Source: Candidatus Jorgensenbacteria bacterium
Lineage (GTDB): Bacteria; Patescibacteriota; Minisyncoccia; UBA6257; GWB1-50-10
Direction of reading: 5' to 3'
NCBI GenBank assembly: GCA_011050075.1
Contig: DRGK01000017.1
Span: 39,838 to 103,837, forward strand
DNA length: 64,000 bases
Shown: positions 1-64,000 of the stretch, one piece after another
Layout of the letters: the number at the start of each line of letters is the position of its first letter
Position numbering within the stretch: position 1 is the first letter of the stretch
Made by a program: the position numbers and the translations under genes
The notes under the pieces: generated by a model
What the model saw: only the letters and a program-made list of their open reading frames with translations
The model's database searches: none
Told to the model about the DNA's origin: nothing

Positions 1-63
1 TGTACTGACGGATATTGCTCAGACGTACCAGTTAGTGCTCGAGCGGAGTCCGCAATACCTTAA
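1..63 (+). CDS. 3' end of an upstream CDS that runs off the window edge; product unknown
   Basis: Frame open from position 1 to TAA at 61-63 (…SARAESAIP*); no start codon inside the window. Confidence 0.25.
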   Translation, partial: CTDGYCSDVPVSARAESAIP

Positions 64-72
64 CGTGAACCA

Positions 73-1674
73 ATGGGTTTCAGATTCTTCATATTAAGTT
101 CTATATTTTTTCTCCTGTACGGCGTGCTGGGTGTGAATCTGTATCAACTTCAGGTTGAGCAGGGAGATTACTATATTAAAAAGGTACGTGCGCGCACTGC
201 GTATCAGGAGGAGCTCTCGCTTAGGCGAGGGCAGATTTTTTTCACAGATCGTTATAAAAATAGCATTCCCGTCGCGCTCAATAAGGACTATCCAATTATT
301 TACGCAGTTCCAAAGGGAATGAATGACCCGGATACAGTCGCTGCGGCAATTGCTCCAATTGTTGAGCATAATATAGAACGTCTGCGGGAATTATTCAGCG
401 ATGATTCGCGACTATTTGTACCGCTCGCAGAAAAAGCGCGCGAAGAGCAGATTGCCAGTATTACTGAATTAAAACTCAGCGGGATATATATTAATAATAA
501 ACAGCACCGATTTTACCCATTTAAAAAACTCGCCGCGCAGGTCATAGGTTTTGTAGGTATTAATGAGAGTTTTGATGAACCAACGGGCCTGTACGGGTTA
601 GAGAAGCTATATAACGAAGATTTAACTAAAGGGGAAGACATATATCTCACGCTTGATCGTACACTGCAGGCTGAATCTGAAAAAATGCTGCGTGAATTAG
701 TGGAACGTTTTGATGCGTCCGGTGGCTCTATTATTATTCAGAACCCTCAAACCGGTGCGATTCTGACGATGGCTAACCACCCTGTTTTTGACCCCAATGA
801 ATACGGAGCATATCCGTTGAATGCATTTATAAACCCCGTTGTGCAGTACGTATATGAAGCCGGTTCGGTTTTTAAACCACTCACGATGTCTATCGGTATC
901 GATACGGGTGTACTTACGCCTAATACAACATATGTGGATGCGGGCAGCGTGACGTTGAATGGTAAAACTATTACGAACTGGGATAGTAAAGCGTACGGTA
1001 AAGTTACCATGACACGCGTTATTGAACGGTCCATAAACACCGGTGCCGTATTTGCGGTCCAACAAATAAACCGCAAACCTTTTATTCGTTATCTAAAAAA
1101 GTTTGGATTTGGCAGTAGAACGGATATTGCGTTGCCGGATGAGGTATTGGGAAGCTTAGCCAATTTAGAGAGGAAGTACGCGCGCGATATCGATTTTGCA
1201 ACCGCAGCGTTCGGCCAGGGTACTGCGGTAACACCGTTGCAACTCATTACTGCGTACGGAGTGCTCGCAAATGGTGGTGTGTTGATGCGGCCATATCTCA
1301 ATGAAGCAGAAGGTTCATACGTAGTAAGGAGGGTGCTGGACAGAGAATCCGCAGAGCAGGTGACACAAATGATGGAGTCTGCAGTTGAAAAAGCGGTTGT
1401 CGCTGCAATACCAGGATATCGAATTGCAGGTAAGACCGGTACAGCGCAAGTGCCTGATTTTGAACGCGGTGGGTACTCAGATACATATATACACACCTTC
1501 GTTGGTTTTGCGCCGGTGAGCAATCCACAGTTCATTATTCTTATTAAATTGGATAAACCTGGTGCGTCATTAGCAGGGCAGACGGTAGTACCCGCATTTC
1601 GTAATCTTGCTCAATTTACTCTCAACTACTATGGTATCCATCCTGATAATCTTCCTGAGGTGTCAATTGAATAA
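73..1674 (+). CDS. ftsI: Penicillin-binding protein 2 / FtsI-type peptidoglycan transpeptidase
   Basis: N-terminal TM anchor; SXXK (AGSVFKP), SXN (RSINTG) and KTG (AGKTGTAQ) transpeptidase motifs; sits in a division/cell-wall context with murF. Confidence 0.85.
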   Translation: MGFRFFILSSIFFLLYGVLGVNLYQLQVEQGDYYIKKVRARTAYQEELSLRRGQIFFTDRYKNSIPVALNKDYPIIYAVPKGMNDPDTVAAAIAPIVEHNIERLRELFSDDSRLFVPLAEKAREEQIASITELKLSGIYINNKQHRFYPFKKLAAQVIGFVGINESFDEPTGLYGLEKLYNEDLTKGEDIYLTLDRTLQAESEKMLRELVERFDASGGSIIIQNPQTGAILTMANHPVFDPNEYGAYPLNAFINPVVQYVYEAGSVFKPLTMSIGIDTGVLTPNTTYVDAGSVTLNGKTITNWDSKAYGKVTMTRVIERSINTGAVFAVQQINRKPFIRYLKKFGFGSRTDIALPDEVLGSLANLERKYARDIDFATAAFGQGTAVTPLQLITAYGVLANGGVLMRPYLNEAEGSYVVRRVLDRESAEQVTQMMESAVEKAVVAAIPGYRIAGKTGTAQVPDFERGGYSDTYIHTFVGFAPVSNPQFIILIKLDKPGASLAGQTVVPAFRNLAQFTLNYYGIHPDNLPEVSIE

Positions 1675-1676
1675 TT

Positions 1677-2978
1677 ATGAAAACCTTATTATTCACTATA
1701 CTGCGTTCAGTACTGCGATCACTCGCACGAGCTACGCTGTGGCGGTATAAGCCGACCGTTATTGGTGTTACGGGCAATGTTGGTAAAACGTCAACGAAAC
1801 TGGTGATAGAGACCGTATTAATACATGAGAAGCGCGTGAGAGCCTCATCAAGGAGTTTTAACAATGAACTTGGCCTGCCACTCACTATTCTTGGTTCATG
1901 GAAAACGACCGGTGGTGCACTTTTCTGGCTGCGAGTCATATTCTTCTCGTTTTTTCGGTTAATGATGAAGCGGTCGTCATATCCGGAGGTACTTGTGCTT
2001 GAGTATGGCGTTGATAAACCGGGTGATATGCAGTATCTACTGAGCATCGTTCGACCGCATATTGGTGTGGTTACTGCGATTGGAGATGTGCCGGTACATG
2101 TGGAGTTTTTCGCAGGGAAGGAGGCAATAGTGAAGGAGAAAGCAAAGTTGATACAACAATTGCCGGCGACGGGATTTGCATTACTGAATACAGATGATGT
2201 AGTTGTACAGAGTATGCGTGAGCAGACGCGGGCGCATGTGGTGACATTTGGGTTTGCGGAACAGGCTGATATGCACATTACGAACTTTGCCACATCGTTT
2301 GAAAATAAAATAGCGGCAGTAACGTTTAAACTACATTATGGTGGTAGCTTTATTCCTGTTCGTATTGAAGGTGTACTTGGCCGTCCACAAGGATACGCGG
2401 CTGCAGTAGCTGCGGCGATTGGACTTATCTTCGGCATGAACTTGGTGGACATTGCTGAAGCACTTGACGATTATCACGCACCGCCGGGGCGTTTAAGAGT
2501 GCTCCGCGGTGTTAAGGAAACTACGGTCATTGATGATACATATAATGCCTCGCCACTCGCAATGGAAGGAGCACTCGCGGCGCTTAAGGGAGTGAGAGCT
2601 AAGCGTAAAATTGCGGTGCTCGGTGATATGCTGGAGATAGGGAAGTACGCAATGGATGCGCACGAATCGTTAGGAAGAGTGGCAGCTAAATCAGCTCACA
2701 TACTGATTACGGTCGGTCGTCTCGGTAAGTTTATCGCGGAAGGAGCAAAGAAAGCAGGAATGCCTAAAAAGAACGTTGTGGAATTTGACAATATTCGTGA
2801 AGCCGGTTTATTCTTGCAGGGGAGACTTGAAAAGGGAGATGTTGTGCTGATTAAGGGTTCACAGGCCGTTCGTATGGAAAAGGTTGTGAAAGAAGTCATG
2901 GCAGAACCAAATCGAGCGGAACAACTACTGGTGCGGCAAGATAAGCGCTGGCTTGAAAAGAAGGGAAGTTATGAATAA
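1677..2978 (+). CDS. murF: UDP-N-acetylmuramoyl-tripeptide--D-alanyl-D-alanine ligase (Mur ligase, MurF type)
   Basis: Mur ligase P-loop GVTGNVGKTSTK; C-terminal DDTYNASP matches the MurF signature DDSYNAN rather than the MurE DYAHTP. Confidence 0.8.
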   Translation: MKTLLFTILRSVLRSLARATLWRYKPTVIGVTGNVGKTSTKLVIETVLIHEKRVRASSRSFNNELGLPLTILGSWKTTGGALFWLRVIFFSFFRLMMKRSSYPEVLVLEYGVDKPGDMQYLLSIVRPHIGVVTAIGDVPVHVEFFAGKEAIVKEKAKLIQQLPATGFALLNTDDVVVQSMREQTRAHVVTFGFAEQADMHITNFATSFENKIAAVTFKLHYGGSFIPVRIEGVLGRPQGYAAAVAAAIGLIFGMNLVDIAEALDDYHAPPGRLRVLRGVKETTVIDDTYNASPLAMEGALAALKGVRAKRKIAVLGDMLEIGKYAMDAHESLGRVAAKSAHILITVGRLGKFIAEGAKKAGMPKKNVVEFDNIREAGLFLQGRLEKGDVVLIKGSQAVRMEKVVKEVMAEPNRAEQLLVRQDKRWLEKKGSYE

Positions 2979-2980
2979 GA

Positions 2981-3053
2981 GGCCCCATCGTCTAGTGGCT
3001 TAGGACGCTGCCCTCTCACGGCAGAAACCGGGGTTCGACTCCCCGTGGGGTCA
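2981..3053 (+). tRNA. tRNA-Glu (anticodon CTC)
   Basis: Cloverleaf: acceptor GGCCCCA/TGGGGTC, anticodon loop CTCTCAC, T-loop GGTTCGACTCC; no encoded CCA. Confidence 0.85.
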
Positions 3054-3060
3054 CAGTCAT

Positions 3061-3091
3061 AAAAACAGCTCAATCTACTGAGCTGTTTTTT
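3061..3091 (+). terminator. Rho-independent terminator
   Basis: aaaaaCAGCTCAatctacTGAGCTGtttttt hairpin with a U-tract directly after tRNA-Glu. Confidence 0.7.
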
Positions 3092-3107
3092 GATTTTTGA
3101 GCGCTGA

Positions 3108-3464
3108 TTGAGGATAATGATAACTATGAGAGCTATACTACAAGACAGGACACTTCTTATATTTATTGGGCTCACATTCGCGTTTTTGCTGGCGAGTGTG
3201 ATACTGGTCTACGTATATATTAATAACTTGTCATATCCTCTGGTCTTACACTTCAATCCATACTATGGCGTTGATCTCATGGGCGCGTCAATTGATGTGT
3301 GGGGAATAATTATTATGGGAGCAGTTGTCATTGGTGTTAATATGGCGGTGGGTGCTATGCTCTTTTATCGTGAGCGTATCATGACACATATATTGGGAGC
3401 GGTAAGTGTTATGGTCGCGCTCTTAACCTTGATTAGCGTGGGGAACATTATTGCACTCAACTAA
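3108..3464 (+). CDS. Small integral membrane protein (3 predicted TM helices), hypothetical
   Basis: 118-aa ORF, hydrophobic segments, overlaps the rmuC start (operon-like). Confidence 0.5.
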   Translation: MRIMITMRAILQDRTLLIFIGLTFAFLLASVILVYVYINNLSYPLVLHFNPYYGVDLMGASIDVWGIIIMGAVVIGVNMAVGAMLFYRERIMTHILGAVSVMVALLTLISVGNIIALN

Positions 3465-4494
3465 TACTATGAATGTAGAAACATTGCTCATCATCGTACT
3501 TTCAGCAGTCATACTGGGTTTTGGTGGATTGTTTTACGTGCTTCTATATCGGCGCAATGAAAAACCAAAGGAAAACGAACAGCCATTTTTACTGTTACAG
3601 AATGAGATGCAGGACATTAGGAAGACGATGCGTGAGACACTTGAGACACAGTTTGGGGAATCAAAGAAGCTTATTAAAGATGTTACGAAGCAGCTTACCG
3701 AGGTGCAGGAAACAAACAAACAGGTATTTAATATTACTGACCAGCTGCGCAATCTTGAGCAGGTATTCAAGAATCAGAAGCAGCGGGGGAGTATTGGTGA
3801 AGCGGGACTGGAGCTTGTACTGAGCAACACATTATCTCCGGACGCATATGAGATGCAGCACACTTTTTCTAATGGTACGGTGGTTGATGCGGTTATCATA
3901 ACAAAAGAGGGTATGATCCCGGTTGATGCAAAGTTTTCTCTGGACAACTATATCCGTATTATGGAAGAGGAAGACGAGGAGAAGCGGAAGGTTCTTGAAA
4001 AGGAGTTCAGGAATGACCTCAAGAGACGGATTGACGAAACGGCAAAGTATATACAACCAAAGGAAGGAACGCTTCCGTTTGCATTTATGTATATACCGGC
4101 AGAGCCGATATACTATGATCTACTGGTCAATAAAATTGGTGCGATCAAGTCAAACACGAGGAGCTTGATCGATTACGCGTATATTGATAAGCATGTGATG
4201 GTCGTTTCACCTACGACTTTCTCAGCATATCTGCAGTCGGTGCTGTATGGTTTCCGCGCTTTTAAGATTGAGGAGTCAGCAAAAGAGATTGGGAAAAGTG
4301 TTGAAAAACTTGGACGGCATATCGGTGCGTATGAAGAGTACTATCGAAAACTTGGTAATTCATTAGGGACGACGGTAAGCCACTATAACGCTGCATACAA
4401 AGAATTGAAGAAGATCGATAAAGACGTGCTGCGTATCTCAAGTACGTCTGCAGAAATAGAACCATTGGAGCTGGAAAAACCACAAGAAGAATAA
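3451..4494 (+). CDS. rmuC: DNA recombination protein RmuC
   Basis: N-terminal TM, long coiled-coil (EMQDIRKTMRETLETQ…), C-terminal RmuC-like domain (…YIDKHVMVVSPTTFSAYLQSV…). Confidence 0.65.
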   Translation: MHSTNTMNVETLLIIVLSAVILGFGGLFYVLLYRRNEKPKENEQPFLLLQNEMQDIRKTMRETLETQFGESKKLIKDVTKQLTEVQETNKQVFNITDQLRNLEQVFKNQKQRGSIGEAGLELVLSNTLSPDAYEMQHTFSNGTVVDAVIITKEGMIPVDAKFSLDNYIRIMEEEDEEKRKVLEKEFRNDLKRRIDETAKYIQPKEGTLPFAFMYIPAEPIYYDLLVNKIGAIKSNTRSLIDYAYIDKHVMVVSPTTFSAYLQSVLYGFRAFKIEESAKEIGKSVEKLGRHIGAYEEYYRKLGNSLGTTVSHYNAAYKELKKIDKDVLRISSTSAEIEPLELEKPQEE

Positions 4495-4511
4495 CGGCAG
4501 CGTTTTAAAGT

Positions 4512-5177
4512 ATGCGCAGTCGAGAAGATATACTACAAAAGAAGTGGCAGCGATTGTTACAGCACCGGAGATTTTTTCACCTCATTCCATTTATTGATTT
4601 TGTACTTGTTTCCGGTTCTATGGCACTCGGCACAGCTCGTGAAGAGTCGGACTTTGATGTCATTGTGGGTGCCCGCACAGGCAGAATATTTACGGTCCGG
4701 TTCTTTTGCGTGGTTGTGTTTGAGCTCGCCGGCGTGCGACGCGCTCGCGCTGATCATCGTGGGAACGTCAAGGATAAAGTATGCTTTAATCATTTCGTGG
4801 CACCCGGCGGTTACGTACTGGCATCACCGCGCAACGAGTACTCGGAAGTGATGTACCGGAACCTCGTGCCGCTGTACGGCGATAAGCAAAAGATCAGCAA
4901 GTTCGTAAAGGCGAACGTGTGGGTGCGACGCAGTAGGAAGGTCGACTACGCACGGCATCTGATCGGGAGACTAAATCTCGTCAGTCGTGTGCTGATGATA
5001 GCGCTCGGCGGCAGGGCGGGCGACGCCATTGAGCGAACACTTAAGCGGTATCAGATACACCGTATCGCGAAATATAAGAGGCGTCTTGGAGATTCACTGC
5101 ACATCATTTGCACCGATGACGTCATTCAGTTCCACCCGATGCACAAACACATTAGCACGGGCAGCGTTTCTGATTAG
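4512..5177 (+). CDS. Nucleotidyltransferase-domain protein (Pol-beta-like NTase fold), GC-rich, likely horizontally acquired
   Basis: GS…DxD motif (VSGSMALGTAREESDFDVIV); local GC ~52% versus ~40% in flanking genes. Confidence 0.55.
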   Translation: MRSREDILQKKWQRLLQHRRFFHLIPFIDFVLVSGSMALGTAREESDFDVIVGARTGRIFTVRFFCVVVFELAGVRRARADHRGNVKDKVCFNHFVAPGGYVLASPRNEYSEVMYRNLVPLYGDKQKISKFVKANVWVRRSRKVDYARHLIGRLNLVSRVLMIALGGRAGDAIERTLKRYQIHRIAKYKRRLGDSLHIICTDDVIQFHPMHKHISTGSVSD

Positions 5178-6229
5178 AGCCAGTCATTTTTCTTGAAAAG
5201 AGCGAGGAGAATAATGATGATTGTAACGGTCACCGTTACGATACCTGCGAATGCCCACGAGACATCTTGGTAAGGGAGGCGCACGTTCATTCCATACAAA
5301 CTCGCAATGATCGTTGGGACGGTCAGAATAATGGTGAGTGCAGTCAAGAGCTTGATAGTTCGGTTCAGATTATGCGTCATAATCGTGGAATATGAATTGC
5401 GAATATTCACAATATTTTTCATATTGTGTTTACAAAGTTCAATCAATTCACCCGTTCCGAGCATAAGGTCTTCTACTAAGTCTTTATCTTCTTCATAGAG
5501 CCTAAGGTAGGCACCAGCGAGCATTTTTTGCAAGGCAGCATTCGTGGGAATAAGTGCAGAAAGAAAATCATTCAGAATCTCTTCTTGGTTTACGAACTCA
5601 ACAATATCATGACTCTTGATCTTTGAGAGATGTGCTTTCGTTGTGCGGACCTGCCGGTTGATCTTGGTAAGTAGGCTGCTATACCGTTTGTTAATGGCAG
5701 AGAATATATGTATGAGAAATTTCGTTTTTTGTGTGGTATAGAACTCGACAGTACCATCTATAAACGGTTCTAAAAACGCGAGTTTCTTACGTGACAGGGT
5801 AAGGGTAAACTTGTCTCCAATAGCAATAAGAAGCGGCACGGTTATAATACCCCCATCTTCTTTATCGGGTACTCGCGTATAAATGTAGGTGATTCCATCT
5901 TCTCGTTCCATACGAGGCACCTCGTATGGGTCAAGAGCGTCGGTGAGAAGTCCTTTGTCTAACTTGAGATCTTTTGCAAGAATGTCTATCTCATCCGTGG
6001 TGGGGTTTTCAGCATATATCCAGGAACCCACCTTAAACTGTCGCTCATATATTTTGAGTTCCTTATCTTTTAGGTTGCGGTAAAGTATTTTAATCATTGA
6101 TTCTGTTACCAGTTTATCTGAGGTATTGTAACAACGCAATGTAGTATGTATCGCTTTGTTATCACAGGAAAATAGGATATCATGAAGTAGCAAAGGTCGC
6201 TTGCTTAATACCTTAAAATTTAGCACCAT
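5174..6229 (-). CDS. corA: Magnesium/cobalt transporter CorA
   Basis: C-terminal two TM helices with the YGMN signature (ASLYGMNVRLP). The annotated start at 6229 overlaps a divergent small ORF; Met45 (start ~6097) is the more plausible start. Confidence 0.85.
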   Translation of the reverse strand: MVLNFKVLSKRPLLLHDILFSCDNKAIHTTLRCYNTSDKLVTESMIKILYRNLKDKELKIYERQFKVGSWIYAENPTTDEIDILAKDLKLDKGLLTDALDPYEVPRMEREDGITYIYTRVPDKEDGGIITVPLLIAIGDKFTLTLSRKKLAFLEPFIDGTVEFYTTQKTKFLIHIFSAINKRYSSLLTKINRQVRTTKAHLSKIKSHDIVEFVNQEEILNDFLSALIPTNAALQKMLAGAYLRLYEEDKDLVEDLMLGTGELIELCKHNMKNIVNIRNSYSTIMTHNLNRTIKLLTALTIILTVPTIIASLYGMNVRLPYQDVSWAFAGIVTVTVTIIIILLALFKKNDWL

Positions 6230-6383
6230 GACTCATTACACATGTTCAGGAGAATGTAAGAGTGTTTCTGATGTTTCGGGTACATGCCAGTCAGACGGTT
6301 GTAAGATGAACGGACAACCGCTTGCTGAGTGCAGCTGCGATGATAGTAGTCACGCTAATGCATCGGAGAATTCTCAGGAATAG
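6228..6383 (+). CDS. Small cysteine/histidine-rich peptide (51 aa), possible metal-binding (metallothionein-like)
   Basis: MTHYTCSGECKSVSDVSGTCQSDGCKMNGQPLAECSCDDSSH…; 6 Cys in 51 aa; followed by hairpin AGGGGTG…CACCCCT at 6399-6426. Confidence 0.3.
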   Translation: MTHYTCSGECKSVSDVSGTCQSDGCKMNGQPLAECSCDDSSHANASENSQE

Positions 6384-6433
6384 TATAAAAATATAGATAG
6401 GGGTGTGTTACTGAATATGCACCCCTTTAGTGT

Positions 6434-7615
6434 ATGCGCTTACTGCACCATCAATACTACTTTCACTTATTTACGCTGCGTAATAAGGAGATAGACGCGC
6501 TCTATATTGCATTAGCGCTTATTAACTTCGCAGTCGGACTTATTAGCATCTTTGTACCCGTGTATTTTTGGGAACTTGGTATTCCGCTGTGGCAGATCAT
6601 CTTCTTCTATTTTCTGCGGGCAGTTTATTATGTCGCTCTGACATTTTTATTGCTCCCGATTATTAAACGGCTGAGCGATAAGATCATGATGTTTTTGGGA
6701 ATTCCGTTCTTAGTTTTGTACTTCATTGGTCTCGGTTTTATGGATGGTACCACATGGTTGTTTTATGTACTGCCGGCAGCGCTTGCGCTCTACGCGCTGT
6801 TTTTTAATGTTGGATACCACATGGACTTTTCTCTGTCGGCTGATGATGGGCGTATTGGAGAAGAGGTTGGCTTAGGTATGGCCATTATCGGTATTTTAAA
6901 GTTTGCCACCCCGTTTTTGGGTGGATTACTGATACTTTTTGTAGGCTTTTCAGGTACTTTTGTAGTCGCGAGTAGTATTCTGCTGCTTGCAGTGATCCCG
7001 TTCTTTTTCATAAAAGGGCGTAAGTTTTCGCCCGATATCAGTGTATCTTCTGTTATAGATACACTGCGTGATAAAACATTTAAATATTTTCATATCGCAA
7101 TGGTTGGGTATGTTATTAATGCCGTTGGTACGGGAGTACTATGGCCACTGTTTCTATTTTTCATCATCGGCAGTATAGAAGGTCTGGGAGGATTGATCTC
7201 ATTGGGCTTACTCCTTGGTGTAGCAACCACGTTCGTGGTTGGTAAACTGGCAGATAAGCATATGGGAAGGGGGATTATGTCAGCGGCTGCTATCGGTGAG
7301 GCTGTGGTATGGTTCGTGCGAGCGGTAACGCAGCAGTTTCCGGTGGTTGTCGGCAGCCACATTGCCAGCGCAATGTTTAAGGATGCACTGTTGCCGATAT
7401 GGACGCGAACATACTACACACTACTGCGCACAAAAAAGAAGTTGGGTATGTACGTACTCGGGCAGGAGGCATCATACAACATTATTCGAATGGTGGTACA
7501 TCCCATTCTGATGTTGATGGCGTATATATTGCCGTTGGACCAGTTCTTTACCGTTTCGTTTTTACTCATAGGTGCTGCATCATTTCTCTTTATGGCGATA
7601 AATCACAGCTCGTAG
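6434..7615 (+). CDS. Polytopic membrane protein, MFS-like transporter
   Basis: 393 aa with ~10-12 hydrophobic helices; no catalytic motifs. Confidence 0.5.
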   Translation: MRLLHHQYYFHLFTLRNKEIDALYIALALINFAVGLISIFVPVYFWELGIPLWQIIFFYFLRAVYYVALTFLLLPIIKRLSDKIMMFLGIPFLVLYFIGLGFMDGTTWLFYVLPAALALYALFFNVGYHMDFSLSADDGRIGEEVGLGMAIIGILKFATPFLGGLLILFVGFSGTFVVASSILLLAVIPFFFIKGRKFSPDISVSSVIDTLRDKTFKYFHIAMVGYVINAVGTGVLWPLFLFFIIGSIEGLGGLISLGLLLGVATTFVVGKLADKHMGRGIMSAAAIGEAVVWFVRAVTQQFPVVVGSHIASAMFKDALLPIWTRTYYTLLRTKKKLGMYVLGQEASYNIIRMVVHPILMLMAYILPLDQFFTVSFLLIGAASFLFMAINHSS

Positions 7616-7945
7616 CGTAGTATTGTATAGTAAAAACCTGTTCTCAGAGTGTCAAATATTAGAGCACTGAGATATTGGTAGCTTAGCGGTTACTATTTAT
7701 GATATAATACGGTTCTCACTTGGTTCTTTTACAAAAAAGTAGCATAGGGAGTTGTGTATGATACCATGGAGTGTGCGTTGTATACTCGCGGGCCTTGAGC
7801 CGCAATTACAAATGGTTTTACCCGCCCGCAGGTTTCAACTGGTAAACTGCGATATCGGCATAATAATGATTAGCGAGAGGATGAGAAATCATCACGACAG
7901 ACGTCCAAAGGCGATAGGTAAGAAGCGCCGCATCTAACAAAATTT

Positions 7946-7975
7946 TGCCCGAGAGTATAGCACTCTCGGGCTTTT
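7946..7975. terminator. Intrinsic terminator hairpin (bidirectional context)
   Basis: GCCCGAGAGTatagcACTCTCGGGCttttt, with an A/T run on the other side; lies at the 3' end of rarA. Confidence 0.6.
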
Positions 7976-7981
7976 TATATA

Positions 7982-9115
7982 TTATTCAGATTTTAGATAC
8001 TTTTTGTCTTTGAGCTTTTTTGGCAATAAACTTTCCTTCGTGTATTTTTCATATCCCTTTCCATACCCGATATCTTTCATAAGTTTGGTGGGTGCATTTC
8101 GCACTTCCATTGGAATAGGTAGGTTCTTATACTGTTTGACGTCTTTTGCTGCTAACTGGTATGCCTCGTACGCACCTCTGTTCTTTTTGCACTTGGAAAG
8201 ATAAACCGTGCCGTGTGCGAGATTGATAGCACACTCCGGAAGTCCAATGATCTCAACTGCGCGGAATACATCGTTTGCAATCACGAGCGCCGCTGGATTG
8301 GTCAAACTTACATCCTCGCTCGCGAAGATAACCATCCGGCGGGCGATAAACTTTGGGTCTTCTCCGGCATCAATCATGCGTGCCAGATAGTAGAGTGCCG
8401 CGTCGGGCTGGCTTGCTCGCATGCTCTTAATGTATGCACTAATCGTATTGTAGTGTTCATCTCCCTTCTTGTCGTAACGGATGTGTTCGGACTGCACTGC
8501 TTCGCGCAGGATTTCAATTGTTACCGTATCATGCAGTTGTGATGTGTGGTCGAGTACAGTAAGTGCCTGCCGAGCATCACCGTTCGCAACGCGGATAAGC
8601 CAGTCGCGTGCATCCGTGTTAAGTTTAATACCCGACCGGTCAATAATCTTACCCATTGCCTCTTCGGACAGTTCGTGTAGGACGAATACACGACATCGAG
8701 ACAAAAGCGGTGCGATGACTTCAAAGCTTGGATTTTCAGTGGTAGCTCCGATAAGGGTTAGTTCTCCGTTCTCAACATACGGCAGGAGAAAGTCCTGCTG
8801 TGCTTTATTAAACCGGTGAATTTCATCCAAAAAGAGTACTTTCGGACGGTCGCCGATATTCTCCTGTAAGATTTTCCGTATATCCGCCTTGCCGGCCGAG
8901 ACGGCAGAGTGTTCGTAGAACTTCGCATCAAGCGCGTTCGCATAGATACGGGCAAGCGTTGTTTTTCCCACACCCGGAGGACCCCATAAAATAAATGAGA
9001 ACAGATGTTTTTGTTCTGTAGCATTCCGGAGTGGCTTTCCTTTTCCTACCAGGTGTTCCTGACCAATGAGTTCATTTAGAGTTTTTGGTCTAATACGAGA
9101 CGCGAGTGGTTCCAT
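7982..9115 (-). CDS. rarA: Replication-associated recombination protein A (AAA+ ATPase RarA/MgsA)
   Basis: N-terminus MEPLASRIRPKTLNELIGQEHL; Walker A GPPGVGKTT; RarA/WRNIP-like C-terminal domain. Confidence 0.85.
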   Translation of the reverse strand: MEPLASRIRPKTLNELIGQEHLVGKGKPLRNATEQKHLFSFILWGPPGVGKTTLARIYANALDAKFYEHSAVSAGKADIRKILQENIGDRPKVLFLDEIHRFNKAQQDFLLPYVENGELTLIGATTENPSFEVIAPLLSRCRVFVLHELSEEAMGKIIDRSGIKLNTDARDWLIRVANGDARQALTVLDHTSQLHDTVTIEILREAVQSEHIRYDKKGDEHYNTISAYIKSMRASQPDAALYYLARMIDAGEDPKFIARRMVIFASEDVSLTNPAALVIANDVFRAVEIIGLPECAINLAHGTVYLSKCKKNRGAYEAYQLAAKDVKQYKNLPIPMEVRNAPTKLMKDIGYGKGYEKYTKESLLPKKLKDKKYLKSE

Positions 9116-9412
9116 GTTTATAGTATGTATCTAAAACAAAACCAGCTCAAATAAAATCTAACGGCTCAGCTCAGGTGAGCCGATAAAAGTCAAAGCAAGC
9201 CCCTAACTTGTGGTTAGGGGCTTAGTTTGGGAGGACTACTCCCACCGGCAAGCAAGCTGGTTATTGGCGATGTTCCGGGTGACGTGAACGATAGGTACGA
9301 GAACTTGGAGGTGATCTCATAAGACGTTCTCCTATCAGGTTATCAGGGTTTATCGGTTGTCAACGTACATAGTACAAGGAGGTACTGTGTATGTTCATTA
9401 TAGCATATATTT

Positions 9413-10027
9413 TTATTGCGGTAGCAAAATTTTGATACTCTTAATCACCACCTCATCAATTGGTCTGTCCGGACCTTCGGTAGGGGAGTTTTCAATTGCT
9501 GCAACAACGTCTGTTCCTGCTATTACCTTTCCGAATACGGTGTGTTTAGTATCAAGAAAGCTGTTATCAGCGGTGTTGATGAAGAATTGGCTGCCGTTCG
9601 TGTTCGGTCCGGAGTTTGCCATCGCAATGGTACCGGCAATGTTACGGTTGTTTGCGTGAATCTCATCGGCGAACTGGTAGCCGGGACCGCCCGTACCCCA
9701 TATACCTTTCTGTGAATCGTCCTTGCTTAACGGATCACCGCTCTGAATCATAAATCCCTTAATTACGCGGTGGAACTTTACGCCGTCATAGAAGCCCTCG
9801 TTAGCAAGTTTTACGAAGTTTTCCACTGTTTTTGGAGCGTCGGACGCAAAAAGTTCCAGTTCAATATCACCAAAGTTTGTTTTCATTATCGCAACCGCAC
9901 TCACACCCGCGCCGGATATATCTAATGAGACGCTTACGTCGGGCACTGCTACTTTGTCTTGTATGAGCATAAAGAAAGCTCCCAGTAGTGCAATTGCGAC
10001 GATTAATAGAATGTATGTTTTGTTCAT
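9413..10027 (-). CDS. ppiB: Peptidyl-prolyl cis-trans isomerase, cyclophilin type, with N-terminal signal/anchor
   Basis: Cyclophilin signatures FHRVIKGFMIQSGDP and GTGGPGYQFADE. Confidence 0.85.
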   Translation of the reverse strand: MNKTYILLIVAIALLGAFFMLIQDKVAVPDVSVSLDISGAGVSAVAIMKTNFGDIELELFASDAPKTVENFVKLANEGFYDGVKFHRVIKGFMIQSGDPLSKDDSQKGIWGTGGPGYQFADEIHANNRNIAGTIAMANSGPNTNGSQFFINTADNSFLDTKHTVFGKVIAGTDVVAAIENSPTEGPDRPIDEVVIKSIKILLPQ

Positions 10028-10050
10028 GGTATTTGTTTTAAACGTTACGC

Positions 10051-10689
10051 TTATTTAAATATGTCCTTGTTATTTTTTAACATATTTTCATACTCGTTGA
10101 CAATGTCGTTATCCAGTCCTTGTTTCAAGACAAGTAGAAGTTCTTCATAATACAGCAACTTCTTATCCTTCGGTTGGTGGAACTTTTTCCACATAGCGTC
10201 TCCTTCAATCTTGTGATAATCAATCAACGATTGGATGTTGTGTATCTTGTCTGCCGCTGCAACAAAAAACGAGCCTTCTTCAGCTCGCCTTAGATTTTCA
10301 ATATATTGTTTTAAGCTATCGGTTATTGTGACTCCTTCTACAATGTTCGTTACTCGCTGTCCAAACTCCTTTACCATTTTTTCTTTTGTGTACTCTGGGA
10401 CATCTTCCAGTATATCGTGTAAAAGACCTGCAATGATAATGTCTTCGTCATCCGTGTAGTTGGATAATATGACTGCGACAGAAAATGGATGCACAACATA
10501 TGGATAACCACCATTTCTTCTCTCCTGATTCTTATGTAAAACAGCGGATGTATTTATAGCTTTCTGTATTTCAGGCGTTAGTTTAAACATTCTGTAGTTT
10601 AGTATATCAAATTTGGTGCGCGATGCTACTTGTGAGTTATAATAAAAACAATGCAGAGCGAGATAAAACGGTGTCAGAACTGTAAACAA
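10051..10689 (-). CDS. HD-domain hydrolase of the RelA/SpoT (RSH) family, small alarmone hydrolase-like
   Basis: HPFSVAVIL…LLHDILEDV matches the SpoT HD motif (HPLEVA…LLHDxVED); no synthetase domain. The start is probably the internal Met (MFKLTPEIQKA…, ~10590), because the long ORF start overlaps the divergent gene at 10651. Confidence 0.7.
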   Translation of the reverse strand: MFTVLTPFYLALHCFYYNSQVASRTKFDILNYRMFKLTPEIQKAINTSAVLHKNQERRNGGYPYVVHPFSVAVILSNYTDDEDIIIAGLLHDILEDVPEYTKEKMVKEFGQRVTNIVEGVTITDSLKQYIENLRRAEEGSFFVAAADKIHNIQSLIDYHKIEGDAMWKKFHQPKDKKLLYYEELLLVLKQGLDNDIVNEYENMLKNNKDIFK

Positions 10690-12438
10690 GAGTTCACTAT
10701 TGAACCTGACGACTTTGTATTTTACGAGAAAATAGACGTTCCGCCTCCAACATGGTGTCCGGAGTGTAGGCTCATCAGGCGACTTTGTTTTAATAACCAG
10801 CGAAGCTTATACAAGCGGGAATGTAACCTCTGTAAGAACGCCACTATCTCTATGTACTCATCAGATGCACCGTTTCCCGTGTACTGTCCACGGTGCTGGT
10901 GGTCCGATGATTGGGACCCAATGGAGTACGGTAGAGAATACGATTTTTCAAAATCACTCCTTGAGCAGATACGAGAACTCCAACTGGTAACACCAGTTCC
11001 AGCACTCTCAACTCGTCACCAGACACTCACCAACAGTGAGTACGTCAACATGGCGCACAATTTGAAGAACTGCTATTTGCTATTCAACTCTGACTATGAC
11101 GAAGGGTGTGCATACGGTTCTGAGGTAGAGAACTCGGAGGATTCATTTGACATGATGATGGCAGAATCGTGTCACCTGTCTTATGAGAGTATAAACTGTA
11201 TTAAGTGTTACAGAACCTTCTTTTCTGTGGACTGCAAGGACAGCCAAGATATCTGGTTTTCAAGAAACTTAGTGAACTGCACGAACTGCTTTGGGTGTAC
11301 TAACCTACGTAACAAGAAGTACTACATATTCAATGAGCCACACACAGAAGAGGAGTATCTCGAGAAATTGAAGGAGTTTAATCTTGGCTCTAAGAAGAGC
11401 ATACAAACTGCAAAAGAAAAAGCTCTTGAACTCCACATGAAGTTCCCACGCAAGTTTATGCATGGGAGCCATAATGTTGACGTATCTGGTGACTACGTAC
11501 ATAACTCAAAGGACGTCCACAACACTTTTATTGGAACGGGGTCCGAGCACTGCAGGTATTGTATGTGGTTAATCATTAAAGGAAACAAGGACTGCTACGA
11601 CTTCACCCAGTTTGGAGAAAATACGCAGAATGTGTATGAAACGGTGGGTAGCGGTATTAACCTAAACAATGTTAAGTTCAGTGCCATCTGTGTGGGGGAC
11701 GTACACAACGTTGAGTACACACAGCACTGTTTCGGAGGAGCATATCTCCTCGCCTGCATCGGCTTACGCAACAAACAACACTGCATCCTCAATAAACAGT
11801 ACAGTAAGGAATCCTTCGACAAGCTCAGGGCAGGTGTAATCGAACATATGAACACTATACCGTACACAGATAATAGTGGAAGAACGTACAGGTACGGAGA
11901 GTTCTTTCCCTCAGAACTTTCACCCTTCGCGTACAACGAGACCATCGCTCAGGAATACTTCCCGCTAACAAAGAAAGAAGCAGAAGAACAAGGATACCTG
12001 TGGCGCGAACCAGACACTAAGGATCACAAAATCACAAAGAATGTAGATAGTCTTCCAGACCACATCAGCGACATAGACGACGGCATTCTCAAGGAAACTA
12101 TTGGTTGTGAACACGAAGGAAAGTGTAACGAGCAGTGCACGACTGCTTTCAAGGTAATTTCCTCAGAACTCCAGTTCTACAAGAAAATGAACCTCCCGCT
12201 CCCAAGACTATGTCCAAACTGCAGGCATTACCAACGTCTCAAGCAGCGGAATCCACTGCAGCTCTGTCACCGGAAGTGCACGTGCGATGGTGTGAAATCG
12301 GAGAACGGTGCGTACAAGAACACAGCTGAGCACTTCCACGGCACTGACCACTGTCCCAATGAGTTTGAAACTCCATACGCACCAGAGCGAAAGGAAATAG
12401 TTTACTGCGAGCAGTGTTATCAGACAGAAGTGGTTTAA
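10651..12438 (+). CDS. Large cysteine-rich protein (595 aa) with paired zinc-ribbon motifs at both termini; function unknown
   Basis: N-terminal CQNCKQ…CPECR and CNLCKN…CPRCW; C-terminal CPNCRHY…CHRKCTC and CPNEF…CEQCY; internal repeated NCxxC units; no signal peptide; TATAAT 8 nt upstream of the ATG. Confidence 0.6.
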   Translation: MQSEIKRCQNCKQEFTIEPDDFVFYEKIDVPPPTWCPECRLIRRLCFNNQRSLYKRECNLCKNATISMYSSDAPFPVYCPRCWWSDDWDPMEYGREYDFSKSLLEQIRELQLVTPVPALSTRHQTLTNSEYVNMAHNLKNCYLLFNSDYDEGCAYGSEVENSEDSFDMMMAESCHLSYESINCIKCYRTFFSVDCKDSQDIWFSRNLVNCTNCFGCTNLRNKKYYIFNEPHTEEEYLEKLKEFNLGSKKSIQTAKEKALELHMKFPRKFMHGSHNVDVSGDYVHNSKDVHNTFIGTGSEHCRYCMWLIIKGNKDCYDFTQFGENTQNVYETVGSGINLNNVKFSAICVGDVHNVEYTQHCFGGAYLLACIGLRNKQHCILNKQYSKESFDKLRAGVIEHMNTIPYTDNSGRTYRYGEFFPSELSPFAYNETIAQEYFPLTKKEAEEQGYLWREPDTKDHKITKNVDSLPDHISDIDDGILKETIGCEHEGKCNEQCTTAFKVISSELQFYKKMNLPLPRLCPNCRHYQRLKQRNPLQLCHRKCTCDGVKSENGAYKNTAEHFHGTDHCPNEFETPYAPERKEIVYCEQCYQTEVV

Positions 12439-13037
12439 GAAAGCTTCTTTATGTTCTCCAGTAGTTCAGGAAATTCTTCCTGATTGAAATGCTCTCTGTC
12501 TTTGAATACGTACAGCTTTGCCCTAGGCAGCTGTTCTTTATATTTTTTGGCATCAATAAATGTAACAACAGGGTCGTCCTCACTGTGGTAGATAAAAACG
12601 TTACCACCTTGTGTGCTAAGTTTTTTAAGGTTTTTGGGCAATACAAAATCATTCAGTGAGTACTCTGAGTTTTTATCATCATACGGAGGCGCGATAAGAT
12701 ATGTTGCCCGTATCTTTTTAGGAAAATCGTTTTCAGATAAGTACTTTACTAAGAAAATGCCTCCCAATGAGTGTCCTATGAGCACGATGTTATCTCGTAG
12801 GAAGGGGAGGAGCTTTTCAAACCATATCTTCCACTCGTTGTACTTGGCGTTATTGGGATTCGGCATCTTTGGGATAATAATATCAAACGTTTCTTCAAGT
12901 TCGGTTTTGAGCCAGCTCTTCCAACCCTTACGTCCCAGGCGTTCAAAATCAAGCTCAAGATTTTTGAGATCGCTAAGATACTCATCATACGTATCAAACG
13001 TGCTTCCTCCGTTAATGATTAGTATTTGTTGCTTCAT
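12435..13037 (-). CDS. Alpha/beta-fold serine hydrolase (YdeN/RBBP9-like esterase)
   Basis: Nucleophile elbow GHSLGG; ~200 aa. Start taken at the internal Met (MKQQILIINGG), which abuts the upstream gene. Confidence 0.6.
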   Translation of the reverse strand: MKQQILIINGGSTFDTYDEYLSDLKNLELDFERLGRKGWKSWLKTELEETFDIIIPKMPNPNNAKYNEWKIWFEKLLPFLRDNIVLIGHSLGGIFLVKYLSENDFPKKIRATYLIAPPYDDKNSEYSLNDFVLPKNLKKLSTQGGNVFIYHSEDDPVVTFIDAKKYKEQLPRAKLYVFKDREHFNQEEFPELLENIKKLS

Positions 13038-13038
13038 G

Positions 13039-13380
13039 TTACCGCAGCTTATCTCCGATATTGACCGAATTTTTCGCCGTTGTTGCGAGAATCCAACCAC
13101 TCCCTTCTGTGTTTTTAAATCCGAGCGTGAGTACTTCTGAAGTAAATTTACCGATACGCTTCGGTGGAAAGTTTACCACACAAAGCACAAGCATACCTAC
13201 CAATTCTTCTTTGGTGTGTGCTCCAACCAGTTGCACGCTTGACGTTTTCGTACCGATTTCTGGACCGAATTCAATCTTCAATTTGAAAGCGGGCTTGTGT
13301 GCCTCAGGAAAATCCTGTACATCAACAATTTTTCCGAGCCGGATATCTACTTTCTCAAAATCTTCATAAGTAATTTGCAT
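13039..13380 (-). CDS. csaA: tRNA-binding domain protein (CsaA/Trbp111/EMAP-like)
   Basis: GKIVDVQDFPEAHKPAFKLKIEFG…VLCVVNFPPKRIG, OB-fold tRNA-binding signature; start chosen at MQITYEDFEKVDIRLGKIV. Confidence 0.65.
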   Translation of the reverse strand: MQITYEDFEKVDIRLGKIVDVQDFPEAHKPAFKLKIEFGPEIGTKTSSVQLVGAHTKEELVGMLVLCVVNFPPKRIGKFTSEVLTLGFKNTEGSGWILATTAKNSVNIGDKLR

Positions 13381-13387
13381 GTTTTTA

Positions 13388-14152
13388 TTATAGATACTCA
13401 AGCAGGCGATCATAGTTAATAAAATCAAGCCACTGATAGCCATACTGAATGACAAGTCCGAAATTGTCGGTTGCAAGAAGGATTCCTAAGAAGATTAAGA
13501 ATATACCTCCTACAACAGAAACCGTTTTGAGATACTTTGAAATCTTTTCAATATACACTGTAGCTTTTGAAAAGAGGGCTGCGATAGCAAGAAACGGCAG
13601 TGCAAGTCCTGCAGAGAATACAGTGAGCATAAAACCTCCTTCAAGTGCCGTACCTGATGTTCCCGCGAGAAAAAGAACGGATCCTAAAATAGGACCTACG
13701 CATGGCGTCCAACCAAGAGCGAAGGTTCCACCGATAAAAAGGGAACTAAATGGCTTGCCGAGCGTAAGCCATTTAGGAATTGGTATGCGTTTGTCACCTT
13801 GAAAAAAGGGAAGCTTGAAAAAACCGAGCATAAAAAGACCGAAAAGGATGACAAAAATACCGCCTAATCGAGCAAACCAAATACGGTATGGCGCGAGCAC
13901 GGCTCCTGCAAATCCTGCCATTACGCCAAAGAAAATAAATACTGCAGAAAAACCACCTATAAACGCTAGACCGTTCAAAAATATTTTACGGCGGGCACCC
14001 CGAGCGGTCTTTGGATTTTTAAGCGCTTCACTATCAACACCACTAATAAAACCCAGATATGCCGGCAAAATGGGAAGTGTGCAGGGGGCAAGGAAGGTAA
14101 GAATTCCCGCAAAAAAAGCTGCTGCAATAAATCCAACACTTATCTCAATCAT
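13388..14152 (-). CDS. ccdA: Cytochrome c-type biogenesis protein CcdA (DsbD-family thiol-disulfide membrane transporter)
   Basis: 6 TM; conserved Cys pair motifs (FLAPCTLPILPAYLGF and WTPCVGPILGSVL). Confidence 0.8.
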   Translation of the reverse strand: MIEISVGFIAAAFFAGILTFLAPCTLPILPAYLGFISGVDSEALKNPKTARGARRKIFLNGLAFIGGFSAVFIFFGVMAGFAGAVLAPYRIWFARLGGIFVILFGLFMLGFFKLPFFQGDKRIPIPKWLTLGKPFSSLFIGGTFALGWTPCVGPILGSVLFLAGTSGTALEGGFMLTVFSAGLALPFLAIAALFSKATVYIEKISKYLKTVSVVGGIFLIFLGILLATDNFGLVIQYGYQWLDFINYDRLLEYL

Positions 14153-14685
14153 AATGAAGCCTCGTTAATGCTTATAATCTTTTCTGTATGTTCTCGCATT
14201 TCATTTAAGTCCATAGGCCCACGCTTGTGCACAACAATATCTCCATCTTCATTCACAAAAATAGTTTCTGGCATTGAGAATCCGCCTATCGATTTATAAA
14301 ACGAATCAGATGGATCGAGAAGAAATACCATATCGTTGGTAATATCTAACTCGTCCGTATACCCTTTTACTTTTTCTAAGGGTTCTTGTCGGTCAATTGC
14401 GATAACAGTGATGCGGTCTCCAAATTCTTTTTGGAGTCCTGAAAAATCAGAAAGTTCTTCTCGACAGAAGGGACACCACACCGCCCAACTGTTTATGACA
14501 ACCGGTCTTCCTTTAAACTCTGCAAGTGAAACAGTATTCCCTTCATAGGAGATTAAAGAAATATGAGTGAGTCGTTCAAAGTCACTTTGAATTGTGTCTG
14601 TCTCAATATTGCGATTTGGTAGTACGAAAAATAATACTCCTGCGATAATAATGACGCCTATGCCAATAATAATATTTCGCTGCAT
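14149..14685 (-). CDS. Thioredoxin-fold thiol-disulfide oxidoreductase (TlpA/ResA family), membrane-anchored
   Basis: N-terminal anchor; active site WCPFC inside a thioredoxin fold; translationally coupled to ccdA. Confidence 0.8.
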   Translation of the reverse strand: MQRNIIIGIGVIIIAGVLFFVLPNRNIETDTIQSDFERLTHISLISYEGNTVSLAEFKGRPVVINSWAVWCPFCREELSDFSGLQKEFGDRITVIAIDRQEPLEKVKGYTDELDITNDMVFLLDPSDSFYKSIGGFSMPETIFVNEDGDIVVHKRGPMDLNEMREHTEKIISINEASL

Positions 14686-14708
14686 ATCACACTAATTATT
14701 ACAAACAA

Positions 14709-15329
14709 CTAGAAACCTCCAGGGTCCGTTTGTACGCCACGAACTTTTTCCGGCCCACGATTATCATACCGACGAATAAAATCTTCGATGCGCTGTTCAT
14801 CAACTGCGCCGTTTTCAATATTGAACGTATCAACACGACCCCACGCAACAAGTGAAATATCTCCTTCGTTTTCTGAGCGCGGAGACACAATAACATATCG
14901 CCCCGAAAACTTTTTAAGTACAGACTTTGATGTATCACTTATTCGTGGATGATACGCAATCCATATATCTCCGTGTTCAAGATTATGAATAACTGTCTCA
15001 TCAGAAATGGATTCATTATAAAAACCTCCGTTGGCAGGTTGTGCGTAATGCCAACCCGAAGACGATGGGTTGGAGTTGTATGGGGAATGTGAAGAACCAC
15101 TGGCAATATGCACTGCTTCTTGAGGGGTATATGCAGTGCTAAAATCTTCTCCTTGTGGAGCAGTTGAACGCATAAAAAGTGATCCACCGTATCCAATAAG
15201 AACAAGAATCACAACCCATATACTGAAGCGTAGTAACGATTTTATTTTTTTTCTAACCAATGCACGTTTACGCTGCTCATTACGTATACGTTCGCGTTCC
15301 TGTTTTTTAATTTCGTAATCGTTTTTCAT
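14709..15329 (-). CDS. Membrane-anchored hypothetical protein (basic N-terminal tail, one TM, extracytoplasmic domain)
   Basis: MKNDYEIKKQERERIRNEQRKR…TM…; the start at 15329 avoids overlap with the upstream gene. Confidence 0.45.
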   Translation of the reverse strand: MKNDYEIKKQERERIRNEQRKRALVRKKIKSLLRFSIWVVILVLIGYGGSLFMRSTAPQGEDFSTAYTPQEAVHIASGSSHSPYNSNPSSSGWHYAQPANGGFYNESISDETVIHNLEHGDIWIAYHPRISDTSKSVLKKFSGRYVIVSPRSENEGDISLVAWGRVDTFNIENGAVDEQRIEDFIRRYDNRGPEKVRGVQTDPGGF

Positions 15330-15340
15330 ATGCCCGATTA

Positions 15341-16354
15341 TTATTGTAATAGTTCTGTTTCCGGGTGCACTGCGAGCCACGAAAACCAGAAACCAGGAAT
15401 GGAGGATAGTGGTTTCTGGTCAGCTTCAAAACGAATTTCACCCGAGTCTGTACGTGTAATAACAATATTTTTTCCGGCGAAGACATCCTCAATCTCTCCT
15501 GCTGTCGTTTTTAACACTTCAGCGGTATAAGCCTTATATTGCCCGTCTATTTCAATACCATGTACAAGCGCCTTGGGATGAAGCCGTGTGTCATCGAATG
15601 TTGCACCGAATGACACCGATTCACTCGTGTAATAATCACCGTATGGATCACGACCATAATTACGTGCTGCTCCCGTGTCTTGCGATAGTACTTTCGTGTC
15701 GGGATGCGCATTTTTCCAGTCACCCCAGCGCACAACATCTGAACGAATGATTGCGAGTTTGTTGCCGGTATACACACCAAGCACTGCCTCTCCTAAAACT
15801 TGCGACCAGAGCGACTCATTTTCTTCACTCTCTGCACGGTTATACATCAATAGATTTGATTGCCACAATCTACCGGATACACCAAACTCCTGCGGTACAC
15901 CATCAACGATAGGGTCAAACACAATTCCCGTAGCACAGAGTGGGCAGTAAGTTACCAGTATAGGTTGTCCTTGGATTGTATCGTTGACAATCTCGTGCCA
16001 GACAAGAATACGGTATGGGTAGAAGCGGCTTTCTTCTCCCACGGTAAGACCGAGTCCCGGGTTAGAGTCTTCAAGAAACGTTGCCTCTTTTACACTGATG
16101 AATTTTGGATTATCAATGGAAGGAATACCGTCCTTTCCGGGTCCTCCTGAGAGAATTTCGTTCAGCGGAATTGAGTGCTTGGTTCCGTCTGTTATAAGAA
16201 TTTCTCTTTGTGATGTCATGGCTTGTATTTCAAAACTCTCATGCTGTTCCTTCAGTCCTGTTGGCAGCGGGAACTGTTTGTTCTGAAAATACCACACTGT
16301 TCCCAGCACACTGATAATTATTAGAATAAAAATAATAATGGTTAGGGGCTTCAT
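15341..16354 (-). CDS. Secreted hypothetical protein with CPLC motif (DUF3179-like)
   Basis: Signal peptide MKPLTIIIFILIIISVLG; …ILVTYCPLCATGIVFD…; same strand as the ccdA/tlpA cluster. Confidence 0.45.
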   Translation of the reverse strand: MKPLTIIIFILIIISVLGTVWYFQNKQFPLPTGLKEQHESFEIQAMTSQREILITDGTKHSIPLNEILSGGPGKDGIPSIDNPKFISVKEATFLEDSNPGLGLTVGEESRFYPYRILVWHEIVNDTIQGQPILVTYCPLCATGIVFDPIVDGVPQEFGVSGRLWQSNLLMYNRAESEENESLWSQVLGEAVLGVYTGNKLAIIRSDVVRWGDWKNAHPDTKVLSQDTGAARNYGRDPYGDYYTSESVSFGATFDDTRLHPKALVHGIEIDGQYKAYTAEVLKTTAGEIEDVFAGKNIVITRTDSGEIRFEADQKPLSSIPGFWFSWLAVHPETELLQ

Positions 16355-16376
16355 GTTGGTTGCAGTATACCAGAAT

Positions 16377-16415
16377 CATACTCCTCAGTCTCATGCACGC
16401 AGACTGAGGAGTATG
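16377..16415. promoter_or_regulatory. Perfect 15-bp inverted repeat (CATACTCCTCAGTCT-N9-AGACTGAGGAGTATG), candidate operator or insulator next to the zur promoter
   Basis: Read directly from the sequence; sits immediately 5' of the -35 box. Confidence 0.45.
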
Positions 16416-16417
16416 TA

Positions 16418-16447
16418 TTGACAAATGCAACTCGGTTGCGTTAAAAT
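16418..16447 (+). promoter_or_regulatory. Sigma70-type promoter for zur-znuACB
   Basis: TTGACA-N17/18-TAAAAT, ending ~7 nt before the zur ATG at 16454. Confidence 0.55.
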
Positions 16448-16453
16448 AATAAT

Positions 16454-16894
16454 ATGAGTTACGCTATTGCCATCATTGATCAACTCCGTAATAAAAAGTT
16501 TCGAATCACTCGATTACGAAAAGCTTTAATTGAAGAACTTGGAATCTCAAAAAAACCACTCTCTGTTGAAGAAATAATTAAACATCTCAGAAAAAGAAAG
16601 GTTATTGTTCATAAAACTTCTGTTTATCGACAACTCATCTTTCTCATGGAGCAAGATGAAGTGAGAAAGGTGACTTTTGGAGAAAAGGGAGATAGATTTG
16701 AGCTTACCGTCATGCATCACCACCATGCTGTATGCCAGAAGTGTGGAGAGGTTGAAGACCTTTTATACTTAGAGAGTAATATAAAACAAATGGAGCAGAC
16801 GTTTTTGAAAAAACGATTTAAAGTCGAACGTCACCTTGTAGAATTTTTGGGACTTTGTAAAAAATGTCAAAAAGAAAAAACTAAAACAATATGA
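16454..16894 (+). CDS. zur: Fur-family transcriptional regulator (zinc uptake regulator Zur-like)
   Basis: wHTH N-terminus; HHHAVCQKCGEVED and CKKCQKE metal-site motifs; first gene of a znu operon. Confidence 0.75.
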   Translation: MSYAIAIIDQLRNKKFRITRLRKALIEELGISKKPLSVEEIIKHLRKRKVIVHKTSVYRQLIFLMEQDEVRKVTFGEKGDRFELTVMHHHHAVCQKCGEVEDLLYLESNIKQMEQTFLKKRFKVERHLVEFLGLCKKCQKEKTKTI

Positions 16895-17793
16895 AAAAGA
16901 TATTCATTGTCATTTTCTTGGTTATCATTTCTGTTGGCTCTGCTGTTACGTATAAAATAGTTATAACGGAACCTACAGAAACAGAAAAACTTAAAATCAC
17001 AACGAGCTTTTATCCACTCGCTGAGTTTGCTCGGCAGGTTGGAGGAAAAAATGTGGAAGTCATAAACATAACACCACCCGGTTCTGAACCGCATGATTAT
17101 GAGCCAACGCCACAAGATATTGTACATGTGAACTCATCTGAAATTTTCATTTTCAATGGAAGCAGTTTTGATCCATGGGCAGAGAAAATTGCGCCGAAGC
17201 TTGAGGAGGAGGGGATTAAAGTATTACGCATGACCGAGTATTTTGATTTGATTGGAACTGATGATGGTTCAGACCCACATATTTGGTTGAATCCGATATT
17301 AGCTAAGCAAGAAGTTGAGATTATTCGTGATACCCTTCAAAAAATTGACCCGACGAACAGTAGTATGTATAACGATAATGCTCAACAGTATCTTGGAAAA
17401 CTATCAGAGCTTGACCAAAAATTTCGAACAGGGCTGGCTTCTTGTGAACTTAGGGAAGCAATCGTTTCCCATGCAGCATTTGGCTACCTCGCAGAGCGGT
17501 ATGATATAGATATAATTTCAATTGCTGGAATATCTCCGGAGGAAGAACCATCACTGCGCCGACTGGGAGAAATAGCCAAACTTGCTCAAGAAAAAAACAT
17601 CAACTACATTTTCTTTGAAACACTGATAAGCCCAAAGTTGGCAGAAACCATAGCTCAAGAAATAGGAGCAGAGACACTCGTACTTAATCCTGTTGAGGGC
17701 CTTACTGACGAAGAAATTGAATCTGGTAAAAGTTATATATCGGAAATGGAAAAAAATCTCAGTAATTTACAACGCGCACTGGTATGCACATAA
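16891..17793 (+). CDS. znuA: Metal ABC transporter substrate-binding protein (ZnuA/TroA family)
   Basis: Signal peptide; cluster 9 solute-binding protein fold with conserved His/Asp (EPHDYEPT, DPHIWLNP); start overlaps the zur stop. Confidence 0.8.
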   Translation: MKKIFIVIFLVIISVGSAVTYKIVITEPTETEKLKITTSFYPLAEFARQVGGKNVEVINITPPGSEPHDYEPTPQDIVHVNSSEIFIFNGSSFDPWAEKIAPKLEEEGIKVLRMTEYFDLIGTDDGSDPHIWLNPILAKQEVEIIRDTLQKIDPTNSSMYNDNAQQYLGKLSELDQKFRTGLASCELREAIVSHAAFGYLAERYDIDIISIAGISPEEEPSLRRLGEIAKLAQEKNINYIFFETLISPKLAETIAQEIGAETLVLNPVEGLTDEEIESGKSYISEMEKNLSNLQRALVCT

Positions 17794-18548
17794 CAGACAA
17801 GAATACATGTATAGAGGTTGAAAATGTAAGCTTTCGATATGACGGCGATTCCGTTTTAGAGAATGTTACTTTTTCAGTTAATGCGGGTGAATACATGGGC
17901 ATTATTGGACCCAACGGTGGCGGGAAAACCACGCTGCTCAAAATAATTCTTGGATTGCTTGAGCCAACGACTGGTACGGTAAAGATTTTTGGGAATGAGG
18001 TGGGAAAATCCAAGAAAGCACTTCTTCAAATTGGTTATGTTCCCCAGAGGATATCTCGGGGAGATTTTCATTTTCCTGCGACTGTTGAAGAAATTGTTGC
18101 TAGCGGAAGAACTGCACGTAGGGGACTGCTCAAATGGTTTAATAAAGAAGATAAGACGGCAATAGAAGAAGCAATGGAAACTACCGAGATAACAGGATAC
18201 AGAAATCGGTCTATGAACAAACTATCCGGAGGAGAACAGCAGAAGGTTTTTATTGCGAGAGCCCTTGCAGGAGAACCTAAAATCTTGATTCTTGATGAAC
18301 CGGTGGTCGGTGTAGATATTACTTCTCAAGAAAAATTTTATGCATTCTTACAAAAAATAAATCAGCAATTCGGACTTACCATTATCTTCGTGTCGCACGA
18401 TATTGATGTTATTGCTCATCAAGTAAAATCTGTCTTATGTATCAATCGTGAACTCGTGTGCCACGGATCGCCAAAAGAATTTATTAAAGAAGAATTTATG
18501 GAAAAACTGTATGGTAAAAAGGTTAAATTTATCTTGCACGGACACTAA
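17784..18548 (+). CDS. znuC: Metal ABC transporter ATP-binding protein
   Basis: Walker A GPNGGGKTT, ABC signature LSGGEQQ, Walker B ILILDEP. Confidence 0.85.
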   Translation: MHITDKNTCIEVENVSFRYDGDSVLENVTFSVNAGEYMGIIGPNGGGKTTLLKIILGLLEPTTGTVKIFGNEVGKSKKALLQIGYVPQRISRGDFHFPATVEEIVASGRTARRGLLKWFNKEDKTAIEEAMETTEITGYRNRSMNKLSGGEQQKVFIARALAGEPKILILDEPVVGVDITSQEKFYAFLQKINQQFGLTIIFVSHDIDVIAHQVKSVLCINRELVCHGSPKEFIKEEFMEKLYGKKVKFILHGH

Positions 18549-18552
18549 ATAT

Positions 18553-19353
18553 ATGTTGGAAATTTTTCAGTTTGATTTTATGATACGGGCGTTCACGGCA
18601 GGGATAACTATCGCCGTCATTGCTCCACTCATAGGGTCGTTCTTGATTGTTCGGCGTTATTCTTTGATGGCAGACACCCTTGCACATGTATCGCTGCTTG
18701 GTATATCTGTTGGGCTTATTACAAAAGTTAATCCTATTGGAACTGCAATTATCGCTTCGGTATTGGGTGCGATTGGAATAGAAAAATTAAGAGGTGGAAA
18801 AAAGATATCCGGTGAATCTGCGTTGGCACTTTTTCTTTCAGGAAGCCTTGCTATTGCCACCGTAGTAATAGGACTGGCAAAAGGTTTCAGCGTTAATCTT
18901 TTCAGTTTTCTTTTTGGAAGTATTTCTACGGTTTCTCTCATTGATTTATATCTTATTATTGGGCTCGGCATTATTGTTTTAGCAACCATAATTTTATTCT
19001 ATAAAGAACTGTTTCTTGTTTCGTTTGATGAAGATTTGGCTCAAGCGAACGGTGTTCCCGCGAAGGCCCTTAATTTTATACTTGTTATTTTAGCGGCAAT
19101 CACTGTATCGCTCTCTATACGGACAATCGGGGTTTTGCTCATCGGTGCACTGACGGTAATTCCTGTCCTCGCCGCATTCCAGTATGGACGCAGTTTTCGG
19201 CAAACAATACTCTTATCGGTGATATTTTCACTGATATCTGTTATATCAGGGCTTTTTCTCTCGTTCTATTTTGCACTGCCAAGCGGTGGTATTATCGTAG
19301 TTGTTGCTCTTGTGATTTTCTTACTTAGTCTCGCAATCAAAAAAACGGGGTAA
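18553..19353 (+). CDS. znuB: Metal ABC transporter permease
   Basis: 8 TM, ZnuB/TroC-like; start taken at MLEIFQFDF, immediately after the znuC stop. Confidence 0.8.
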   Translation: MLEIFQFDFMIRAFTAGITIAVIAPLIGSFLIVRRYSLMADTLAHVSLLGISVGLITKVNPIGTAIIASVLGAIGIEKLRGGKKISGESALALFLSGSLAIATVVIGLAKGFSVNLFSFLFGSISTVSLIDLYLIIGLGIIVLATIILFYKELFLVSFDEDLAQANGVPAKALNFILVILAAITVSLSIRTIGVLLIGALTVIPVLAAFQYGRSFRQTILLSVIFSLISVISGLFLSFYFALPSGGIIVVVALVIFLLSLAIKKTG

Positions 19354-19363
19354 TTCGGTCGGG

Positions 19364-19813
19364 TTATATTTCTTCAAATTTAAAAGGGATACTGATCCCT
19401 TTTTTATCTTTGATCTTGAAAACATTGAAGTGTAAATGTGGTAAATCCATCACACCAGAATACCCTGTATAACCCAGTAAATCACCTGTTTCTACTTTAT
19501 CACCTTTCTGTACCTCCACCTTACCTTTTCCAAGATGCAAATACTCAGCGTATGTTCCATCTTTATGATTAATGACAACAAAATTGGTATTATCCACAAG
19601 ATTTTTATCCAGTCCCCATTCATCCGAATCCGATTTAATTCCAACGACCACCCCCATTTTTGCTGCTATAACCTTGGTACCAATTTCAACCAAAAAATCT
19701 ACAGCATACTTTGATTCAGGAAAATTCTCGTGCGCATACTCTCCAGTGGGATAAGCTATATTTATTTTTATATTCTTTGGAAATGGAAACCTGTATTTCA
19801 TATCACGATACAT
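19364..19813 (-). CDS. M23-family metallopeptidase (LytM-like), small
   Basis: M23 motifs …GIKSD… and GYTGYSGVMDLPHLHF (HxH). Confidence 0.65.
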   Translation of the reverse strand: MYRDMKYRFPFPKNIKINIAYPTGEYAHENFPESKYAVDFLVEIGTKVIAAKMGVVVGIKSDSDEWGLDKNLVDNTNFVVINHKDGTYAEYLHLGKGKVEVQKGDKVETGDLLGYTGYSGVMDLPHLHFNVFKIKDKKGISIPFKFEEI

Positions 19814-19826
19814 CTATCTAATTGAC

Positions 19827-19964
19827 TTATATCCTCCTTTTACCTCGACTCAGAACACAGCTGTAGAGTTTTTCATTGTGTACCTGAATATCCCACGGGC
19901 GCCCGCCATTTATCTCAATACCGGCTTGAGATAAGATTTTTTCCACTATGTGTTTAGATGACAT
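19827..19964 (-). pseudogene. cfa: Remnant of a cyclopropane-fatty-acyl-phospholipid synthase gene (N-terminal 45 codons only)
   Basis: MSSKHIVEKILSQAGIEINGGRPWDIQVHNEKLYSCVLSRG… aligns with the E. coli Cfa N-terminus (…LSRAGIAINGSAPADIRVKNPDFFKRVLQEGS…) and then terminates; no methyltransferase domain follows. Confidence 0.5.
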
Positions 19965-19990
19965 GTTTCTATAAATACTGACCTCTCAGT

Positions 19991-20467
19991 TTATTTATGA
20001 TAACGTTTGGTGATTTTAGAAATGAGACGGCTGGTAGAATTGATATTACCTCGCGGAATAATCTTCAATTTAACATTAAGAGATTCAACATTTTTACGAA
20101 AAGGCACCCACTTTTTATCAATCGTAATAAAGATATCAGGCTTAAGAATCGCAAGGATCCTCATGGTAGGAACAGGCTTATTCTTTGCAGGGTTCGGGGC
20201 TAGTAGAGCATAGTCAACATATTTAATTGAATCTACTATAACAAGTCTATCTTTCTCTGATAGAATTGGCCGATTCAACCCCTTTCTTTCCTGAACTCTT
20301 TTGTCAGAAGAGACACCAATAACAACTACGTCTCCAAATCTTCTAAGATTTTTGAAAGACTCAATGTGACCCCTGTGGAACAAATCAAACGTGCCGCCTG
20401 CAAATACAACTTTTTTATTACGTAGGGATTTACGAAGTTGAGGTAATTGTGAAAATTTTATTATCAT
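19991..20467 (-). CDS. Cytidylyltransferase-like nucleotidyltransferase (TagD/RfaE domain II-like)
   Basis: HxGH motif (GGTFDLFHRGH); ~158 aa. Confidence 0.6.
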   Translation of the reverse strand: MIIKFSQLPQLRKSLRNKKVVFAGGTFDLFHRGHIESFKNLRRFGDVVVIGVSSDKRVQERKGLNRPILSEKDRLVIVDSIKYVDYALLAPNPAKNKPVPTMRILAILKPDIFITIDKKWVPFRKNVESLNVKLKIIPRGNINSTSRLISKITKRYHK

Positions 20468-20476
20468 ACTATTTTG

Positions 20477-21694
20477 TTAGCGCTCAACTTTTATACGATT
20501 CAATGCAAATAAACTTAAGATAAGTATACCTGTCATTGCAAGGAATGCGGTTTGGTATCCTCGTGCTCCTTCACCCATTACAATGAGAGCGATACTCCAA
20601 ATTGCGGGGCCAATAAATGTTGCAAATCGTTCCGCGACAACATAATAACTATATGATGATGCAACAGACCCTTTTGGAGCAAGCTGTCCAACCAGTGATC
20701 GGCTTATTGCCCAAATGGGGCCAAATAGAATACCGGCAAGAAGAAACACGGGAACAAGCAAATTAAAGCTCGGAATAAATGCCACGGTAGGGAAAATGAT
20801 GCAGCAACCAATAAGGATACCTTTGAGTGTCTTAAGTTCTCCTTTTTTGCTTGCGATTTTTCCAAATATGACTGCCCCTATTGCAGCAAGACCAAGAATG
20901 CTCATGGTGAGTACTGACTTCACGGTATCAGACACTCCATGTATCGTTTCTAAATATAATGGGAAGTTGTTTGCGAATGTAAGCATTGCGTCACTGAATA
21001 AAAAGTATGCGAGCAAAAGAAAGGCCAATGGCTTGTATGAAAAGACTTTTTTAAACAAAGCAAAAAGGGAAGTAGAAGTGTTTTCTAACGAAGCAGTGTC
21101 CGTAGAAAGTTTTTCTTTGTAGAGAAAGAACATTGGCAAGGAGAAAAGCCCAAAAAGAAGTGTTGCGGGAAGCAATGCCTGCGCTCGTCCCGGGTCTCCA
21201 AAGAGAGTTATTACACCAATTGCAAATGGCAGGGTGACTATAAGGCCTATTACTTGCCCAAATGAATTAGCACCTTGTCCTATCCCAGATATATAAGAAC
21301 GATTTTCTCTAGTGGAAAGATCATTCAGCATAGGCGTAAAGTAGAGAAAGCATACAAGATACGCATACATTGCAAGTGTATAGAGTATTGTTGCAAACAT
21401 ATCCAAACTGTCTGAGAGTGTTGCAATGAGCGATACCAGAATAAATGCAATAAAAGAAAGGACAGTCCACATACGAAGTCCTGCAATTTTTCTTCCGGTC
21501 ATATCAATTCTCTTGCTTAGTATCGGAGCGGTAAGGATGAATAGGGCTGAAGATACAATCAACGCGCTGTTGTACCACCATACCGGATGTCCCTGATCAA
21601 TGACCAACCATTGAGAAAAATAAAAAAGAAAGGCCATTAAGACCAGAGAGTTTGCGAAGTCGTATAATGCCCAATAGGTTATGTTCTTTTTCAT
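20477..21694 (-). CDS. MFS transporter
   Basis: 405 aa, 12 predicted TM helices arranged as two 6-TM halves. Confidence 0.6.
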   Translation of the reverse strand: MKKNITYWALYDFANSLVLMAFLFYFSQWLVIDQGHPVWWYNSALIVSSALFILTAPILSKRIDMTGRKIAGLRMWTVLSFIAFILVSLIATLSDSLDMFATILYTLAMYAYLVCFLYFTPMLNDLSTRENRSYISGIGQGANSFGQVIGLIVTLPFAIGVITLFGDPGRAQALLPATLLFGLFSLPMFFLYKEKLSTDTASLENTSTSLFALFKKVFSYKPLAFLLLAYFLFSDAMLTFANNFPLYLETIHGVSDTVKSVLTMSILGLAAIGAVIFGKIASKKGELKTLKGILIGCCIIFPTVAFIPSFNLLVPVFLLAGILFGPIWAISRSLVGQLAPKGSVASSYSYYVVAERFATFIGPAIWSIALIVMGEGARGYQTAFLAMTGILILSLFALNRIKVER

Positions 21695-21697
21695 ACC

Positions 21698-22285
21698 TTA
21701 GAGTTTATTGTACTTGAAACATCCCTCTCTATGATCGTTTACTATTCCTATCGTTTGCATGATTGCATAGATGATTGTAGAGCCCACAAAGTTCATGCCA
21801 CGGCGCTTGAGGTCTTTACTGATAGTGTCTGATAATTCTGTGTGTGCGGGAAGATCGGACATGCGTTTCCATTTATTTTGTATGGGCTTGCCGCTAACGA
21901 ACTTCCATATATATACGTCAAATGATCCAAATTCTTTTTGTATGTCCATAAACACCTTTGCGTTTCTCACGGCCGAAGCAATCTTCAGTTTATTCCGCAC
22001 AATGCCCTTGTCGTGCAGCAAGGCTTGTGTTTTCTTTACACCATACGCGGCGACTTTTTTCACGTCAAAATCATCAAACGCCTTGCGATAATTCTCGCGT
22101 TTGTTCAGGATAGTCCTCCATGAAAGCCCCGCTTGTGCGCCATCTAATATAAGCACCTCAAATAAACGACGGTCATCGTGTAGGGGAATACCCCATTCAT
22201 TGTCATGATACTCAGTCATGAGCGTATCACTTTCTTCCAACCACCAGCATCGCTTCAATCGGTCTAAAGATTTTTCTGGCTGCAT
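21698..22285 (-). CDS. tag: DNA-3-methyladenine glycosylase I
   Basis: CWWLEESDTLMTEYHDNEWGIP…FEVLILDGAQAGLSW, Tag signature. Confidence 0.85.
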   Translation of the reverse strand: MQPEKSLDRLKRCWWLEESDTLMTEYHDNEWGIPLHDDRRLFEVLILDGAQAGLSWRTILNKRENYRKAFDDFDVKKVAAYGVKKTQALLHDKGIVRNKLKIASAVRNAKVFMDIQKEFGSFDVYIWKFVSGKPIQNKWKRMSDLPAHTELSDTISKDLKRRGMNFVGSTIIYAIMQTIGIVNDHREGCFKYNKL

Positions 22286-22287
22286 AA

Positions 22288-23277
22288 TTAAGTTTTAACC
22301 TTCTTTTTTAATGAATTAAGGATTTTTCCTACCTTTTTTAGATCCTTATCATCATAAATGGTAAGTGGCATGATGGATGTTATTGTTGAGTTTTTTTGAC
22401 TTGCAATTTTTTCCAGACTTGCAATTTTTTCCTTTATTTCTGCTTTTGTAATCATATCGCTCTTACTTAAGAACACATACTCTGGCTTTTTCAGTATTTC
22501 TTTATTATGTGCACCAAGCTCCTTACGAATAGCTCTATAATCCTTTACAGGGTCTTGAGACTCGGCACTCACAAGATGAAAAAGCACTTTTGTACGTTCA
22601 ATGTGCCGAAGAAATTTAATTCCCAGTCCTTTTCCTTGAGAAGCACCTTCGATAAGTCCGGGAATATCCGTAAGAATGAGTTCGTAGTAAACGCCAAGGT
22701 GGGGTTCAAGAGTCGTAAAAGGGTAGTTTGCCACCTTGCTGTCTGCGTTCGTAAGCTCATTGAGCAGGCTTGATTTTCCAACATTCGGATATCCAATGAG
22801 CCCAACATCAGCAATAAATTTCAACTCAAGCCGTAGATGCGCTGTTTTTCCCGGAAGACCTGGCTGGAACCGTTTTGGTGTTGTATTGCGAGATGAACGG
22901 AACAGGAAATTTCCCTTACCTCCATTTCCTCCTTGCGCCACAACAACGCGCTCATCCACATTGATGATTTCTTGTGTTTCACCGGTATCCAAATTATGAA
23001 TGACTGTGCCAAGAGGTACATTGAGAACTAAGTCATTGCCGATGCGCCCGTCACGAAACTGTGATCGTCCATCTCTGCCATTTTCGGCAAGCAGTTCTTT
23101 TCTGTTCCGAAACTGATTTAACGCGGTTAAATCAGAAATACCATTTACGATAATGTTGCCACCATTGCCTCCGCTGCCTCCGGTAGGCCCGAGTGACTGC
23201 TTTATTCTCTGGAATGCTACTGTTCCCTTGCCCCCATGACCTGCGACAACGGTTATGTTGATATCATCAATAATCAT
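22288..23277 (-). CDS. obg: GTPase Obg/CgtA
   Basis: N-terminal Obg fold with Gly-rich repeats (GGKGTVAF…GGNGG); G-domain GYPNVGKSSLL, DIPGLIEGAS. Confidence 0.9.
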   Translation of the reverse strand: MIIDDINITVVAGHGGKGTVAFQRIKQSLGPTGGSGGNGGNIIVNGISDLTALNQFRNRKELLAENGRDGRSQFRDGRIGNDLVLNVPLGTVIHNLDTGETQEIINVDERVVVAQGGNGGKGNFLFRSSRNTTPKRFQPGLPGKTAHLRLELKFIADVGLIGYPNVGKSSLLNELTNADSKVANYPFTTLEPHLGVYYELILTDIPGLIEGASQGKGLGIKFLRHIERTKVLFHLVSAESQDPVKDYRAIRKELGAHNKEILKKPEYVFLSKSDMITKAEIKEKIASLEKIASQKNSTITSIMPLTIYDDKDLKKVGKILNSLKKKVKT

Positions 23278-23320
23278 TATTGCTACTATACCGTTTTACC
23301 GGTCACAATAATATCTGTAA

Positions 23321-23467
23321 CTACTCCTTCACAGCGTGTTCAATAATCTCAAGATTACAACTATGAGTTCTCTCGCACCATTCCTGACATTTATCACGCC
23401 ATTCACGCTCTTCGTATTTTAGGCCACACGCTTCGCATGTGTAATATGTTTTTTCTTCGTTTTGCAT
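23321..23467 (-). CDS. Small zinc-ribbon protein (48 aa), hypothetical
   Basis: MQNEEKTYYTCEACGLKYEEREWRDKCQEWCERTHSCN…; two Cys pairs; below the ORF-track size cutoff. Confidence 0.3.
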   Translation of the reverse strand: MQNEEKTYYTCEACGLKYEEREWRDKCQEWCERTHSCNLEIIEHAVKE

Positions 23468-23482
23468 ACTATCCCTTAGCTT

Positions 23483-23620
23483 TTATTTCCGCCCTCCTTT
23501 TTGGCCGTGCTTTTGCTGCTGAGAACTAAGACGGGCAGGCCTTCGCAGATGAGTTAACTGTTTAGCCAATCGTTTGGCATTTATCTTTTTATTGGATGAT
23601 TTTTTCCTTTGGCGAAGCAT
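23483..23620 (-). CDS. Small highly basic protein (45 aa), hypothetical (ribosomal-protein-like composition)
   Basis: MLRQRKKSSNKKINAKRLAKQLTHLRRPARLSSQQQKHGQKGGRK; upstream of obg on the same strand. Confidence 0.25.
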   Translation of the reverse strand: MLRQRKKSSNKKINAKRLAKQLTHLRRPARLSSQQQKHGQKGGRK

Positions 23621-23709
23621 ATTAAAATTAGACCACGATTGACGTTACCTTTTCAAGATGGGAGTGGGGGAGCGACTGACCGGTTTTGGTTGTGGGCTCA
23701 ATATACACT

Positions 23710-24036
23710 TCAGAACGTGTCAATTAATTGGTACTGCCAGTTCGTAAACGCCTTCGTAACCCATATCATAAGTGCTATTGCAAGGATTGTTAATATGATA
23801 ACGGTAATACCTATCCTCCGCGCCTTAGGGTTCGATTGTTTGAGATATTTGAACGCGTAGATAAGACCGAGTGGTGCAAAGATGAAACTGATAAGGTAAA
23901 TAAATATTTGCCTTGCCGTAGAGGTCGAGAGTGGCGGTTCTTTGAGTTTTGTTCCGCACTGCGAGCAAAAGTTCTCTGTTACGGATGTGGATGCATGGCA
24001 TGTCGGGCATGCCGTTTCAGATGAAATATTTTCCAT
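23710..24036 (-). CDS. Zinc-ribbon plus 2-TM small membrane protein, hypothetical
   Basis: CPTCH…CSQCG followed by two hydrophobic helices. Confidence 0.5.
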   Translation of the reverse strand: MENISSETACPTCHASTSVTENFCSQCGTKLKEPPLSTSTARQIFIYLISFIFAPLGLIYAFKYLKQSNPKARRIGITVIILTILAIALMIWVTKAFTNWQYQLIDTF

Positions 24037-24067
24037 ACTTTTATAATATCACGATAATATGAAAATA

Positions 24068-24092
24068 AACGGCTCAGGGGAGTTGAGCCGTT
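24068..24092. terminator. Repeated intrinsic-terminator hairpin (AACGGCTCA-ggggagt-TGAGCCGTT), copy 1
   Basis: Identical 25-mer also at 24839-24863; a T-tract on the minus strand follows the hairpin. Confidence 0.6.
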
Positions 24093-24125
24093 AAAGAGAG
24101 CGCACTGAAAGGTTTTTTAACACTT

Positions 24126-24524
24126 CTAAAAACCTGCGAGCACATAGAAACCAGGACCGGTTATGAACAACATAAGTGCAATTGCAAGCAAGAGCAGATC
24201 ATATGACCAATCGGTAAATGGTTTTTCTGTTTTTGTTATCTTCCAGATGGTTCCCATTATCATTTCAAAACCAAATAGTGCCACCGCAAGCCACATATAC
24301 ATGCCGATGATTACGGCGATACCGCCAAAGAACTCGACAAACGCAACGATTGTGCCCCAGAATATACCCGGTTTAAAACCCATCTTCACAAAATCTTCAG
24401 CGTTTGACTTGAGGTTTATAATCTTGGGATACCCATAATAAATCATGATAACACCCATGATTATTCTTACGATGAGAATTACTATGTCACTAAAAGGAGC
24501 TAATGGAGTAAGTATGCTTAACAT
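24126..24524 (-). CDS. DoxX-family membrane protein
   Basis: 132 aa, 4 TM, DoxX-like arrangement. Confidence 0.5.
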   Translation of the reverse strand: MLSILTPLAPFSDIVILIVRIIMGVIMIYYGYPKIINLKSNAEDFVKMGFKPGIFWGTIVAFVEFFGGIAVIIGMYMWLAVALFGFEMIMGTIWKITKTEKPFTDWSYDLLLLAIALMLFITGPGFYVLAGF

Positions 24525-24526
24525 AA

Positions 24527-24808
24527 TTATTTGATTACTTGTACATTTTTCCAGAAAGCAAAGTAACCTTTGATTTGTTTCGCTGCGTCAGAAGGTTCTG
24601 GATAAACCCAAGCAGCATCTTCTGATACTTCGCCATCAACCGTGACATTGTAATAGTGAGCAAGACCTTTCCATGCACACGTGTAGTCATTGCCGCTTTT
24701 TTGTAGATATTCCATCTTGACCGAATCGGCAGGAAAATAATGATTGTTTTCAACCACTACGGTTTTATCACTTTCGGCAATAATTTTATCTTTGTATATA
24801 GCTTTCAT
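24527..24808 (-). CDS. DUF427-family protein
   Basis: MKAIYKDKIIAESDKTVVVENNHYFP…WKGLAHYYNV; the longer ORF-track start appears to use TTG, so the ATG at MKAIYK is preferred. Confidence 0.55.
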   Translation of the reverse strand: MKAIYKDKIIAESDKTVVVENNHYFPADSVKMEYLQKSGNDYTCAWKGLAHYYNVTVDGEVSEDAAWVYPEPSDAAKQIKGYFAFWKNVQVIK

Positions 24809-24838
24809 ATTCTTATGATACCACAATAATATAAAAAC

Positions 24839-24863
24839 AAACGGCTCAGGGGAGTTGAGCCGT
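24839..24863. terminator. Repeated intrinsic-terminator hairpin (AACGGCTCA-ggggagt-TGAGCCGTT), copy 2
   Basis: Identical to 24068-24092, with ~50 nt of similar flanking sequence that includes a TATTAT -10-like box. Confidence 0.6.
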
Positions 24864-24887
24864 TACGTTTATGGTGGTTTTCTTGCT

Positions 24888-25418
24888 TTATATCTCTTTA
24901 TTTTGAGACATATTGGTTACGTCTTTGATTAATCCATTGGATATATAGTACGTTTTCCCTTCGTCATTCTTTAATACGGTTGAGCGCATGGTAATTCTTA
25001 CGACTCGTCCTTCAAAACTACCTATCTTTACTTTGTCGCCAATTCCATATTGATTCTCAACTAAAATAAAAAGGCCTGAAACAAAATCTTTTACCAGCGA
25101 CTGAGCTCCAAAGCCAATTGCCAAACCTATCACACCTGCACCCGCCAAAATTGGTCTTATATCGATACCGAATAAACTCAGAATCATAAGTAATATTACG
25201 ACATAAATAACAATATTTCCTGTTGTTACAATTATGTGTCCTAGAGTCTCCGCTCGTTTTTCTTTTTGAGAAACGTGTGTATCGTCCCCGTCATCCACTA
25301 TCCGAGCAAGGCGTCTAACCACTGCTTTCAATAGCATTCTGCCCAAAAAGAATAGAGCAAGAATCCCAACAACATCTACTGCGTTTTGCTTAATAATATT
25401 AATTATAAATTCCTGCAT
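24888..25418 (-). CDS. Small-conductance mechanosensitive channel family protein (truncated MscS-like)
   Basis: TM helices plus MscS signature AIGFGAQSLVKDFVSGLFILVENQYGIGDKV. Confidence 0.6.
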   Translation of the reverse strand: MQEFIINIIKQNAVDVVGILALFFLGRMLLKAVVRRLARIVDDGDDTHVSQKEKRAETLGHIIVTTGNIVIYVVILLMILSLFGIDIRPILAGAGVIGLAIGFGAQSLVKDFVSGLFILVENQYGIGDKVKIGSFEGRVVRITMRSTVLKNDEGKTYYISNGLIKDVTNMSQNKEI

Positions 25419-25431
25419 AGTGTTTAACGTA

Positions 25432-25695
25432 TTACTGATTGATCAATTTTAATTTTTCCTCTCGATTCCAACTTTTTATCTCTGCCTCCCGCTTCCTTGC
25501 ATCTTTTAATGTATCAAAGGTTTCTGAATGTACCAGTATAACCGGTCTGCGAATCTTCGTATAGTGCGCGCCCCACTTTGAATCGTTATGCTGTTTTAGT
25601 CGTTTATCAAGATTGTTTGTACATCCGATATACAGAGATGTGTCTGCGCATTCCAGAATATAAACTTTATGTTTCACAGATTGATAATTAGGCAA
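25432..25695 (-). CDS. GIY-YIG nuclease-domain protein
   Basis: VYILECADTSLYIGCTNNLDKRLKQHN. Confidence 0.75.
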   Translation of the reverse strand: MPNYQSVKHKVYILECADTSLYIGCTNNLDKRLKQHNDSKWGAHYTKIRRPVILVHSETFDTLKDARKREAEIKSWNREEKLKLINQ

Positions 25696-25839
25696 TGCGT
25701 TTTGTTCCCATAACGTACTCAGTAATCATAATTACTGAACGATGCGTTTGCAGCAAAATTGCACTGTAGCCCCTCGCTTTGCTCGGGATGATTGAAATTC
25801 TATGCTTTGCCCTTGGGCTCAGCATGAATTTCTAATCAG

Positions 25840-25910
25840 CTGCCGGGGAAGGAATCGAACCCTCATTACCGCCTCCAAAGGGCGATGTCCTACCATTAGA
25901 CGACCCGGCA
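25840..25910 (-). tRNA. tRNA-Gln (anticodon TTG)
   Basis: Reverse complement reads TGCCGGGTCGTCTAATGGTAGGACATCGCCCTTTGGAGGCGGTAATGAGGGTTCGATTCCTTCCCCGGCAG; anticodon loop CTTTGGA. Confidence 0.8.
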
Positions 25911-25991
25911 ATACAATTTAATCGATACCATTAGACCCGTCTCGACTCATTCAAGACAGAGTCGAGGACGAGGCGGGCGACCCGGCATTTT

Positions 25992-27272
25992 ATGCGGGCG
26001 TACAACCCGACATTTGGTGTTCGTTCCTATGTTATAATACACTCAATGCGAAACATCAAATCGCTGAAACTGGCTGTTGAACGACAAATCGCCAACCCGC
26101 CCGGTGAAGTTTCTATTATTGAACTCGTTGATTTATTTGTGGAGTACGCATACAGCTCGCGTGCATCGGATATTCATATTGAACCGGGTGACGATAACGT
26201 AATAGTACGCCTGCGTATTGACGGTATCCTGCAGGATATTTTCACTTTACCCAAGGAACTGCAGTCAGAAGTGATCAGCCGCATCAAAGTACTTTCGGGA
26301 CTAAAAACGGATATTCATCACGTACCGCAGGATGGTAGGTTCAAAGCGAAGATAGGGGATGTGGAGGAGATTGATGTTCGTGTTTCCATTGCACCTACAT
26401 ACTCCGGTGAAAATGCAGTGATGCGTATCTTGGCGGAGACATCGCAGAAGTTCAAATTGGAAGACATTGGGTTTGATAAAAAGCAGTATCGTATGATAAT
26501 ACGCGCGATACACAAGCCGTATGGTATGATCCTCGCGAATGGTCCGACCGGCTCTGGAAAAACCACAACGCTTTACACGATTATCAAGGAGCTCAGTACC
26601 CGTGCGGTATCAATTATCACCATTGAGGACCCTATTGAATATTCTATTGAAGGCATTACTCAGATTCCCGTCAATGTACAGGCGGGGTTGAATTTTGCGA
26701 ACGGACTGCGTTCTATCTTACGGCAGGACCCGAACATTATCATGGTAGGGGAGATTCGCGACACCGAGACGGCGAGTATCGCGGTTAATGCGGCACTGAC
26801 CGGCCATCTCATGCTCTCAACGCTGCACACCAATGATGCGGCAACCACATTTCCGCGTCTTCTGGATATGGGTGTTCCTCCGTTTCTCGTCGCCTCAACA
26901 GTTAATATTGTTATTGCACAGCGTCTGATGCGAAAGGTATGCCAGAGTTGCCGGCAGCAGAAGTTCCTTTCTATTGCTGATATTGAACATCTTGGTCCGC
27001 TCGCCGAGGTATATATAGAAAAGAAAGTGTATACCGTAGGTGCCGGATGTGATGATTGTGACGGACTGGGTTATCGGGGCAGAGTTGGCATCTTTGAAGT
27101 ACTGTCGGTTAATGAGGAAATTCGTTCACTGATTGCTAACCGCTCAAGCGCTTCACAGATCAAGCAGGCGGCCGTAAAAAATGGTATGCATACCATGACT
27201 CAGGGAGCATTTGAAAAAGCAATACAGGGTGAAACGACCATTGAAGAAGTACTCCGTATGATATATGAGTAA
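25992..27272 (+). CDS. pilB: Type IV pilus assembly ATPase (PilB/GspE family)
   Basis: Walker A GPTGSGKTT; Asp/His boxes; tetracysteine CQSC…CDDC; GYRGRVGIFEVL; short form lacking the long N-domain. Confidence 0.85.
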   Translation: MRAYNPTFGVRSYVIIHSMRNIKSLKLAVERQIANPPGEVSIIELVDLFVEYAYSSRASDIHIEPGDDNVIVRLRIDGILQDIFTLPKELQSEVISRIKVLSGLKTDIHHVPQDGRFKAKIGDVEEIDVRVSIAPTYSGENAVMRILAETSQKFKLEDIGFDKKQYRMIIRAIHKPYGMILANGPTGSGKTTTLYTIIKELSTRAVSIITIEDPIEYSIEGITQIPVNVQAGLNFANGLRSILRQDPNIIMVGEIRDTETASIAVNAALTGHLMLSTLHTNDAATTFPRLLDMGVPPFLVASTVNIVIAQRLMRKVCQSCRQQKFLSIADIEHLGPLAEVYIEKKVYTVGAGCDDCDGLGYRGRVGIFEVLSVNEEIRSLIANRSSASQIKQAAVKNGMHTMTQGAFEKAIQGETTIEEVLRMIYE

Positions 27273-28368
27273 AAAACCGCGTAAGAATATACAAGTATCA
27301 CTCTTGCATTTTTTCAATGTTACGTTGATACCGTTACAGGAAAAGGTTAACTTTGCGCGCCATCTCTCAATAGGCATCAAAAGCGGCTTGTCTTTGCTCG
27401 ATACGTTGGATTTGATCAAACAGCAGACGTCGTCCAAGCGTTTTTCTGCGATGGTATCTCGTATCATGGAGGATATTAATAACGGCCAGTCATTAGCAGA
27501 TAGTCTGGAACGGTTTAATTATGTGTTCGGCCACCTGTTTATTAGCATGGTTCGCGTCGGAGAAGTTGGCGGGAACTTATCGGGAACGCTCGCGTATCTT
27601 TCTAACGAACTAAAAAAACAGAGAGAGCTTCATAATCGTGTGAAGTCGGCAATGATATACCCCGCGATTATTTTGATAGTGACGATAGGCATCACCGTGT
27701 TTCTCACTCTCTTTATTTTTCCTAAAATTCTCCCTATATTTCAAAGCTTGGGCGTACAGCTGCCGGCCAGCACACGGCTGATCATACAGACACTTTCATT
27801 TCTTGATAATTTTGGATTCTTGTTATTAGTCAGTATGGCGGTTTTTGCTATTGCGGTACGGGCGCTTCTATTTATACAGAAAGTTCGATACGGTATGCAC
27901 GCAGTGTCTTTGCGAATTCCATTTGTCTCGACGTTAATCATTAATGTAACCATTACGAGCTTTAGTCGTGTGCTCGCGGCGCTCCTCAAGAGTGGTATGA
28001 CACTACTGGACGCGCTCGTAGTTGTAAAAACAACTATCTCAAATTTGGTGTATCAGAAGCACGTCGAACAAATGATAGATGTTGTTCGACGTGGTGAAGA
28101 GATGACCAAGTACCTCAAGAAATATCCAAAACTATTCCCGCCGATGCTTGTCGGAATGATCAAGGTAGGTGAGGGAACCGGTAATTTAGAAGACAACCTG
28201 CTCTATCTTGCCGAGTACTACGAAAGCGAAGTTGATGAGACCGTCAATAACCTAACCACCATTCTTGAGCCGCTTCTCCTGCTCTTTATGGGTGTCATCG
28301 TTGGATTCATAGCGCTTTCCATTATCACACCGATTTATAAAGTAACGCAGGGACTAAACATTCGCTAA
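27265..28368 (+). CDS. pilC: Type IV pilus / type II secretion platform protein (PilC/GspF family)
   Basis: Two GspF repeats, 3 TM, ~367 aa; overlaps the pilB stop. Confidence 0.85.
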   Translation: MSKKPRKNIQVSLLHFFNVTLIPLQEKVNFARHLSIGIKSGLSLLDTLDLIKQQTSSKRFSAMVSRIMEDINNGQSLADSLERFNYVFGHLFISMVRVGEVGGNLSGTLAYLSNELKKQRELHNRVKSAMIYPAIILIVTIGITVFLTLFIFPKILPIFQSLGVQLPASTRLIIQTLSFLDNFGFLLLVSMAVFAIAVRALLFIQKVRYGMHAVSLRIPFVSTLIINVTITSFSRVLAALLKSGMTLLDALVVVKTTISNLVYQKHVEQMIDVVRRGEEMTKYLKKYPKLFPPMLVGMIKVGEGTGNLEDNLLYLAEYYESEVDETVNNLTTILEPLLLLFMGVIVGFIALSIITPIYKVTQGLNIR

Positions 28369-28853
28369 TGCTGTCCCTCAAACGTAAAACCTATAAACCC
28401 CTACCTACCGGCAGGCAGGTAAAATCTCAAAAAGGGTTCACTCTCCTTGAGATAATGATCGTTATTGGCCTCTTTGCTTTGCTCGTAGGCATTAGTATAC
28501 CGTTTGGACTTGATGTATACCGCAGCTACGTACTAATTTCCGAAACACGAAATATGGTTAGTTTCCTGCGACGCGCGGAGACGTTGTCTTTCACCAATAC
28601 CAGGAATGATTCGTATGGAGTTATGGTCATGAACGATCGATTCGTTGTGTTTCGTGGTGCGTCGTTTGCAACGCGTGATACTGCATTTGATGAAGAGTAT
28701 CTACGCTCGCCATTAGTAATCGTGTCGGGTATCGCGCATATTGTGTTTGCTGCGGTGACGGGAAGACCAGACATAATGGGTACCACAACATTCAGCAACG
28801 GCGTAAATGAACAAACAGTATTTATTAATGAACATGGCACACTTTTCTGGTGA
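28368..28853 (+). CDS. Prepilin-type (class III signal) pseudopilin with long basic leader
   Basis: …KPLPTGRQVKSQKG|FTLLEIMIVIGLFALLVG: Gly(-1), Phe(+1), Glu(+5) then a hydrophobic helix. Confidence 0.75.
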   Translation: MLSLKRKTYKPLPTGRQVKSQKGFTLLEIMIVIGLFALLVGISIPFGLDVYRSYVLISETRNMVSFLRRAETLSFTNTRNDSYGVMVMNDRFVVFRGASFATRDTAFDEEYLRSPLVIVSGIAHIVFAAVTGRPDIMGTTTFSNGVNEQTVFINEHGTLFW

Positions 28854-30249
28854 AAAGGGACAATCTCTCATAGAAATTCTTATTGCGTTCACACTCATCG
28901 TGCTTGGTATCGGGTCGGCGACGATACTGGTGTTTGGTGGACAAGGGCTGCTTATTGACAGGGGAAATACGGTACAAGCTCGTTCTCGTGCACAGGAAGG
29001 GTTACTTGCGGTAGAGCAGATGATACAGAACGATTGGGATTCGGTGTCAAATGGTACGTATGGCATTGTGTTCACCAACGGTACCTGGCAGCTATCCGGC
29101 GAAAGTACTATTGATGACCGATATACACGGTATGTCTCGGTAACCAGTATTGATGATAATCGGAAGGAGATTACAAGCAGTGTTGTATGGGAAACGGGTG
29201 GAGAAGGTTCCCGGATTGTTGAGTTTGTAACACTGGTTACCAACTGGCAAAATGTTGCACCGCCGTCACCGGATCCGGGAGATACGGGAGGTGGCGGAGT
29301 GAGCGGTAACTGGCAAAACCCGAGAACACTGGGTTCTGTTGATCTGGGTCCGGGAAATGAAGCATCAGACATTGATGTGATCAATAAGATCGTTTATATG
29401 TCTGCCACCGCGTCTTCTAAGAACAAGCCTGACTTCTTTATTATTGATGCAACCGATGGGGAAAATCCGGTAATGATATCTGAGCTTAATACCGGTCCGT
29501 CACTCAATTCCATTGATGCCAGCGGCAACTATGCATATGTGGCAAACGATGATGCGCAGGCACAGTTGCAGGTTATTGATGTGAGTGACATTAATAATCC
29601 TTCTATTACTGCGTCCCTTGAAGTTGCTGCTGACGCTGGAGGTACTGCTATATTCTTTACTAACGCAAAAATATATCTGGGCACCTACCAAAACGGTGCG
29701 GCTGAGTTTTATATCATTGATGTTTCGGACCCCTTAAACCCCAGCGTACTAGGCTCGTATGAAATGAACGGAACGGTGCGTGATATATATGTACGTAATA
29801 GTCGTGCATATATCACCGTTGAACGGGAAGTGGATACGGTAGCTATACTAAACGTTTCAACTCCTTCATCAATCGTATCGGAAGGAGGCGAATATATTGA
29901 TGAAGCATACGGTATCATGAGCATACGACCAGCACTCACCTTTATCGGCATTGATACTGATTTGGTTATTGCGGATACTGCGAATGCAGCCGCAGTGGCT
30001 ACAATTGGCTCTATCGGAATTGGCGGGAACGTCAATGATATTGCGGTGAGGGATTATCTCGTCTTTATTGCAACATCAAATAACAACAAAGAGTTCCAGA
30101 CAATTAACGTATCTGATCCAAGTAACCCATCAGTTCATTCTTCTTTTAATTTTTCGCAGGTTGGAACCGGTATTGATTACGAGGATAATATTGTCTACAT
30201 CTCAGTGAGAAGCAATGACGCTTTACGTATCATCACATCATCTCCATGA
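28807..30249 (+). CDS. Pilin-like protein fused to an LVIVD-repeat beta-propeller domain (candidate pilus tip/adhesin)
   Basis: N-terminus …GEKGQSLIEILIAFTLIVLG (prepilin-like); at least 4 LVIVD-type repeats (AYVANDDAQAQLQVIDVSDINNPS; IYLGTYQNGAAEFYIIDVSDPLNPS; AYITVEREVDTVAILNVSTPSS; VFIATSNNNKEFQTINVSDPSNPS). Confidence 0.65.
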   Translation: MNKQYLLMNMAHFSGEKGQSLIEILIAFTLIVLGIGSATILVFGGQGLLIDRGNTVQARSRAQEGLLAVEQMIQNDWDSVSNGTYGIVFTNGTWQLSGESTIDDRYTRYVSVTSIDDNRKEITSSVVWETGGEGSRIVEFVTLVTNWQNVAPPSPDPGDTGGGGVSGNWQNPRTLGSVDLGPGNEASDIDVINKIVYMSATASSKNKPDFFIIDATDGENPVMISELNTGPSLNSIDASGNYAYVANDDAQAQLQVIDVSDINNPSITASLEVAADAGGTAIFFTNAKIYLGTYQNGAAEFYIIDVSDPLNPSVLGSYEMNGTVRDIYVRNSRAYITVEREVDTVAILNVSTPSSIVSEGGEYIDEAYGIMSIRPALTFIGIDTDLVIADTANAAAVATIGSIGIGGNVNDIAVRDYLVFIATSNNNKEFQTINVSDPSNPSVHSSFNFSQVGTGIDYEDNIVYISVRSNDALRIITSSP

Positions 30250-30764
30250 AGACTCATAAACCCCTACCTACCGGCAAGCAAGTAAAATCTCAAAAAGGAT
30301 TCACGCTTATTGAAGCGCTTATCTATGCCACGCTATTAGGTATCTTTTTAGGCAGTGTCATTATTGTAGTTGGGAACATTCTTGCCTCTACCGATAGCAC
30401 ACTGGTGCGTAATGAGGTACTTGCCAATCAAGAGTTCGTTGAACAGAAACTTTCATGGCTTGCAGAACAGGCGACCGCGGTTACAGAACCACTCTCAGGA
30501 AGTTCCTCAACGCGAGTAGTTTTCACTGAACCGATATCCGGCACTAATCCGGCAATTTTTGAACTGCAGGACGGGAAAATTATGCTAACCCTCGGTTCCG
30601 GTGAAAGCGCTGCGCTGACCAATAATCGCGTGCGCGCGTCCGATTTCACCATTACCCACTACACATTAAACGGTGCATCACTGATACGAGTCTTATTTGG
30701 ACTTGAGCACATTGTCTACAGTCAAGTAACGAGCACGACCACACTCACCTTTATTATTCCGTAG
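30246..30764 (+). CDS. Prepilin-type pseudopilin with long basic leader (paralog of 28368..28853 at the N-terminus)
   Basis: MKTHKPLPTGKQVKSQKG|FTLIEALIYATLLGIF. Confidence 0.75.
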   Translation: MKTHKPLPTGKQVKSQKGFTLIEALIYATLLGIFLGSVIIVVGNILASTDSTLVRNEVLANQEFVEQKLSWLAEQATAVTEPLSGSSSTRVVFTEPISGTNPAIFELQDGKIMLTLGSGESAALTNNRVRASDFTITHYTLNGASLIRVLFGLEHIVYSQVTSTTTLTFIIP

Positions 30765-30767
30765 CAT

Positions 30768-31163
30768 ATGCAACACGATACATATCAACAGGGGTACGTA
30801 GCGGTTATGAGCGCTATTATCATTACCGCTATTCTGCTTGTCGTCGCATTGACCTTTAGTTCCAGTAGTTTTATGGGTAGGTTTGATACACAAGCAGTGG
30901 AATTCAAGATACTGACACGGAACTTAGCGCAGGGATGTATCGCGCATGCACAGTTAATGCTCGCGCTGGGAAGCTATACTGGCAATGAGGATGTGGTAGT
31001 GGGTGCATATACCTGCCGCGTCGTCTCCGTTACGCAGGGGAGCGGTATCATAACAGTGCAGGTAACTGCAATCATAGAGGACCACACTACAAATCTTGAA
31101 GCAGTCTTGGATAGCGCTACACTCGCTATTAATTCAGTTATAGAGATAAGTACGTTTGAGTAA
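30768..31163 (+). CDS. Membrane-anchored hypothetical protein in the pilus operon (PilX/minor-pilin-like?)
   Basis: N-terminal hydrophobic helix (VAVMSAIIITAILLVVAL) without a canonical G-F-x-x-x-E; operon position. Confidence 0.4.
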   Translation: MQHDTYQQGYVAVMSAIIITAILLVVALTFSSSSFMGRFDTQAVEFKILTRNLAQGCIAHAQLMLALGSYTGNEDVVVGAYTCRVVSVTQGSGIITVQVTAIIEDHTTNLEAVLDSATLAINSVIEISTFE

Positions 31164-31230
31164 ATATGGTATACTATCAATAGATAAGCTTTTTTAAGAA
31201 AAGGTCGTGTTTTTTTCAACATTATAGTAA

Positions 31231-31701
31231 ATGTCTAAAAATAGAGTGCAAAAAGTTAAAACAGAAGGTGGTTTTACATTAATTGAACTTTTGGTTGTTA
31301 TCGGCATCATCGCCATCCTTGCGGGTGTGGTGATTGTTGCCCTAAACCCGGCGCGACAGTTCGCGCAGGCACGCAACAGCCAACGTTGGTCAAATGTAAA
31401 TGCGATTTTGAATGCTGTAGGTCAGAACTTAGCTGATAACCGTGGGATATTCACCTGTGCTGCAGGAGTTATTCCAACGTCTGCGACAAATATGTCATCC
31501 TCTACATATGATATAGCGACATGTATTGTACCAACATACATGCCGACTATGCCATTTGACCCAAGTGATGCGAGCGCATACTACACCGATACGGCTGATT
31601 ACAACACGGTGTACAGTATTGTACGCAGTGCGACGACCAGCCGAATTACTGTCTCTTCACCATCAGCAGAATTAGAAGAAGCAATTGCAGTAACGAGATA
31701 G
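31231..31701 (+). CDS. pilA: Type IV major pilin (PilA-like) with prepilin leader
   Basis: MSKNRVQKVKTEG|GFTLIELLVVIGIIAILAGVVIV; own promoter and strong terminator; C-terminal Cys pair (FTCAAG…IATC). Confidence 0.8.
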   Translation: MSKNRVQKVKTEGGFTLIELLVVIGIIAILAGVVIVALNPARQFAQARNSQRWSNVNAILNAVGQNLADNRGIFTCAAGVIPTSATNMSSSTYDIATCIVPTYMPTMPFDPSDASAYYTDTADYNTVYSIVRSATTSRITVSSPSAELEEAIAVTR

Positions 31702-31721
31702 TCATTATACGTGTACTAACT

Positions 31722-31749
31722 AAAACCCCGGGATATGTCCCGGGGTTTT
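31722..31749 (+). terminator. Strong rho-independent terminator after the major pilin gene
   Basis: AAAACCCCGGGAtatgTCCCGGGGTTTT. Confidence 0.75.
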
Positions 31750-31815
31750 GACTGATTGAAAGTTTACTACATAACAAGCCATTTTTAGAGAAAATAGTGT
31801 GTTATAATTAGGATA

Positions 31816-32088
31816 ATGAAATTGCCGGAGTTTTTTAAACCAATTTTGTGGTCTTATGACTTTCCTGCCATAGATTCTGAGAAGAACAAGAAAGTTATTA
31901 TTGTGAATACGATAAATTACGGTGATTTAAAGCATTGGCATTGGTTGATACAACATTATGGGAAAGAGGCAGTTAAAGATGTTTTAGAACAGATCCCTTC
32001 AAGTGAAATAAGACCGCGGGCGCTTCGTCTCGCGACAACTATTTTCTCTATTAAAAACTTCAATTATGCACCTCGAGGTATTAACTGA
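31816..32088 (+). CDS. Small protein partner of the downstream nucleotidyltransferase (possible antitoxin-like component)
   Basis: 90 aa; overlaps the next ORF by 23 nt (coupled); AT-rich segment. Confidence 0.35.
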   Translation: MKLPEFFKPILWSYDFPAIDSEKNKKVIIVNTINYGDLKHWHWLIQHYGKEAVKDVLEQIPSSEIRPRALRLATTIFSIKNFNYAPRGIN

Positions 32089-32683
32089 GAAGGGCAAAGA
32101 AATTTTTTCCAGGCTTGATCGTTTTAATAAATTTTACCTCGCTGGTGGGACAGCATTAGCTTTGCAAATCGGACATAGGGCTTCAATTGACTTTGACTTA
32201 TTTTCCAAAAAAGAAATCCAGAAGGACTTTCTGTCTGAGATTGAGGAAGCTTTTCCTGGAGAGAACATATCAGTAGTTGTAAATAATCCCGATGAGGTAA
32301 CTGTTTTCGTAAGTGAAACGAAAGTTACTTTTTTGAAATATCCTTTCCCGTTGATATATGACCTTGTTAATTATGAAAGCGTAAACTTAGCAACCATTAA
32401 AGAAATAGCCGGAATCAAGGCCTATACAATTGGCAGAAGAGGATCTTTTAAAGATTACGTAGATTTATACTTTATTCTTTCTGAGAAGTATTTTTCTCTG
32501 AATGAGATTATTGACGTAGCTGAAAAGAAATACGGAAGTGATTTTAACTCACGACTTTTTCTTGAACAGCTTCTTTATTTGGAAGATATTACCGATACTG
32601 AAATTGTATTTTTAAAAGACAGCGTAGATAAAAAAGAACTAAGAAAATTTTTTGAGGAAGAAATAAAAAAGATTAAGATATAA
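32066..32683 (+). CDS. AbiEii/DUF1814-like nucleotidyltransferase (toxin-like NTase of a two-gene module)
   Basis: FYLAGGTALALQIGHRASIDFDLF matches the AbiEii N-terminal GGTAL…S/EDxDF core. Confidence 0.5.
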   Translation: MHLEVLTEKGKEIFSRLDRFNKFYLAGGTALALQIGHRASIDFDLFSKKEIQKDFLSEIEEAFPGENISVVVNNPDEVTVFVSETKVTFLKYPFPLIYDLVNYESVNLATIKEIAGIKAYTIGRRGSFKDYVDLYFILSEKYFSLNEIIDVAEKKYGSDFNSRLFLEQLLYLEDITDTEIVFLKDSVDKKELRKFFEEEIKKIKI

Positions 32684-32689
32684 AAATAA

Positions 32690-33610
32690 ATGACATTTGA
32701 ATCACCAAAATTTGAAGGAAAGGAACTTTCTCCTCTTAATAGGTGGGCCGAAAGAGGGGTCAAAGAAGCCTTGTCGGTCGTGAAAGAAAGATTTGAAAAT
32801 AAGGACAACAAAATTGAGAACCTTGATTTTCACAATACTCAGCACACGCAGAACGTGATACAAAGAACCGAGAAAATTCTCCTAGCAATGAGGGAGGGAA
32901 GTGCTCCAATTACCGAAAAGGACATTGCCCTTGGAAAGCTGTCATCGGCCCACCATGATGTTGTGCAGAGATGGGAGGAAAATAGAGTTAAGGACGGAAA
33001 TTTTGAGAAAGTAATGCGAAGACGCTTTATTGGTGATAACGAGAAAGCAAGCGCTCGCGCCGCGTTAGAGTTTATGGAAAAAGCAAATCAAGAAGCAGGA
33101 GAAGAGATTTTTAAAGATGAAGATATGGAAACGGTAAAAGAGGCGATTGTGGTTACTATCCCAGAATTTGATACGGAAAGGAAAACGGTTATCCAGCCGC
33201 ACCTCAATAAAGAATCGTCTTTTGTCGCAAGGGCTTTAGCTCTTGCAGATATTGGAGTCGCAGGCATGGAAGGATATAACGAGTTCGGTCAGGAAGGAGA
33301 CGCTCTTTTTAGAGAAGAGAATCTTGATATTCTCAGTGCTTTGGAAAACCCGGAAGAGCTTACATTAGAGCAGAAGGAGTATTTTAGAAACCGGATGCTT
33401 ATATGGAGCAAGTTCCAATCAGAGTTTGCCTCCGGCCGTAAGGCATTACTTGAAGAAGAACTAAGCGGTTTAACGTCTTCAGTTCAAGATGAAGTCAAAG
33501 ATTTATTTGATAAGTTTGATGAATCCATCGTGGGTGCGAAGGAAACCGCAGCTAAGCGAGAAGAGATGACCTTTGAAGAGTTAGCAAAGGACATGGGTTA
33601 TCGTCTTTAG
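32690..33610 (+). CDS. Hypothetical protein with putative HD-type metal-dependent phosphohydrolase motifs
   Basis: H…H (DFHNTQHTQN) and HD (SSAHHDVVQ) spaced as in HD domains; acidic C-terminus; AT-rich. Confidence 0.35.
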   Translation: MTFESPKFEGKELSPLNRWAERGVKEALSVVKERFENKDNKIENLDFHNTQHTQNVIQRTEKILLAMREGSAPITEKDIALGKLSSAHHDVVQRWEENRVKDGNFEKVMRRRFIGDNEKASARAALEFMEKANQEAGEEIFKDEDMETVKEAIVVTIPEFDTERKTVIQPHLNKESSFVARALALADIGVAGMEGYNEFGQEGDALFREENLDILSALENPEELTLEQKEYFRNRMLIWSKFQSEFASGRKALLEEELSGLTSSVQDEVKDLFDKFDESIVGAKETAAKREEMTFEELAKDMGYRL

Positions 33611-33623
33611 AAATCTCTAATTT

Positions 33624-35117
33624 ATGACTAAGTTTAAAACATACTATCTTTACTTCACCGTCTTTGTAACGGGTGCAGTAGTATTGATAATTGAAATCCT
33701 GGGAACAAGAATTCTCGCACCATTTTATGGTACAACAATTTTTGTGTGGTCTTCACTTCTCAGTGTCGCGCTCGGTTTTCTCGCGCTCGGCTATTGGGTG
33801 GGTGGTATTTGGGTTGATAGGAAGCCAAGCTTCTCCAATTTTTATGGGATCGTTTTTCTTGCTGCCACCACACTAGTACTGGCTATTAAACTGAACCGAG
33901 TTGTTCTCGTTTTCTCAGACCAATTCGGTTTGAAGTTTGGTCCACTCATTGCTTCGGTTTTACTTTTTGCGATACCACTTTTCTTATTGGGCATGATAAC
34001 GCCTTTTGCTATACGTTTGCGTACTAAATTAATAGAAAATGTGGGAACACGATCTGGGGGTATTTTTGCTATAGCGACCATTGGATCATTGATAGGAGCT
34101 CTACTCTCGGGTTTCTTCCTCATACCCATTTTATCTATAACGAATATTTTTTATATCACCACCTTACTTCTTGTAGTAATATCTGTTCTTGGTCTTTTAA
34201 TTTCGGGAAAAGAACAAATTAGTGGGAACCGTTATAGATGTCTCTTACTTTTCTTGATTTTTCTTGCTGTACTCTCAATTCCTTTGTTTAATATTGAAGC
34301 ACATAAGAATTCAAGAATTCTTTTTCAAAAACAAGGTTTCTACGGTGACATAAAAGTAGTTGAAATCGGAGAATCACGTTGTCTTGTAGTTAATGGGATG
34401 ACACAGACCTGTGTAAAAATAGAAACATATGACGGAGGTCTGTCATACATAGAAGAAATAGGGAGGATTTTAGCACTACGGCCGCAAGACAAAGACATCT
34501 TGCTTTTAGGACTTGGTGGAGGAAGTATAATGTCTTTTTTTTCAGAAATTCAGGAAATAGACATAATTGAAATAGCCCCCAAAATTATACATATCGCAGA
34601 AAGATTTTTTAACTTTCATCCAGACTTAAATCAGCGCATTATAATAGATGATGCCCGCAGTTTTTTGAGGAGGACAGACAAAAAATACGACCTTATTATT
34701 GCCGACGTGTTTTCGGCTACTACAATCCCTCTCCATCTTTCCACAAAAGAGTATTTTGAACTTTTAAAGAGTCACTTACATTCGGAGGGTCTTGTTCTTT
34801 TTAATTTTATTGGTCGTACTGGGCCAGAGGATCGGTATACAACCTCCTTTGTACGGACGCTACGTTCCGTTTTTCCCTCGGTGATAATTACAAGTCCAGT
34901 ACCAGGACTACAAAGTATGGTTCTCCATGCCTCGGTTGATGAGTCATACGCTCCTCGTATAGGTGAGGAGTTTTACGAAGTACCGGTAGCTGACGATATG
35001 GGAATACTATTGACTGATAATAAAAACCCCCTGGAATTGCTCGCCTTACCTAACCTTGAAGTGTTGCGAAGGAATTTAAAGTCATCCGGTGGTTTTGATT
35101 TGTTTTTCACCAACTGA
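33624..35117 (+). CDS. Membrane-anchored spermidine synthase-like (polyamine aminopropyltransferase fold) protein
   Basis: ~7 TM N-terminal domain fused to LLLGLGGGSIM…IDIIEIAPKII…IIADVF (SpeE/AdoMet-MTase-like). Confidence 0.6.
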   Translation: MTKFKTYYLYFTVFVTGAVVLIIEILGTRILAPFYGTTIFVWSSLLSVALGFLALGYWVGGIWVDRKPSFSNFYGIVFLAATTLVLAIKLNRVVLVFSDQFGLKFGPLIASVLLFAIPLFLLGMITPFAIRLRTKLIENVGTRSGGIFAIATIGSLIGALLSGFFLIPILSITNIFYITTLLLVVISVLGLLISGKEQISGNRYRCLLLFLIFLAVLSIPLFNIEAHKNSRILFQKQGFYGDIKVVEIGESRCLVVNGMTQTCVKIETYDGGLSYIEEIGRILALRPQDKDILLLGLGGGSIMSFFSEIQEIDIIEIAPKIIHIAERFFNFHPDLNQRIIIDDARSFLRRTDKKYDLIIADVFSATTIPLHLSTKEYFELLKSHLHSEGLVLFNFIGRTGPEDRYTTSFVRTLRSVFPSVIITSPVPGLQSMVLHASVDESYAPRIGEEFYEVPVADDMGILLTDNKNPLELLALPNLEVLRRNLKSSGGFDLFFTN

Positions 35118-35131
35118 AACACTCATTATCT

Positions 35132-36547
35132 ATGCCCCGCTTTTTAAATAGAAATTCCTTAGTTTTCATAGCACTTGCTACACTTGCAACTTTGCTTGTC
35201 TTTACCGTTTTGCCCTCTATCACAAATGCAGGCGGTACGTTTACCACCAACCAAGACAGTTTTAGGTTTAAAGGCGATACAGGCGGAGAAACGGCAACAG
35301 ACTGGATTGATGCCGAAGACACGAATATTACTCAAGCAAAAAACAGCAACTTTCGCATACGTATTCACTTTCATGAATCAGGTAATGCAGCCGGCGATGT
35401 GACACCTCTTTTAGAGTACAAAACTGCCTCTGGTAATGCATGTGCTAATACGACAGGGTGGACAACTATTACAACTGCAACGACAAATGCATTTGCTCTT
35501 GTCGATTCGTCACAGTTTGTTGAAGCAGTTGCAACTACTGAACAGTTATCAAGCTTTGGCGGAATAGGTTTTGTTGCTGGAGAACTCTTGGACCAAACTA
35601 ATCCCGGTACAATCATTACCATCGGTGCAAAAAACGAAAGTGAGTATGTATGGAACATGAAAGCAACGGACAATGCGGTCGATGGCACGGCGTACATATT
35701 TCGGGTGAGTAATAACGGCACCAACTTAACAAACTATAATGCCTGCCCGCAGGTAACAGTTCCTGCGGGCAATGCACCGCCCGTTGTTTCAAACGTTGCG
35801 TTGGATGGAGGAACAGCAATCACGCTCACAGAAAACACAACTAAAGCTGTTAGCGCTACGGCAGATGTATCAGATCCGAACGGCGCTGACGATATTATTT
35901 CAGCGACCTCAACCATCTACCGTTCCGGTGTCGGTGCGGGATGTACCGCTGATGATGAGAATTGCTACAAAATAGCGAGCTGCACGTTTTCTGGTGCGAC
36001 GAGTACCGTGACCTGCACGGCGAATATACAGTTCTTTGCCGACCCGACCGATGCAAGCTCTACTGCTTATTCTGCTCAGGATTGGCAGGCAGAAATTACG
36101 GTAACCGACTCTGCCAGTGCAACCGGTGCATCGAGCACTCTATCCGGCGTAGAGCTCAATACACTCTGGGCTATCGATATAACCGCAACTATTAACTACG
36201 GGGCTGTTAGTCCAACCGCAGATACAGGGAGTACAAATCAAAGCGTTACGGTTACCAACACAGGTAATGCGGCGATCGATATAGAGGCATCGGGGACTGA
36301 TATAACGCTTGGCGGTAGTACGATAGGAGTTGCCAATCAAAAGTATGCGACCTCCACCTTTACGTACTCGAGCTGTACAATCTGTACGGCACTTTCCTCA
36401 ACCCCCGCTGCATATGAGGTTGATTTACTCAAGCCGACCTCGGCCACGCCGGTTACAGATTTAATCTACTGGGGACTTGCGGTGCCAAACGGCACTGCGC
36501 AAGGGGTGCACAGCGGAACCAATACCTTTACCGCAATAGGCGATTAG
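35132..36547 (+). CDS. Secreted Thr/Ala-rich surface protein, paralog A
   Basis: Signal peptide; conserved Cys-containing module (RSGVGAGCTADDENCY); C-terminal VTVTNTGN… CARDB/DUF11-like module; ends …GTNTFTAIGD. Confidence 0.55.
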   Translation: MPRFLNRNSLVFIALATLATLLVFTVLPSITNAGGTFTTNQDSFRFKGDTGGETATDWIDAEDTNITQAKNSNFRIRIHFHESGNAAGDVTPLLEYKTASGNACANTTGWTTITTATTNAFALVDSSQFVEAVATTEQLSSFGGIGFVAGELLDQTNPGTIITIGAKNESEYVWNMKATDNAVDGTAYIFRVSNNGTNLTNYNACPQVTVPAGNAPPVVSNVALDGGTAITLTENTTKAVSATADVSDPNGADDIISATSTIYRSGVGAGCTADDENCYKIASCTFSGATSTVTCTANIQFFADPTDASSTAYSAQDWQAEITVTDSASATGASSTLSGVELNTLWAIDITATINYGAVSPTADTGSTNQSVTVTNTGNAAIDIEASGTDITLGGSTIGVANQKYATSTFTYSSCTICTALSSTPAAYEVDLLKPTSATPVTDLIYWGLAVPNGTAQGVHSGTNTFTAIGD

Positions 36548-36593
36548 TACAGGGTTGAATATGATATAATATACATAAAGAGGATGTAATAAT

Positions 36594-37541
36594 ATGAGAA
36601 GTACACTTTCTCTTCTTTTAAAAGTTTATATTTTCGCGATTCCCCTCGCGCTGCTACTGGTCGGGGGACTTTTAATGCTCACAAACACTATTTTAGCAGG
36701 CACTTCAAGCACATCAGTAACCGTTCAAGGCGCTGTCCCCACAGTTACCGTTGTTAACATTTCTCCCGATCCAATTATCCCGACCGAAAATGCAACGACG
36801 AGCATTACCATTACTGCAACAATTTCCGATTCAAACGGATGCGATGATGTATTCACAAGCGGTACTATCGCGGTCGCACTCTATCGGTCAGGTGTTGGTG
36901 CCAGTTGCTCGGTCGATGACAACAACTGTTATCAGAACATCACTTGGGCGGAGGTTGGCAATACCTGCGGGGGCGGTGCAGATACAAGCGGGGATATGGT
37001 TGCCACGGCAACGATATGGTACTTTACCGAAGCAACCGATGCGAGTTCAACATACTCAGGGGAAACATGGCAGGCTCAGGTCAAGGCAGTTGATGAGTCT
37101 AATGCAAGCTCTACCGCTACCGACGCGTCGCCCCCTGAGCTCAATTCGGTATATGCTCTCACTGTTGACAGTGCCATTGCGTACGGTTCTATGTCAGCAG
37201 ATGCTACGAGTACCTTGTCTGAGATTGGACAGTCAACGACGACGGTAACCAACACGGGAAATTACAAGATTGATACCGAGGTATCGGGTACCGATATGAC
37301 GGGTTCAGGTACCATTATTGCAAGCAAACAAAAATATGCTACCTCATTGTTAGGATATGAATCACTTACATACACACTCTCAACGTCTGCTACTGCAAGA
37401 GATTTAAATATTGTGAAAGCGACCTCTTCTTCTACGCCGTCAACGCAAGATACCTACTGGGGTATTTCTATCCCTAGCGCTCAGGCGGAAGGAGGTTATA
37501 GCGGAACCAACACATTTACCGCTATCTATTCAGCCGATTAG
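36594..37541 (+). CDS. Secreted Thr/Ser-rich surface protein, paralog B of 35132..36547
   Basis: Signal peptide; same modules (RSGVGASCSVDDNNCY; TTVTNTGNYKID…; ends …GTNTFTAIYSAD). Confidence 0.55.
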   Translation: MRSTLSLLLKVYIFAIPLALLLVGGLLMLTNTILAGTSSTSVTVQGAVPTVTVVNISPDPIIPTENATTSITITATISDSNGCDDVFTSGTIAVALYRSGVGASCSVDDNNCYQNITWAEVGNTCGGGADTSGDMVATATIWYFTEATDASSTYSGETWQAQVKAVDESNASSTATDASPPELNSVYALTVDSAIAYGSMSADATSTLSEIGQSTTTVTNTGNYKIDTEVSGTDMTGSGTIIASKQKYATSLLGYESLTYTLSTSATARDLNIVKATSSSTPSTQDTYWGISIPSAQAEGGYSGTNTFTAIYSAD

Positions 37542-37576
37542 TGCAGAGTCTACCAATATAGTAGCTAACGCGGCAA

Positions 37577-38608
37577 TTGTCCGCGCTTTGTTTTCTTAGT
37601 ATGATTACAGATATGCATATACGTTCTCTAACGTTGATTGTCATTACGTTGTCCTTACTTGCACCATCGGTAGTGGGTGCGTTCGGGGTTTCACCTCCAT
37701 TTATCACAGTACATAAACTTGTGGCTGGCTCGCGTTATGAAACAACAATTACCCTCGTTCAGGGACAGCCGGATGTTGATTTGGAAGTTAAGGCAGTGTT
37801 TGATGTACCTGAAAAGATTAGAGAATGGTTCAGTGTTGATAAGGGATATCAGTTTATAATCCCCGCTGGCGTTCAGCAGTTCCCGATACAAGTTGTTATT
37901 CAGGTTCCGAAAGATACCGGTCTTGGTATTTATAACGGGCACTTACGGATTAACACTGTTCCACAACGGAAAGAAGGTGAACAGATCGCAATCTCCGTTG
38001 GCGCACGCATCGATATCAACATTACGGTAGGGGATGATATTGTCGTTGATTTTTCAGTTAAGAAAATTGACATCTCTGACATTAGAGAAAACGAGTCACC
38101 TCAGATCGTTGTCACTATAGAGAATACGGGGAATGTTCCCATTACACCGGACAGAGCAACATTTGACCTGCTTGATAAGTACGGGGAAGTACGGCTCGGC
38201 TTTGCACAAACGGAGGACTTGCCAGAGACGCCAGCCTTTGAAACTAAAACTTTTGTCGTAGCATTTCCCATAGACATTAAGCTCGGCGTGGGAGAGTACT
38301 GGGGTGAAGCACGATTATATAGAGGTGGGACAATAATTGGGGATGTAAAAACTATCTTCAATGTAACTCCAAGACCAAATTATATACTCTTTATTGGTAT
38401 TGGCTTACTTATTATTGGAGCCGGTGTTTCTATATTTATATTTAAAAAGAAAGCAAGTCGTAAGCCAACGAGTCGTAAGAGAACAGTAACAAAAAAGAAA
38501 GCTGTAAGGAAAACTGCCCGTAAACCAAAAAAACAAGTTAGTAGTAAGAAAAAATTGAATAAGAAAAAGACAGTAAAAACAAAGCAAAAGAAGAGCATTG
38601 GCTCATGA
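37577..38608 (+). CDS. Secreted CARDB-like surface protein with C-terminal TM anchor and poly-lysine cytoplasmic tail
   Basis: Signal peptide; …VVTIENTGNVPITPD…; TM (ILFIGIGLLIIGAGVSIFIF), then KKKASRKPTSRKRTVTKKKAVRK…. Confidence 0.5.
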   Translation: MSALCFLSMITDMHIRSLTLIVITLSLLAPSVVGAFGVSPPFITVHKLVAGSRYETTITLVQGQPDVDLEVKAVFDVPEKIREWFSVDKGYQFIIPAGVQQFPIQVVIQVPKDTGLGIYNGHLRINTVPQRKEGEQIAISVGARIDINITVGDDIVVDFSVKKIDISDIRENESPQIVVTIENTGNVPITPDRATFDLLDKYGEVRLGFAQTEDLPETPAFETKTFVVAFPIDIKLGVGEYWGEARLYRGGTIIGDVKTIFNVTPRPNYILFIGIGLLIIGAGVSIFIFKKKASRKPTSRKRTVTKKKAVRKTARKPKKQVSSKKKLNKKKTVKTKQKKSIGS

Positions 38609-40149
38609 AATGGTACGCGTTTACGGCAGTTTGTTTCGCAGTAATCGGACTCATGATAACGGTGGGCATTACAAATGCTGGAACAGCTTCCGTAACGGTA
38701 ACGGTAACGCTTGCCGAGTGCTCTGACAGTATTGACAACGACGGTGATTTTTTAACCGACTATCCCAATGACACGGAGTGCGATTCGGGTACCGATAACA
38801 GTGAAAACATTGCCGGCACCGAGACGCATGCAACATCTACTATTGAAACAAGCGGGGGCAGTTTTTCTTTTGATAATGCTGATAGTTTAGCCGTTGATTT
38901 TACGTTTCAGAACGGGTTTCATGGTAGTTCAGTACGGTTATTCGTGAACTCGTATGCAACTAGCTCTTTTGAATCGAGCAAGCCAGCACCTTCTGGGAAG
39001 AGCTTCGTTGGTAAAACATACGACATCATTCTGTACGAGAACGCATCACCGAATAATTCTATTGCAACAACTTCCAAAGCTATTACCATCGTGATGCAAT
39101 ATTTGGATAGTGATGTAAGCAGTATCGATGAAAGCAACGTTCTGCCGTATCGTTGGAGTACAAGCACATCGGCGTGGGCGATAATATCTGGCAGCTCACT
39201 TGATACATCAAACAATAAAGTAACTTTTTCTACCACCGATTTCAGTTCATTTAGCTTGCTCGGCACAAACCTTTCTGAATTCCAATGCAGTGACGGTATT
39301 GACAATGATGGGGATGGTAAGATTGACTATCCATCCGACCCTGGGTGTTCATCAACAACCGATGATAATGAAACAGACCCGCAGCAGGCACCAGGTGGCG
39401 GTGGAGGCGGCGGTGCTACGATAACAGCACCGCCTCAGGTTACATTCAGCGGGTTAGCATATCCCGGCAGTAAAGTAACAATACTGAAAGATGCTCAAGT
39501 AGCTGCGGTAACTATAGCCGGTCCCGATGCGAAATTTAAAGCGGGCCTGTCCAAACTCTCAACCGGAAACTACAATTTCGGCATTTGGGCTGCTGATACA
39601 TCCGGTCGAAGATCGGTTACACATACATTTGCACTGAGCGTTAAGCCCGGCTCTTCTGTTACGGTAAGCGGCATTTTCCTGCCTCCTACCATATCAATAG
39701 ACAAAAGTGAGGTAAGGAAAGGTGATGTATTGGGTATTGCGGGGCAGAGCGCTCCTGAGGCTAACGTTTCTCTTATTGTTCATTCACATTCTATTGTGAA
39801 GAAGGTGACCGTTGATAAGAGCGGGGCGTGGTTTTATAAACTGGACACCACCGAGCTTGAGTATGGTAAGCACTCCACACAGGCGAAGTCAGAAACGGAA
39901 AACGATATCAGTTCACTCTCGCAACTACTGCTTTTCAAAGTTGGTACAAAAAGCAAGAAAGCCATTCCCTTAGCAGTAGTAGAACTTAAGGGTGACGTGA
40001 ACAGCGATGAGAAAGTTAATTTGGTTGATTTCAGTATCGCAGCGTATTGGTATAAAAGACCGTCCCCCCCATCCGCCGTTGATTTAAACAACGATGGGAA
40101 AGTTGATTTAGTGGACTTCAGTATTATGGCATACTGGTGGACGGGATAG
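38605..40149 (+). CDS. Secreted protein with Ca-binding Asp-rich Cys-flanked motifs and a C-terminal dockerin domain
   Basis: Signal peptide; CSDSIDNDGDFLTDYPNDTEC and CSDGIDNDGDGKIDYPSDPGC; C-terminal GDVNSDEKVNLVDFSIAAYWY…DLNNDGKVDLVDFSIMAYWW, a dockerin type-I-like duplicated Ca-loop/helix. Confidence 0.65.
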   Translation: MKWYAFTAVCFAVIGLMITVGITNAGTASVTVTVTLAECSDSIDNDGDFLTDYPNDTECDSGTDNSENIAGTETHATSTIETSGGSFSFDNADSLAVDFTFQNGFHGSSVRLFVNSYATSSFESSKPAPSGKSFVGKTYDIILYENASPNNSIATTSKAITIVMQYLDSDVSSIDESNVLPYRWSTSTSAWAIISGSSLDTSNNKVTFSTTDFSSFSLLGTNLSEFQCSDGIDNDGDGKIDYPSDPGCSSTTDDNETDPQQAPGGGGGGGATITAPPQVTFSGLAYPGSKVTILKDAQVAAVTIAGPDAKFKAGLSKLSTGNYNFGIWAADTSGRRSVTHTFALSVKPGSSVTVSGIFLPPTISIDKSEVRKGDVLGIAGQSAPEANVSLIVHSHSIVKKVTVDKSGAWFYKLDTTELEYGKHSTQAKSETENDISSLSQLLLFKVGTKSKKAIPLAVVELKGDVNSDEKVNLVDFSIAAYWYKRPSPPSAVDLNNDGKVDLVDFSIMAYWWTG

Positions 40150-40168
40150 TGAAAACTAAACTGCAATT

Positions 40169-41068
40169 ATGAAACAATTCTTGATCAGTATTTGTCTCTT
40201 ATTCTTCGCATTCGGCATAAGTATGGTGAGTGCCGTTGAGCTATCTTTTGATTCTCCCGTATATAAAATAGGACTGGGGAAATTTATTGCTATTGATGTC
40301 TTAGTAGATTTCCAAGGTGAGGCAATCAATACATTAGAAGGAAGAATACACGTTCCCGAATCTTTTGATATTGTAAACACAAACACTGCGGGATCGGTGA
40401 TAAATCTCTGGATTCAGGAACCGAAAATAGAAGTTAATAGTGTCTATTTCTCCGGCATCATACCGGGTGGATTTGGTAGTCAGCTTAGTGACGGTACGGG
40501 CATCGGTAACGAGTTGGAGATATTAACTATTACATTAGAAGCCAAGAGAGAAGATGCAAACAGCATTACGGCAGGGGACACCAAAGCACTTTTGAACGAT
40601 GGATTTGGAACGGAAACCGATATAGCTACAAAGCCATGGTTTTATGAAATTTCTGAAAGCTATACCGGGGGAGGCGTTGAAGCAGTAATAGATAGCGAGC
40701 CGCCCGGGAATTTTAAGCCGGAAGTTACCAGAAGTGAAACCGTGTTTTCAGGGCAATACTTTGTAGTTTTCAGTACACAAGATAAAGAATCGGGAATGAA
40801 ACGCTATGAGGTTGCAGAACAGCGCGGAAGAAAAACTGAGAACTACTCAGTTTTGGACTGGAAAATTACAAAAAGCCCCTATATTTTGGAAGACCAGACA
40901 TTAAGGAGCTACATCTACGTAAAAGCAATTGACAATACGGGGAATGAGATAATTGCAGTAGTTCCGCCGCATAACCTATTAGTACGGTATTGGTATGTAC
41001 TCATTTTGTTTATAATAATAGTAGGAATTAGTTTCGCTTATACTAAAACAAAGCGAAAGAATTCATGA
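40169..41068 (+). CDS. Membrane-anchored cohesin-like domain protein 1
   Basis: Signal peptide; beta-rich domain alignable to type-I cohesin (…GRIHVPESFDIVNTNTAGSVINLWIQEP…); C-terminal TM (YVLILFIIIVGISFAY) plus KTKRKNS. Confidence 0.5.
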   Translation: MKQFLISICLLFFAFGISMVSAVELSFDSPVYKIGLGKFIAIDVLVDFQGEAINTLEGRIHVPESFDIVNTNTAGSVINLWIQEPKIEVNSVYFSGIIPGGFGSQLSDGTGIGNELEILTITLEAKREDANSITAGDTKALLNDGFGTETDIATKPWFYEISESYTGGGVEAVIDSEPPGNFKPEVTRSETVFSGQYFVVFSTQDKESGMKRYEVAEQRGRKTENYSVLDWKITKSPYILEDQTLRSYIYVKAIDNTGNEIIAVVPPHNLLVRYWYVLILFIIIVGISFAYTKTKRKNS

Positions 41069-42147
41069 AGAAAAAGACATTACTCTTAAGTACGATACTG
41101 ATTTTATTTGGCGTGGTTACAACTGCCCACGGGGCTAACTTGTATTTCTCTCCATCGGGAGGAAGTTTCTATAAAGGCGAGAATTTTACCATTGGTGTTT
41201 TCGTAAATACAGACAGGGCCACTAATGCCATCTCCGGCGTCTTAACGTTTCCCACTAGATACGTTGAGGCGGTGAGCGTGCGCAAGAGTAATTCCATAGT
41301 CAATCTTTGGGTTCAGGAACCCTCATTTTCCAATATAGGTGATTTCGGCAATATCAGGTTTGAAGGTGTTATTCTCAACCCAGGCTTTACTGGCACCAGA
41401 GGAAAAATACTTGATGTTGTTTTTCGAGTAAAGAACAATGGTTTTATGAATTTGGAATTCGTTGAGGTCGCTATTCTAGCTAACGATGGGTTAGGAACAA
41501 ATATAGCAGTTCCGGACGGTGAAGCTAGCTTTGTACTAAAATCAAAACCGGTATACTCACCGGAGTCTGTAGAAATAACTGGAGGAAAACAAGAATTATC
41601 TGCAACCTCAACGCCACCGATTATAATAGTCAGGGAAGTAAGACCAGAACCACCATCAGGTATACTTGGATTATGGGAAGTTTTACCGACCTGGATAAAA
41701 ACCATCACTTTGGCTCTTGTTGGTCTGGCAACAATTCTACTCGGACTTGTTATTATCAGTCTCGGTATAATTGTTTTGATTTGGCTTTGGAGTTATATAT
41801 GGCGTAGGAGGAATATAATTGAGGGTTGGCTTGTATCATTTCCGAGAGCTGTAAATCATTTTACACGCAGAGTCCTTGTGTTTATACGCGGAGCAGAAAA
41901 GGAAATAAAAGGAGATTTGAAATATAGCATTCCACGAGTGAAAGACATAGTTAAGGAAGCAGGGCGCGAGCCACCGTTAAAGCAGTTAGTGAAAGATTAC
42001 TTTAGCTCAATACGTAAAATCATAAAACGCTTTTTCACGAAAAATGAATCGTGGCAAGAGAGTGTACTAGATGACATATCAAATTCTAAAACACCTGATC
42101 CTAAAAGGTCTGAAGATATAATACAGGAAGAGGAAGAACAGCTATGA
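41065..42147 (+). CDS. Membrane-anchored cohesin-like domain protein 2 with conserved cytoplasmic tail
   Basis: …GENFTIGVFVNTDRATNAISGVLTFPTRYVEAVSV… / …GKILDVVFRVKNNGFMNLEFVEVAIL… resemble CipA cohesin strands; TM; ~100-aa basic tail. Confidence 0.5.
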   Translation: MKKKTLLLSTILILFGVVTTAHGANLYFSPSGGSFYKGENFTIGVFVNTDRATNAISGVLTFPTRYVEAVSVRKSNSIVNLWVQEPSFSNIGDFGNIRFEGVILNPGFTGTRGKILDVVFRVKNNGFMNLEFVEVAILANDGLGTNIAVPDGEASFVLKSKPVYSPESVEITGGKQELSATSTPPIIIVREVRPEPPSGILGLWEVLPTWIKTITLALVGLATILLGLVIISLGIIVLIWLWSYIWRRRNIIEGWLVSFPRAVNHFTRRVLVFIRGAEKEIKGDLKYSIPRVKDIVKEAGREPPLKQLVKDYFSSIRKIIKRFFTKNESWQESVLDDISNSKTPDPKRSEDIIQEEEEQL

Positions 42148-42461
42148 TAAAGGCGATATTTTTCTTTATTGTGGGAGTGGCAGCAGTAATTGTGTTACTG
42201 CTCGGTGTTGGTTTAGTGGTAGTTGTCTTGGTCTGGTTTTGGAACTACGGACGATACGAAGGTGGAAAACTTCTTAGGAAAGTCCTTGTCTCCGCAAGGG
42301 CAACGGAGGAAGAAATCGAGAGTGATGTGCAGTATAGCGTCCGGAGAGTAAAGAAAACCCTTGAAAAAACCAAGAAGAATCTATCATTGAAAGAAATGGT
42401 GAATGCTTACTGGAAATCGGTTGAAAAAATTGTAGAGCGCTTTCTTACGAAAAACAAGTAA
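42144..42461 (+). CDS. Small membrane protein, paralog of the TM plus cytoplasmic tail of 41065..42147
   Basis: WFWNYGRYEGGKLLRKVLVSARATEEEIESDVQYSVRRVKKTLEK… parallels WLWSYIWRRRNIIEGWLVSFPRAVNHFTRRVLVFIRGAEKEIKGDLKYSIPRVKDIVKE…. Confidence 0.5.
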   Translation: MIKAIFFFIVGVAAVIVLLLGVGLVVVVLVWFWNYGRYEGGKLLRKVLVSARATEEEIESDVQYSVRRVKKTLEKTKKNLSLKEMVNAYWKSVEKIVERFLTKNK

Positions 42462-42472
42462 CGGGGTGTCTA

Positions 42473-42506
42473 AAAAGATTAATGACATACGTGTCGTTAA
42501 TCTTTT
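42473..42506. terminator. Bidirectional terminator hairpin between convergent genes
   Basis: AAAAGATTAAtgacatacgtgtcgTTAATCTTTT. Confidence 0.55.
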
Positions 42507-43603
42507 AGGCTTTCAATAATAGCAACTTCTAGGGGGATAATAGGGAACTGGCTATAGCGCATCTGACTATACGCAGTAATGAGCGCTCTTAAGAGTTCAA
42601 GGTGTTTTTCTGTAAAAAGCTTTGCGTGATCACTAAGCTTTTTTAAGTGTTCGTTTATAAGTTCTTTTTCAAATTCTTTCTTCATGCTCGGACTAAAAGA
42701 AAGCACTGCGGTACGTCGGAGGTATTGAATAACATCCTTAGTAAACTGAACAAGGTTGTATCCCTTGTCATTAACTTCAGCTATATGCTTGAGTGCTTTA
42801 TCAATATCGCTAGTTAATAAATATCCGGAAAACTCAGAAAGAGCACTGAATCCAATTTTACCAACCATTTCTTCTACTTCATCAATAGTAATATCTTTAT
42901 CGCCCCCCGCGGTGAGCTGGTCTAAGAGCGACTCTGCATCACGAAAACTTCCCTCTGCTGCTGCTGCAATGAGCTCCAACGCTTCACTTGAGATTTTCAT
43001 TTTCTCCTTCTTGACGATTGATCTGAGTTTGATAATCAACTGCTGCAGCGATACACGTTTAAACTGAAACTGTTGGGTACGAGAGAGGATCGTGACAGGT
43101 ATCTTTTCGATTTCTGTGGTGGCGAGAATGAGAATAATATACTTCGGCGGCTCCTCCAGTGTTTTTAAAAGCGCATTGAAGGCATCCTTGGTCATCATGT
43201 GTACTTCATCAATAATGAATACCTTATAGCGCGTGTTAGACGGTGAAACACGGATGTTTTCCTTCAAACTGCGTATTTCATCAATACCACGATTCGATGC
43301 AGCATCAATTTCAATAACATTCAGATTACGCCCATCACTAATTTCCTGACATACCGAGCATTTGTTACACGGCTCTCCTTTCTTACTGAACACAGCATCT
43401 TTCTGTCGGGTAAGACAGTTTGCCACCTTTGCAATGAGCCGTGCGGTTGTTGTCTTTCCAGTTCCGCGCGGACCGGAGAAAAGATATGCATGTGCAATCT
43501 TGTCTTGTCGTACCGCTTCTTGAAGAATGCGGACAATGAGGTCTTGTCCGAGTATGTCGCTAAATGTTGACGGACGATATTTACGATATAGTGCAAGTGC
43601 CAT
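42497..43603 (-). CDS. dnaX: DNA polymerase III subunit gamma/tau (short form)
   Basis: MALALYRKYRPSTFSDILGQ…GPRGTGKTT…; Zn module CNKCSVCQ. Confidence 0.85.
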   Translation of the reverse strand: MALALYRKYRPSTFSDILGQDLIVRILQEAVRQDKIAHAYLFSGPRGTGKTTTARLIAKVANCLTRQKDAVFSKKGEPCNKCSVCQEISDGRNLNVIEIDAASNRGIDEIRSLKENIRVSPSNTRYKVFIIDEVHMMTKDAFNALLKTLEEPPKYIILILATTEIEKIPVTILSRTQQFQFKRVSLQQLIIKLRSIVKKEKMKISSEALELIAAAAEGSFRDAESLLDQLTAGGDKDITIDEVEEMVGKIGFSALSEFSGYLLTSDIDKALKHIAEVNDKGYNLVQFTKDVIQYLRRTAVLSFSPSMKKEFEKELINEHLKKLSDHAKLFTEKHLELLRALITAYSQMRYSQFPIIPLEVAIIESLKD

Positions 43604-43653
43604 ATAAGATATAGTTATGCTTCTTCTTTATTATTACTCTAAAACTTCGTATT

Positions 43654-44154
43654 ATGAAAGTGTATGAAAATATTCTGGATAACACAGAAACATCTATGGG
43701 TCAATTAGAACTCAAAACAGCAGTATTTAAGGAGGGGGAGTATATCCCAGAAAGATTTACCTGCGACGGAGATGATATAAACCCGCTCATTGAGATTCGC
43801 GGTGCGCCGGAAGGAACAAAGAGTTTAGCGCTCGTTGTAGATGATCCCGATGCGTCATCGGGCGGTGTTTGGGATCACTGGGTACTATGGAACATTGATC
43901 AGAAAACTCAATACATTCATGAAGATGCTATACCTGCGGGTGCTGTAGTAGGTACAACAAGCTGGGATAAGAATGTGTATGGCGGTCCATGTCCACCGAA
44001 AGGGGACAAAGCTCACCGATACCGGTTTAAACTTTATGCACTTGATACTCTGCTTAACCTACCCGAAACAGCACATAAGTCGGAATTGGAACAAGCAATG
44101 GAAGGACATATTATAGAACAAACCGTGCTGACTGGATTATATGGAAGAAAGTAG
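43654..44154 (+). CDS. YbhB/YbcL-family phosphatidylethanolamine-binding protein (PEBP)
   Basis: LALVVDDPDASSGGVWDHWVLWNI…HRYRFKLYALD. Confidence 0.8.
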   Translation: MKVYENILDNTETSMGQLELKTAVFKEGEYIPERFTCDGDDINPLIEIRGAPEGTKSLALVVDDPDASSGGVWDHWVLWNIDQKTQYIHEDAIPAGAVVGTTSWDKNVYGGPCPPKGDKAHRYRFKLYALDTLLNLPETAHKSELEQAMEGHIIEQTVLTGLYGRK

Positions 44155-44170
44155 TTCTTTACGTTAGCAT

Positions 44171-44503
44171 ATGATAAATCTTCCGCAGAATGATAAGCGG
44201 TATTCTTGGACATTTCACGCAAAGGAAAAGATGGAGTACTATGGTATTTCTCCAAGTCGAGTTCGGCGTATCGTACGCAAACCGACACGCGTTGAGGAGG
44301 GTATTGCATTGAATACCGTTGCAGCTATGCAGCCGGCCGGCACGAAGCGACACCAAGAGATCTGGGTAATGTACCGTACCGGAAGAGATAAAGATAATGC
44401 GAAGAAGATTCGCATTATTACCGCCTGGCGATATCCGGGTGAAAGTCCTGAACGTAACCCAGTACCGCTTGATATATTAGAAGATATAAAGAGCTTACTT
44501 TAA
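44171..44503 (+). CDS. Hypothetical protein (possible BrnT/DUF4258-like fold)
   Basis: 110 aa; C-terminal …IRIITAWRY resembles the BrnT/DUF4258 end motif (RIISAR); weak. Confidence 0.3.
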   Translation: MINLPQNDKRYSWTFHAKEKMEYYGISPSRVRRIVRKPTRVEEGIALNTVAAMQPAGTKRHQEIWVMYRTGRDKDNAKKIRIITAWRYPGESPERNPVPLDILEDIKSLL

Positions 44504-44507
44504 CTTA

Positions 44508-45524
44508 ATGAAAAAACTTTCTATTGGTATCGTTGGATTACCCAACGTGGGGAAATCCACGTTATTTAATATTCTCACCGGACAGTCGGTAACATCCGCG
44601 AACTACCCATTTGCCACGATTGACCCAAATGTTGGTATGGTACGCGTACCCGATGAACGCCTGGATAAGCTCGCAGAACTTTCAGATTCAAAGGAAAAGA
44701 TTCCCGCCGTTGTGGAATTTTATGACATTGCCGGACTCGTTAAAGGTGCACATAAGGGGGAGGGTCTGGGAAATAAATTTTTGAGCCATATCAAAAACAC
44801 ACACGCTATATTACACCTCGTCCGTGTTTTTGAGGGCAGGAACATTGTACACGTGGAGGGAGCAGCAGATCCCATGCGCGATATTCAGACTATTGAAGAT
44901 GAGTTGATTCTCACCGACCTGTTCACCATAGAGAACCATATTGAACGAGTGCGCGGAAAAACAAGAACGGGAGATAGAGAAGCAAAAAAAGAACTGGAGA
45001 CGTTAGAGAAGGTGAAGCAGGTACTGGAAAGTGGTACACCTCTTGCCGCAAGCGATATGTATACAGAGAATGATGTGCAACGTGCTGTACGGCATATACA
45101 TCTGCTCACCGCAAAACATCAGCTGTTCCTACTAAACGGTGAGGCGTCAGAGATATCCGACGAACTTAAACAGAAAATAACCAGTATGGGATTTGATTAC
45201 GTTGTCGCTGATCTTGCAGAACAGAACACGATACCAAACCTCATAACGAAAGCGTACGAAGTGCTAAACCTCATAAGCTTTTTTACAACAGGCGAAAAAG
45301 AAACGCGTGCATGGACAACAATGCGTGGCGTAAAAGCACCGGAAGCTGCCGGTGTTATTCACTCTGATTTTGAAGAGAAATTTATTCGACTGGAAACCAT
45401 TAATTGGGAAAAATTAATAGAGGCCGGTGGCTGGAATAAGGCACGTGACAAAGGCCTTATTCGTGTGGAAGGAAAAGAATATATTGTCAAAGACGGCGAT
45501 GTAGTTGTCGTACGGCACGGTTAA
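44508..45524 (+). CDS. ychF: Ribosome-binding ATPase YchF (Obg-family)
   Basis: MKKLSIGIVGLPNVGKSTLFN…NYPFATIDPNVG; C-terminal TGS-like domain; 338 aa (slightly short). Confidence 0.85.
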   Translation: MKKLSIGIVGLPNVGKSTLFNILTGQSVTSANYPFATIDPNVGMVRVPDERLDKLAELSDSKEKIPAVVEFYDIAGLVKGAHKGEGLGNKFLSHIKNTHAILHLVRVFEGRNIVHVEGAADPMRDIQTIEDELILTDLFTIENHIERVRGKTRTGDREAKKELETLEKVKQVLESGTPLAASDMYTENDVQRAVRHIHLLTAKHQLFLLNGEASEISDELKQKITSMGFDYVVADLAEQNTIPNLITKAYEVLNLISFFTTGEKETRAWTTMRGVKAPEAAGVIHSDFEEKFIRLETINWEKLIEAGGWNKARDKGLIRVEGKEYIVKDGDVVVVRHG

Positions 45525-45564
45525 TTCATTGATAAAGCTGTATGAAGCTTTATACTGAGCGTAT

Positions 45565-46128
45565 ATGAACACAACCACAATAGTAATAATAGTTGCGGCA
45601 GTTATCTTGGCTTGGATTATCCTTGCGTATAATGGTTTCATACGGCGTAAAAACAGGACCGATGAGGCATGGTCAGATATTGATGTACAGTTGAAAAGAC
45701 GATATAACCTTATTCCTAATATAATTGAAGCCGTAAAAGGATACGCTAAACACGAAAAGAGTGTATTGGAGGAGGTAACAAAAGCAAGAACAGAAGCAAT
45801 GAATGCAGAAGGCACCGGAAATGTTGGTGAAGTTGGGAAAACAGAAAACATGCTCTCCGGAGCCCTCAAAACATTATTTGCGGTAGCAGAAAACTATCCT
45901 GACCTGAAAGCGAACGCGAACTTCTTGGACCTACAGAGAGAACTTGCTGATACAGAAAATAAAATACAGGCAGCGAGACGTTTCTACAACACAAATGTGA
46001 GAGATCTTAATACGCTCATTGAGTCATTCCCGTACAACATTATCGCAAACCTGTTTCATTTCAGTAAAAGAGATTTCTTTGAACTCGAAAACGAAAAACA
46101 GAGAGAAGTAGTAAAGGTTAGTTTTTAA
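45565..46128 (+). CDS. lemA: LemA-family protein
   Basis: N-terminal TM plus AWSDIDVQLKRRYNLIPNIIEAVKGYAKHE…. Confidence 0.8.
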   Translation: MNTTTIVIIVAAVILAWIILAYNGFIRRKNRTDEAWSDIDVQLKRRYNLIPNIIEAVKGYAKHEKSVLEEVTKARTEAMNAEGTGNVGEVGKTENMLSGALKTLFAVAENYPDLKANANFLDLQRELADTENKIQAARRFYNTNVRDLNTLIESFPYNIIANLFHFSKRDFFELENEKQREVVKVSF

Positions 46129-46136
46129 CTAACAAC

Positions 46137-47033
46137 GTGGCTACGCTCTATACACATAAGGATTCAAATATCCGCAAGACTTGGTTTCTGTTCACTGTTT
46201 TTCTTATAGTTGTGGTTGGTATTGGTTTTGGATTCTCTTATTTTTATAGCAGTCCGGTCATACTATATATTGCCATCGCGTTCAGTCTTGTAATGAATAT
46301 TGCGGCGTACTGGCATTCCGATAAATTAGTCCTCAAGATGACAAAAGCAGTTCCGGTAGAAAAAAAGAATTATCGGGAACTTTATAATATTGTTGAAAAC
46401 TTATCTATAATCGCTGGTCTGCCAATTCCAAAGATTTACATCATAAAAGAATCACAGTTAAATGCCTTTGCAACCGGTCGTAATCCCGAACATGCAGTAG
46501 TTGCAGTAACCGAAGGGTTACTTGAACGGCTTGACCGCTCTGAGCTTGAGGGTGTGCTTGCACACGAACTATCACATATAGGCAACCGCGATATGCTTAT
46601 TTCAACGGCTGCAGTGGTGCTGGTTGGATTCATATCAATACTTGCGGATATATTAATGCGTTCATTTTTTTGGAGAACATTTGCCGGAGGAGGTAACAGG
46701 CGTGGGGGTTCAGGAGGTATGATGATCGCCGGAATCGTACTTGCCATACTCGCACCGCTCGGCGCAGTCATGATACAGCTTGCGATTTCAAGAAAGCGGG
46801 AGTATCTTGCTGATGCAAGCGGAGCACTCCTTACTCGCTATCCCGACGGACTTGCAAGCGCATTGAAAAAGATTTCTGCCGATAAGACACCAATGCGGGT
46901 TGCGAATAATACAACCGCACACCTCTGGATTTCTAGTCCATTTAAAGGTACAAAGATAAAAGCACTTTTTCAGACACACCCGCCCGTACAGGAACGTATT
47001 AGGCGACTCAACTCATTAGGAGAAACAGTATGA
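46137..47033 (+). CDS. htpX: M48-family zinc metalloprotease HtpX homolog
   Basis: 4 TM; HEXXH (LAHELSHIGNRD); usual lemA-htpX pairing. Confidence 0.85.
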   Translation: MATLYTHKDSNIRKTWFLFTVFLIVVVGIGFGFSYFYSSPVILYIAIAFSLVMNIAAYWHSDKLVLKMTKAVPVEKKNYRELYNIVENLSIIAGLPIPKIYIIKESQLNAFATGRNPEHAVVAVTEGLLERLDRSELEGVLAHELSHIGNRDMLISTAAVVLVGFISILADILMRSFFWRTFAGGGNRRGGSGGMMIAGIVLAILAPLGAVMIQLAISRKREYLADASGALLTRYPDGLASALKKISADKTPMRVANNTTAHLWISSPFKGTKIKALFQTHPPVQERIRRLNSLGETV

Positions 47034-47350
47034 GTATAGAACAACCAATACAGGAACCGTCACCAATGGATGCTTTCCGTCAAGAACTTGAAGAATTTCG
47101 TTCAGCAGAGCAAAAAGAAGGAACCGCAAAACATCTTTCAATGTCGAAAGACAGGGAGCCCGTTGATTTCAATCTGCTCACTGAGGAAGATATGGGCATC
47201 TGGGAAAGATGTAAAGCAGGTGAACTGACGCGCAATGATATCGAAATGTATAAAGATAGTATTCCGGAGGAAGAGGTTGATCGAAAAGAATTTGCGGCTT
47301 TTGTGGTCCACAAATGGATGGAGCAGATGTATAAGGAGGGTAAACTATAG
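47030..47350 (+). CDS. Acidic hypothetical protein
   Basis: 106 aa, overlaps the htpX stop; no recognisable motifs. Confidence 0.4.
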   Translation: MSIEQPIQEPSPMDAFRQELEEFRSAEQKEGTAKHLSMSKDREPVDFNLLTEEDMGIWERCKAGELTRNDIEMYKDSIPEEEVDRKEFAAFVVHKWMEQMYKEGKL

Positions 47351-47434
47351 GAAGGGTGCCAGAGTGGTCCAATGGAACAGCTTGGAAAGCTGTGGCTCGA
47401 AAGGGTCTCGTGGGTTCGAATCCCACCCCTTCCG
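47350..47434 (+). tRNA. tRNA-Ser (anticodon GGA), long variable arm
   Basis: GGAAGGGTGCCAGAGTGG…anticodon loop TTGGAAA…long variable arm…GTGGGTTCGAATCCCACCCCTTCCG. Confidence 0.8.
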
Positions 47435-47570
47435 CAGACTGCTTTCCGCCACATTATTTTATAGTGTGTTGGAAAGTGATCTATGGGGTGGAGTTCGAAC
47501 CAGTGAGAATCTTCCCTATTTGTCTAAGAGCGAAGCGATTAGTTACAAACAGCAATGCCGCTCGTAGCGG

Positions 47571-47630
47571 TCCCACCCCTTCCGCAAATCGCTTTCCGTC
47601 GCACCATTTTATGGTGTACTGGAAAAAGTT
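47571..47630 (+). repeat. Direct repeat of the tRNA-Ser 3' end plus ~40 nt of downstream sequence (att-site-like partial tRNA duplication)
   Basis: tcccaccccttccgca at 47421-47436 and 47571-47586, with ~80% identity continuing ~40 nt past each copy. Confidence 0.55.
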
Positions 47631-47713
47631 TCTGTTTTCATTTGACCTTTATTAGTGCTTGTGTTAATTTACTCACAGAAACCTGACAACTAAATATAGA
47701 AAGGTGGTTTCGT

Positions 47714-48343
47714 ATGAGAGGTACATTGTTCTTTGAGATTCCTGATGATCAGGAGATTATAGTGAAGCTCGTTGAAGCCGTGCCCCCGAACTGGTCATGG
47801 GTGGACGGCAGTCTCCATGCTCCCGAGATGCTCATTGCCTCTGGGCAAGTCGAAGAGCATACTGGATTCGCAGTAAGGCGTTCCCACGGAAATAACCCAA
47901 CCATCGTCGGAAGCTACAACCAAGACGAGCGTAAGCAAAGAAACCCCGATCTCTTCGCAATCATGGTGGATCAGAAGTTACCCGGTTTTATCTTCTTTGA
48001 TGAGGCAGGGTACAGGACTCCTATCATCAGCACTGAACTCGCCAAGCGCATCACTGTCGGTTTCCTTCAAAAAGGCTACCGTGGTGGCCTCCGATTTTTC
48101 AAGGACTGCTACGGCAACTGTAAATTCGACAATCCTGCACGGTGCGACATAGCCTCCAAACCGTGGCATGGAGGCCCGGCGTCTTATGAAGAAGGAGGAC
48201 CACAACCCGCCCGGATAAAGATAGAATGGGAAGGTAAATATGGCGGTGAGGAAGAGGACATCGCGCCCATCGTCACTGTGTGTCGCTCCCTTAATCTGCG
48301 CGAGTATACACTTGCGGAACCAGTAGAAGCTGCAGCTTCCTAA
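47714..48343 (+). CDS. Hypothetical protein, GC-rich (~50%), probably horizontally acquired
   Basis: 209 aa, no recognisable motifs; GC clearly above the local background; next to the tRNA-Ser repeat. Confidence 0.45.
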   Translation: MRGTLFFEIPDDQEIIVKLVEAVPPNWSWVDGSLHAPEMLIASGQVEEHTGFAVRRSHGNNPTIVGSYNQDERKQRNPDLFAIMVDQKLPGFIFFDEAGYRTPIISTELAKRITVGFLQKGYRGGLRFFKDCYGNCKFDNPARCDIASKPWHGGPASYEEGGPQPARIKIEWEGKYGGEEEDIAPIVTVCRSLNLREYTLAEPVEAAAS

Positions 48344-48363
48344 AATCGTATGAGATGTTTAAT

Positions 48364-48397
48364 GGCGCCAACATAATAGTTGGCGCCCTTTCTTTTT
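48364..48397 (+). terminator. Rho-independent terminator
   Basis: GGCGCCAACataataGTTGGCGCCctttcttttt. Confidence 0.65.
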
Positions 48398-48468
48398 AAG
48401 AATTTGCTGCCATAGAGTAAGATAGGTTATCATTATTAATACAAAGGTAAAATATAATATAAAAATAT

Positions 48469-49128
48469 ATGATAAAAATTAATCAAGAAGGTTTCGCGAA
48501 CATAGCTCTCATTGTTCTCGTTGTTGTGCTTGTCAGCGTAGTAAGTTATTTTGCGTTCGTCAAAAAATTACCTGATGTCATTGAACAGGCAACTACTCCT
48601 ACGTCTTCAGTAAGCAGTGAAACTATGCCATGGATTTCTTACACCTATTCATCCATAGAATCGGGGATTTTACCAAATATAACTTTCAAATATCCCTCTT
48701 TGTTCGGTGATAATCCCACCTTCATTTCATCTCGCAACACGAACCGGCCTGGAAATATCTCTGATGACTGGGGAGGTCTCATGGAATTTAATCCGACAGG
48801 AGCGTTTGAGGATCGCGGTCTCCGGATAGAATTCTTTAAAAGAGCAAACGCCAAGGATAATTTTGAAAGTTACGTGACTGAATCTGCTGCAGCTGGCGAT
48901 TGGACCTCTCCAAAATACTTTCAAACTGATAACTATCGGGTTGCTCGATTGAGACTTGCTTCAGATTCTCACTATGACGCAGATGTGAGCTGGTATTTTA
49001 TAGAACTTCCCAATAAAAGCATCTTGGCAATTTCAACAAGTGGAGATAAAAAATATCTCTTTGATGATGACCAAGATGGAAATTCCACAAGAGATAAGAT
49101 TATCTCGACGCTTACAATCGTTCAATAA
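48469..49128 (+). CDS. Membrane-anchored/secreted hypothetical protein
   Basis: N-terminal signal anchor (IALIVLVVVLVSVVSYFAF); 219 aa. Confidence 0.45.
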   Translation: MIKINQEGFANIALIVLVVVLVSVVSYFAFVKKLPDVIEQATTPTSSVSSETMPWISYTYSSIESGILPNITFKYPSLFGDNPTFISSRNTNRPGNISDDWGGLMEFNPTGAFEDRGLRIEFFKRANAKDNFESYVTESAAAGDWTSPKYFQTDNYRVARLRLASDSHYDADVSWYFIELPNKSILAISTSGDKKYLFDDDQDGNSTRDKIISTLTIVQ

Positions 49129-49177
49129 GGCAACTTGCCGCCAAAGAAAAAACCTGAAATCCGTTTAAATCAGACAT

Positions 49178-49212
49178 AAAAAACCCGCCATCAGTGATAA
49201 ATGGCGGGTTTT
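49178..49212. terminator. Bidirectional terminator between convergent genes
   Basis: AAAAACCCGCCATcagtgataaATGGCGGGTTTT. Confidence 0.7.
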
Positions 49213-49254
49213 AACGCAGTGTCAGGAGCGTAAGTTCTGGAGGATTCAGAATTT

Positions 49255-51999
49255 CTATCTCTCAAATATCTCGCCTAACCTTCTAATTTCTTCGCCATAC
49301 AAAGCCCAGTCGCCGCGGCGCTGGGCAGACATAGCCCGGTCAAAATGATCTTTTGCTTGTTTAATTAAATCTTGACCGATCGCCGGTCTGCTTGGAACTA
49401 TCGTAGTCGTTCCTTTATCCACTACAATCCGACCACTGAATATTCTTTCTAAAGCCAAATCCAGAGTTTCTTCCATAGCAATACGGTTTTCATAGGCCAC
49501 GATAACCCTCTTAAGTTCTGGAATCTTGCCACCTTCAGCCCGCAGATAAATAGGCTGAACATAAATAAGAGACTCTTCAATTGGAATTACCAAAAGACTT
49601 CCCCTAATCACTTCAGAACCTCTTTGATCCCATAGAGATATCTGTCGGGAAATGTCCGTATCTTGGTTGATGCGGTTGGTAATCTGCTTAGGTCCGAAGA
49701 CCAGTTTTTGCTTAGGGAAACGGTACACTACCAATTGACCGTAGAATTCCCCGTCATTGCGTGCCACCATCCAAGCTGAAAGATTATCTTTTCCGCGAGG
49801 CGTAAACGGGATCATTAAAATAAATTCTTCCTTTTCTTCACCCGGCAGCTTCATAATCATATGCCGCATCATTGGATCGGCCTGTCCTCCACCGGCAATG
49901 ATTGGAATTTGCCACTGATCTTCTTTGTTGTAGAAGATCTGCGCCTCATCCATATGATACACCGTGTAAAGTGCTGTCTGATAAATGAACAAGTCTTCAG
50001 GATATCTAATATGAGTCCTCAAATCCTCGTCCATTTGCTCAAGCGGCAAAAATGAATCCTTAAAAATCTTGGCATACGTTTTAATGATCGGGTCATCTTC
50101 ATCTGCGATATAAAATGTCATTCTGCCGTCATACGCGTCAATCACCACCTTCACTGAATTTCTTATATAGTTGAGGCGCTTGCCCGGTAGAGAACTAAAG
50201 GCGTCTCTCATCTGCTCAGCGTACGGATAACGATCTGAAGTTGTGTAGGCATCATACACCCATTTCAACTCACCATCCTTGGTAACAACCATATATGGAT
50301 CATTATCCAGACTCAAAAAAGGCAGTGCTCGCTTAACTCTCTCCTCAATATTGCGATAATACATTATCCTTGATTCACTTGTTATGTCGTCGGACAAAAG
50401 AATTTTTAATGACTTAAATCTTAATGCAAACAGTGCTTTTCTGAATATTGATTCAATCTGTACACCTCCCTGTCCTTCATAATCTGCAAAGACATTCTTC
50501 TCACCAGACGGATAATTGAATTCTTGTGCTTTGGTATTAACCACGACCCAATCACTCGCCAACTCTCCGTAGTATATTTCAGGCCTACTCACCGAAAGCG
50601 ATTCTATACTGGAGGAAGGCGGCAAGTCTTTCAAAAACAGAACCGGTAAACCTTCTGGCGTTACTTCATTAACTGGACTTAGGGTGAGCCCAAAGCCGTG
50701 CGTAAAGGTCAAGCGCTCGTTAATAAAAGTACGCTGGGGAAGGCTCGCGGTATTAAGCTCTCGGGGAGAAAGTAGAACCTGACGGTAGTCACCGTTTAGG
50801 GTATACCTGTCGTTATCAATGGAAACAAAATCATAGTACGTGCGGATTTCTTGAAGCTGGCCAAATGTGTCAAGTAGGGGTTCGCGGTCCCAGAGCCGTA
50901 CATTTTTAATAGTGGAGCGGTTGCGATTAATATCAGACATGGTGAGCGTACCCTCGCCGGTTATATCACGCTCTATTACCGTATCCAGAGCAAAAGCTTT
51001 TTGCGTGGCTGCAATATTGTGCTCTATATACGGAGTTTCCTTAACCAGTTCATTTGGCGAAACCACGAATTTTTGCAGGAAAAAAGGATACGCCTGGCCA
51101 CCCAAAATAGAAGTTATGACATAAATACCGATACCTAAAACAATAAATCGATTATTCGTTTTAAACATATTCATCACAGTCAGTACAGCTGCGATGATGG
51201 CAACAAAAATAAGTGTCTTCAAGAACGGCAACACAGCATTAATATCGGTAAAATTGGCGCCGGTAAACGGTCCTGTAGAACCATAGAGCAAAGAGGGAAT
51301 TTCTATAGCGTAAATCTTGAAACTTGTTAAAACAAATAGAAAAGCGATGAGTATTGATAGATGGATTTTGGCCGGCTTTTCCATGAATAAAGATTTCATA
51401 ACCGTGCCCGGCACCGGCTGTCTCAAGGTAATAGCGCCCCGCAAAACATAGCTCGCGGCAGTTCCTATAAGAGAAGCAATAATAAGCCAGAACCAAAGCC
51501 CGACCAAAAACTGTATAAACGGTAAATCAAAAAAATAAAAGCCAATATCGCGACCAAAAATTGGATCGAGTATATTAAAAGGTGTCGCGTTAAAATACTT
51601 TAGTACTGTCTCCCAACTGCTCACTCCGAATAGTCCGGTCAAAAATCCTAGCACAAGAGAGATGGGTAAGGTGCCTTTATTAATATATTTTTCCGCGTCT
51701 AATTCTTTAATCTTAATAGTCTCTCCACGTTCGCCTCCACGCACATTGATAGTAAACGGGACTGACGCAACAAGTCGCTTAGCCAACCAAAGATTACCGT
51801 AGATAATAAAAAAAGTCAGAGCACCCACACCTAATCCCAAGAAAATCTTAGAGTACAGTATAGTGGTAAAAATAGTACTAAAACCAACTTCTACAAACCA
51901 GTACCAGTCAGTTAATAGTTGAAAAAAACGTGGTGCAGCAAAAACAAACAGTGCTGCCAAACCGTATATAATATATGAGGTAACACGCTTTTGTATCAT
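49255..51999 (-). CDS. UPF0182-family large membrane protein
   Basis: 914 aa; N-terminal multi-TM region (…LLTDWYWFVEVGFSTIF…) followed by a large extracytoplasmic domain, as in UPF0182. Confidence 0.6.
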   Translation of the reverse strand: MIQKRVTSYIIYGLAALFVFAAPRFFQLLTDWYWFVEVGFSTIFTTILYSKIFLGLGVGALTFFIIYGNLWLAKRLVASVPFTINVRGGERGETIKIKELDAEKYINKGTLPISLVLGFLTGLFGVSSWETVLKYFNATPFNILDPIFGRDIGFYFFDLPFIQFLVGLWFWLIIASLIGTAASYVLRGAITLRQPVPGTVMKSLFMEKPAKIHLSILIAFLFVLTSFKIYAIEIPSLLYGSTGPFTGANFTDINAVLPFLKTLIFVAIIAAVLTVMNMFKTNNRFIVLGIGIYVITSILGGQAYPFFLQKFVVSPNELVKETPYIEHNIAATQKAFALDTVIERDITGEGTLTMSDINRNRSTIKNVRLWDREPLLDTFGQLQEIRTYYDFVSIDNDRYTLNGDYRQVLLSPRELNTASLPQRTFINERLTFTHGFGLTLSPVNEVTPEGLPVLFLKDLPPSSSIESLSVSRPEIYYGELASDWVVVNTKAQEFNYPSGEKNVFADYEGQGGVQIESIFRKALFALRFKSLKILLSDDITSESRIMYYRNIEERVKRALPFLSLDNDPYMVVTKDGELKWVYDAYTTSDRYPYAEQMRDAFSSLPGKRLNYIRNSVKVVIDAYDGRMTFYIADEDDPIIKTYAKIFKDSFLPLEQMDEDLRTHIRYPEDLFIYQTALYTVYHMDEAQIFYNKEDQWQIPIIAGGGQADPMMRHMIMKLPGEEKEEFILMIPFTPRGKDNLSAWMVARNDGEFYGQLVVYRFPKQKLVFGPKQITNRINQDTDISRQISLWDQRGSEVIRGSLLVIPIEESLIYVQPIYLRAEGGKIPELKRVIVAYENRIAMEETLDLALERIFSGRIVVDKGTTTIVPSRPAIGQDLIKQAKDHFDRAMSAQRRGDWALYGEEIRRLGEIFER

Positions 52000-52032
52000 A
52001 TATAGTACTATACCATGTACGTGGCGTATTGC

Positions 52033-52488
52033 TTAATTTGAGCGCACGAGTGAAACGGGCGGCTCAATCAACACCTCTATATCTGTTTGATGAATACCAA
52101 ACTCTTTTGCCAACTGCTTAGAAGGCATCCAGATATCAACGAAGTTCGTCTTCCGCCGATGCATACGATCTTTGACGACAAACACTTTATCACCAAATAA
52201 CTCGGGGATGCGCACCTCGGTGCCAAAGGGCAAAAAGTTCGCGGCGACAATACCATCACGCACCCGTTCACCCGATGCAGTAATGAATGGCGTATCGTCA
52301 GTTTCTTCAGGCGTACTTGAGTATGCCGTTATCCAAATATTGGTAAGCGTACGAGATATATCACTGGAAACCTCTTCTTCTTGTGATTGTTCGTTAGATA
52401 TGGGAGCGTTAGGAGTAGAAAACCCAAACATAAACACCATACTCGCTACCAATACCATATATGCGGTTTTTATATACATTAGTTCCAA
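52033..52488 (-). CDS. 3D-domain protein (MltA-like C-terminal domain) with signal anchor
   Basis: TAYSSTPEETDDTPFITASGERVRDGIVAAN…GTEVRIPEL…VVKDRMHRR…VDIWMP. Confidence 0.65.
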   Translation of the reverse strand: MELMYIKTAYMVLVASMVFMFGFSTPNAPISNEQSQEEEVSSDISRTLTNIWITAYSSTPEETDDTPFITASGERVRDGIVAANFLPFGTEVRIPELFGDKVFVVKDRMHRRKTNFVDIWMPSKQLAKEFGIHQTDIEVLIEPPVSLVRSN

Positions 52489-52564
52489 ACAAAAACCCCC
52501 TGACGGGGTATACTTAAGACGCGTTCGTAAAGTATCATATATCTACTCATAAGTCAAGACACAT

Positions 52565-53287
52565 ATGCATATACAAATCATATACGAAAATAAAAACTTT
52601 GCTGTGCTAAATAAACCAGCAGGAATACTTGTACATCAGATACAAATATCCAGTGTAAAACACGTGCCCAACAAAGAAGAGACGGTAGCAGACTGGCTCG
52701 TTGCACGATATCCCGAAGCGAGCAGCGTGGGCGACAAGCCAAGCATACGACCCGGTATTGTACACCGGTTAGACAAAGAAACATCGGGTGTTATGGTTAT
52801 CGCGCGCACGCAGGAATTCTTTGACTACTTTAAAAATTTACTCAAAGAACGGAAGGCGCAGAAAACATACATTGCACTCGTGTGGGGAAAGCTTCCAAAG
52901 CGGGGGCTCATTGATACTCCTATTGGATTGAAGCCGGGTACGATACGTCGAACTACTCGCGGCAAAAAAATGAAAATGGTGAAAGATGCAGTAACTGAGT
53001 ACCATTCGCTTGAATACTTTGAACAAGGTGGTGAAATATTTACACTTGCAGAACTCTTTCCAAAGACAGGCAGAACACATCAACTTCGCGTACACATGGC
53101 GAGTATTCACCATTCGGTGGTAGGGGACGTTATGTACGGTCGAAAAGAGAATCCTTTTAATATAGGACGCCATTTCTTACATGCTAAAACAATCGAGTTT
53201 GGTTTATTAAATAATAAGCTTATGAAATTTGAAGCTCCCATACCGGAAGATTTAAAAAAAATATTGCACTATCTGCAAAATATATAA
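52565..53287 (+). CDS. RluA-family pseudouridine synthase
   Basis: Catalytic motif HRLDKETSGVMVIA; ~240 aa. Confidence 0.8.
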   Translation: MHIQIIYENKNFAVLNKPAGILVHQIQISSVKHVPNKEETVADWLVARYPEASSVGDKPSIRPGIVHRLDKETSGVMVIARTQEFFDYFKNLLKERKAQKTYIALVWGKLPKRGLIDTPIGLKPGTIRRTTRGKKMKMVKDAVTEYHSLEYFEQGGEIFTLAELFPKTGRTHQLRVHMASIHHSVVGDVMYGRKENPFNIGRHFLHAKTIEFGLLNNKLMKFEAPIPEDLKKILHYLQNI

Positions 53288-53443
53288 AGAAAAGCCCCAT
53301 ACATTGTTGATAGAATATTCGAAGCTCACTGGAGAACTCCGCGCTTGCGTGGAGTTTTTCACGTCCTAAGGTTTATTTTCTCTAACCATAGAAAATTTAC
53401 AAAAGCACAAAATATATTTAGAATGAACGAAGGTATTCCTATT

Positions 53444-53527
53444 GCCCAGGTGTCGGAACTGGTAGACGAGCTGGCTTGAGGGGCCAGTGAGCGCAAGCTC
53501 GTGCGGGTTCGACTCCCGCCCTGGGCA
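53444..53527 (+). tRNA. tRNA-Leu (anticodon GAG)
   Basis: GCCCAGGTG…anticodon loop TTGAGGG…long variable arm…GCGGGTTCGACTCCCGCCCTGGGCA. Confidence 0.8.
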
Positions 53528-53533
53528 CAACTT

Positions 53534-53559
53534 AAAACACCCCGCAGCGGGGTGTTTTT
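53534..53559. terminator. Terminator hairpin shared by tRNA-Leu (+) and rplS (-)
   Basis: AAAACACCCCGCagcGGGGTGTTTTT. Confidence 0.65.
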
Positions 53560-53563
53560 AAAT

Positions 53564-53890
53564 TTACTTATAAAGCTTGCGAAGCTTTTCTCGAATCCTG
53601 CGTACCGGTAGATCTCTCAAATAATACAGCTTTGAGCGCTTTATACGTTTCGGTACTTCCAAAAACTCTATGCGTTTCAGCATTGGTGAGTGTATGGGAT
53701 ATACTTTTTCAACACCAATATTCTGTATACTGGCACGTACCGTAAAACTCGCACCCGGTTCAGTTCCGTGCTTCCGCGCGATAACGATACCCTCAAACGG
53801 GGTTTCACGTTCCTTTTCTCCGTCCTGTATGCGCTCCCAAACACGTACACGCGCACCCGGTTTTAATTTTCCAATTTCTTCTTTGTTCAT
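53564..53890 (-). CDS. rplS: 50S ribosomal protein L19
   Basis: …FEGIVIARKHGTEPGASFTVRASIQNIGVEKVYPIHSPMLKRIEFLEV… bL19 signature. Confidence 0.9.
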   Translation of the reverse strand: MNKEEIGKLKPGARVRVWERIQDGEKERETPFEGIVIARKHGTEPGASFTVRASIQNIGVEKVYPIHSPMLKRIEFLEVPKRIKRSKLYYLRDLPVRRIREKLRKLYK

Positions 53891-54006
53891 ATCTGTAGGG
53901 TAGGGATAGTATAGAAAAAAACAACAGATTAATCAATATCACTTGTATGCTGTGTCACATTTTCATACAATGATGAAGATCCATAACTTACTTGTTCTTC
54001 TCACTT

Positions 54007-54079
54007 GCCGGTGTAGCTCAGTTGGCAGAGCAGCTGTTTTGTAAACAGCAGGTCGTGGGTTCGAATCCCTCCGCCGGCT
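54007..54079 (+). tRNA. tRNA-Thr (anticodon TGT)
   Basis: GCCGGTGTAGCTCAGTTGGCAGAGC…anticodon loop TTTGTAA…GGTTCGAATCC…CGCCGGCT. Confidence 0.8.
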
Positions 54080-54150
54080 CATATACTTCTTTCAAAATTG
54101 ACGGTACACTACAACAACTGTCCATATATACCCACGTATCTCTCTCATTT

Positions 54151-54223
54151 GCCCACGTAGCTCAGTTGGCAGAGCATTTGCATGGTAAGCAAAAGGTCGT
54201 CGGTTCGATTCCGACCGTGGGCT
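54151..54223 (+). tRNA. tRNA-Thr (anticodon GGT)
   Basis: GCCCACGTAGCTCAGTTGGCAGAGC…anticodon loop ATGGTAA…GTCGGTTCGATTCCGACCGTGGGCT. Confidence 0.8.
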
Positions 54224-54265
54224 CACTAATTTTGTATTTCCATGAAAAGTTTGTAAGATAAGGAT

Positions 54266-54436
54266 ATGGCAAAAGGGATATTCACAAAAAACTTAGTAAA
54301 GATGAAATGTGACGGATGCAGCCGCATCAACTACCGTGCGCATAAGAATAAGAAGACGGTAGAGCGCAAGCTGGAACTCAAGAAGTTCTGCAGGTGGTGT
54401 AAAAAGCATACCGTTCACAAAGAAGTCAAAAAGTAG
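54266..54436 (+). CDS. rpmG: 50S ribosomal protein L33 (zinc-ribbon type)
   Basis: MAKGIFTKNLVKMKCDGCSRINYRAHKNKKTVERKLELKKFCRWCKKHTVHKEVKK; RBS AAGGA 5 nt upstream; below the ORF-track cutoff; classic rpmG-tRNA-Trp arrangement. Confidence 0.8.
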   Translation: MAKGIFTKNLVKMKCDGCSRINYRAHKNKKTVERKLELKKFCRWCKKHTVHKEVKK

Positions 54437-54446
54437 GCGATATGGT

Positions 54447-54518
54447 GGGGATATGGTGTAACCGGTAGCACGAGAGTCTCCAAAACTCTTAGTCTAGGTT
54501 CGAGTCCTAGTATCCCCG
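54447..54518 (+). tRNA. tRNA-Trp (anticodon CCA)
   Basis: GGGGATATGGTGTAACCGGTAGCAC…anticodon loop CTCCAAA…AGGTTCGAGTCCTAGTATCCCCG. Confidence 0.8.
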
Positions 54519-54526
54519 CATCAACT

Positions 54527-55210
54527 ATGCATAAAAATACTGTTGTGTTATCTGTTGGAGGATCACTGATTGCACCCGATGGTGTGAACGTTGATTTTTT
54601 AGAGGAACTTCGTGATTTTATTTTAGAACGTACACGGAATGGTGAACAATTCGTTATTGTGTGCGGTGGTGGGGGAATGGCACGCGCATATCAAAAAGCA
54701 GCACGCGCACTGAAAATATCAGACCAGTCGGAGCTTGACTGGATTGGTATCCATGCAACACGCCTAAACGCATATCTCATAAAAGCTCTCTTTAGTAATG
54801 ACGCATACCCAAACGTCATTACTGACCCGACACAGAAAATTGATTTCAAAGAATCAGTACTCATCGGCGCTGGCTGGAAACCAGGATGGAGCACGGACTA
54901 TATCGCCATACTGTTAGCAGAACAGCTGCACGCAAAACGAGTAATAAATCTTACAAACGTTGACTATGTGTATGATAAGAACCCGAACGAACATACCGAT
55001 GCACAGCCGCTTAAAGAACTCTCATGGAAACAGTTTCAAGAGCTATTCGGAACCGAGTGGCAACCGGGACTGCATGCTCCCTTTGATCCTATCGCCGGAA
55101 CAAAGGCACAAGCGCTCAATATGGAAGTTGCGATCATAAACGGAGCACACCTTGACCGTATAGCAACTTATCTGGACACAAAGACATGTGTCGGCACTCT
55201 AATTCAGTAA
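54527..55210 (+). CDS. pyrH: UMP kinase, archaeal-type (amino-acid-kinase family)
   Basis: VVLSVGGSLIAPDG…FVIVCGGGGMARAYQKAARAL…DWIGIHATRLNAYLIKAL aligns with the archaeal UMPK pattern (…VVVGGGKLAR…IGIxxTRxNA…). Confidence 0.65.
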   Translation: MHKNTVVLSVGGSLIAPDGVNVDFLEELRDFILERTRNGEQFVIVCGGGGMARAYQKAARALKISDQSELDWIGIHATRLNAYLIKALFSNDAYPNVITDPTQKIDFKESVLIGAGWKPGWSTDYIAILLAEQLHAKRVINLTNVDYVYDKNPNEHTDAQPLKELSWKQFQELFGTEWQPGLHAPFDPIAGTKAQALNMEVAIINGAHLDRIATYLDTKTCVGTLIQ

Positions 55211-55234
55211 TCATAGTATGCTATACTAACCTAT

Positions 55235-55600
55235 ATGAAACTGGGGTCACAAAAATCAAAAGAGGGTCGTTTCTGGGCATCGTTGTTTGATTTTTCATTC
55301 AAGCACTTTGTTACCATTCGTATCTTTGTCATTATCTACTGGGCAAATATTATACTCGCTGGCGCACTTGGTGTATTGACGATTATTGGGGGTTTTCGAG
55401 ATTCTACCGGCTTAGGAATCCTCGCAGTCATCGTTGCACCACTTCTCTTCCTGGCATACATTCTATTCCTGCGCATCATACTTGAAGCGATTGCGATGCT
55501 CTTTCATATAGGCGATCATGTAAAAGCTATTGCTGAGCACTTAGAGCCAGGAACGAAACGGATAGAAGAGTACGAAGTATCAGACGTTGAAGACAAATAA
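55235..55600 (+). CDS. Small membrane protein, hypothetical
   Basis: 121 aa, 2-3 TM, acidic C-terminus. Confidence 0.45.
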   Translation: MKLGSQKSKEGRFWASLFDFSFKHFVTIRIFVIIYWANIILAGALGVLTIIGGFRDSTGLGILAVIVAPLLFLAYILFLRIILEAIAMLFHIGDHVKAIAEHLEPGTKRIEEYEVSDVEDK

Positions 55601-55623
55601 ATAAAAAGGATAAGGACAAATCT

Positions 55624-55649
55624 GAAAACCGCCTTTGAAGGCGGTTTTC
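55624..55649. terminator. Bidirectional terminator between convergent genes
   Basis: GAAAACCGCCTTtgAAGGCGGTTTTC. Confidence 0.7.
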
Positions 55650-55674
55650 AGAATCTAAACAGAAGAAATTTATC

Positions 55675-56463
55675 TTACCTTCTACCGCGACTACGCTCAC
55701 TATTATCATCACATTCACCCAGAGTATCCCCGTGATTGAGGTGAGTGTTCACTGAAGAAGCATTGACTGTTATTGTCTGAGAAGCGGACTGATTTCCGGA
55801 CGGGATATGACAAATAGTAACCGTCTTTCCTCCGTGCGCCACGGTAAGGATTATGTAATCAACCGCGGTGTCGTCCTGCACGTAGACATCAAGAGCATTG
55901 TCTGCGTTCATGAAGGAGATAATATTCGTATCGCCTTGCCCATCAGGAGACAGATTCGCGAGATTCAAATTAAAGGTCTGGTCGCTTCCTCCGATCCACG
56001 GCTGTCCGAATAAGGCGGTAAGCCCTAAACCCCAGGAACTGAAAGCGTCATTGATCCCCGTAAGCTCAAGATGAATGGCGTCGTTTGATACTAAACTACT
56101 GCCACCCGCGAACATACGAATCTCGAGTGTTGCTGCTTGAATGTCTTCGGGCAGGCCGGTAAATGTATGACCAAAGACCCTGTTGACGGCCTTATCGTCA
56201 AACTGTCTGTGAGGGAACAAGGCCCTGTTACCGCCGCCATATGGATCCATCTTAAGCAGAAGGTCGGCACTTGGCGAGGTTGGCTCGAATGGCGGGACAA
56301 AGTTGTCATCTATCCCGGCCGTAAAGACAGTAACGGTTCCAGTGTGCTGTCCTGCCTGCACTGTACTGAAAGCCGCCGCCGACAATACTACTATAAGCAT
56401 TAATCCAACTATGGTAGCTACTCGGTAAGTAGTAGAGAAATCTCTTGTTTTTTGTATATGCAT
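55675..56463 (-). CDS. Secreted hypothetical protein, GC-rich (~52%), probably horizontally acquired
   Basis: Signal anchor (VATIVGLMLIVVLSAAAFS); no known motifs; GC clearly above background; next to a foreign tRNA-Leu fragment. Confidence 0.45.
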   Translation of the reverse strand: MHIQKTRDFSTTYRVATIVGLMLIVVLSAAAFSTVQAGQHTGTVTVFTAGIDDNFVPPFEPTSPSADLLLKMDPYGGGNRALFPHRQFDDKAVNRVFGHTFTGLPEDIQAATLEIRMFAGGSSLVSNDAIHLELTGINDAFSSWGLGLTALFGQPWIGGSDQTFNLNLANLSPDGQGDTNIISFMNADNALDVYVQDDTAVDYIILTVAHGGKTVTICHIPSGNQSASQTITVNASSVNTHLNHGDTLGECDDNSERSRGRR

Positions 56464-56607
56464 GTTCTTTTAAGTAAAAATGATTATTTATTACTTATCG
56501 ACCTTTGACATAGACCTTATCGCAAATATGATTTGGATGTCAATGGATTAAAAAAATAGCCAAAAAATATAATTCTTGAATTTCTGCTTGCTTGACTTTT
56601 CCTAACT

Positions 56608-56666
56608 GGTGCCCGGGGTGGGACTCAAACCCATATGAACTTACGTCCACAGCATTTTGAGTGCCG
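56608..56666 (-). other. 3' fragment of a foreign tRNA-Leu(CAA)-like gene (anticodon stem to CCA), putative integration-site remnant
   Basis: Reverse complement CGGCA-CTCAAAA-TGCTG…ATGGGTTTGAGTCCCA CCCGGGC A CCA: anticodon arm, long variable arm, T-arm, 3' acceptor and an encoded CCA, but no matching 5' acceptor or D-arm; every intact tRNA in the window lacks an encoded CCA. Confidence 0.4.
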
Positions 56667-56751
56667 CGCATCCGCGCTCTTTTTTGTTGACAAAAACGCA
56701 TCTGCCACTATGCTACCAACAGTACTTTCACAACACATAAAGGAAGATTGT

Positions 56752-57384
56752 ATGGGACGCGTGAAACTTATTCTCTTTGACTGGAATGGTACATTGCTTA
56801 ATGACACGATGGCGGTGACGTGGCCGTCAGTCAAGGCACTCTTCGCTGATTTCAGTATTCCGCCTCCGGATATGTTAACCTTCATGAAAGAGGTTCAGGA
56901 AGCGGACGGTAACTATGTGGTACCCTTACGCTCCCGGGGAGCTGAAGTGTCCACGGAAGAGTTTCGGGAACGGTATGCCGATTATTATACAGAGCGCATG
57001 GAACATGCCCGATTGTTCAATGATGTTATACCAACATTCAATGAACTGGTATCAAAGGATGTACAACTCGGACTGGTAACGGCGCAGAGGTCACATCTCA
57101 TTAATCCGTTCCTGAAAAAATATGGTTTGATGCGGTATTTCTCTTGTCTTGAAACCGAGCAGGTGGACAAAACAGGGGCCATAAACTGGATTGTGGGTAT
57201 GAGTCATTTCCGGGCAGAAGAATGTTGGTATGTGGGAGATCAACCATCCGATGTACGATATGCACAGAAAGCGCAGGTGGTTTCAATCGCTTTATTAACC
57301 GATGGTATAGACGAGCATCTATTTGATGCGACTGAACCCGACTTTATCATACGTAAACTCGGAGAACTAATAGAGCTCATATAA
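56752..57384 (+). CDS. HAD-superfamily hydrolase
   Basis: Motif I LILFDWNGTLL; HAD core; start taken at MGRVKLILFDW (the longer ORF-track start overlaps the tRNA fragment). Confidence 0.65.
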   Translation: MGRVKLILFDWNGTLLNDTMAVTWPSVKALFADFSIPPPDMLTFMKEVQEADGNYVVPLRSRGAEVSTEEFRERYADYYTERMEHARLFNDVIPTFNELVSKDVQLGLVTAQRSHLINPFLKKYGLMRYFSCLETEQVDKTGAINWIVGMSHFRAEECWYVGDQPSDVRYAQKAQVVSIALLTDGIDEHLFDATEPDFIIRKLGELIELI

Positions 57385-57416
57385 AAAGAGAGGGTTTAAA
57401 ACCCTCTCTTTTCTTT
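57383..57416 (+). terminator. Rho-independent terminator
   Basis: AAAAAGAGAGGGTTTaaaACCCTCTCTTTTCTTT. Confidence 0.7.
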
Positions 57417-57445
57417 ATAGTATGCATATGGCATCATCAAAAAGA

Positions 57446-57529
57446 GCCGAGGTGGCGGAACTGGCAGACGCGCTGGACTCAAAATCCAGTGATGGCAACA
57501 TCGTGAGGGTTCGAGTCCCTCCCTCGGCA
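57446..57529 (+). tRNA. tRNA-Leu (anticodon CAA)
   Basis: GCCGAGGTGGCGGAACTGGCAGACGCG CTGGA-CTCAAAA-TCCAG long variable arm GAGGGTTCGAGTCCCTCCCTCGGCA. Confidence 0.8.
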
Positions 57530-57538
57530 CACACCATT

Positions 57539-58342
57539 ATGGCACGCGTTATTACTATATTTAATCAAAAGGGTGGGGTAGGGAAGACCACAACAGCAAT
57601 GAACCTCGCTGCATACTTAGCATTCCTTGGCAAGAAGACGCTCCTGATCGATTTCGACCCACAGTTCAATGCAAGTGTCGGTTTTGGCATTACGTACGAC
57701 CCGCGTCATGAAACCGTGTATCAGGCGCTGTTTAACAAACAACCGGTGGAACAGGTTGTGAAGCAAACATACCTCTCTAATCTGGACATCATTCCATCAT
57801 CCGCAGACCTCTCGGGGGCGCTTGTTGAATTAGTAAATGTTCCGAACCGAGAACGATTCCTGCGCGGACTTGTTGATAAGATACGCTCGTACTATGACTT
57901 CATTTTAATAGACATGGGACCGAGTCTAAATTTGCTCACCATTAACGGACTCATCGCTGCCGATGAAGTACTCATACCAGTACAGTGTGAGTACTATAGC
58001 TTGGAAGGACTCAACCAACTGCTTAAGACCATTGACCTTATTAAGAACAATATGGGACATCCACTAAAAATTGCCGGTGCATTACTGACAATGTATGACG
58101 AGCGTGAAGAGCTCTCACGCAACGTCGCACAGAAAATTCACGAGCGGTTCCCGCACTACATATACCGCACACGCATACCGCGTTCTACCAGCCTAGCCGA
58201 AGCACCAAGCTTAAAGCGTCCCATTATTCTCTATGACCCACAGGGATTAGGCGCGCAGGCATATGAAGCGCTGGCACGGGAGCTCATTAGTCAGGAACAA
58301 GCTGTACCGTTGTCCACAGATATGGATGACGAACCTGTTTGA
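57539..58342 (+). CDS. parA: Chromosome partitioning ATPase ParA/Soj
   Basis: MARVITIFNQKGGVGKTTT (deviant Walker A); start trimmed to exclude the upstream tRNA. Confidence 0.85.
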   Translation: MARVITIFNQKGGVGKTTTAMNLAAYLAFLGKKTLLIDFDPQFNASVGFGITYDPRHETVYQALFNKQPVEQVVKQTYLSNLDIIPSSADLSGALVELVNVPNRERFLRGLVDKIRSYYDFILIDMGPSLNLLTINGLIAADEVLIPVQCEYYSLEGLNQLLKTIDLIKNNMGHPLKIAGALLTMYDEREELSRNVAQKIHERFPHYIYRTRIPRSTSLAEAPSLKRPIILYDPQGLGAQAYEALARELISQEQAVPLSTDMDDEPV

Positions 58343-58669
58343 CATATACAGACGACACCATACTATGGTGTATAGTTCACGTTTAGTTACTCTCTTTGTT
58401 ATGTGTGTGGTTTAGCGGCCGCTGGAGCGCGCGTGTGATGAAAGGGTAGTTTGAATGGCGAACTCGTACGTACGTAATAACTAAGACAGGGAATCGTTGT
58501 GAGTGTTAAGGGTATCACTCTGTTCGATGATTCGGGGAGTTCTTTGCAAGGTATTTTTTTACCATGGTGACCCGAATTATACGAACATAGTGCACACTTA
58601 AAATATTCACAAAGGACCCTGTTTTAGTTTGCTCTCATTTTTAACAGTAATATCTGATACTATGTAGGA

Positions 58670-59560
58670 ATGGCATTAGGAGACGGTTTAGCTTCATTGA
58701 TTCCCTCGCAAAAACCGGAACAAAAACCGGAAAAGAATTTGTCTGAGGTAAGGAGAGATGATAATCAAGATGCGTTGGTTATTTTCCAGATTGAGATAGA
58801 AAAAATAACGCCAAATCCCTATCAACCACGTCACGTGTATCAAGACGAAGGGTTAGAGGGACTCGCACAGTCAATCCGAGAATTCGGCATCTCACAGCCG
58901 CTCATTGCCTCAAAAATTGAGGAAGAAATATCGGAAGGGACTCGCGTTACGTACCAGTTAATCTCAGGAGAACGCCGGCTCCGTGCCGCAAAACGTGCCG
59001 GTTTGGAGCGAGTACCGGTCATTATCAGAAATGTTGCCGCTGACAGAGATAAGCTTTCCATCGCACTCATTGAGAACATACAGCGTGAAGATCTCAATCC
59101 AATTGAAGCAGCGCGCGCATATGCACGTTTACAAGATGAGTTTCAACTGACACAGCGAGAAATAGCATCACGAATAGGAAAGAGCAGAGAAACAGTTGCA
59201 AATACGCTCCGCCTACTTAATTTGCCAACCCACATACAAGAGGCAGTTACCTCCCGAACCATCACCGAATCACAGGCGCGGACACTGCTCGCTATAGAGA
59301 ATCTTGCCGAACAGGAGCAGAAATTCCAACACATGCTCCATGGACGGAAAAAACCGCGCACCGCACGTTCAGTTCAAAAACAAAAAGCTGCCAGAACCAG
59401 AGAAGATGTGTTCTGGGAACAACAACTCGAGGAACGGCTCGAAACACCTGTACGGATACAACGTAAGGGAGAAAAAGGAAAAATAACCATATCATTTGAT
59501 TCACACGAACGATGGCAATCCCTACTTAATAAACTTCTCGACGAAGAAAGTATTGGTTAG
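58670..59560 (+). CDS. parB: Chromosome partitioning protein ParB/Spo0J
   Basis: ParB box …LISGERRLRAAKRAG…; HTH; ~296 aa. Confidence 0.85.
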   Translation: MALGDGLASLIPSQKPEQKPEKNLSEVRRDDNQDALVIFQIEIEKITPNPYQPRHVYQDEGLEGLAQSIREFGISQPLIASKIEEEISEGTRVTYQLISGERRLRAAKRAGLERVPVIIRNVAADRDKLSIALIENIQREDLNPIEAARAYARLQDEFQLTQREIASRIGKSRETVANTLRLLNLPTHIQEAVTSRTITESQARTLLAIENLAEQEQKFQHMLHGRKKPRTARSVQKQKAARTREDVFWEQQLEERLETPVRIQRKGEKGKITISFDSHERWQSLLNKLLDEESIG

Positions 59561-61017
59561 CGAGGGGCTCTACCTCTTTCCTTGAGTAAATTAATTTTAG
59601 CGCGCTGTGCTGCTTTAATGCGGTCACGCGCCATAGAAGTCTTTACAAAACCCAACCATGCCTCTGATGGCTGTTTTCCGTTTTGGGTAAGTATCTTTAC
59701 CACATCACCGGACTTTAAAATATGGTCAAGTGAAACATTTTGTTGATTCACTTTTGCACCAACACAAGAATCACCGACTTCACTGTGAATTCGGTACGCA
59801 AAATCAACCGGTGTTGCATCAATGGGAAGGTCAACAACATCGTTTTTTGGAGTAATAACAAAAATTTGGTCAGTAAAGAAATTCCTTTTAACTGATTCTA
59901 AGAAGTCTTCATAAGACTTAAACTGTTCTTGCCAGTTACTCAACTGACGCACCCACAGTAACTCACGTTCGTCCGGACGCACCGACTTACGCAAGAAATA
60001 ATCTTTCGTGCCCTTTGACTGTTGATATATCCAGTGCGCTGCGGCACCAAGCTCAGCCTCTTCGTGCATCTCATTTGTACGAATCTGAATTTCGGTTATC
60101 CTATCGTCAATACACCGAACGGTGGTATGTAAACTGCGATACCCGTTCAATTTTGGTCTTGCAATGTAGTCCTTAATACGCCCGGGCAACGGTTCCCAAT
60201 GTTCATGTATCGTACCAAGAACACTGTAACAATCCTCTACGGTATCCACGATAATGCGAAGCGCTACGAGATCGTATATTTTATCCAGGTCCATATCATA
60301 CCGCTGCAACTTTTTGTACAAGCTGGCATACCGCTTTGCTCGTGCATCAATATGAGACGGCACGATACTTTCGCGTTTCAAAATATCCAGTATGTGCGGT
60401 GTTAAGCTTTCTACATACCGCTGACGTTCTGCAAATTGCTCACTGACGGTTTTTCTCAACCACGCATTTTCTTTTGGGTATAAGTAGGGAAACGCAAGGT
60501 CCTTAAAATCACCGCCCAGCTTTTGCATACCAAGACGGTAGGCAAGTGGCGCATAGAGATCAAACGCTTTCTGTGCAATACGCTGCTGTTCGCTATCAGA
60601 TAGTGAACTGAGCGTATACATATCCTGCAATTTGTCGGCGAGCTTAATAAAGATAACGCGCAGGTCCTGACTGAGTGCTATCAATAATTTCCTAAAGTAC
60701 TCAGCTTGCTCACGCCTACCGCTATACGTGAGAGCTTTTAGACGGTGGAGACGGTCAACGAGAAATGCAATCTCTTCATTAAAATGCTCCTCAATATATT
60801 CCTGAGAAAAGTCTTCATTCTCAATATTATGCAGCAGTGACACGGCGATTGTTGGCTCATCCAGCTTCCAGTCATGCAGCAGCTCGGCAACTTTCAGGCA
60901 GTGAGAAAAATAGTCCTCACCACTTACGCGTATCTTGCCGTCATATGCCGTACGTGCAAACGCATATGCTCTATGTACCACGCTCTCTGGCGGATAGTGT
61001 GTTAGTAGCTTATTCAT
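59557..61017 (-). CDS. rel: Bifunctional (p)ppGpp synthetase/hydrolase of the RelA/SpoT family, short form (HD + synthetase + TGS, no ACT)
   Basis: HD domain (HCLKVAELLHD); synthetase motif RIKDYIARPKLNGYRSLHTTV; TGS-like C-terminus; 486 aa. Confidence 0.8.
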   Translation of the reverse strand: MNKLLTHYPPESVVHRAYAFARTAYDGKIRVSGEDYFSHCLKVAELLHDWKLDEPTIAVSLLHNIENEDFSQEYIEEHFNEEIAFLVDRLHRLKALTYSGRREQAEYFRKLLIALSQDLRVIFIKLADKLQDMYTLSSLSDSEQQRIAQKAFDLYAPLAYRLGMQKLGGDFKDLAFPYLYPKENAWLRKTVSEQFAERQRYVESLTPHILDILKRESIVPSHIDARAKRYASLYKKLQRYDMDLDKIYDLVALRIIVDTVEDCYSVLGTIHEHWEPLPGRIKDYIARPKLNGYRSLHTTVRCIDDRITEIQIRTNEMHEEAELGAAAHWIYQQSKGTKDYFLRKSVRPDERELLWVRQLSNWQEQFKSYEDFLESVKRNFFTDQIFVITPKNDVVDLPIDATPVDFAYRIHSEVGDSCVGAKVNQQNVSLDHILKSGDVVKILTQNGKQPSEAWLGFVKTSMARDRIKAAQRAKINLLKERGRAPR

Positions 61018-61152
61018 AAAACGGCTCTATTGTACCTAAATTTCCCCAATATTGCAAAGCGTATGAGCTATAACGGGGTTGACAGCAACCACTTCATCCA
61101 TATACTTAAGTGGCAGTAGCAACAAAAGGTCGTAAGTGCTACAAATACAAAT

Positions 61153-63110
<1,958 letters not shown>

Positions 63111-63126
63111 GAATACGTAATCTGCA

Positions 63127-63165
63127 AACACAAGAACGGCTCACCTCAGGTGAGCCGTTCTTGTG
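63127..63165 (+). terminator. Terminator hairpin after groEL (variant of the recurring AACGGCTCA…TGAGCCGTT element)
   Basis: ACACAAGAACGGCTCAcctcaggTGAGCCGTTCTTGTGT, 16-bp perfect stem. Confidence 0.65.
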
Positions 63166-63230
63166 TTGACGGTATATTTGTCCATTGATGATATTGGTGG
63201 TAGATTTATTAACAATAGATAAAAGAAATT

Positions 63231-64000
63231 ATGAAAGAATACTTAGCGGTCTTACAAGACATTCTGGATAACGGTATTGATAGAGATAACCGAACCGGTA
63301 TTCCATCTCGTGCGTTGTTTGGTAAACATGTAACTGTCGATTTACAAGATGGTTTTCCGGCAGTAACCACCAAAAAACTTGCGTTCAAGGCGATGAGAGC
63401 AGAGCTGATCTGGTTCTTGAGTGGAAGCAGGGATGAACGATATCTGGAACGACTCGGCGCCAAGATATGGAGAGCTAATGCGGAAGCGCCGTACTGGAAA
63501 CCAAAAGCGGAGTTTGAAGGCGATGTCGGTCGTATATATGGCGTTCAGTGGCGTTCGTGGAGAACACCGAATGGTGAAGAAATAGACCAAGTCGCGCGGC
63601 TCATAGATGGACTGAAAAATGATCCTTTTGACCGCCGTCATATCATCACCGCCTGGAATCCTGGCGAACTTGACCAAATGGCACTGCCCCCATGTCACTT
63701 GCTGTACCAGTTTCACGTTGACGATGAAAACGGACTGCATTTGACCATGTATCAGCGGAGCTGTGATATGTTTCTCGGCGTGCCGTTCAACATTGCATCG
63801 TGTGGCTTGTTCACATATATCATTGCCCAGATAGTGGGAATGACACCGAGAACGGTACAGATAACACTTGCCGATGCTCATATCTATCACAACCACTTTG
63901 ATGCAGTCCGAGAACAGTTGAGTCGGGAACCATTTACCCGTCCGCGTCTCTCAATAAGCTCTGACATCACCGATACGTTCGTACGAGAACTGAAGGATCG
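63231..64000 (+). CDS. thyA: Thymidylate synthase (ThyA), 3'-truncated by the window edge
   Basis: MKEYLAVLQDILDNGIDRDNRTGIPSRALFG…HIITAWNPGELDQMALPPCHLLYQFHV…; frame open to the window end. Confidence 0.9.
   Translation, partial: MKEYLAVLQDILDNGIDRDNRTGIPSRALFGKHVTVDLQDGFPAVTTKKLAFKAMRAELIWFLSGSRDERYLERLGAKIWRANAEAPYWKPKAEFEGDVGRIYGVQWRSWRTPNGEEIDQVARLIDGLKNDPFDRRHIITAWNPGELDQMALPPCHLLYQFHVDDENGLHLTMYQRSCDMFLGVPFNIASCGLFTYIIAQIVGMTPRTVQITLADAHIYHNHFDAVREQLSREPFTRPRLSISSDITDTFVRELKD

Follow-up and report, generated by a model that had tools for sequence, protein, structure and literature searches.

A mobile cassette pairing a compact DUF1814 nucleotidyltransferase with a DUF6922 protein in Candidatus Jorgensenbacteria: a probable toxin-antitoxin type module

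What should be made of a short, partly AT-rich run of genes that begins just behind a pilin gene in an uncultured member of Candidatus Jorgensenbacteria? The window analysed here is the whole stretch of 64,000 nucleotides that contains this locus (GCA_011050075.1 DRGK01000017.1:39838-103837). An earlier note on this DNA described three plus-strand ORFs following a pilin terminator, and proposed that the first two constitute a translationally coupled toxin-antitoxin or abortive-infection pair, to which the third might contribute as the HD partner of a nucleotide-signalling system. The coordinates bear out the three ORFs, all on the plus strand: ORF1 (31816-32088, 90 amino acids), ORF2 (32066-32683, 205 amino acids) and ORF3 (32690-33610, 306 amino acids), as well as the 23-nucleotide, dual-coding overlap of ORF1 with ORF2 at 32066-32088. 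The reading frame needs correcting, since ORF2 starts 250 nucleotides after the start of ORF1 and is therefore in the +1 frame relative to it, not in the −1 frame. The terminator is also where it was said to be, in the form of a plus-strand hairpin at 31722-31749 with perfect 12-nucleotide arms (AAAACCCCGGGA and TCCCGGGGTTTT) and a 4-nucleotide loop. Its predicted RNA fold has a dG of −22.2 kcal/mol and a z-score of −4.68, and none of 200 shuffled sequences folded equally well.

Boundaries and spread of the cassette

The limits of the unit are evident from a second locus (L145), whose homology to the window covers exactly positions 31782-32688 (plus strand, 907 bp, 86.8% nucleotide identity), with unrelated sequence on both flanks. 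This block holds the promoter, ORF1 and ORF2; at L145 it encodes an ORF2 homologue of 83% identity and a 90-residue DUF6922 protein in an unrelated gene context. At another locus (L144), an ORF3 homologue is present without the cassette, and homology to the window starts at 32684. The cassette lies between the pilin terminator, which is outside it to the left, and the resident gene ORF3. A further locus (L001) has the same arrangement as the window. Because its DNA is approximately 95-100% identical to that of the window, however, L001 is not independent evidence, and it is uninformative as an empty site.

Base composition had been cited as setting the whole islet apart. This holds for ORF1 and ORF2, whose GC contents are 0.363 and 0.330 versus a mean gene GC of 0.427, the value for ORF2 being the minimum among the 73 ORFs of the window (z −2.45). 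It fails for ORF3, which is host-like (0.425, z −0.06) and is excluded by the boundaries at 31782 and 32688.

ORF2 is 100% identical to a protein from a metagenome-assembled genome (MAG) of Candidatus Jorgensenbacteria, and its relatives are encoded in at least 562 species genomes. Homologues from Bradyrhizobium, Bryobacterales, Bacteroidetes and Clostridia are 50-56% identical to ORF2, which is the same range as is found within the Patescibacteria. Distant copies are carried on plasmids of Hymenobacter, Aquifex, Acidiphilium and Bacteroides, and some genomes have several copies or paralogues at one locus. Phages appear to be essentially free of the family: a scan of IMG/VR for ORF2 relatives and a comparison with PHROGs both returned none, and the INPHARED phage records yielded one weak, partial ORF2 match on an unannotated contig of 4.1 kb. 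ORF1 and ORF2 are a discrete, horizontally mobile two-gene unit. Both genes are small, run in the same direction and overlap, and they move as a pair with a patchy distribution; in these respects they have the generic attributes of mobile toxin-antitoxin systems. HicA-like, PIN and other toxin-antitoxin genes were also seen near the nucleotidyltransferase (NTase) gene in several loci.

The nucleotidyltransferase and its DUF6922 partner

ORF2 matches the Pfam AbiEii model (PF08843) with 52.8 bits, well above the gathering cut-off of 22.5, and residues 15-196 align with profile positions 7-216 of 238. The GGTAL...S-IDFD core that had been recognised in the sequence is indeed present. Motifs I/II (A26-G27-G28 ... 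R38-A-S40-I-D42-F-D44) are retained in 79 of 80 species homologues, motif III (K118...R125) in 78 and motif IV (K129-D130-Y-V-D133) in 77. Residues G27, G28, T29, H37, S40, D42, D44, K118, D130 and D133 are invariant in an alignment of 34 sequences that reaches down to 27% identity, and R38 is retained in at least 90% of them. Such strict conservation of catalytic residues implies that ORF2 is an active enzyme. The motif residues agree with the published DUF1814 motifs I-IV (hG[GS]x9-15DhD with an Arg, K...R with the Arg seven residues on, and +DxxD) and with the residues found essential by mutation in AbiEii, namely G49, R63, D67, D69, K173, R180 and D192 (PMC3985639). Residues of ORF2 were equated with those of MenT and AbiEii proteins through these published motif positions, not by an alignment. 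On this basis S40, which precedes the first catalytic Asp by two residues, takes the position of MenT1 T39, MenT3 S78 and AbiEii T65, and this putative phosphoacceptor is Ser in all 79 motif-bearing homologues.

Other resources add less to this picture. Homologues of ORF2 are named 'AbiEii/AbiGii toxin family' by NCBI, the PADLOC AbiEii models give weak and partial matches to ORF2 (best E 6.7e-6) and none to ORF1, and NCBIfam offers no meaningful match for ORF1, ORF2 or ORF3. When all PDB chains were searched with ORF2 and with two profiles, one close (A2) and one broad (A4), the only matches were spurious and included no MenT or AbiEii structure, and thus the link between ORF2 and characterised toxins depends on the Pfam model and the short motifs. 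Judged by these, ORF2 is a compact NTase of the DUF1814/AbiEii-MenT family with all four family motifs.

ORF1 belongs to Pfam DUF6922, which is its sole family match. The family has 760 representatives at 50% clustering, and we found no paper in the searchable literature that names it. The predicted structure of ORF1 is a small globular protein of five helices, for which a comparison with solved structures revealed neither a fold relative nor an HTH- or wHTH-like fold. Searches against known antitoxins, MenA1 included, found no similarity, and the invariant residues of DUF6922 do not contain the Rx4-6H motif of HEPN proteins. We considered ORF1 as an AbiEi and ruled this out on its DUF6922 identity, its lack of an HTH and its lack of a relative among solved folds. 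Among long DUF6922 proteins screened for fusions, we found one wHTH fusion (P0447), one apparent read-through into RMMBL and no fusion to an NTase. The rare wHTH-DUF6922 fusion mimics the plan of AbiEi, in which a DNA-binding domain is joined to a neutralising domain, and so speaks for an antitoxin role of DUF6922.

The association of the two families was assessed in the best 80 loci, ORF2 relatives being encoded in at least 562 species genomes. DUF6922 is located directly upstream of the NTase in 61 of these, and directly downstream in approximately 10 Bacillota-type loci, where all five proteins tested scored above the Pfam cut-off; the two are adjacent, in either order, in at least 71 of the 80. 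In most of the remaining loci, a small and divergent ORF upstream resembles DUF6922 at a level below the threshold, and no other neighbour recurs in more than 8 loci. Pairwise distances of the DUF6922 and NTase proteins are correlated (r=0.70; Mantel 0/2000). The pairing is far beyond chance, and we have little doubt that ORF1 and ORF2 are functional partners.

The organization of the pair points to coordinated expression. Overlaps of 11-65 nucleotides occur in approximately 51 of the 61 DUF6922-first loci, always with a length of 2 mod 3, and the 23 nucleotides observed here are the modal value (16 loci). ORF2 lacks its own Shine-Dalgarno sequence, and the translational coupling to ORF1 that had been proposed is predicted here as well. 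Given that ORF2 starts inside ORF1 and lacks its own ribosome-binding site, synthesis of the predicted toxin would be coupled to, and probably lower than, that of the predicted antitoxin. An extended −10 element (TGTTATAAT, 31800-31808, plus strand) can be read in the sequence and ends 7 nucleotides 5′ of the ORF1 ATG, a spacing that predicts a leaderless or near-leaderless mRNA. A TGnTAnnnT box ending 6-9 nucleotides before an in-frame DUF6922 start is found in 35 of 62 loci, compared with 29 of 838 background ORFs (3.5%) of the same loci. The promoter geometry therefore suggests a leaderless start, and the transcription start itself is placed from this geometry. Operator-like palindromes are not enriched upstream of the ORF1 homologues in 61 loci (mean z 0.84), and the strongest upstream palindromes are terminators of preceding genes. 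The left arm of an imperfect inverted repeat at 31771-31805 lies beyond the cassette boundary and has no conserved counterpart in L145. Because a conserved operator-like palindrome is lacking, classical autoregulation is not indicated.

ORF3 and the competing explanations

The HD-like motifs reported for ORF3 are confirmed by its family, since H48, H52, D90 and D187 are invariant among 50 sequences and H89 is present in at least 90% of them. The predicted structure (pLDDT 96.2) is an all-helical HD fold and matches HD-fold proteins. The Pfam HD model detects 22 of the 50 family members at E<=1 (best 3.6e-7), the ORF3 of the window not being among them. On its sequence and modelled fold, ORF3 is a divergent HD-superfamily protein, and there is a good chance that it acts as a metal-dependent phosphodiesterase. 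Its closest solved relatives by fold and profile, at E 0.016 or weaker, are class I cyclic-nucleotide phosphodiesterases. The PROSITE signature of that class is HD-[LIVMFY]-x-H-x-[AG]-x2-[NQ]-x-[LIVMFY]; ORF3 does not retain the HD-x2-H-x-[AG] part and reads H89-D90-V-V-Q93-R-W95. It also differs from PDE4, PDE7 and PDE1 in being prokaryotic (Patescibacteria) and single-domain, with inserted beta-hairpins. The Pfam PDEase_I model (PF00233) has no match at E<=1 in the ORF3 of the window and matches one of the 50 family members (E 0.042). We rejected membership of class I on account of the lost signature and the missing PF00233 match, and regard the likeness as a resemblance only. A cyclic-nucleotide substrate for ORF3 is possible, though less likely than not.

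We judge that positions 31782-32688 probably constitute an autonomous mobile two-gene cassette of the toxin-antitoxin type, and four other explanations need to be weighed against this assignment. The signalling pair envisaged in the earlier note would extend the module to three genes, the NTase making a nucleotide signal or modification that the HD protein ORF3 degrades or reverses. Such a system would fit the gap of only 6 nucleotides between ORF2 and ORF3, which holds no terminator-like site, the retention of the three-gene arrangement in the close relative L001, and the plausibility of ORF3 as a (cyclic) nucleotide phosphodiesterase; read-through may also lead to co-transcription of ORF3 with the cassette. 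Gene context argues against it, however. In none of the 80 loci does an ORF3 homologue lie closer than 6 kb to the NTase, and only 2 of 51 ORF3-homologue loci carry the ORF1-ORF2 pair, both of them near-identical relatives. Other ORF3 homologues, including one of 69% identity, are found in unrelated housekeeping contexts, adjoining genes such as those for PGI, trigger factor, VKOR and GNAT, and no neighbour of ORF3 proved to recur as a conserved partner, the PycTM gene observed on one occasion included. Furthermore, the homology of the cassette ends before ORF3, and the host-like GC of ORF3 departs from that of the AT-rich pair. A three-gene system is therefore highly improbable. ORF3 is a separate resident gene, not linked to the module, and the outcome that would have counted against a defence islet, conservation as a resident gene, applies to ORF3 only. 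A canonical AbiE (AbiEi/AbiEii) abortive-infection system is what the names suggest, as Pfam and PADLOC call ORF2 AbiEii and NCBI labels its homologues likewise. The pair also shares several features with AbiEi-AbiEii of Lactococcus pNP40 and Streptococcus agalactiae and with MenA3-MenT3 and MenA4-MenT4: PF08843 with the four motifs, including R-x-[ST]-x-D-x-D, a bicistronic layout with the antitoxin first in most loci, and copies on mobile elements. What is absent is the AbiEi partner itself, a COG5340 protein of approximately 200-300 amino acids with an N-terminal wHTH and a C-terminal domain. In its place stands the 90-residue ORF1, from an entirely different family and with neither a PADLOC match nor an HTH-like fold relative. 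In addition, ORF2 is about one third shorter than AbiEii, MenT3 and MenT4 (approximately 100 amino acids less than AbiEii or MenT3) and cannot be reached from their solved sequences. The two ORFs here overlap by 23 nucleotides, and a leaderless-type promoter without conserved inverted repeats replaces the autoregulated, repeat-bearing promoter of those systems. We consider a canonical AbiE extremely unlikely.

The two remaining explanations concern the roles of the proteins. These might be reversed, with an NTase antitoxin covalently modifying a DUF6922 toxin, as in the MNT-HEPN (MntA-HepT) type VII systems. Antitoxins of the NTase type that act by adenylylating the toxin are known (PMC7641770), no function has been assigned to DUF6922, and both gene orders are present in the family, which makes gene order silent on the identity of the toxin. 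Yet ORF2 matches the DUF1814/AbiEii model and not the MNT model, the characterised DUF1814 members AbiEii, MenT1, MenT3 and MenT4 are toxins, and DUF6922 exhibits neither the HEPN-like motif nor an obvious catalytic constellation, and we regard a reversal as very unlikely. The pair might otherwise be a benign two-subunit enzyme that modifies RNA or nucleotides, an NTase with a specificity or chaperone subunit in a housekeeping or regulatory role. The strictly conserved catalytic residues would suit such an enzyme, some DUF1814 proteins are non-toxic (MenT2), and the toxicity of ORF2 is a prediction. Against this stand the patchy occurrence among phyla with similar identities within and between them, the sharp cassette boundaries in differing contexts, the atypical GC, the plasmid copies, the multiple copies or paralogues per locus in some genomes, the toxin-antitoxin genes nearby in several loci and the presence of no more than one copy across the 64-kb window, which comes from a reduced genome, all of which are typical of selfish or defence modules and not of housekeeping genes. 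A benign enzyme is unlikely in our estimation. The toxin-antitoxin proposal of the earlier note stands as far as low GC, sharp boundaries, patchy cross-phylum spread and plasmids support it. It does not stand in its canonical AbiE form, because ORF1 is a DUF6922 protein, nor under the label 'type IV', which is outdated now that the family is described in terms of antitoxin-induced autophosphorylation and placed in type VII (bioRxiv 10.64898/2026.01.19.700257).

Relation to known systems and proposed mode of action

For the toxin-antitoxin reading, one of the closest known systems is MenA1-MenT1 of Mycobacterium tuberculosis (Rv0078B-Rv0078A), in which MenA1 is a non-DNA-binding protein of 68 amino acids that forms a two-helix V shape. 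In both systems, a compact NTase is paired with a helical antitoxin, predicted in the case of ORF1, that is very short and has no wHTH. The [ST]-x-D position of MenT1 is occupied in ORF2 by S40-x-D42, with K118 in motif III and D130/D133 in motif IV. Transcriptional autoregulation has not been reported for MenAT1, and no conserved operator-like repeat is found here. The resemblance does not extend to homology that we could detect: MenA1 resembles ORF1 in neither sequence nor fold, and HMMER detects no similarity between ORF2 and MenT1. SanaTA and RlegTA, toxin-first DUF1814 systems recovered by shotgun cloning, have their antitoxin downstream, which is the gene order of the Bacillota-type relatives of the ORF2 family; RlegA is AbiEi-like, however, and thereby differs from DUF6922. 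Relatives on Shewanella plasmids, sought with ORF2 and with tblastn of a toxin-first plasmid relative, were not found.

By analogy with MenT1, MenT3, MenT4 and AbiEii, ORF2 would most likely add nucleotides, which are pyrimidines in the studied cases, to tRNA 3′-CCA ends. Such an addition would block aminoacylation and hence translation. That ORF2 is the toxin of a toxin-antitoxin pair seems to us a likely proposition, in which its toxicity is inferred, whereas the chance that the tRNA 3′ end is its target is close to even. ORF1 would be the cognate neutraliser, a role we assign to it purely from its position, and would most likely act by direct binding to the NTase, in the manner of the short antitoxin MenA1. 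A further effect of ORF1 may be to induce an inactivating autophosphorylation of ORF2 at Ser40, which we put forward tentatively and by analogy. Both tRNA modification by MenT and AbiEii proteins and antitoxin-induced autophosphorylation are documented (PMC7450476, PMC10435456, PMC11375011, bioRxiv 10.64898/2026.01.19.700257), with the exceptions that MenT2 is not toxic and MenT4 is not phosphorylated. With the promoter carried inside it, the cassette would bring its own means of expression. The role of the module would be addiction (stabilisation) or an abortive-infection-type defence against phages; the AbiE system of S. agalactiae provided no defence against coliphages.

A bolder combination of these ideas can be formulated, and we offer it as speculation that is unlikely to hold in every part. 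DUF6922 would then be a family of hitherto unrecognised antitoxins whose small helical fold is new, and it would control a minimal MenT-like tRNA-modifying toxin by direct binding together with induced Ser40 autophosphorylation. The cassette would be a leaderless unit of 0.9 kb, from promoter to stop, that crosses phyla and serves as a common DUF1814 module in CPR/Patescibacteria with their reduced genomes, maybe for phage defence. Separately, the ORF3 family would be bacterial class-I-like cyclic-nucleotide phosphodiesterases.

The DUF1814 toxins are under active study as enzymes that block translation through tRNA ends and are silenced by antitoxin-induced autophosphorylation. To our knowledge, the DUF1814 antitoxins described so far are either AbiEi-type regulators (COG5340, COG4861) or the short MenA1. 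The pairing of the NTase with DUF6922 is a large third arrangement that is absent from the searchable literature, and the evidence supports viewing ORF1-ORF2 as a widespread, unstudied branch of a known kind of toxin-antitoxin system rather than a new kind of system. It would make a compact test case for asking how generally antitoxins that are unrelated to one another work by inducing autophosphorylation. The pair is within reach of experiments, because it has carriers in culture, among them Bradyrhizobium cytisi CTAW11 and the hosts of the Hymenobacter plasmids. The cassette is also a candidate addiction or defence module for the CPR bacteria, a group with a poorly known defence repertoire.

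Layout and family membership of the ORF1-ORF2 pair

Three co-directional genes, ORF1 (31816-32088, 90 aa), ORF2 (32066-32683, 205 aa) and ORF3 (32690-33610, 306 aa), are located downstream of a type IV pilin gene with an N_methyl motif (31231-31701). A hairpin with a perfect 12-bp stem (31722-31749; dG -22.2 kcal/mol, z -4.7) comes after the pilin gene, and the gene downstream of ORF3 is a fused MFS/spermidine synthase (NCBIfam NF037959, E 4.7e-57). The earlier note described all three genes as an AT-rich islet, and low GC content is indeed evident for ORF1 (0.363) and ORF2 (0.330, z -2.45, the minimum among the 73 ORFs of the window). The islet is nevertheless narrower than claimed, as the value for ORF3 (0.425) equals the genomic average. 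The reported 23-nt overlap between ORF1 and ORF2 is real, whereas the -1 frame is not: given that ORF2 starts 250 nt past the ORF1 start, its frame with respect to ORF1 is +1.

ORF1 belongs to Pfam family DUF6922 (52.1 bits versus a cut-off of 27) and has no other match in Pfam, PADLOC, NCBIfam or PHROGs. The AbiEii-like nucleotidyltransferase (NTase) identity proposed for ORF2 is upheld by a nearly full-profile match to Pfam AbiEii/DUF1814 (52.8 bits versus 22.5) and by the presence of all published DUF1814 motifs; several PADLOC AbiEii models also match weakly, and an identical protein (100%) occurs in a Candidatus Jorgensenbacteria MAG, which assigns the host to the CPR/Patescibacteria. By the published definitions (PMC3985639), motifs I and II are G27-G28...R38-A-S40-I-D42-F-D44 (G49/G50, R63, D67 and D69 in AbiEii), motif III is K118...R125 (K173...R180), and motif IV (+DxxD) is K129-D130-Y-V-D133 (D192). 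S40 sits two residues ahead of the first catalytic Asp, the position of the phosphoacceptor in AbiEii (T65), MenT1 (T39) and MenT3 (S78). The motifs are kept in 77-79 of 80 species homologues, and no variation is seen at G27, G28, T29, H37, S40, D42, D44, K118, D130 or D133 in an alignment that extends down to 27% identity. Given that HMMER searches with ORF2 and two profiles do not reach the solved MenT/AbiEii structures, this subfamily is remote from them.

A conserved partnership on a mobile cassette

Relatives of ORF2 are encoded by at least 562 genomes (one per species), mostly of Patescibacteria. Others are found in Bradyrhizobium cytisi, Bryobacterales, Bacteroidetes, Gammaproteobacteria, Clostridia/Bacillota, Armatimonadota and Melainabacteria, at 45-56% identity, which is also the range inside Patescibacteria. 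Among the 80 best loci, 61 carry a DUF6922 gene directly upstream of the NTase gene on the same strand, and in about 51 of these the two ORFs overlap by 11-65 nt (mode 23 nt). The overlap is always 2 mod 3, which makes the dual-coded ...NYAPRG / MHxE... junction, like the relative frame of the two genes, a trait of the family. The remaining 19 loci lack an upstream DUF6922 match, two of them having no upstream sequence at all. In about ten Bacillota-type loci the DUF6922 gene is immediately downstream of the NTase gene (all five tested exceed the Pfam cut-off, at 46-58 bits), so the partnership survives inversion of gene order; this NTase-first arrangement, seen in L065, L066, L070, L072, L073, L074, L080 and other compared loci, sometimes has a 4-nt overlap. 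In most of the other loci, a small ORF abuts the NTase gene on its upstream side and resembles DUF6922 below the Pfam threshold.

When all neighbours are clustered, only NTase and DUF6922 recur, in 78 and about 62 loci, against 8 for the cluster that follows. The pairwise distances of the two proteins are correlated (r=0.70, or 0.67 without overlapping codons; Mantel 0/2000). At 50% clustering, DUF6922 comprises 760 representatives in an exhaustive profile search, and almost all are stand-alone proteins, 75-130 aa long. In 7 of the 80 loci (e.g. L057 6702-7274), as in the window, type IV pilin-like genes occur near the cassette, which may reflect mere commonness of pilin genes in CPR genomes.

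The boundaries of the pair are evident from a copy (L145/L146) with an 83%-identical ORF2 and a 90-aa DUF6922 protein, encoded amid unrelated surface-protein genes. DNA homology between the window and L145 is confined to 31782-32688 (907 bp, 86.8% identity), a span that starts 34 nt ahead of the ORF1 ATG, reaches 5 nt past the ORF2 stop and has unrelated flanks. Independently of this, homology to L144, a locus with an 87%-identical ORF3 homologue, begins at 32684, and the 64 nt upstream in L144 differ from the ORF2 3' end. In L144 1-70, where the cassette is absent, the ORF3 homologue has a TGATATAAT extended -10 box of its own about 22 nt before its ATG; the 3' end of the cassette replaces this region in the window.

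Within the cassette, an extended -10 box, TGTTATAAT, occupies 31800-31808 and stops 7 nt short of the ORF1 ATG. This box ends 6-9 nt ahead of an in-frame start codon of the DUF6922 gene in 35 of 62 loci, compared with 3.5% of the 838 ORFs taken from these loci as background, and this promoter geometry predicts a leaderless mRNA. No Shine-Dalgarno sequence precedes the internal ATG of ORF2, so translational coupling of ORF2 to ORF1 is probable. On these comparisons, we judge the pair to form a discrete mobile cassette that carries its own expression signals.

Plasmids of Hymenobacter (where a DUF6922-like ORF lies upstream), Aquifex aeolicus, Acidiphilium, Bacteroides and others carry distant ORF2 relatives, and phage collections have essentially none. 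On Acidiphilium multivorum pACMV1, an unannotated 97-aa ORF (L141 2181-2474) has a 4-nt overlap with the stop of the AbiEii-like NTase gene, and on A. aeolicus ece1 an 82-aa 'hypothetical' ORF (L142 1254-1502) extends 65 nt into the start of the NTase gene. Pfam DUF6922 matches neither ORF, and both probably represent additional partner families within this toxin clade. The window also holds seven tRNA genes, three clustered at 54.0-54.5 kb (54007-54518) and others at 2981, 25840, 47350 and 57446, none of which adjoins the cassette.

ORF3 as a resident neighbour

The HD-like His/Asp motifs noticed in ORF3 are borne out by its family, in which H48, H52, D90 and D187 never vary and H89 hardly does. 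Searched against all PDB sequences, the family profile retrieves almost only PDE4, PDE7, PDE1 and PDE8, with marginal E-values (0.016 or weaker); FHNxxHTxxV...FHD aligns with the PDE catalytic motif YHNxxHAxDV...IHD, and FREENLDI with LQEENCDIF. Pfam HD is matched at E<=1 by 22 of 50 family members, and PDEase_I is not matched by ORF3. Taken together, the alignments, conserved residues and HD matches identify ORF3 as a predicted divergent HD-fold, PDE-like phosphodiesterase.

A functional NTase-HD signalling pair within a three-gene islet, as had been suggested, is rejected on the basis of gene associations. No ORF3 homologue lies within 6 kb of the NTase gene in any of the 80 best NTase loci, and the ORF1-ORF2 pair is present in only 2 of 51 ORF3-homologue loci, both near-identical relatives of the window. 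The 118 homologue clusters, all unannotated, are essentially all from Patescibacteria, and outside these two loci ORF3 homologues sit beside genes for PGI, trigger factor, VKOR, GNAT, ribosomal proteins and the like. We therefore consider ORF3 a resident gene unlinked to the pair. The 6-nt ORF2-ORF3 gap has no terminator, and transcripts begun at the cassette promoter may thus read through into ORF3, a consequence of position and not a functional link.

The sole syntenic relative, L001, has about 95-100% DNA identity to the window. Identity falls to about 40-50% at 34156-35754, spanning the C-terminal half of the MFS/spermidine-synthase gene and the beginning of the next surface-protein gene, between flanks of 95-100%; this segment looks like a recombined or hypervariable patch. 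A PycTM-domain gene (Pfam; Pycsar effector family; L086 4455-4976, also L118) is located 25 nt upstream of the PDE-like ORF3 homologue P0081 (5001-5966). This hints at a cyclic-nucleotide link, but the arrangement occurs in just one distinct context of about 45.

Proposed function of the pair

We infer the functions of ORF1, ORF2 and ORF3 from family membership and comparative genomics. The toxin-antitoxin or Abi-like character originally proposed holds for ORF1-ORF2, given the DUF1814 motifs, partner linkage and cassette organization, and does not extend to ORF3. A canonical AbiE system is rejected, since the family as a whole shows no enrichment of palindromes upstream and the only repeat in the window, an imperfect 15-nt inverted repeat (31771-31805, 80% complementary) covering -35 to -10 of the cassette promoter, lies half outside the cassette. 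Because its left arm is outside and not conserved in L145, this repeat is probably fortuitous. The closest architecture is that of MenA1-MenT1, in which a compact toxin is paired with a short antitoxin that does not bind DNA (PMC10435456, PMC11375011). A single 215-aa metagenomic protein on a 1-kb contig (P0447, L143 392-1039) fuses an N-terminal winged helix (TrmB/MarR-like) to a C-terminal DUF6922 domain, recalling the two-domain plan of AbiEi antitoxins; this one case supports a neutralizer role for DUF6922.

MenT1, MenT3, MenT4 and AbiEii nucleotidylate tRNA 3' ends and arrest translation (PMC7450476, PMC10435456, bioRxiv 10.64898/2026.01.19.700257), and ORF2 would act likewise. ORF1 would bind ORF2, and may trigger inactivating autophosphorylation of S40, while leaderless transcription and out-of-frame coupling would keep the antitoxin in excess. 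The cassette may serve as an addiction module or in phage defence, and the pair, with its well-defined cassette anatomy, is best viewed as a new antitoxin variant within the known DUF1814 kind.

Follow-up and report, generated by a model that had tools for sequence, protein, structure and literature searches.

Cohesin-dockerin coupling, which in the cellulosome serves plant-fibre digestion, is not confined to it. Non-cellulosomal cohesin and dockerin modules have reportedly been described by Peer, Smith, Bayer, Lamed and Borovok in 2009 (FEMS Microbiol Lett), and the locus considered here resembles them in having cohesin and dockerin without a cellulosome or glycoside hydrolases, and in carrying them as single modules on otherwise non-enzymatic proteins. 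Within the Patescibacteria, SEML1_0315 of Southlakia epibionticum, a dockerin-domain envelope protein, was found by Tn-seq to be essential for growth on the host (Cell 2023, PMC10633639); the genes next to it carry the annotations alpha/beta hydrolase and tRNA-Glu, and cohesin is not mentioned in that paper or in its accessible supplements. The locus analysed here belongs to a metagenome-assembled genome of Candidatus Jorgensenbacteria, an ultra-small CPR bacterium of the Patescibacteria, as had been guessed from the DNA alone in an initial annotation that spoke of a CPR-type cell; the whole stretch of 64,000 nucleotides analysed is referred to as the window. Its cluster of seven genes (g1-g7) is probably a patescibacterial apparatus for cell-surface display and anchoring built on cohesin-dockerin coupling, in which case the coupling of the cellulosome would be used for surface display instead of the digestion of plant fibre.

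Exactly seven ORFs, all on the + strand and separated by -4 to 46 nt, occupy positions 35132-42461, in full agreement with the seven co-directional genes first reported. Signal peptides had been assigned to all of them; g1-g6 each begin with a signal-like hydrophobic segment, whereas g7 starts with a TM anchor and has no signal peptide. The initial annotation had also noted that glycoside hydrolases were missing and had concluded that the system is non-cellulosomal. This holds: none is present in the cluster, no catalytic or CBM domain was detected in g1-g7 or in orthologous cassettes, and because there are neither enzymes nor a multi-cohesin scaffoldin, the cluster is not a cellulosome. That the cluster degrades polysaccharides as a minimal cellulosome-like system, as the presence of both cohesin and dockerin modules might suggest, is therefore extremely improbable, the more so as only a single cohesin occurs per anchor protein and the window has only one dockerin.

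The dockerin is carried by the fourth gene, which has the following features.

38605..40149, + strand: g4, predicted secreted dockerin-bearing adaptor, 514 aa (ORF, Pfam, NCBIfam, topology)
38716..38805, + strand: acidic double-disulfide repeat 1 of g4 (CSDSIDNDGDFLTDYPNDTEC...; coordinates taken from the sequence)
39274..39357, + strand: acidic double-disulfide repeat 2 of g4 (best NF033662 stretch, aa 224-251)
39988..40146, + strand: g4 dockerin, a pair of Ca-binding loop-helix repeats located at the very C-terminus (...DFSIMAYWWTG; PF00404)

The predicted protein runs from a signal peptide through an acidic Cys repeat, an insert domain, a second acidic repeat, a Gly-rich linker and two Ig-like domains to the dockerin, with no TM segment beyond the signal-like one at the N-terminus. 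NCBIfam NF033662 matches it in two stretches at 37.2 bits, under the cutoff of 41, and the acidic double-disulfide repeat is kept at the N-terminus of g4 orthologs. The dockerin repeat pair, initially recognized from the sequence alone, was verified by the Pfam search proposed for it, in which PF00404 scored 29.2 bits over aa 462-508 against a gathering cutoff of 22.9. Its Ca-loop repeats, DVNSDEKVNLVD and DLNNDGKVDLVD, are identical at 14/20 positions, and no other dockerin-type loop pair occurs in the window. The motif D-x-N-x-D...D-F-S-I is kept in 23 aligned sequences (the window and 22 orthologs), and among dockerin-bearing orthologs, which are 198 to 463 aa long, the dockerin is the best-conserved part, with a mean pairwise identity of 52% versus 36% in the remainder.

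The three genes that follow encode the putative anchors and a small paralog.

40169..41068, + strand: g5, predicted type-I membrane protein, 299 aa (ORF, topology)
40238..40654, + strand: g5 cohesin-like domain, aa ~24-162 (homology to the g6 cohesin family)
41065..42147, + strand: g6, predicted type-I membrane protein, 360 aa (AF2 model, Foldseek, topology)
41134..41544, + strand: g6 cohesin domain, aa 24-160 (AlphaFold model, Foldseek, Pfam via a homolog)
41809..42144, + strand: g6 predicted cytoplasmic helical tail, aa 249-360 (family alignment, AF2 model)
42144..42461, + strand: g7, small membrane protein, 105 aa (N-terminal TM helix and helical tail)

In both anchors a signal peptide precedes the cohesin domain; an uncharacterised region, a TM helix and a short basic tail follow in g5, and a disordered linker, a TM helix and a conserved helical tail of ~110 aa in g6. 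The C-terminal TM helices have basic residues just past the helix, consistent with the positive-inside arrangement. The Pfam cohesin test that had been proposed for these proteins gave nothing directly, as neither g5 nor g6 of the window has a Pfam or PDB sequence match to cohesin. Nevertheless, the N-domain of g6, a protein with 912 homologs, was modelled by AlphaFold with pLDDT >90, and the best 50 PDB matches found by Foldseek are all cohesins (E ~1e-8, probability 1.0, target TM-score 0.6-0.8); a homolog 49% identical to g6 (P0098) reaches 28.6 bits with Pfam Cohesin in the same region, above the cutoff of 24.1. The N-domains of g5 and g6 are themselves related, at 27% identity (E 4e-9) and, as family profiles, with an hhalign probability of 100% (E 1.8e-39). 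From the modelled fold of g6 and the homologs above the Pfam cutoff, the predicted cohesin fold of both N-domains is confirmed, nearest to type I and archaeal non-cellulosomal cohesins, and with it the earlier description of g5 and g6 as cohesin-fold proteins anchored by C-terminal TM helices. In the g6 tail, E280 and D284 are invariant in the family and an RF...N motif is nearly so. The proposal that g7 is a paralog of this tail is likewise upheld, with 35% identity to the TM-plus-tail region of g6 (E 4e-17); in other loci g7 matches the g6 tail only, and a separate counterpart was not found in any fetched locus.

The triad of one dockerin gene and two cohesin genes is conserved across distant Patescibacteria. 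Custom HMMs detected, in each of 26 distinct loci (the window and 25 relatives), exactly one dockerin ORF with two cohesin ORFs downstream of it; as these loci had been gathered starting from g3 (in GTDB species genomes) or from g6, the co-occurrence counts are subject to ascertainment bias. The order g1-like, g2-like, g3, g4, g5, g6 is retained in ~20 loci, and the recurrence of the gene order in >20 other species-level loci argues that the cluster is more than a chance assembly. The upstream half, g1-g3, is kept in most loci sampled from g3 and not in those sampled from g6, where the g4-g6 triad occurs without detectable g1/g2 modules. Conservation does not extend over the seven-gene unit originally drawn: it covers a core of three genes, g4-g6, which g1-g3 often precede, while g7 stands apart.

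Dockerin and cohesin also tend to disappear together. Two loci have a g4 without dockerin (L017 and L019, the latter with its own hydrophobic, TM-like C-terminal segment), and two others have g1-g3 and neither g4 nor the rest of the triad (L025, L027); in each of these, cohesin is absent within ~9 kb. Conversely, in L009 the acidic repeats and the dockerin are joined with a cohesin in a single ORF whose C-terminal end is hydrophobic and TM-like, a fusion that provides a Rosetta-stone link between the two modules. The co-occurrence of one dockerin with two cohesins, their joint loss and this fusion strengthen the docking idea, and we infer that the g4 dockerin binds the cohesins of g5, g6 or both. 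It is rather unlikely that the modules do not bind each other at all, the dockerin being a Ca- or glycan-binding element, the cohesin-like domains beta-sandwich spacers or carbohydrate binders, and the genes merely co-regulated. Such a reading would agree with the high divergence of the cohesin sequences in the window, with the essential dockerin-domain protein of a cultivated saccharibacterium, which stands alone and was read as glycan-targeting by the authors of that study (PMC10633639), and with non-cellulosomal cohesins and dockerins often lacking an identified partner, as stated where Peer et al. 2009 is cited in PMC10066038. Against it stand the strict adjacency of the genes, their joint loss and the fusion genome, together with the strong retention across deep lineages of the dockerin helices (DFSI...) and of the g6 motif LANDGLGTN (invariant at A-N-D, G and G).

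Most likely, then, a secreted dockerin protein is kept at the cell surface by two cohesin proteins that are anchored in the membrane. In this arrangement g5 and g6, as type-I membrane proteins, would expose their cohesins outside the cytoplasmic membrane, and g4, once exported by Sec, would bind one or both of these cohesins through its Ca-bound dockerin, becoming non-covalently tethered to the membrane. The near symmetry of the dockerin repeats may allow binding in either orientation, perhaps bridging both cohesins. Other dockerin proteins, encoded elsewhere in the genome, could instead be the true ligands of the cohesins. The conserved cytoplasmic tail of g6 may tie the assembly to something intracellular or drive oligomerisation, and g7, the tail-only paralog, would take part in this lineage. 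Polysaccharide degradation would have no part in it, and the cluster may instead contribute to host attachment or interaction.

What would be displayed on this base is suggested by the upstream half.

35132..36547, + strand: g1, predicted secreted Thr-rich surface protein, 471 aa (ORF, signal-like N-terminus)
36594..37541, + strand: g2, 'module-only' paralog of g1, 315 aa (signal peptide, two tandem Ig-like beta-sandwiches)
37577..38608, + strand: g3, predicted type-I membrane protein, 343 aa (ORF, topology)

The N-terminal domain of g1 (aa ~30-200) is variable, whereas the tandem Ig-like module that makes up its C-terminal part (aa ~205-471) is conserved and shared with g2. The two had been taken for Thr-rich CARDB-like paralogs; paralogy (40% identity over 290 aa, E 2e-47) and Thr content (16%; 16.3% in g1) stand, whereas Pfam gives no CARDB match in either, the folds being generic tandem Ig-like. 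The third protein, called CARDB-like with a poly-Lys tail, begins with a signal peptide and has two beta-rich ectodomains, of which the second is CARDB-related, before a C-terminal TM helix (aa 270-288) and a Lys-rich predicted cytoplasmic tail of 55 aa; it starts at a TTG codon, and the database version begins 8 codons downstream. The tail is thus as described, whereas the CARDB assignment is transitive: the score of g3 itself, 12.7 bits, falls short of the Pfam cutoff of 22.7, which longer family members, with SH3b at their C-terminal end, exceed. The g3 family comprises 2981 representative clusters at E<=1e-3, and g3 lies directly 3' of g1/g2-type genes in 26 loci.

Csc/WxL clusters of Firmicutes encode large and small proteins with a common C-terminal module, together with a DUF916 protein that is TM-anchored and has a basic tail. 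The layout of g1-g3 is similar, as a large variable and a small protein share a module and are followed by a cationic-tailed type-I protein. The parallel is offered as an analogy only, as g2 has a generic tandem-Ig fold and Pfam matches to WxL, DUF916 or DUF3324 are absent from the cluster even at E<=1. More speculatively, g1, g2 and g3 would form the outward-facing part of the apparatus, with g3 as a second membrane anchor and the shared tandem-Ig module docking onto g3 and/or the g4 adaptor, so that a large variable adhesin-like protein would be shown on a conserved base.

The same proteins could instead build an S-layer or envelope lattice, with the Thr/Ser-rich g1 and g2 as subunits, g3, g5 and g6 as anchors, and cohesin-dockerin coupling as one connector between lattice and membrane. 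This structural, non-adhesive alternative, a minority possibility, overlaps with the surface-display reading and differs mainly in purpose. It is favoured by the predicted secretion, Thr richness and all-beta Ig-like make-up of g1 and g2; moreover, compositional anomalies are absent from the cassette, and its surroundings in several genomes are housekeeping genes (dnaX, YchF), both of which would fit a core envelope feature. However, domain searches revealed neither SLH nor any known S-layer domain, the fold matches are only generic, and proteins ending in the g1/g2-type module measure 466-2070 aa in other loci and 8033 aa in L006, an unusual range for a lattice subunit.

A further alternative arises from the position of the cluster, which might serve the type IV pilus as an accessory module, with proteins, for example, displayed on the pilus or assembled by its machinery. 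The initial annotation had placed it just downstream of the pilus operon (25992-31701), which is co-directional and indeed upstream; the distance is 3.4 kb, however, and the interval holds four unrelated genes, an AbiEii toxin-antitoxin pair among them. A prepilin (N_methyl) signal is absent from all of g1-g7, and of ~30 loci only two (L001 and L007) have a pilin gene within 10 kb of the cassette and none has PilB or PilC. Synteny in relatives, the check suggested at the outset, thus speaks against a pairing of pilus and cassette; it largely refutes the pilus-module explanation, which is highly improbable. Overall, the first observation of the cluster is confirmed and its interpretation partly supported.

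Compared with known systems, the surface-display apparatus proposed here has the cohesin-dockerin pair of the cellulosome and the duplicated Ca-binding loop-helix of type I dockerins, but it lacks a multi-cohesin scaffoldin, CBMs and enzymes, and its stoichiometry is inverted, with two cohesin genes per dockerin gene. The cohesin-like modules of Clostridium perfringens (2jh2, 2vo8, 2w1n) likewise use coupling of this type outside fibre degradation, and 2vo8 has the top target TM-score with g6 (0.81) among the matches listed; they reside, however, on large secreted glycosidases or toxins in soluble enzyme complexes and are not membrane anchors. SEML1_0315 resembles g4 as a dockerin-domain surface protein of a patescibacterium (a saccharibacterium), but at ~927 aa it is not a g4 ortholog and no cassette genes adjoin it. 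In Clostridium thermocellum OlpA and OlpC and Ruminococcus flavefaciens ScaE, a single cohesin fixed to the envelope captures a dockerin protein directly, as proposed here, and the OlpC cohesin (4dh2) is the second-best structural match of g6, with 3ul4 (OlpA) also among the best 50. These anchors, however, rely on SLH domains or sortase wall attachment rather than the TM helix of g5 and g6, lack the conserved predicted cytoplasmic domain that g6 adds, and bind cellulosomal enzymes or scaffoldins, whereas the ligand predicted here is a small non-enzymatic adaptor encoded by the adjacent gene. A literature search found no published account of a membrane-anchored cohesin-dockerin triad, in line with the earlier remark that no system of this composition had been described. 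The non-cellulosomal modules remain close, with an Archaeoglobus fulgidus cohesin (2xdh) as the third-best structural match of g6 (E 1.5e-8, target TM-score 0.70); unlike them, the modules of the cluster are arranged as a fixed syntenic triad (one dockerin, two cohesins), the cohesins are held by C-terminal TM helices, and the triad is kept in many Patescibacteria, usually within a six-gene cassette.

The interval 35132-42461 is filled by seven plus-strand open reading frames (ORFs), g1 to g7 (471, 315, 343, 514, 299, 360 and 105 aa), whose neighbours are separated by gaps of -4 to 46 nt, exactly as the initial annotation had it when it claimed seven co-directional genes there. The product of g6 is 100% identical to the Candidatus Jorgensenbacteria MAG protein ENH86_02560, and a marine-sediment metagenome fragment is identical to g2; the DNA therefore comes from a CPR/Patescibacteria bacterium. 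The GC content of the cluster, 0.41-0.47, is the same as that of the remainder of the window; a horizontal-transfer island was rejected, given this normal GC and housekeeping neighbours that are common to other genomes. A promoter and terminator scan for operon limits gave counts no higher than in shuffled controls. By hydropathy, g1, g2 and g4 carry an N-terminal, signal-like segment as their sole hydrophobic segment and are thus taken to be secreted, while g3, g5 and g6 have a signal and a C-terminal transmembrane (TM) helix followed by basic residues, the pattern of type I membrane proteins. The product of g7 starts with a TM helix and has no ectodomain, so that the description of all seven as signal-peptide proteins holds for g1-g6 and fails for g7. 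Thr accounts for 16% of the residues in both g1 and g2, and a 55-residue Lys-rich tail terminates g3. The longest ORF of g3 uses a TTG start at 37577, and the near-identical homolog P0121 (335 aa) begins 8 codons later, at ATG 37601, which is probably the true start.

Residues 462-508 of g4 match the dockerin family PF00404 at 29.2 bits (gathering cutoff 22.9; E 1.1e-6), and g4 orthologs are likewise flagged as Dockerin_1; the dockerin repeat pair that had been recognized by eye at the end of g4 therefore passes the HMM check. The repeats, DVNSDEKVNLVDFSIAAYWY and DLNNDGKVDLVDFSIMAYWW, share 14/20 residues and form a tandem of ~22-residue units with an EF-hand-like Ca loop (D-x-N/D-x-D...D), the loop positions being kept in 23 aligned sequences; each loop is presumably followed by a helix. 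No other dockerin-type loop pair occurs within the whole 64-kb window. Where present, the dockerin is always the extreme C-terminus of the g4 orthologs, ending ...DFSIMAYYWTG, and it is the best-conserved part of the protein, with a mean pairwise identity of 52% versus 36% for the rest of g4. That rest includes two acidic double-disulfide repeats, for which NF033662 at 37.2 bits falls narrowly short of its cutoff of 41, and Ig-like domains (Big_6, 26.0 bits versus a cutoff of 27.6); a catalytic domain was not found in Pfam and NCBIfam scans. Dockerin-bearing g4 orthologs measure 198-463 aa. At locus L004 (10873-11888) the ortholog is spread over two ORFs, one of 101 aa with the acidic repeat and one of 237 aa with the Ig domains and the dockerin, the cause being a true split of the gene or else a frameshift or an error of assembly.

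Judged by sequence similarity and nothing else, the claim that the N-terminal domains of g5 and g6 are cohesins would have been dropped. Neither protein matches Pfam Cohesin (PF00963) at E<=1, an NCBIfam scan of both gave no cohesin match, searches of the PDB by phmmer and hmmsearch with g5, g6 and the g6-family profile returned noise and no cohesin, and weak Cohesin matches are confined to 4 of 48 close family members (best E 6e-4). The identity is rescued by fold comparison and transitive homology. In an AlphaFold2 model of g6 built with 48 homologs, residues 24-160 form, at pLDDT above 90, a beta-sandwich, which agrees with the nine-stranded flattened jelly-roll expected of a cohesin. The best 50 PDB structures found by Foldseek are cohesins without exception (E ~1e-8 to 1.7e-5, probability 1.0, target TM-score up to 0.81), led by the type I cohesins 4ums, 4dh2 and 2vn6 and the non-cellulosomal Archaeoglobus cohesin 2xdh, with type II and III cohesins lower in the ranking. 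As for homology, the relatives P0093, P0098, P0102, P0105 and P0119 exceed the Pfam Cohesin cutoff of 24.1, at 25.4-29.9 bits, and P0098, one of these longer family members, is 49% identical to g6 over this N-domain (E 3e-48). The N-domains of g5 and g6 are 27% identical (E 4e-9), and their family profiles align at 100% in hhalign (E 1.8e-39). The g6 fold, the passing homologs and this profile alignment together mark g5 and g6 as divergent yet genuine members of the cohesin family, g5 being placed there by homology; the claim stands on fold and homologs, although the Pfam cohesin model fails on both proteins. Some g6 relatives are already labelled 'cohesin domain-containing protein' in databases, so the domain call is not new in itself. 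After the cohesin, the linker of the g6 model is disordered and leads to a long TM helix and ~110 aa of helical cytoplasmic tail, in which E280 and D284 are family-invariant. The small product of g7 is 35% identical to this tail (E 4e-17) and is indeed its paralog, as had been proposed.

A cellulosome would have its dockerins on glycoside hydrolases or other CAZymes and several cohesins on a scaffoldin, usually with a CBM. Enzymes, CBMs and multi-cohesin scaffoldins are all missing here, which contradicts that reading: g4, with the one dockerin in the 64-kb window, has no catalytic domain, each cohesin protein has a single cohesin, and no CBM was matched in g1-g7 by Pfam or NCBIfam. Nothing points to any enzymatic activity of the cluster, and the initial annotation was right to set the cellulosome aside.

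Comparison loci were fetched starting from g6 homologs (L001-L003, L033-L036) or from g3 homologs (L004-L006 and, by scanning GTDB species at one genome each, L007-L032), and were compared by tblastn and by our own HMMs for the cohesin and dockerin modules. Since these 30-odd loci were ascertained through g3 or g6, frequencies among them carry an ascertainment bias. All 26 loci of the species scan are labelled as Patescibacteria or generically, e.g., 'bacterium'. In the window and at 25 other distinct loci, exactly one dockerin ORF is directly followed by a g5-type and then a g6-type cohesin ORF; at two more, this triad is interrupted by the contig end. At four loci (L017, L019, L025 and L027), the ~9 kb available downstream are free of cohesin genes, and there g4 either is without a dockerin (L017 and L019) or is absent (L025 and L027); the g4 of L019, lacking the dockerin, has a C-terminus that is itself hydrophobic and TM-like. 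At L009 (10933-12405), one 491-aa ORF encodes two acidic Cys repeats as well as a dockerin and a cohesin, and its C-terminal region is g5-like with a hydrophobic, TM-like end; it reads as a natural Rosetta-stone fusion of dockerin and cohesin, whose product could bind itself or form chains. From the strict adjacency, the co-loss and this fusion, we infer that the dockerin of g4 binds the cohesin of g5 and/or g6. That the two kinds of module merely coexist and do not interact is an explanation weakened by their co-distribution and by the L009 fusion. The joint loss, the TM-like end that takes the place of the dockerin in L019 and the fusion all suggest that dockerin and cohesin serve to hold g4 at the membrane.

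Ahead of the triad, ~20 of the g3-ascertained loci have a large g1-like protein (466-2070 aa), a g2-like protein (~310 aa) and g3. The triad is present at all g6-ascertained loci. Among these, only L001 shows the g1/g2 module; L001 also has a g3-like gene, and L035 and L036 give weak signals of one. Thus g4-g6 form an invariant core and g1-g3 a frequent, separable partner block. No counterpart of g7 was found at any fetched locus, and the unit of seven genes originally proposed is better replaced by a cassette of six with a core of three. Housekeeping neighbours recur, dnaX at L005, L008 and L028 and YchF at L034 as in the window, which fits a vertically inherited envelope locus. At L006, a third, shorter cohesin-like ORF (15482-16066, minus strand; 195 aa; E 6e-11 with our cohesin HMM) lies just downstream of the triad on the opposite strand. 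At L035, two 23S_rRNA_IVP/bAvd-like genes (1101-1481 and 4376-4729), of the kind that accompanies diversity-generating retroelements, lie among surface-protein genes upstream of the triad, and an intein-containing RtcB lies downstream of it.

Within the upstream block, g1 and g2 are paralogs (40% identity, E 2e-47), as had been noticed from the sequence. The model of g2 shows two tandem Ig-like sandwiches (pLDDT 92.7), and its fold matches are generic Ig only. The g1/g2 tandem-Ig module also forms the C-terminus of an 8033-aa ORF in L006 (1-2128, on a 1.27-Mb contig), so that it can terminate giant proteins. The label 'CARDB-like', which had been given to g1-g3, survives in part: g1 and g2 have no CARDB (PF07705) match in Pfam and g3 gets 12.7 bits where 22.7 are required, but longer members of its family clear that cutoff in the equivalent second domain (P0398, 27.2 bits; P0408, 25.7 bits), and domain 2 of g3 is therefore CARDB-related by transitivity only. 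An exhaustive profile search at E<=1e-3 places 2981 representative clusters in the g3 family. In eight longer g3 relatives of 456-505 aa (P0354, P0365, P0398, P0408, P0420, P0425, P0432 and P0445), the poly-Lys tail gives way to another membrane region and, at the C-terminus, to an SH3b domain, a module that typically binds peptidoglycan. Kinship of the g3 and g2 families was rejected at an hhalign probability of 2%. Among homologs from word-based searches, none of 100 for g2 and none of 82 for g3 has a precomputed Pfam domain, and those with an organism name come from Patescibacteria or unclassified bacteria. Against the PDB, the g2- and g3-family profiles matched nothing above threshold; the weaker matches were confined to the final strand of the GH123 N-terminal beta-sandwich. 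The Csc/WxL cluster of Firmicutes resembles g1-g3 in layout only, as an analogy: WxL (PF13731), DUF916 and DUF3324 were found neither in g1-g3 at E<=1 nor in 50 g3-family members at E<=0.1, and with the generic Ig fold of g2 such a cluster is dismissed as an account of g1-g3.

Upstream of the cluster in the window lies a type IV pilus operon, with the following genes.

25992-27272, PilB
27265-28368, PilC
three N-methyl (pseudo)pilins
28807-30249, plus strand, 480-aa LVIVD beta-propeller protein
31231-31701, pilin

A functional link between this operon and the cluster, which the initial annotation had drawn from their proximity, would make the cluster a pilus accessory, and it is contradicted by synteny: among the ~30 loci, a pilin lies within 10 kb of the cassette at two (L001 and L007) and PilB or PilC at none. 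Moreover, no prepilin N_methyl signal was found in g1-g7 by Pfam, and four unrelated genes intervene in the window, namely a small ORF, an AbiEii-type toxin, an unknown 306-aa protein and a 497-aa membrane protein. The first two overlap (31816-32683, plus strand; nucleotidyltransferase toxin PF08843, E 7e-14) and resemble a toxin-antitoxin pair of type IV, lodged in the stretch that separates pilus operon and surface cluster. The last of the four (33624-35117, plus strand; 497 aa) is predicted to cross the membrane with seven TM helices, carries a spermine/spermidine-synthase-like domain at its C-terminus and stops 14 nt before g1; its ortholog (42% identity) occupies the same position in L001 and at no other locus. 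In the pilus operon itself, the protein at 28807-30249 joins a prepilin-like N-terminus (…GQSLIEILIA…) to the LVIVD/beta-propeller domain and is a candidate pilus-tip or minor-pilin adhesin.

With the pilus apart, the domains and the conserved triad support the core of the original proposal, namely that this CPR bacterium has a cohesin-dockerin docking system of the non-cellulosomal kind, in which binding is predicted from gene arrangement. In such a system, g5 and g6 would expose their cohesins at the outside of the cytoplasmic membrane, and the secreted g4 would be caught through its Ca-bound dockerin. Near-symmetrical repeats are a hallmark of the dual-binding-mode dockerins of cellulosomes, and those of g4 could let its dockerin bind either cohesin, possibly both. 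The conservation of the g6 tail, duplicated here as g7, implies an intracellular contact or oligomerisation. More speculatively, g1 and g2 may be seated by their common tandem-Ig module on g3 and/or g4, displaying a large and highly variable protein. An S-layer or other structural lattice is compatible with most of the data as well and differs from docking mainly in purpose. We consider it improbable, though worth stating, that the whole six-gene cassette is a single envelope-spanning, Patescibacteria-specific organelle that serves as a host-attachment device. Its base would be the two membrane cohesins, one with a conserved cytoplasmic domain, into which the dockerin adaptor would plug; the adaptor, by its acidic Cys repeats and/or g3, would grip the 'foot', made of the shared tandem-Ig module, of a giant adhesin that varies rapidly and reaches up to 8,000 aa in relatives. 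Paceibacteria-type episymbionts would then attach to their hosts chiefly by this organelle, and their host specificity would be set by the variable g1-type protein.

Patescibacteria account for much of bacterial diversity, and a life attached to host cells is assumed for most of them; a few cultivated Saccharibacteria apart, we know of no surface-building or attachment molecules from them. The cassette recurs in many species-level lineages, where it is conserved, and all its products are exported or membrane proteins. Cohesin-dockerin coupling is well understood, Ca-dependent, of high affinity and easily assayed in vitro, and because the cassette uses such an experimentally tractable coupling, it offers concrete, testable candidates for CPR surface assembly. 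If g1-type proteins are the displayed cargo, the locus would also be a natural host-range marker in uncultured CPR bacteria.

Among known systems, OlpA and OlpC are single-cohesin surface anchors of C. thermocellum, and their cohesins are among the structural matches of g6. The initial annotation knew of no described system of this composition, and a search of the literature on Patescibacteria/CPR, Parcubacteria, Saccharibacteria and DPANN likewise found no published account. The only mention of a Patescibacteria dockerin found there is a passing one, of SEML1_0315, an essential dockerin-domain protein of Southlakia epibionticum that its authors read as glycan-targeting (PMC10633639). The gene is monocistronic with no cassette gene adjoining, and the protein is ruled out as a g4 ortholog by its differing size and context. 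Non-cellulosomal cohesin and dockerin modules occur in all three domains of life, according to Peer et al. (2009) as cited in PMC10066038. What appears undescribed as a system is the use of TM-anchored cohesins, one with a cytoplasmic tail, and the fixed arrangement of one dockerin and two cohesin genes inside a conserved, CPR-specific six-gene surface cassette. The cohesin-dockerin principle is thereby extended to cohesins anchored by a membrane helix, to a cytoplasmic domain on a cohesin protein, to two cohesin genes per dockerin gene, and to a use unrelated to carbohydrate degradation.

Follow-up and report, generated by a model that had tools for sequence, protein, structure and literature searches.

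A conserved, putative cell-surface gene cassette of Patescibacteria with a C-terminal two-domain module and a WxLIP-like membrane protein

How CPR/Patescibacteria cells attach to their hosts or substrates is little understood, and few of the proteins at their surface carry an annotation. Two neighbouring genes on a contig of Candidatus Jorgensenbacteria bacterium (DRGK01000017.1) encode proteins with almost the same C-terminal ending. A preliminary description proposed that this ending could be a sorting or attachment signal, or the part recognized by an adjacent docking system. What is the ending, which unit of the two proteins is conserved, and which neighbouring gene product might hold them at the cell? 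The window referred to below is the whole stretch of 64,000 nucleotides that was analysed.

Two secreted paralogues and their common ending

The two genes, here called A and B, and their C-terminal motifs are located as follows.

35132–36547, + strand: gene A, an open reading frame for the "large" module protein of 471 aa, aligned to B over residues 197–469; signal peptide (about residues 1–33), extra N-terminal domain (about 34–200) and C-terminal two-domain module (about 201–471).
36509–36535, + strand: C-terminal motif of A, HSGTNTFTA (residues 460–468), homologous to residues 302–310 of B; predicted last β-strand of domain 2 (D2).
36594–37541, + strand: gene B, the "small" module protein of 315 aa, with signal peptide and module only; domain 1 (D1) at about residues 40–180 (TEN, TD.NG and the C105–C112 pair) and D2 at about residues 186–312 (TNTGN, YWG and the terminal strand).
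37497–37523, + strand: C-terminal motif of B, YSGTNTFTA (residues 302–310); predicted strand G of D2, antiparallel to strand 226–232.

Proteins A and B were 40% identical over 290 aa (BLASTP, E = 2e-47), with residues 197–469 of A corresponding to residues 40–311 of B, and the alignment left A with ~170 additional N-terminal residues. The DNA of the shared region matched over 26 bp only, so the genes are paralogues that have diverged, rather than the assembly duplicates that the preliminary description had cautioned they might be. Both proteins carry Sec/SPase-I-type signal peptides, and the signal region of B was modelled as a helix (residues 4–28) followed by ILA|G. Both proteins are acidic, and 16% of their residues are threonine, compared to 6.6% across the window ORFs with 120 aa or more. 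The motifs SDPNGADD, YRSGVGAGC, DDENCY, VTVTNTGN and SGTD and both C-terminal endings were all found in the A and B sequences. The genes had thus been described correctly as tandem paralogues for secreted, Thr-rich proteins with common modules, the first with an extra N-terminal domain. This domain occurs in 8 of the 31 related loci described below and had no sequence match in the PDB. Scans of A, B and the downstream gene G3 against Pfam, NCBIfam and PHROGs returned no family.

Of 242 relatives, 234 had the pattern Y-[TS]-G-T-N-T-F-T-A within their final 30 residues, mostly 1–5 residues from the protein end, and Y302 and G304 of B were invariant or nearly so. Such extreme conservation of a 9-mer next to the C-terminus speaks for a true sorting signal, which a dedicated enzyme akin to sortases, exosortases or archaeosortases would recognize and process. 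However, the signals of the LPXTG/sortase, PEP-CTERM/exosortase and PGF-CTERM/archaeosortase systems are tripartite, with a motif, a transmembrane (TM) helix and a basic cluster, whereas neither a TM helix nor a basic cluster followed the motif in any of the 242 relatives, whose hydrophobic runs in the last 40 aa did not exceed 9 residues. Six relatives had 110–642 additional residues beyond the motif. The window ORFs contained neither a TLxTC sortase motif nor an LPXTG substrate, and no sorting-signal model of NCBIfam was matched.

Structure prediction pointed to a different role. In the AlphaFold2 model of B, the motif forms a buried-type β-strand of a folded domain (DSSP E306–312, pLDDT about 97), and the DCA couplings formed a ladder of three antiparallel rungs (309–229, 307–231 and 305–233, with z of 5.4, 4.8 and 4.2, respectively). 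According to the model and the couplings, the YxGTNTFTA ending is the final β-strand that closes D2 and no sorting signal. It would be conserved for structural reasons because it closes this domain, and it is possibly an interface too. The preliminary description had itself noted that a common motif unrelated to sorting would count against a signal, and the hairpin pattern φxφP...G.Y.GT.T. was also found in unrelated Ig-like domains, such as the N-terminal domain of GH123. The sorting-signal reading is already largely refuted, and we consider it highly improbable. More narrowly, the case teaches that striking conservation of a C-terminal peptide can reflect merely its role as the closing strand of a domain.

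The module family and the gene cassette

The conserved unit is the whole ~270-aa two-domain module, both domains of which are Ig-like β-sandwiches; AlphaFold2 predicted B as two complete 7-stranded sandwiches. The Cys pair noted in the preliminary description (C-x6-C, C105/C112 in B) is conserved and ranked 6th of 36,856 residue pairs by covariation. The module family comprises 2,910 representatives (1,268 with E ≤ 1e-30), spans protein lengths from 252 to 4,157 aa and is covered by models of neither Pfam nor NCBIfam. In 233 of 242 relatives (96%), the module ends no more than 12 aa from the protein C-terminus, preceded in various members by Laminin_G_3, DUF2341, Gly_rich_2, Ig_Rha78A_N or DUF7483 domains. 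Eight of the 242 members have an insert of about 110–376 aa nested inside the module directly ahead of the terminal hairpin, which is kept. When alignment members were scanned individually at E ≤ 10, merely scattered weak matches of Ig type appeared (fn3_5, GH123_N, DUF4625, CARDB), and profile searches against PDB sequences gave the GH123 hairpin as the sole match (E about 0.07–0.08).

The C-terminal domain (CTD) of T9SS substrates is likewise a conserved extreme C-terminal element on secreted proteins of very different lengths. That element, Por_Secre_tail, spans ~80–100 aa and occurs in diderm, Bacteroidota-type hosts, whereas the module has 270 aa and two domains, tolerates nested domains and is found in Patescibacteria. 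Neither A nor B matched Por_Secre_tail in NCBIfam or Pfam.

Downstream of B, the window contains the following features.

37569–37595, + strand: GC hairpin CGCGG-CAATTGT-CCGCG with a T-run in the gap between B and G3, terminator- or attenuator-like by consensus match only.
37601–38608, + strand: G3, WxLIP-like membrane anchor with probable start ATG at 37601 (335 aa; the mechanical ORF begins with TTG at 37577); signal peptide, invariant FGVSPP at the mature N-terminus, two PapD-like/ASH Ig domains, TM helix and Lys-rich tail.
38605–40149, + strand: G4, secreted protein; two acidic double-disulfide repeats, bacterial Ig domains, and a type I dockerin at the C-terminus.
40169–41068, + strand: G5, N-terminal cohesin-like domain and C-terminal TM anchor.
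41065–42147, + strand: G6, paralogue of G5 with cohesin-like domain, TM helix and cytoplasmic tail.
42144–42461, + strand: G7, 105-aa TM protein, paralogous to the TM and cytoplasmic tail of G6.

Related loci were searched with an alignment of 16 closer sequences as the query. The resulting synteny set contained 31 loci (30 distinct), including 26 GTDB species representatives, from Jorgensen-, Lipton-, Giovannoni-, Staskawicz- and Lloydbacteria (Paceibacteria-type), Levyibacteriota and Peribacteria, among which the identity of B was as low as about 30%. At least two module genes were present in all 27 loci with room upstream, usually the large one before the small one, and G3 lay immediately downstream on the same strand in 29 of 31 loci. 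G4 followed G3 directly in 24 loci and G5/G6 were found in 21, while one locus (L095) had 3.3 kb downstream without G3. A and B are therefore part of a conserved cassette of six genes in Patescibacteria, unannotated and putatively of the cell surface. Two neighbours were rejected as cassette members: the upstream T4P operon, which adjoins only in the window and in locus L001, and an MFS/spermidine-synthase gene, which occurs in 2 of the 31 loci. In the literature searched on WxL, cohesin or dockerin in CPR, nothing about the module family was found.

Could the cassette encode a fibre or pilus, with B as the major subunit of a polymer, A as a tip with a head domain and G3 as a PapD-like chaperone or base? 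The PapD-like fold of G3 is all that the cassette has in common with chaperone-usher pili. No usher was found in its genes, its hosts have no outer membrane, and G3 is membrane-anchored; a sortase or isopeptide motif is likewise lacking. Pilins lack a strand, whereas both domains of B are complete Ig folds in the model. The conserved N-terminal segment TSVTVGNAxP was considered as a donor strand and rejected, as it covaries with its own TD.NG loop (47–80/81); this arrangement is more like a cadherin-type junction. That segment and the C-terminal strand both covary within B, although intra- and inter-subunit contacts are inseparable by covariation. Nor is the hairpin after B conserved: in many related loci the gap that would contain it is missing. 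Overall, a fibre seems quite unlikely.

Comparison with WxL clusters and the candidate partners of the module

The published WxL cluster encodes a small WxL protein (the domain only), a large WxL protein (N-terminal binding domains and a C-terminal WxL domain) and a WxLIP with a TM helix (PMC9772566, PMC10599100). The csc clusters of Lactiplantibacillus plantarum and loci A–C of Enterococcus faecium, where the WxLIP consists of DUF916, DUF3324 and a TM helix, are among the closest known systems. The cassette resembles them in the nearly constant C-terminal placement of the module (233/242), the clustering of small and large paralogues, and the adjacent G3 (29/31). It differs in having no LPXTG partner and in the addition of a dockerin protein and two membrane-anchored cohesins. 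The hosts are different as well, as more than 91% of WxL sequences are from Firmicutes, and the WxL domain, at ~180 aa, is smaller than the two-domain module of 270 aa.

At the domain level, A and B had no match to WxL (PF13731) at E ≤ 1, and neither had 61 family members at E ≤ 10. Compared by hhalign with 29–37 real WxL sequences, the module reached a probability of ≤3%, and the last about 20 columns, the hairpin, alone aligned (P 5e-4 to 0.03). When ORFs from Firmicute loci were ranked by the module HMM, 19 of the top 20 were WxL proteins against a background of 15%, with redundant loci and E ≥ 0.003; in the reverse test, 7–8 of the top 15 were module ORFs against a background of 3%, again with individual E-values ≥0.003. 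The locally similar segments were not colinear between large WxL proteins and the module. The hallmark of WxL domains is two W-x-L motifs on adjacent antiparallel strands in a buried hydrophobic platform (PMC9772566). W159-Q-A in D1 and F308-T-A were considered as a degenerate pair (W159-x-A and F308-x-A) and rejected, as their strands are not adjacent: the C-terminal strand showed its lowest coupling with strand 159–166 (maximum 0.44), and AlphaFold2 places W159 and F308 in different domains. With complete sandwiches, predicted B also has no obvious groove for the strand insertion proposed for WxL–WxLIP pairs.

Judged by the family alignment and an AlphaFold2 model, set against real WxLIPs, G3 has the WxLIP architecture of a signal peptide, two Ig-like domains, a C-terminal TM helix (residues 269–293 of the 343-aa ORF) and a basic tail within ~290–380 aa. 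Trimmed of TM helix and signal peptide, G3 and WxLIP aligned with an hhalign probability of 48.7%; the 97.9% obtained at full length was discarded, since the TM helix and basic tail had inflated it. No match to DUF916 or DUF3324 was found in any of 52 G3 family members at E ≤ 10. The mature N-terminus of G3 reads FGVSPP..L..GS, whereas the WxLIP signature NQIDKxxxYFDLK is lacking.

Since WxL domains are reported to bind peptidoglycan (PMC9772566), the module might itself bind the envelope (peptidoglycan, S-layer or glycan), with G3 as a co-expressed but independent surface protein. The C-terminal position in 96% of members agrees with this, and the acidic, Thr/Ser-rich composition suggests possible glycosylation. 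However, no known wall-binding domain (SLH, LysM, CWB or WxL) was detected in the module proteins with Pfam and NCBIfam, and the tight gene order with G3 across very divergent lineages argues for functional coupling. We regard direct envelope binding as unlikely.

The adjacent docking system that had been suspected from the sequence is real at the level of domain profiles, by which G4 and G5/G6 are a cohesin–dockerin pair. G4 matched Dockerin_1 of Pfam (29.2 bits, cut-off 22.9), Big_6 and the NCBIfam model acid_disulf_rpt. Of 29 members of the G5/G6 family, 11 matched Pfam Cohesin (best 2.8e-8), the G5 and G6 of the window having no match individually, and the family profile matched the cellulosomal cohesins 5aoz (E = 4.6e-4) and 5m2o (E = 1.1e-3). 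G7 matched the C-terminus of the G6 homologue in locus L001 (BLASTP, E = 3e-12). As in cellulosome-type scaffolds, a type I dockerin is thus paired with a family cohesin match, but the cassette has no glycoside hydrolases, its cohesins are single-domain and anchored by TM helices instead of SLH domains or sortase, and A and B carry no dockerin. The module or its hairpin might nevertheless act as a non-canonical dockerin recognized by G5/G6. Cohesin proteins co-occur in 21 of 31 cassettes, and in Liptonbacteria (P0050/P0056) the protein at the G4 position is module D1 fused to a dockerin, linking the module family to the pair. Against this, a canonical partner, G4, is already encoded beside the cohesins, A and B lack EF-hand-like repeats as well as a dockerin, and ten loci contain module genes and G3 without a cohesin within reach. 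We judge this very unlikely. With dockerins absent from A and B, the likeliest partner of the module is G3, not the cohesins.

A proposed surface-display system

Our preferred reading, to which we give a probability of roughly one half, is that the cassette encodes a non-covalent, WxL-cluster-like surface-display system of CPR. A and B would be exported by Sec to the cell surface, where the module, as two rigidly coupled Ig-like β-sandwiches, would form the cell-proximal base. G3, a predicted type-I membrane protein with two PapD-like Ig domains, would contact and hold this base. The large paralogue, which is A in this cassette and reaches up to 4,157 aa in relatives, would face outward with its variable N-terminal or nested domains, presumably for adhesion, and the small paralogue B would be the bare module. 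The G4 dockerin and the membrane-anchored G5/G6 cohesins may provide a second, parallel tethering pair in the same surface complex. Part of the attachment proposal survives in this form: the whole 270-aa module behaves like an attachment device, but the C-terminal motif itself does not.

The module and G3 are a concrete candidate partner pair, and the cassette marks out a large family of proteins, so far unannotated, with 2,910 representative clusters. The module HMM would offer a handle for cataloguing candidate CPR adhesins. A bolder reading, possible but doubtful, is that of a phylum-wide, undescribed CPR display apparatus, in which a new 270-aa module sits on a distant WxLIP relative together with a membrane-anchored cohesin–dockerin pair, with lineage-specific binding domains swapped in, as the main attachment device of episymbionts. 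If true, the module would be a universal "plug" for LamG, DUF2341, Kelch-like and glycine-rich domains, at the N-terminus or nested in loops of proteins that can exceed 4,000 aa, and WxL-type clusters would be far older and more widespread than Firmicutes. If the WxL/WxLIP link holds, an anchoring principle so far attributed to Lactobacillales and Bacillales alone would reach ultra-small bacteria.

Two secreted paralogues with a common C-terminal module

Two consecutive genes encode the proteins A and B, and the ORF positions assigned to them in the preliminary description were both exact:

35132-36547, forward strand: A, ORF of 471 aa
36594-37541, forward strand: B, ORF of 315 aa

Both proteins are acidic, begin with a Sec/SPase-I-type signal peptide and contain 16% Thr (6.6% for the ORFs of the window), which bears out their description as secreted and Thr-rich; the motifs and the two endings quoted for them were all found. 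BLASTP aligned them with 40% identity over 290 residues (E 2e-47). Since residues 197–469 of A aligned to residues 40–311 of B, A has ~170 extra N-terminal residues, in agreement with the additional N-terminal domain reported for the first gene. The nucleotide-level match between the two genes was only 26 bp, ruling out an assembly duplication, and judging from their sequences A and B are old paralogues.

The common part is a C-terminal module of ~270 aa with two Ig-like domains (D1 and D2). No Pfam, NCBIfam or PHROG model matched A or B. A word-index search with B yielded 100 homologues, all labelled hypothetical and all from Patescibacteria or CPR metagenomes (Jorgensen-, Lipton- and Giovannonibacteria, Paceibacterota and Levyibacteriota). 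When a profile of 61 homologues was searched against 1.84 billion proteins, 2,910 representative clusters were matched at E ≤ 1e-3 and 1,268 at E ≤ 1e-30. Our literature search turned up no publication describing the module family, nor any about WxL-like systems of CPR.

For counts of length, module position and motif, 242 family sequences were retrieved, with lengths of 252–4,157 aa. The module ended at most 12 residues from the protein C-terminus in 233 of them (96%). Longer relatives carry Laminin_G_3, DUF2341, Gly_rich_2, Ig_Rha78A_N or DUF7483 domains N-terminal of the module, while six (P0143, P0173, P0174, P0185, P0226, P0242) extend 110–642 residues past the C-terminal motif. Domains of 111–376 residues, such as Kelch-like repeats or DUF2341/LamG, are nested within the module in 8 of the 242 relatives (members listed with nested domains: P0145, P0197, P0129, P0166, P0153, P0183, P0231, P0201, P0217). 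They occupy three sites, and the final hairpin is retained; in several cases only this YWG...YxGTxTFxA hairpin remains after the insert, as expected if it is needed to close the fold.

The C-terminal motif as a structural strand

A true sorting signal had been one proposal for the conserved C-terminus. In 234 of the 242 relatives, the motif Y-[TS]-G-T-N-T-F-T-A indeed falls within the final 30 residues, usually with just 1–5 residues after it. However, none of the 242 has a hydrophobic run longer than nine in its last 40 residues, so the motif-TM-basic architecture of sortase-/exosortase-type signals is absent. The AlphaFold2 model of B, based on a 61-sequence alignment (pLDDT 93.3, pTM 0.79), has a signal helix followed by two seven-stranded beta-sandwiches, D1 (~50–176) and D2 (~189–312), in which residues 306–312 (NTFTAIY) form the last strand (pLDDT ~97).

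Mean-field direct coupling analysis (DCA; 272 sequences, Neff 239), independent of AlphaFold2, recovered the previously noted Cys pair (105–112 of B) and an antiparallel three-rung ladder of 309–229, 307–231 and 305–233 (z 5.4, 4.8 and 4.2; ranks 35, 55 and 101 of 36,856 pairs). The ladder joins the terminal strand to strand 226–232, immediately after the conserved TNTGN motif. A GH123 glycosidase has the same hairpin pattern, W.S.N.P.GT.AG.YTGT.TV.A, in its Ig-like domain at the N-terminus. The C-terminal motif is therefore a strand of the domain fold rather than a sorting signal. Covariation also linked the TEN motif of D1 with TNTGN of D2 (65–221), and the conserved N-terminal V.V.N..P segment with the TD.NG loop (47–80/81); combined with the motif pattern, these links hint at junctions of a cadherin-like kind, possibly stabilised by Ca2+.

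A conserved cassette with a WxLIP-like gene

We compared 31 loci (30 distinct): 4 from exact protein look-up, 26 from GTDB species representatives, and the window. At least two module genes were present in 27 of the 27 loci with room upstream, typically a long gene of 465–2,083 codons and then a short one of ~300–367 codons. A homologue of G3, the gene after B, was the next same-strand gene in 29 of 31 loci; of the other two, one was at a contig end and one lacked G3. The dockerin gene G4 came next in 24 loci; G5 and G6, which are paralogues, were found as a pair in 21. In locus L003 (2–2577), G3 is preceded by three small module genes in tandem, and for two of them BLASTP gave the same values (against A, 43.8% over 276 aa; against B, 41.7% over 278 aa), a sign of recent duplication. 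Loci L089 and L096, from records titled 'uncultured Gammaproteobacteria' (the taxonomy being the record label), hold a cassette variant whose module proteins are ~580 aa long and whose G3 is larger (375–377 aa).

The comparison placed the upstream pilus operon, AbiEii pair and MFS/spermidine-synthase gene outside the conserved unit. Other features of the window were:

25992-31701, forward strand: type IV pilus / T2SS-like operon, upstream of the cassette
25992-27272, forward strand: T2SSE ATPase of this operon
27265-28368, forward strand: T2SSF platform of this operon
28807-30249, forward strand: pilin-like protein of 480 aa containing LVIVD beta-propeller repeats
31816-32683, forward strand: two overlapping genes, for a 90-aa DUF6922 protein and a 205-aa AbiEii nucleotidyltransferase toxin
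33624-35117, forward strand: MFS / spermidine-synthase fused membrane protein (NCBIfam NF037959, E 4.7e-57), directly upstream of A
53444-54519, forward strand: four clustered tRNA genes (Leu-GAG, Thr-TGT, Thr-GGT, Trp-CCA)

The pilus operon has five pilin-like genes with N_methyl motifs, including the LVIVD protein; in L001, too, it precedes the cassette, but in the other loci it does not. The DUF6922/AbiEii pair, a type IV toxin-antitoxin-like module, is inserted between operon and cassette. Just 2 of 31 loci have the MFS/spermidine-synthase gene next to the cassette. The whole window has eight tRNAs.

G3 probably starts at ATG 37601, giving 335 aa in agreement with a public 335-aa entry. 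Between the stop codon of B and this ATG lie 59 nt, which include a GC-only hairpin of 5 bp and, after it, a T-run (37569-37595, forward strand). This element could act as a transcriptional attenuator downstream of the small paralogue; it is not conserved, as many related loci have no gap there. In the G3 family (82 matches), FGVSPP is invariant directly after the signal-peptide cleavage site. Two Ig-like domains come next, and the protein ends in a TM helix with a basic tail.

Firmicute WxL clusters comprise a small WxL protein that is the domain alone, a large one with N-terminal binding domains and a C-terminal WxL, and the membrane protein WxLIP (DUF916 + DUF3324 + TM), whose hairpin completes the WxL sandwich in an AF2 prediction (PMC9772566, PMC10599100). 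Real WxL loci were taken from metagenomes using the back-translated NQxDKxxxYFDLK pattern. Against 14 non-redundant WxLIPs, the full-length G3 family scored 97.9% in hhalign, an overestimate due to the TM helix and tail; without signal peptide, TM and tail it scored 48.7% (P 1.8e-4), colinear over 169 columns, compared with 1–2% for controls. In ectodomain-only HMM searches (--max), WxLIPs were 24 of the best 25 among 1,189 Firmicute-locus ORFs, and reciprocally the best nine of 1,893 CPR-locus ORFs were all G3. No G3 family member matched Pfam DUF916 or DUF3324. We conclude that G3 resembles WxLIP in its architecture, its predicted fold and its genomic role, and is probably a remote homologue.

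Between the module and WxL, hhalign gave at most 3% and no relationship except the terminal hairpin (I.VP.G...G.YtGTnTFT in the module, L.VPG...K..Y.TtLTWt in WxL). WxL ORFs were 19 of the top 20 in a rank test, with insignificant individual scores and matched segments that were not colinear, and the two candidate "[WF]xA" strands lay in separate domains with no coupling. Therefore, the module is not a WxL domain.

Cohesin–dockerin genes and a proposed surface display

In G4, a type I dockerin scored above the Pfam threshold, and acidic double-disulfide repeats and bacterial Ig domains are present as well. The N-terminal domain of G5 and G6 is assigned as a cohesin from sequence comparison: Pfam Cohesin matched 11 of 29 family members (best 2.8e-8), and the family profile matches solved cellulosomal cohesins. 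Both proteins end in a TM helix. A short ORF follows:

42144-42461, forward strand: 105-aa ORF overlapping the G6 end, paralogue of the G6 TM helix and cytoplasmic tail (BLASTP E 3e-12 to its L001 homologue)

At a Liptonbacteria locus (L077, 12115–12984), the G4-position protein is a 287-aa fusion of module domain 1 and a dockerin (P0050; also P0056), which by its predicted domains naturally links the module family to the cohesin–dockerin pair. The cohesins might alternatively recognise the module itself.

As the likeliest mechanism, we propose that A and B are secreted and that membrane-anchored G3, possibly along with the wall, would keep the C-terminal module at the cell surface, with the variable N-terminal or nested domains facing outward, where they may act in adhesion. 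The G4 dockerin, bound by the G5/G6 cohesins, would form a second tether within the same complex. Alternatively, the module could bind the wall directly, without G3, or B could form a polymer with A at its tip. Of the earlier idea about the C-terminus, an attachment role linked to the neighbouring surface genes is reasonable, while the terminal peptide itself as a sorting signal was not supported. We read the CPR locus as a WxL-cluster-like surface-display cassette in which the putative anchoring module differs and a cohesin–dockerin pair is added; it sits in a phylum with poorly understood surface biology.
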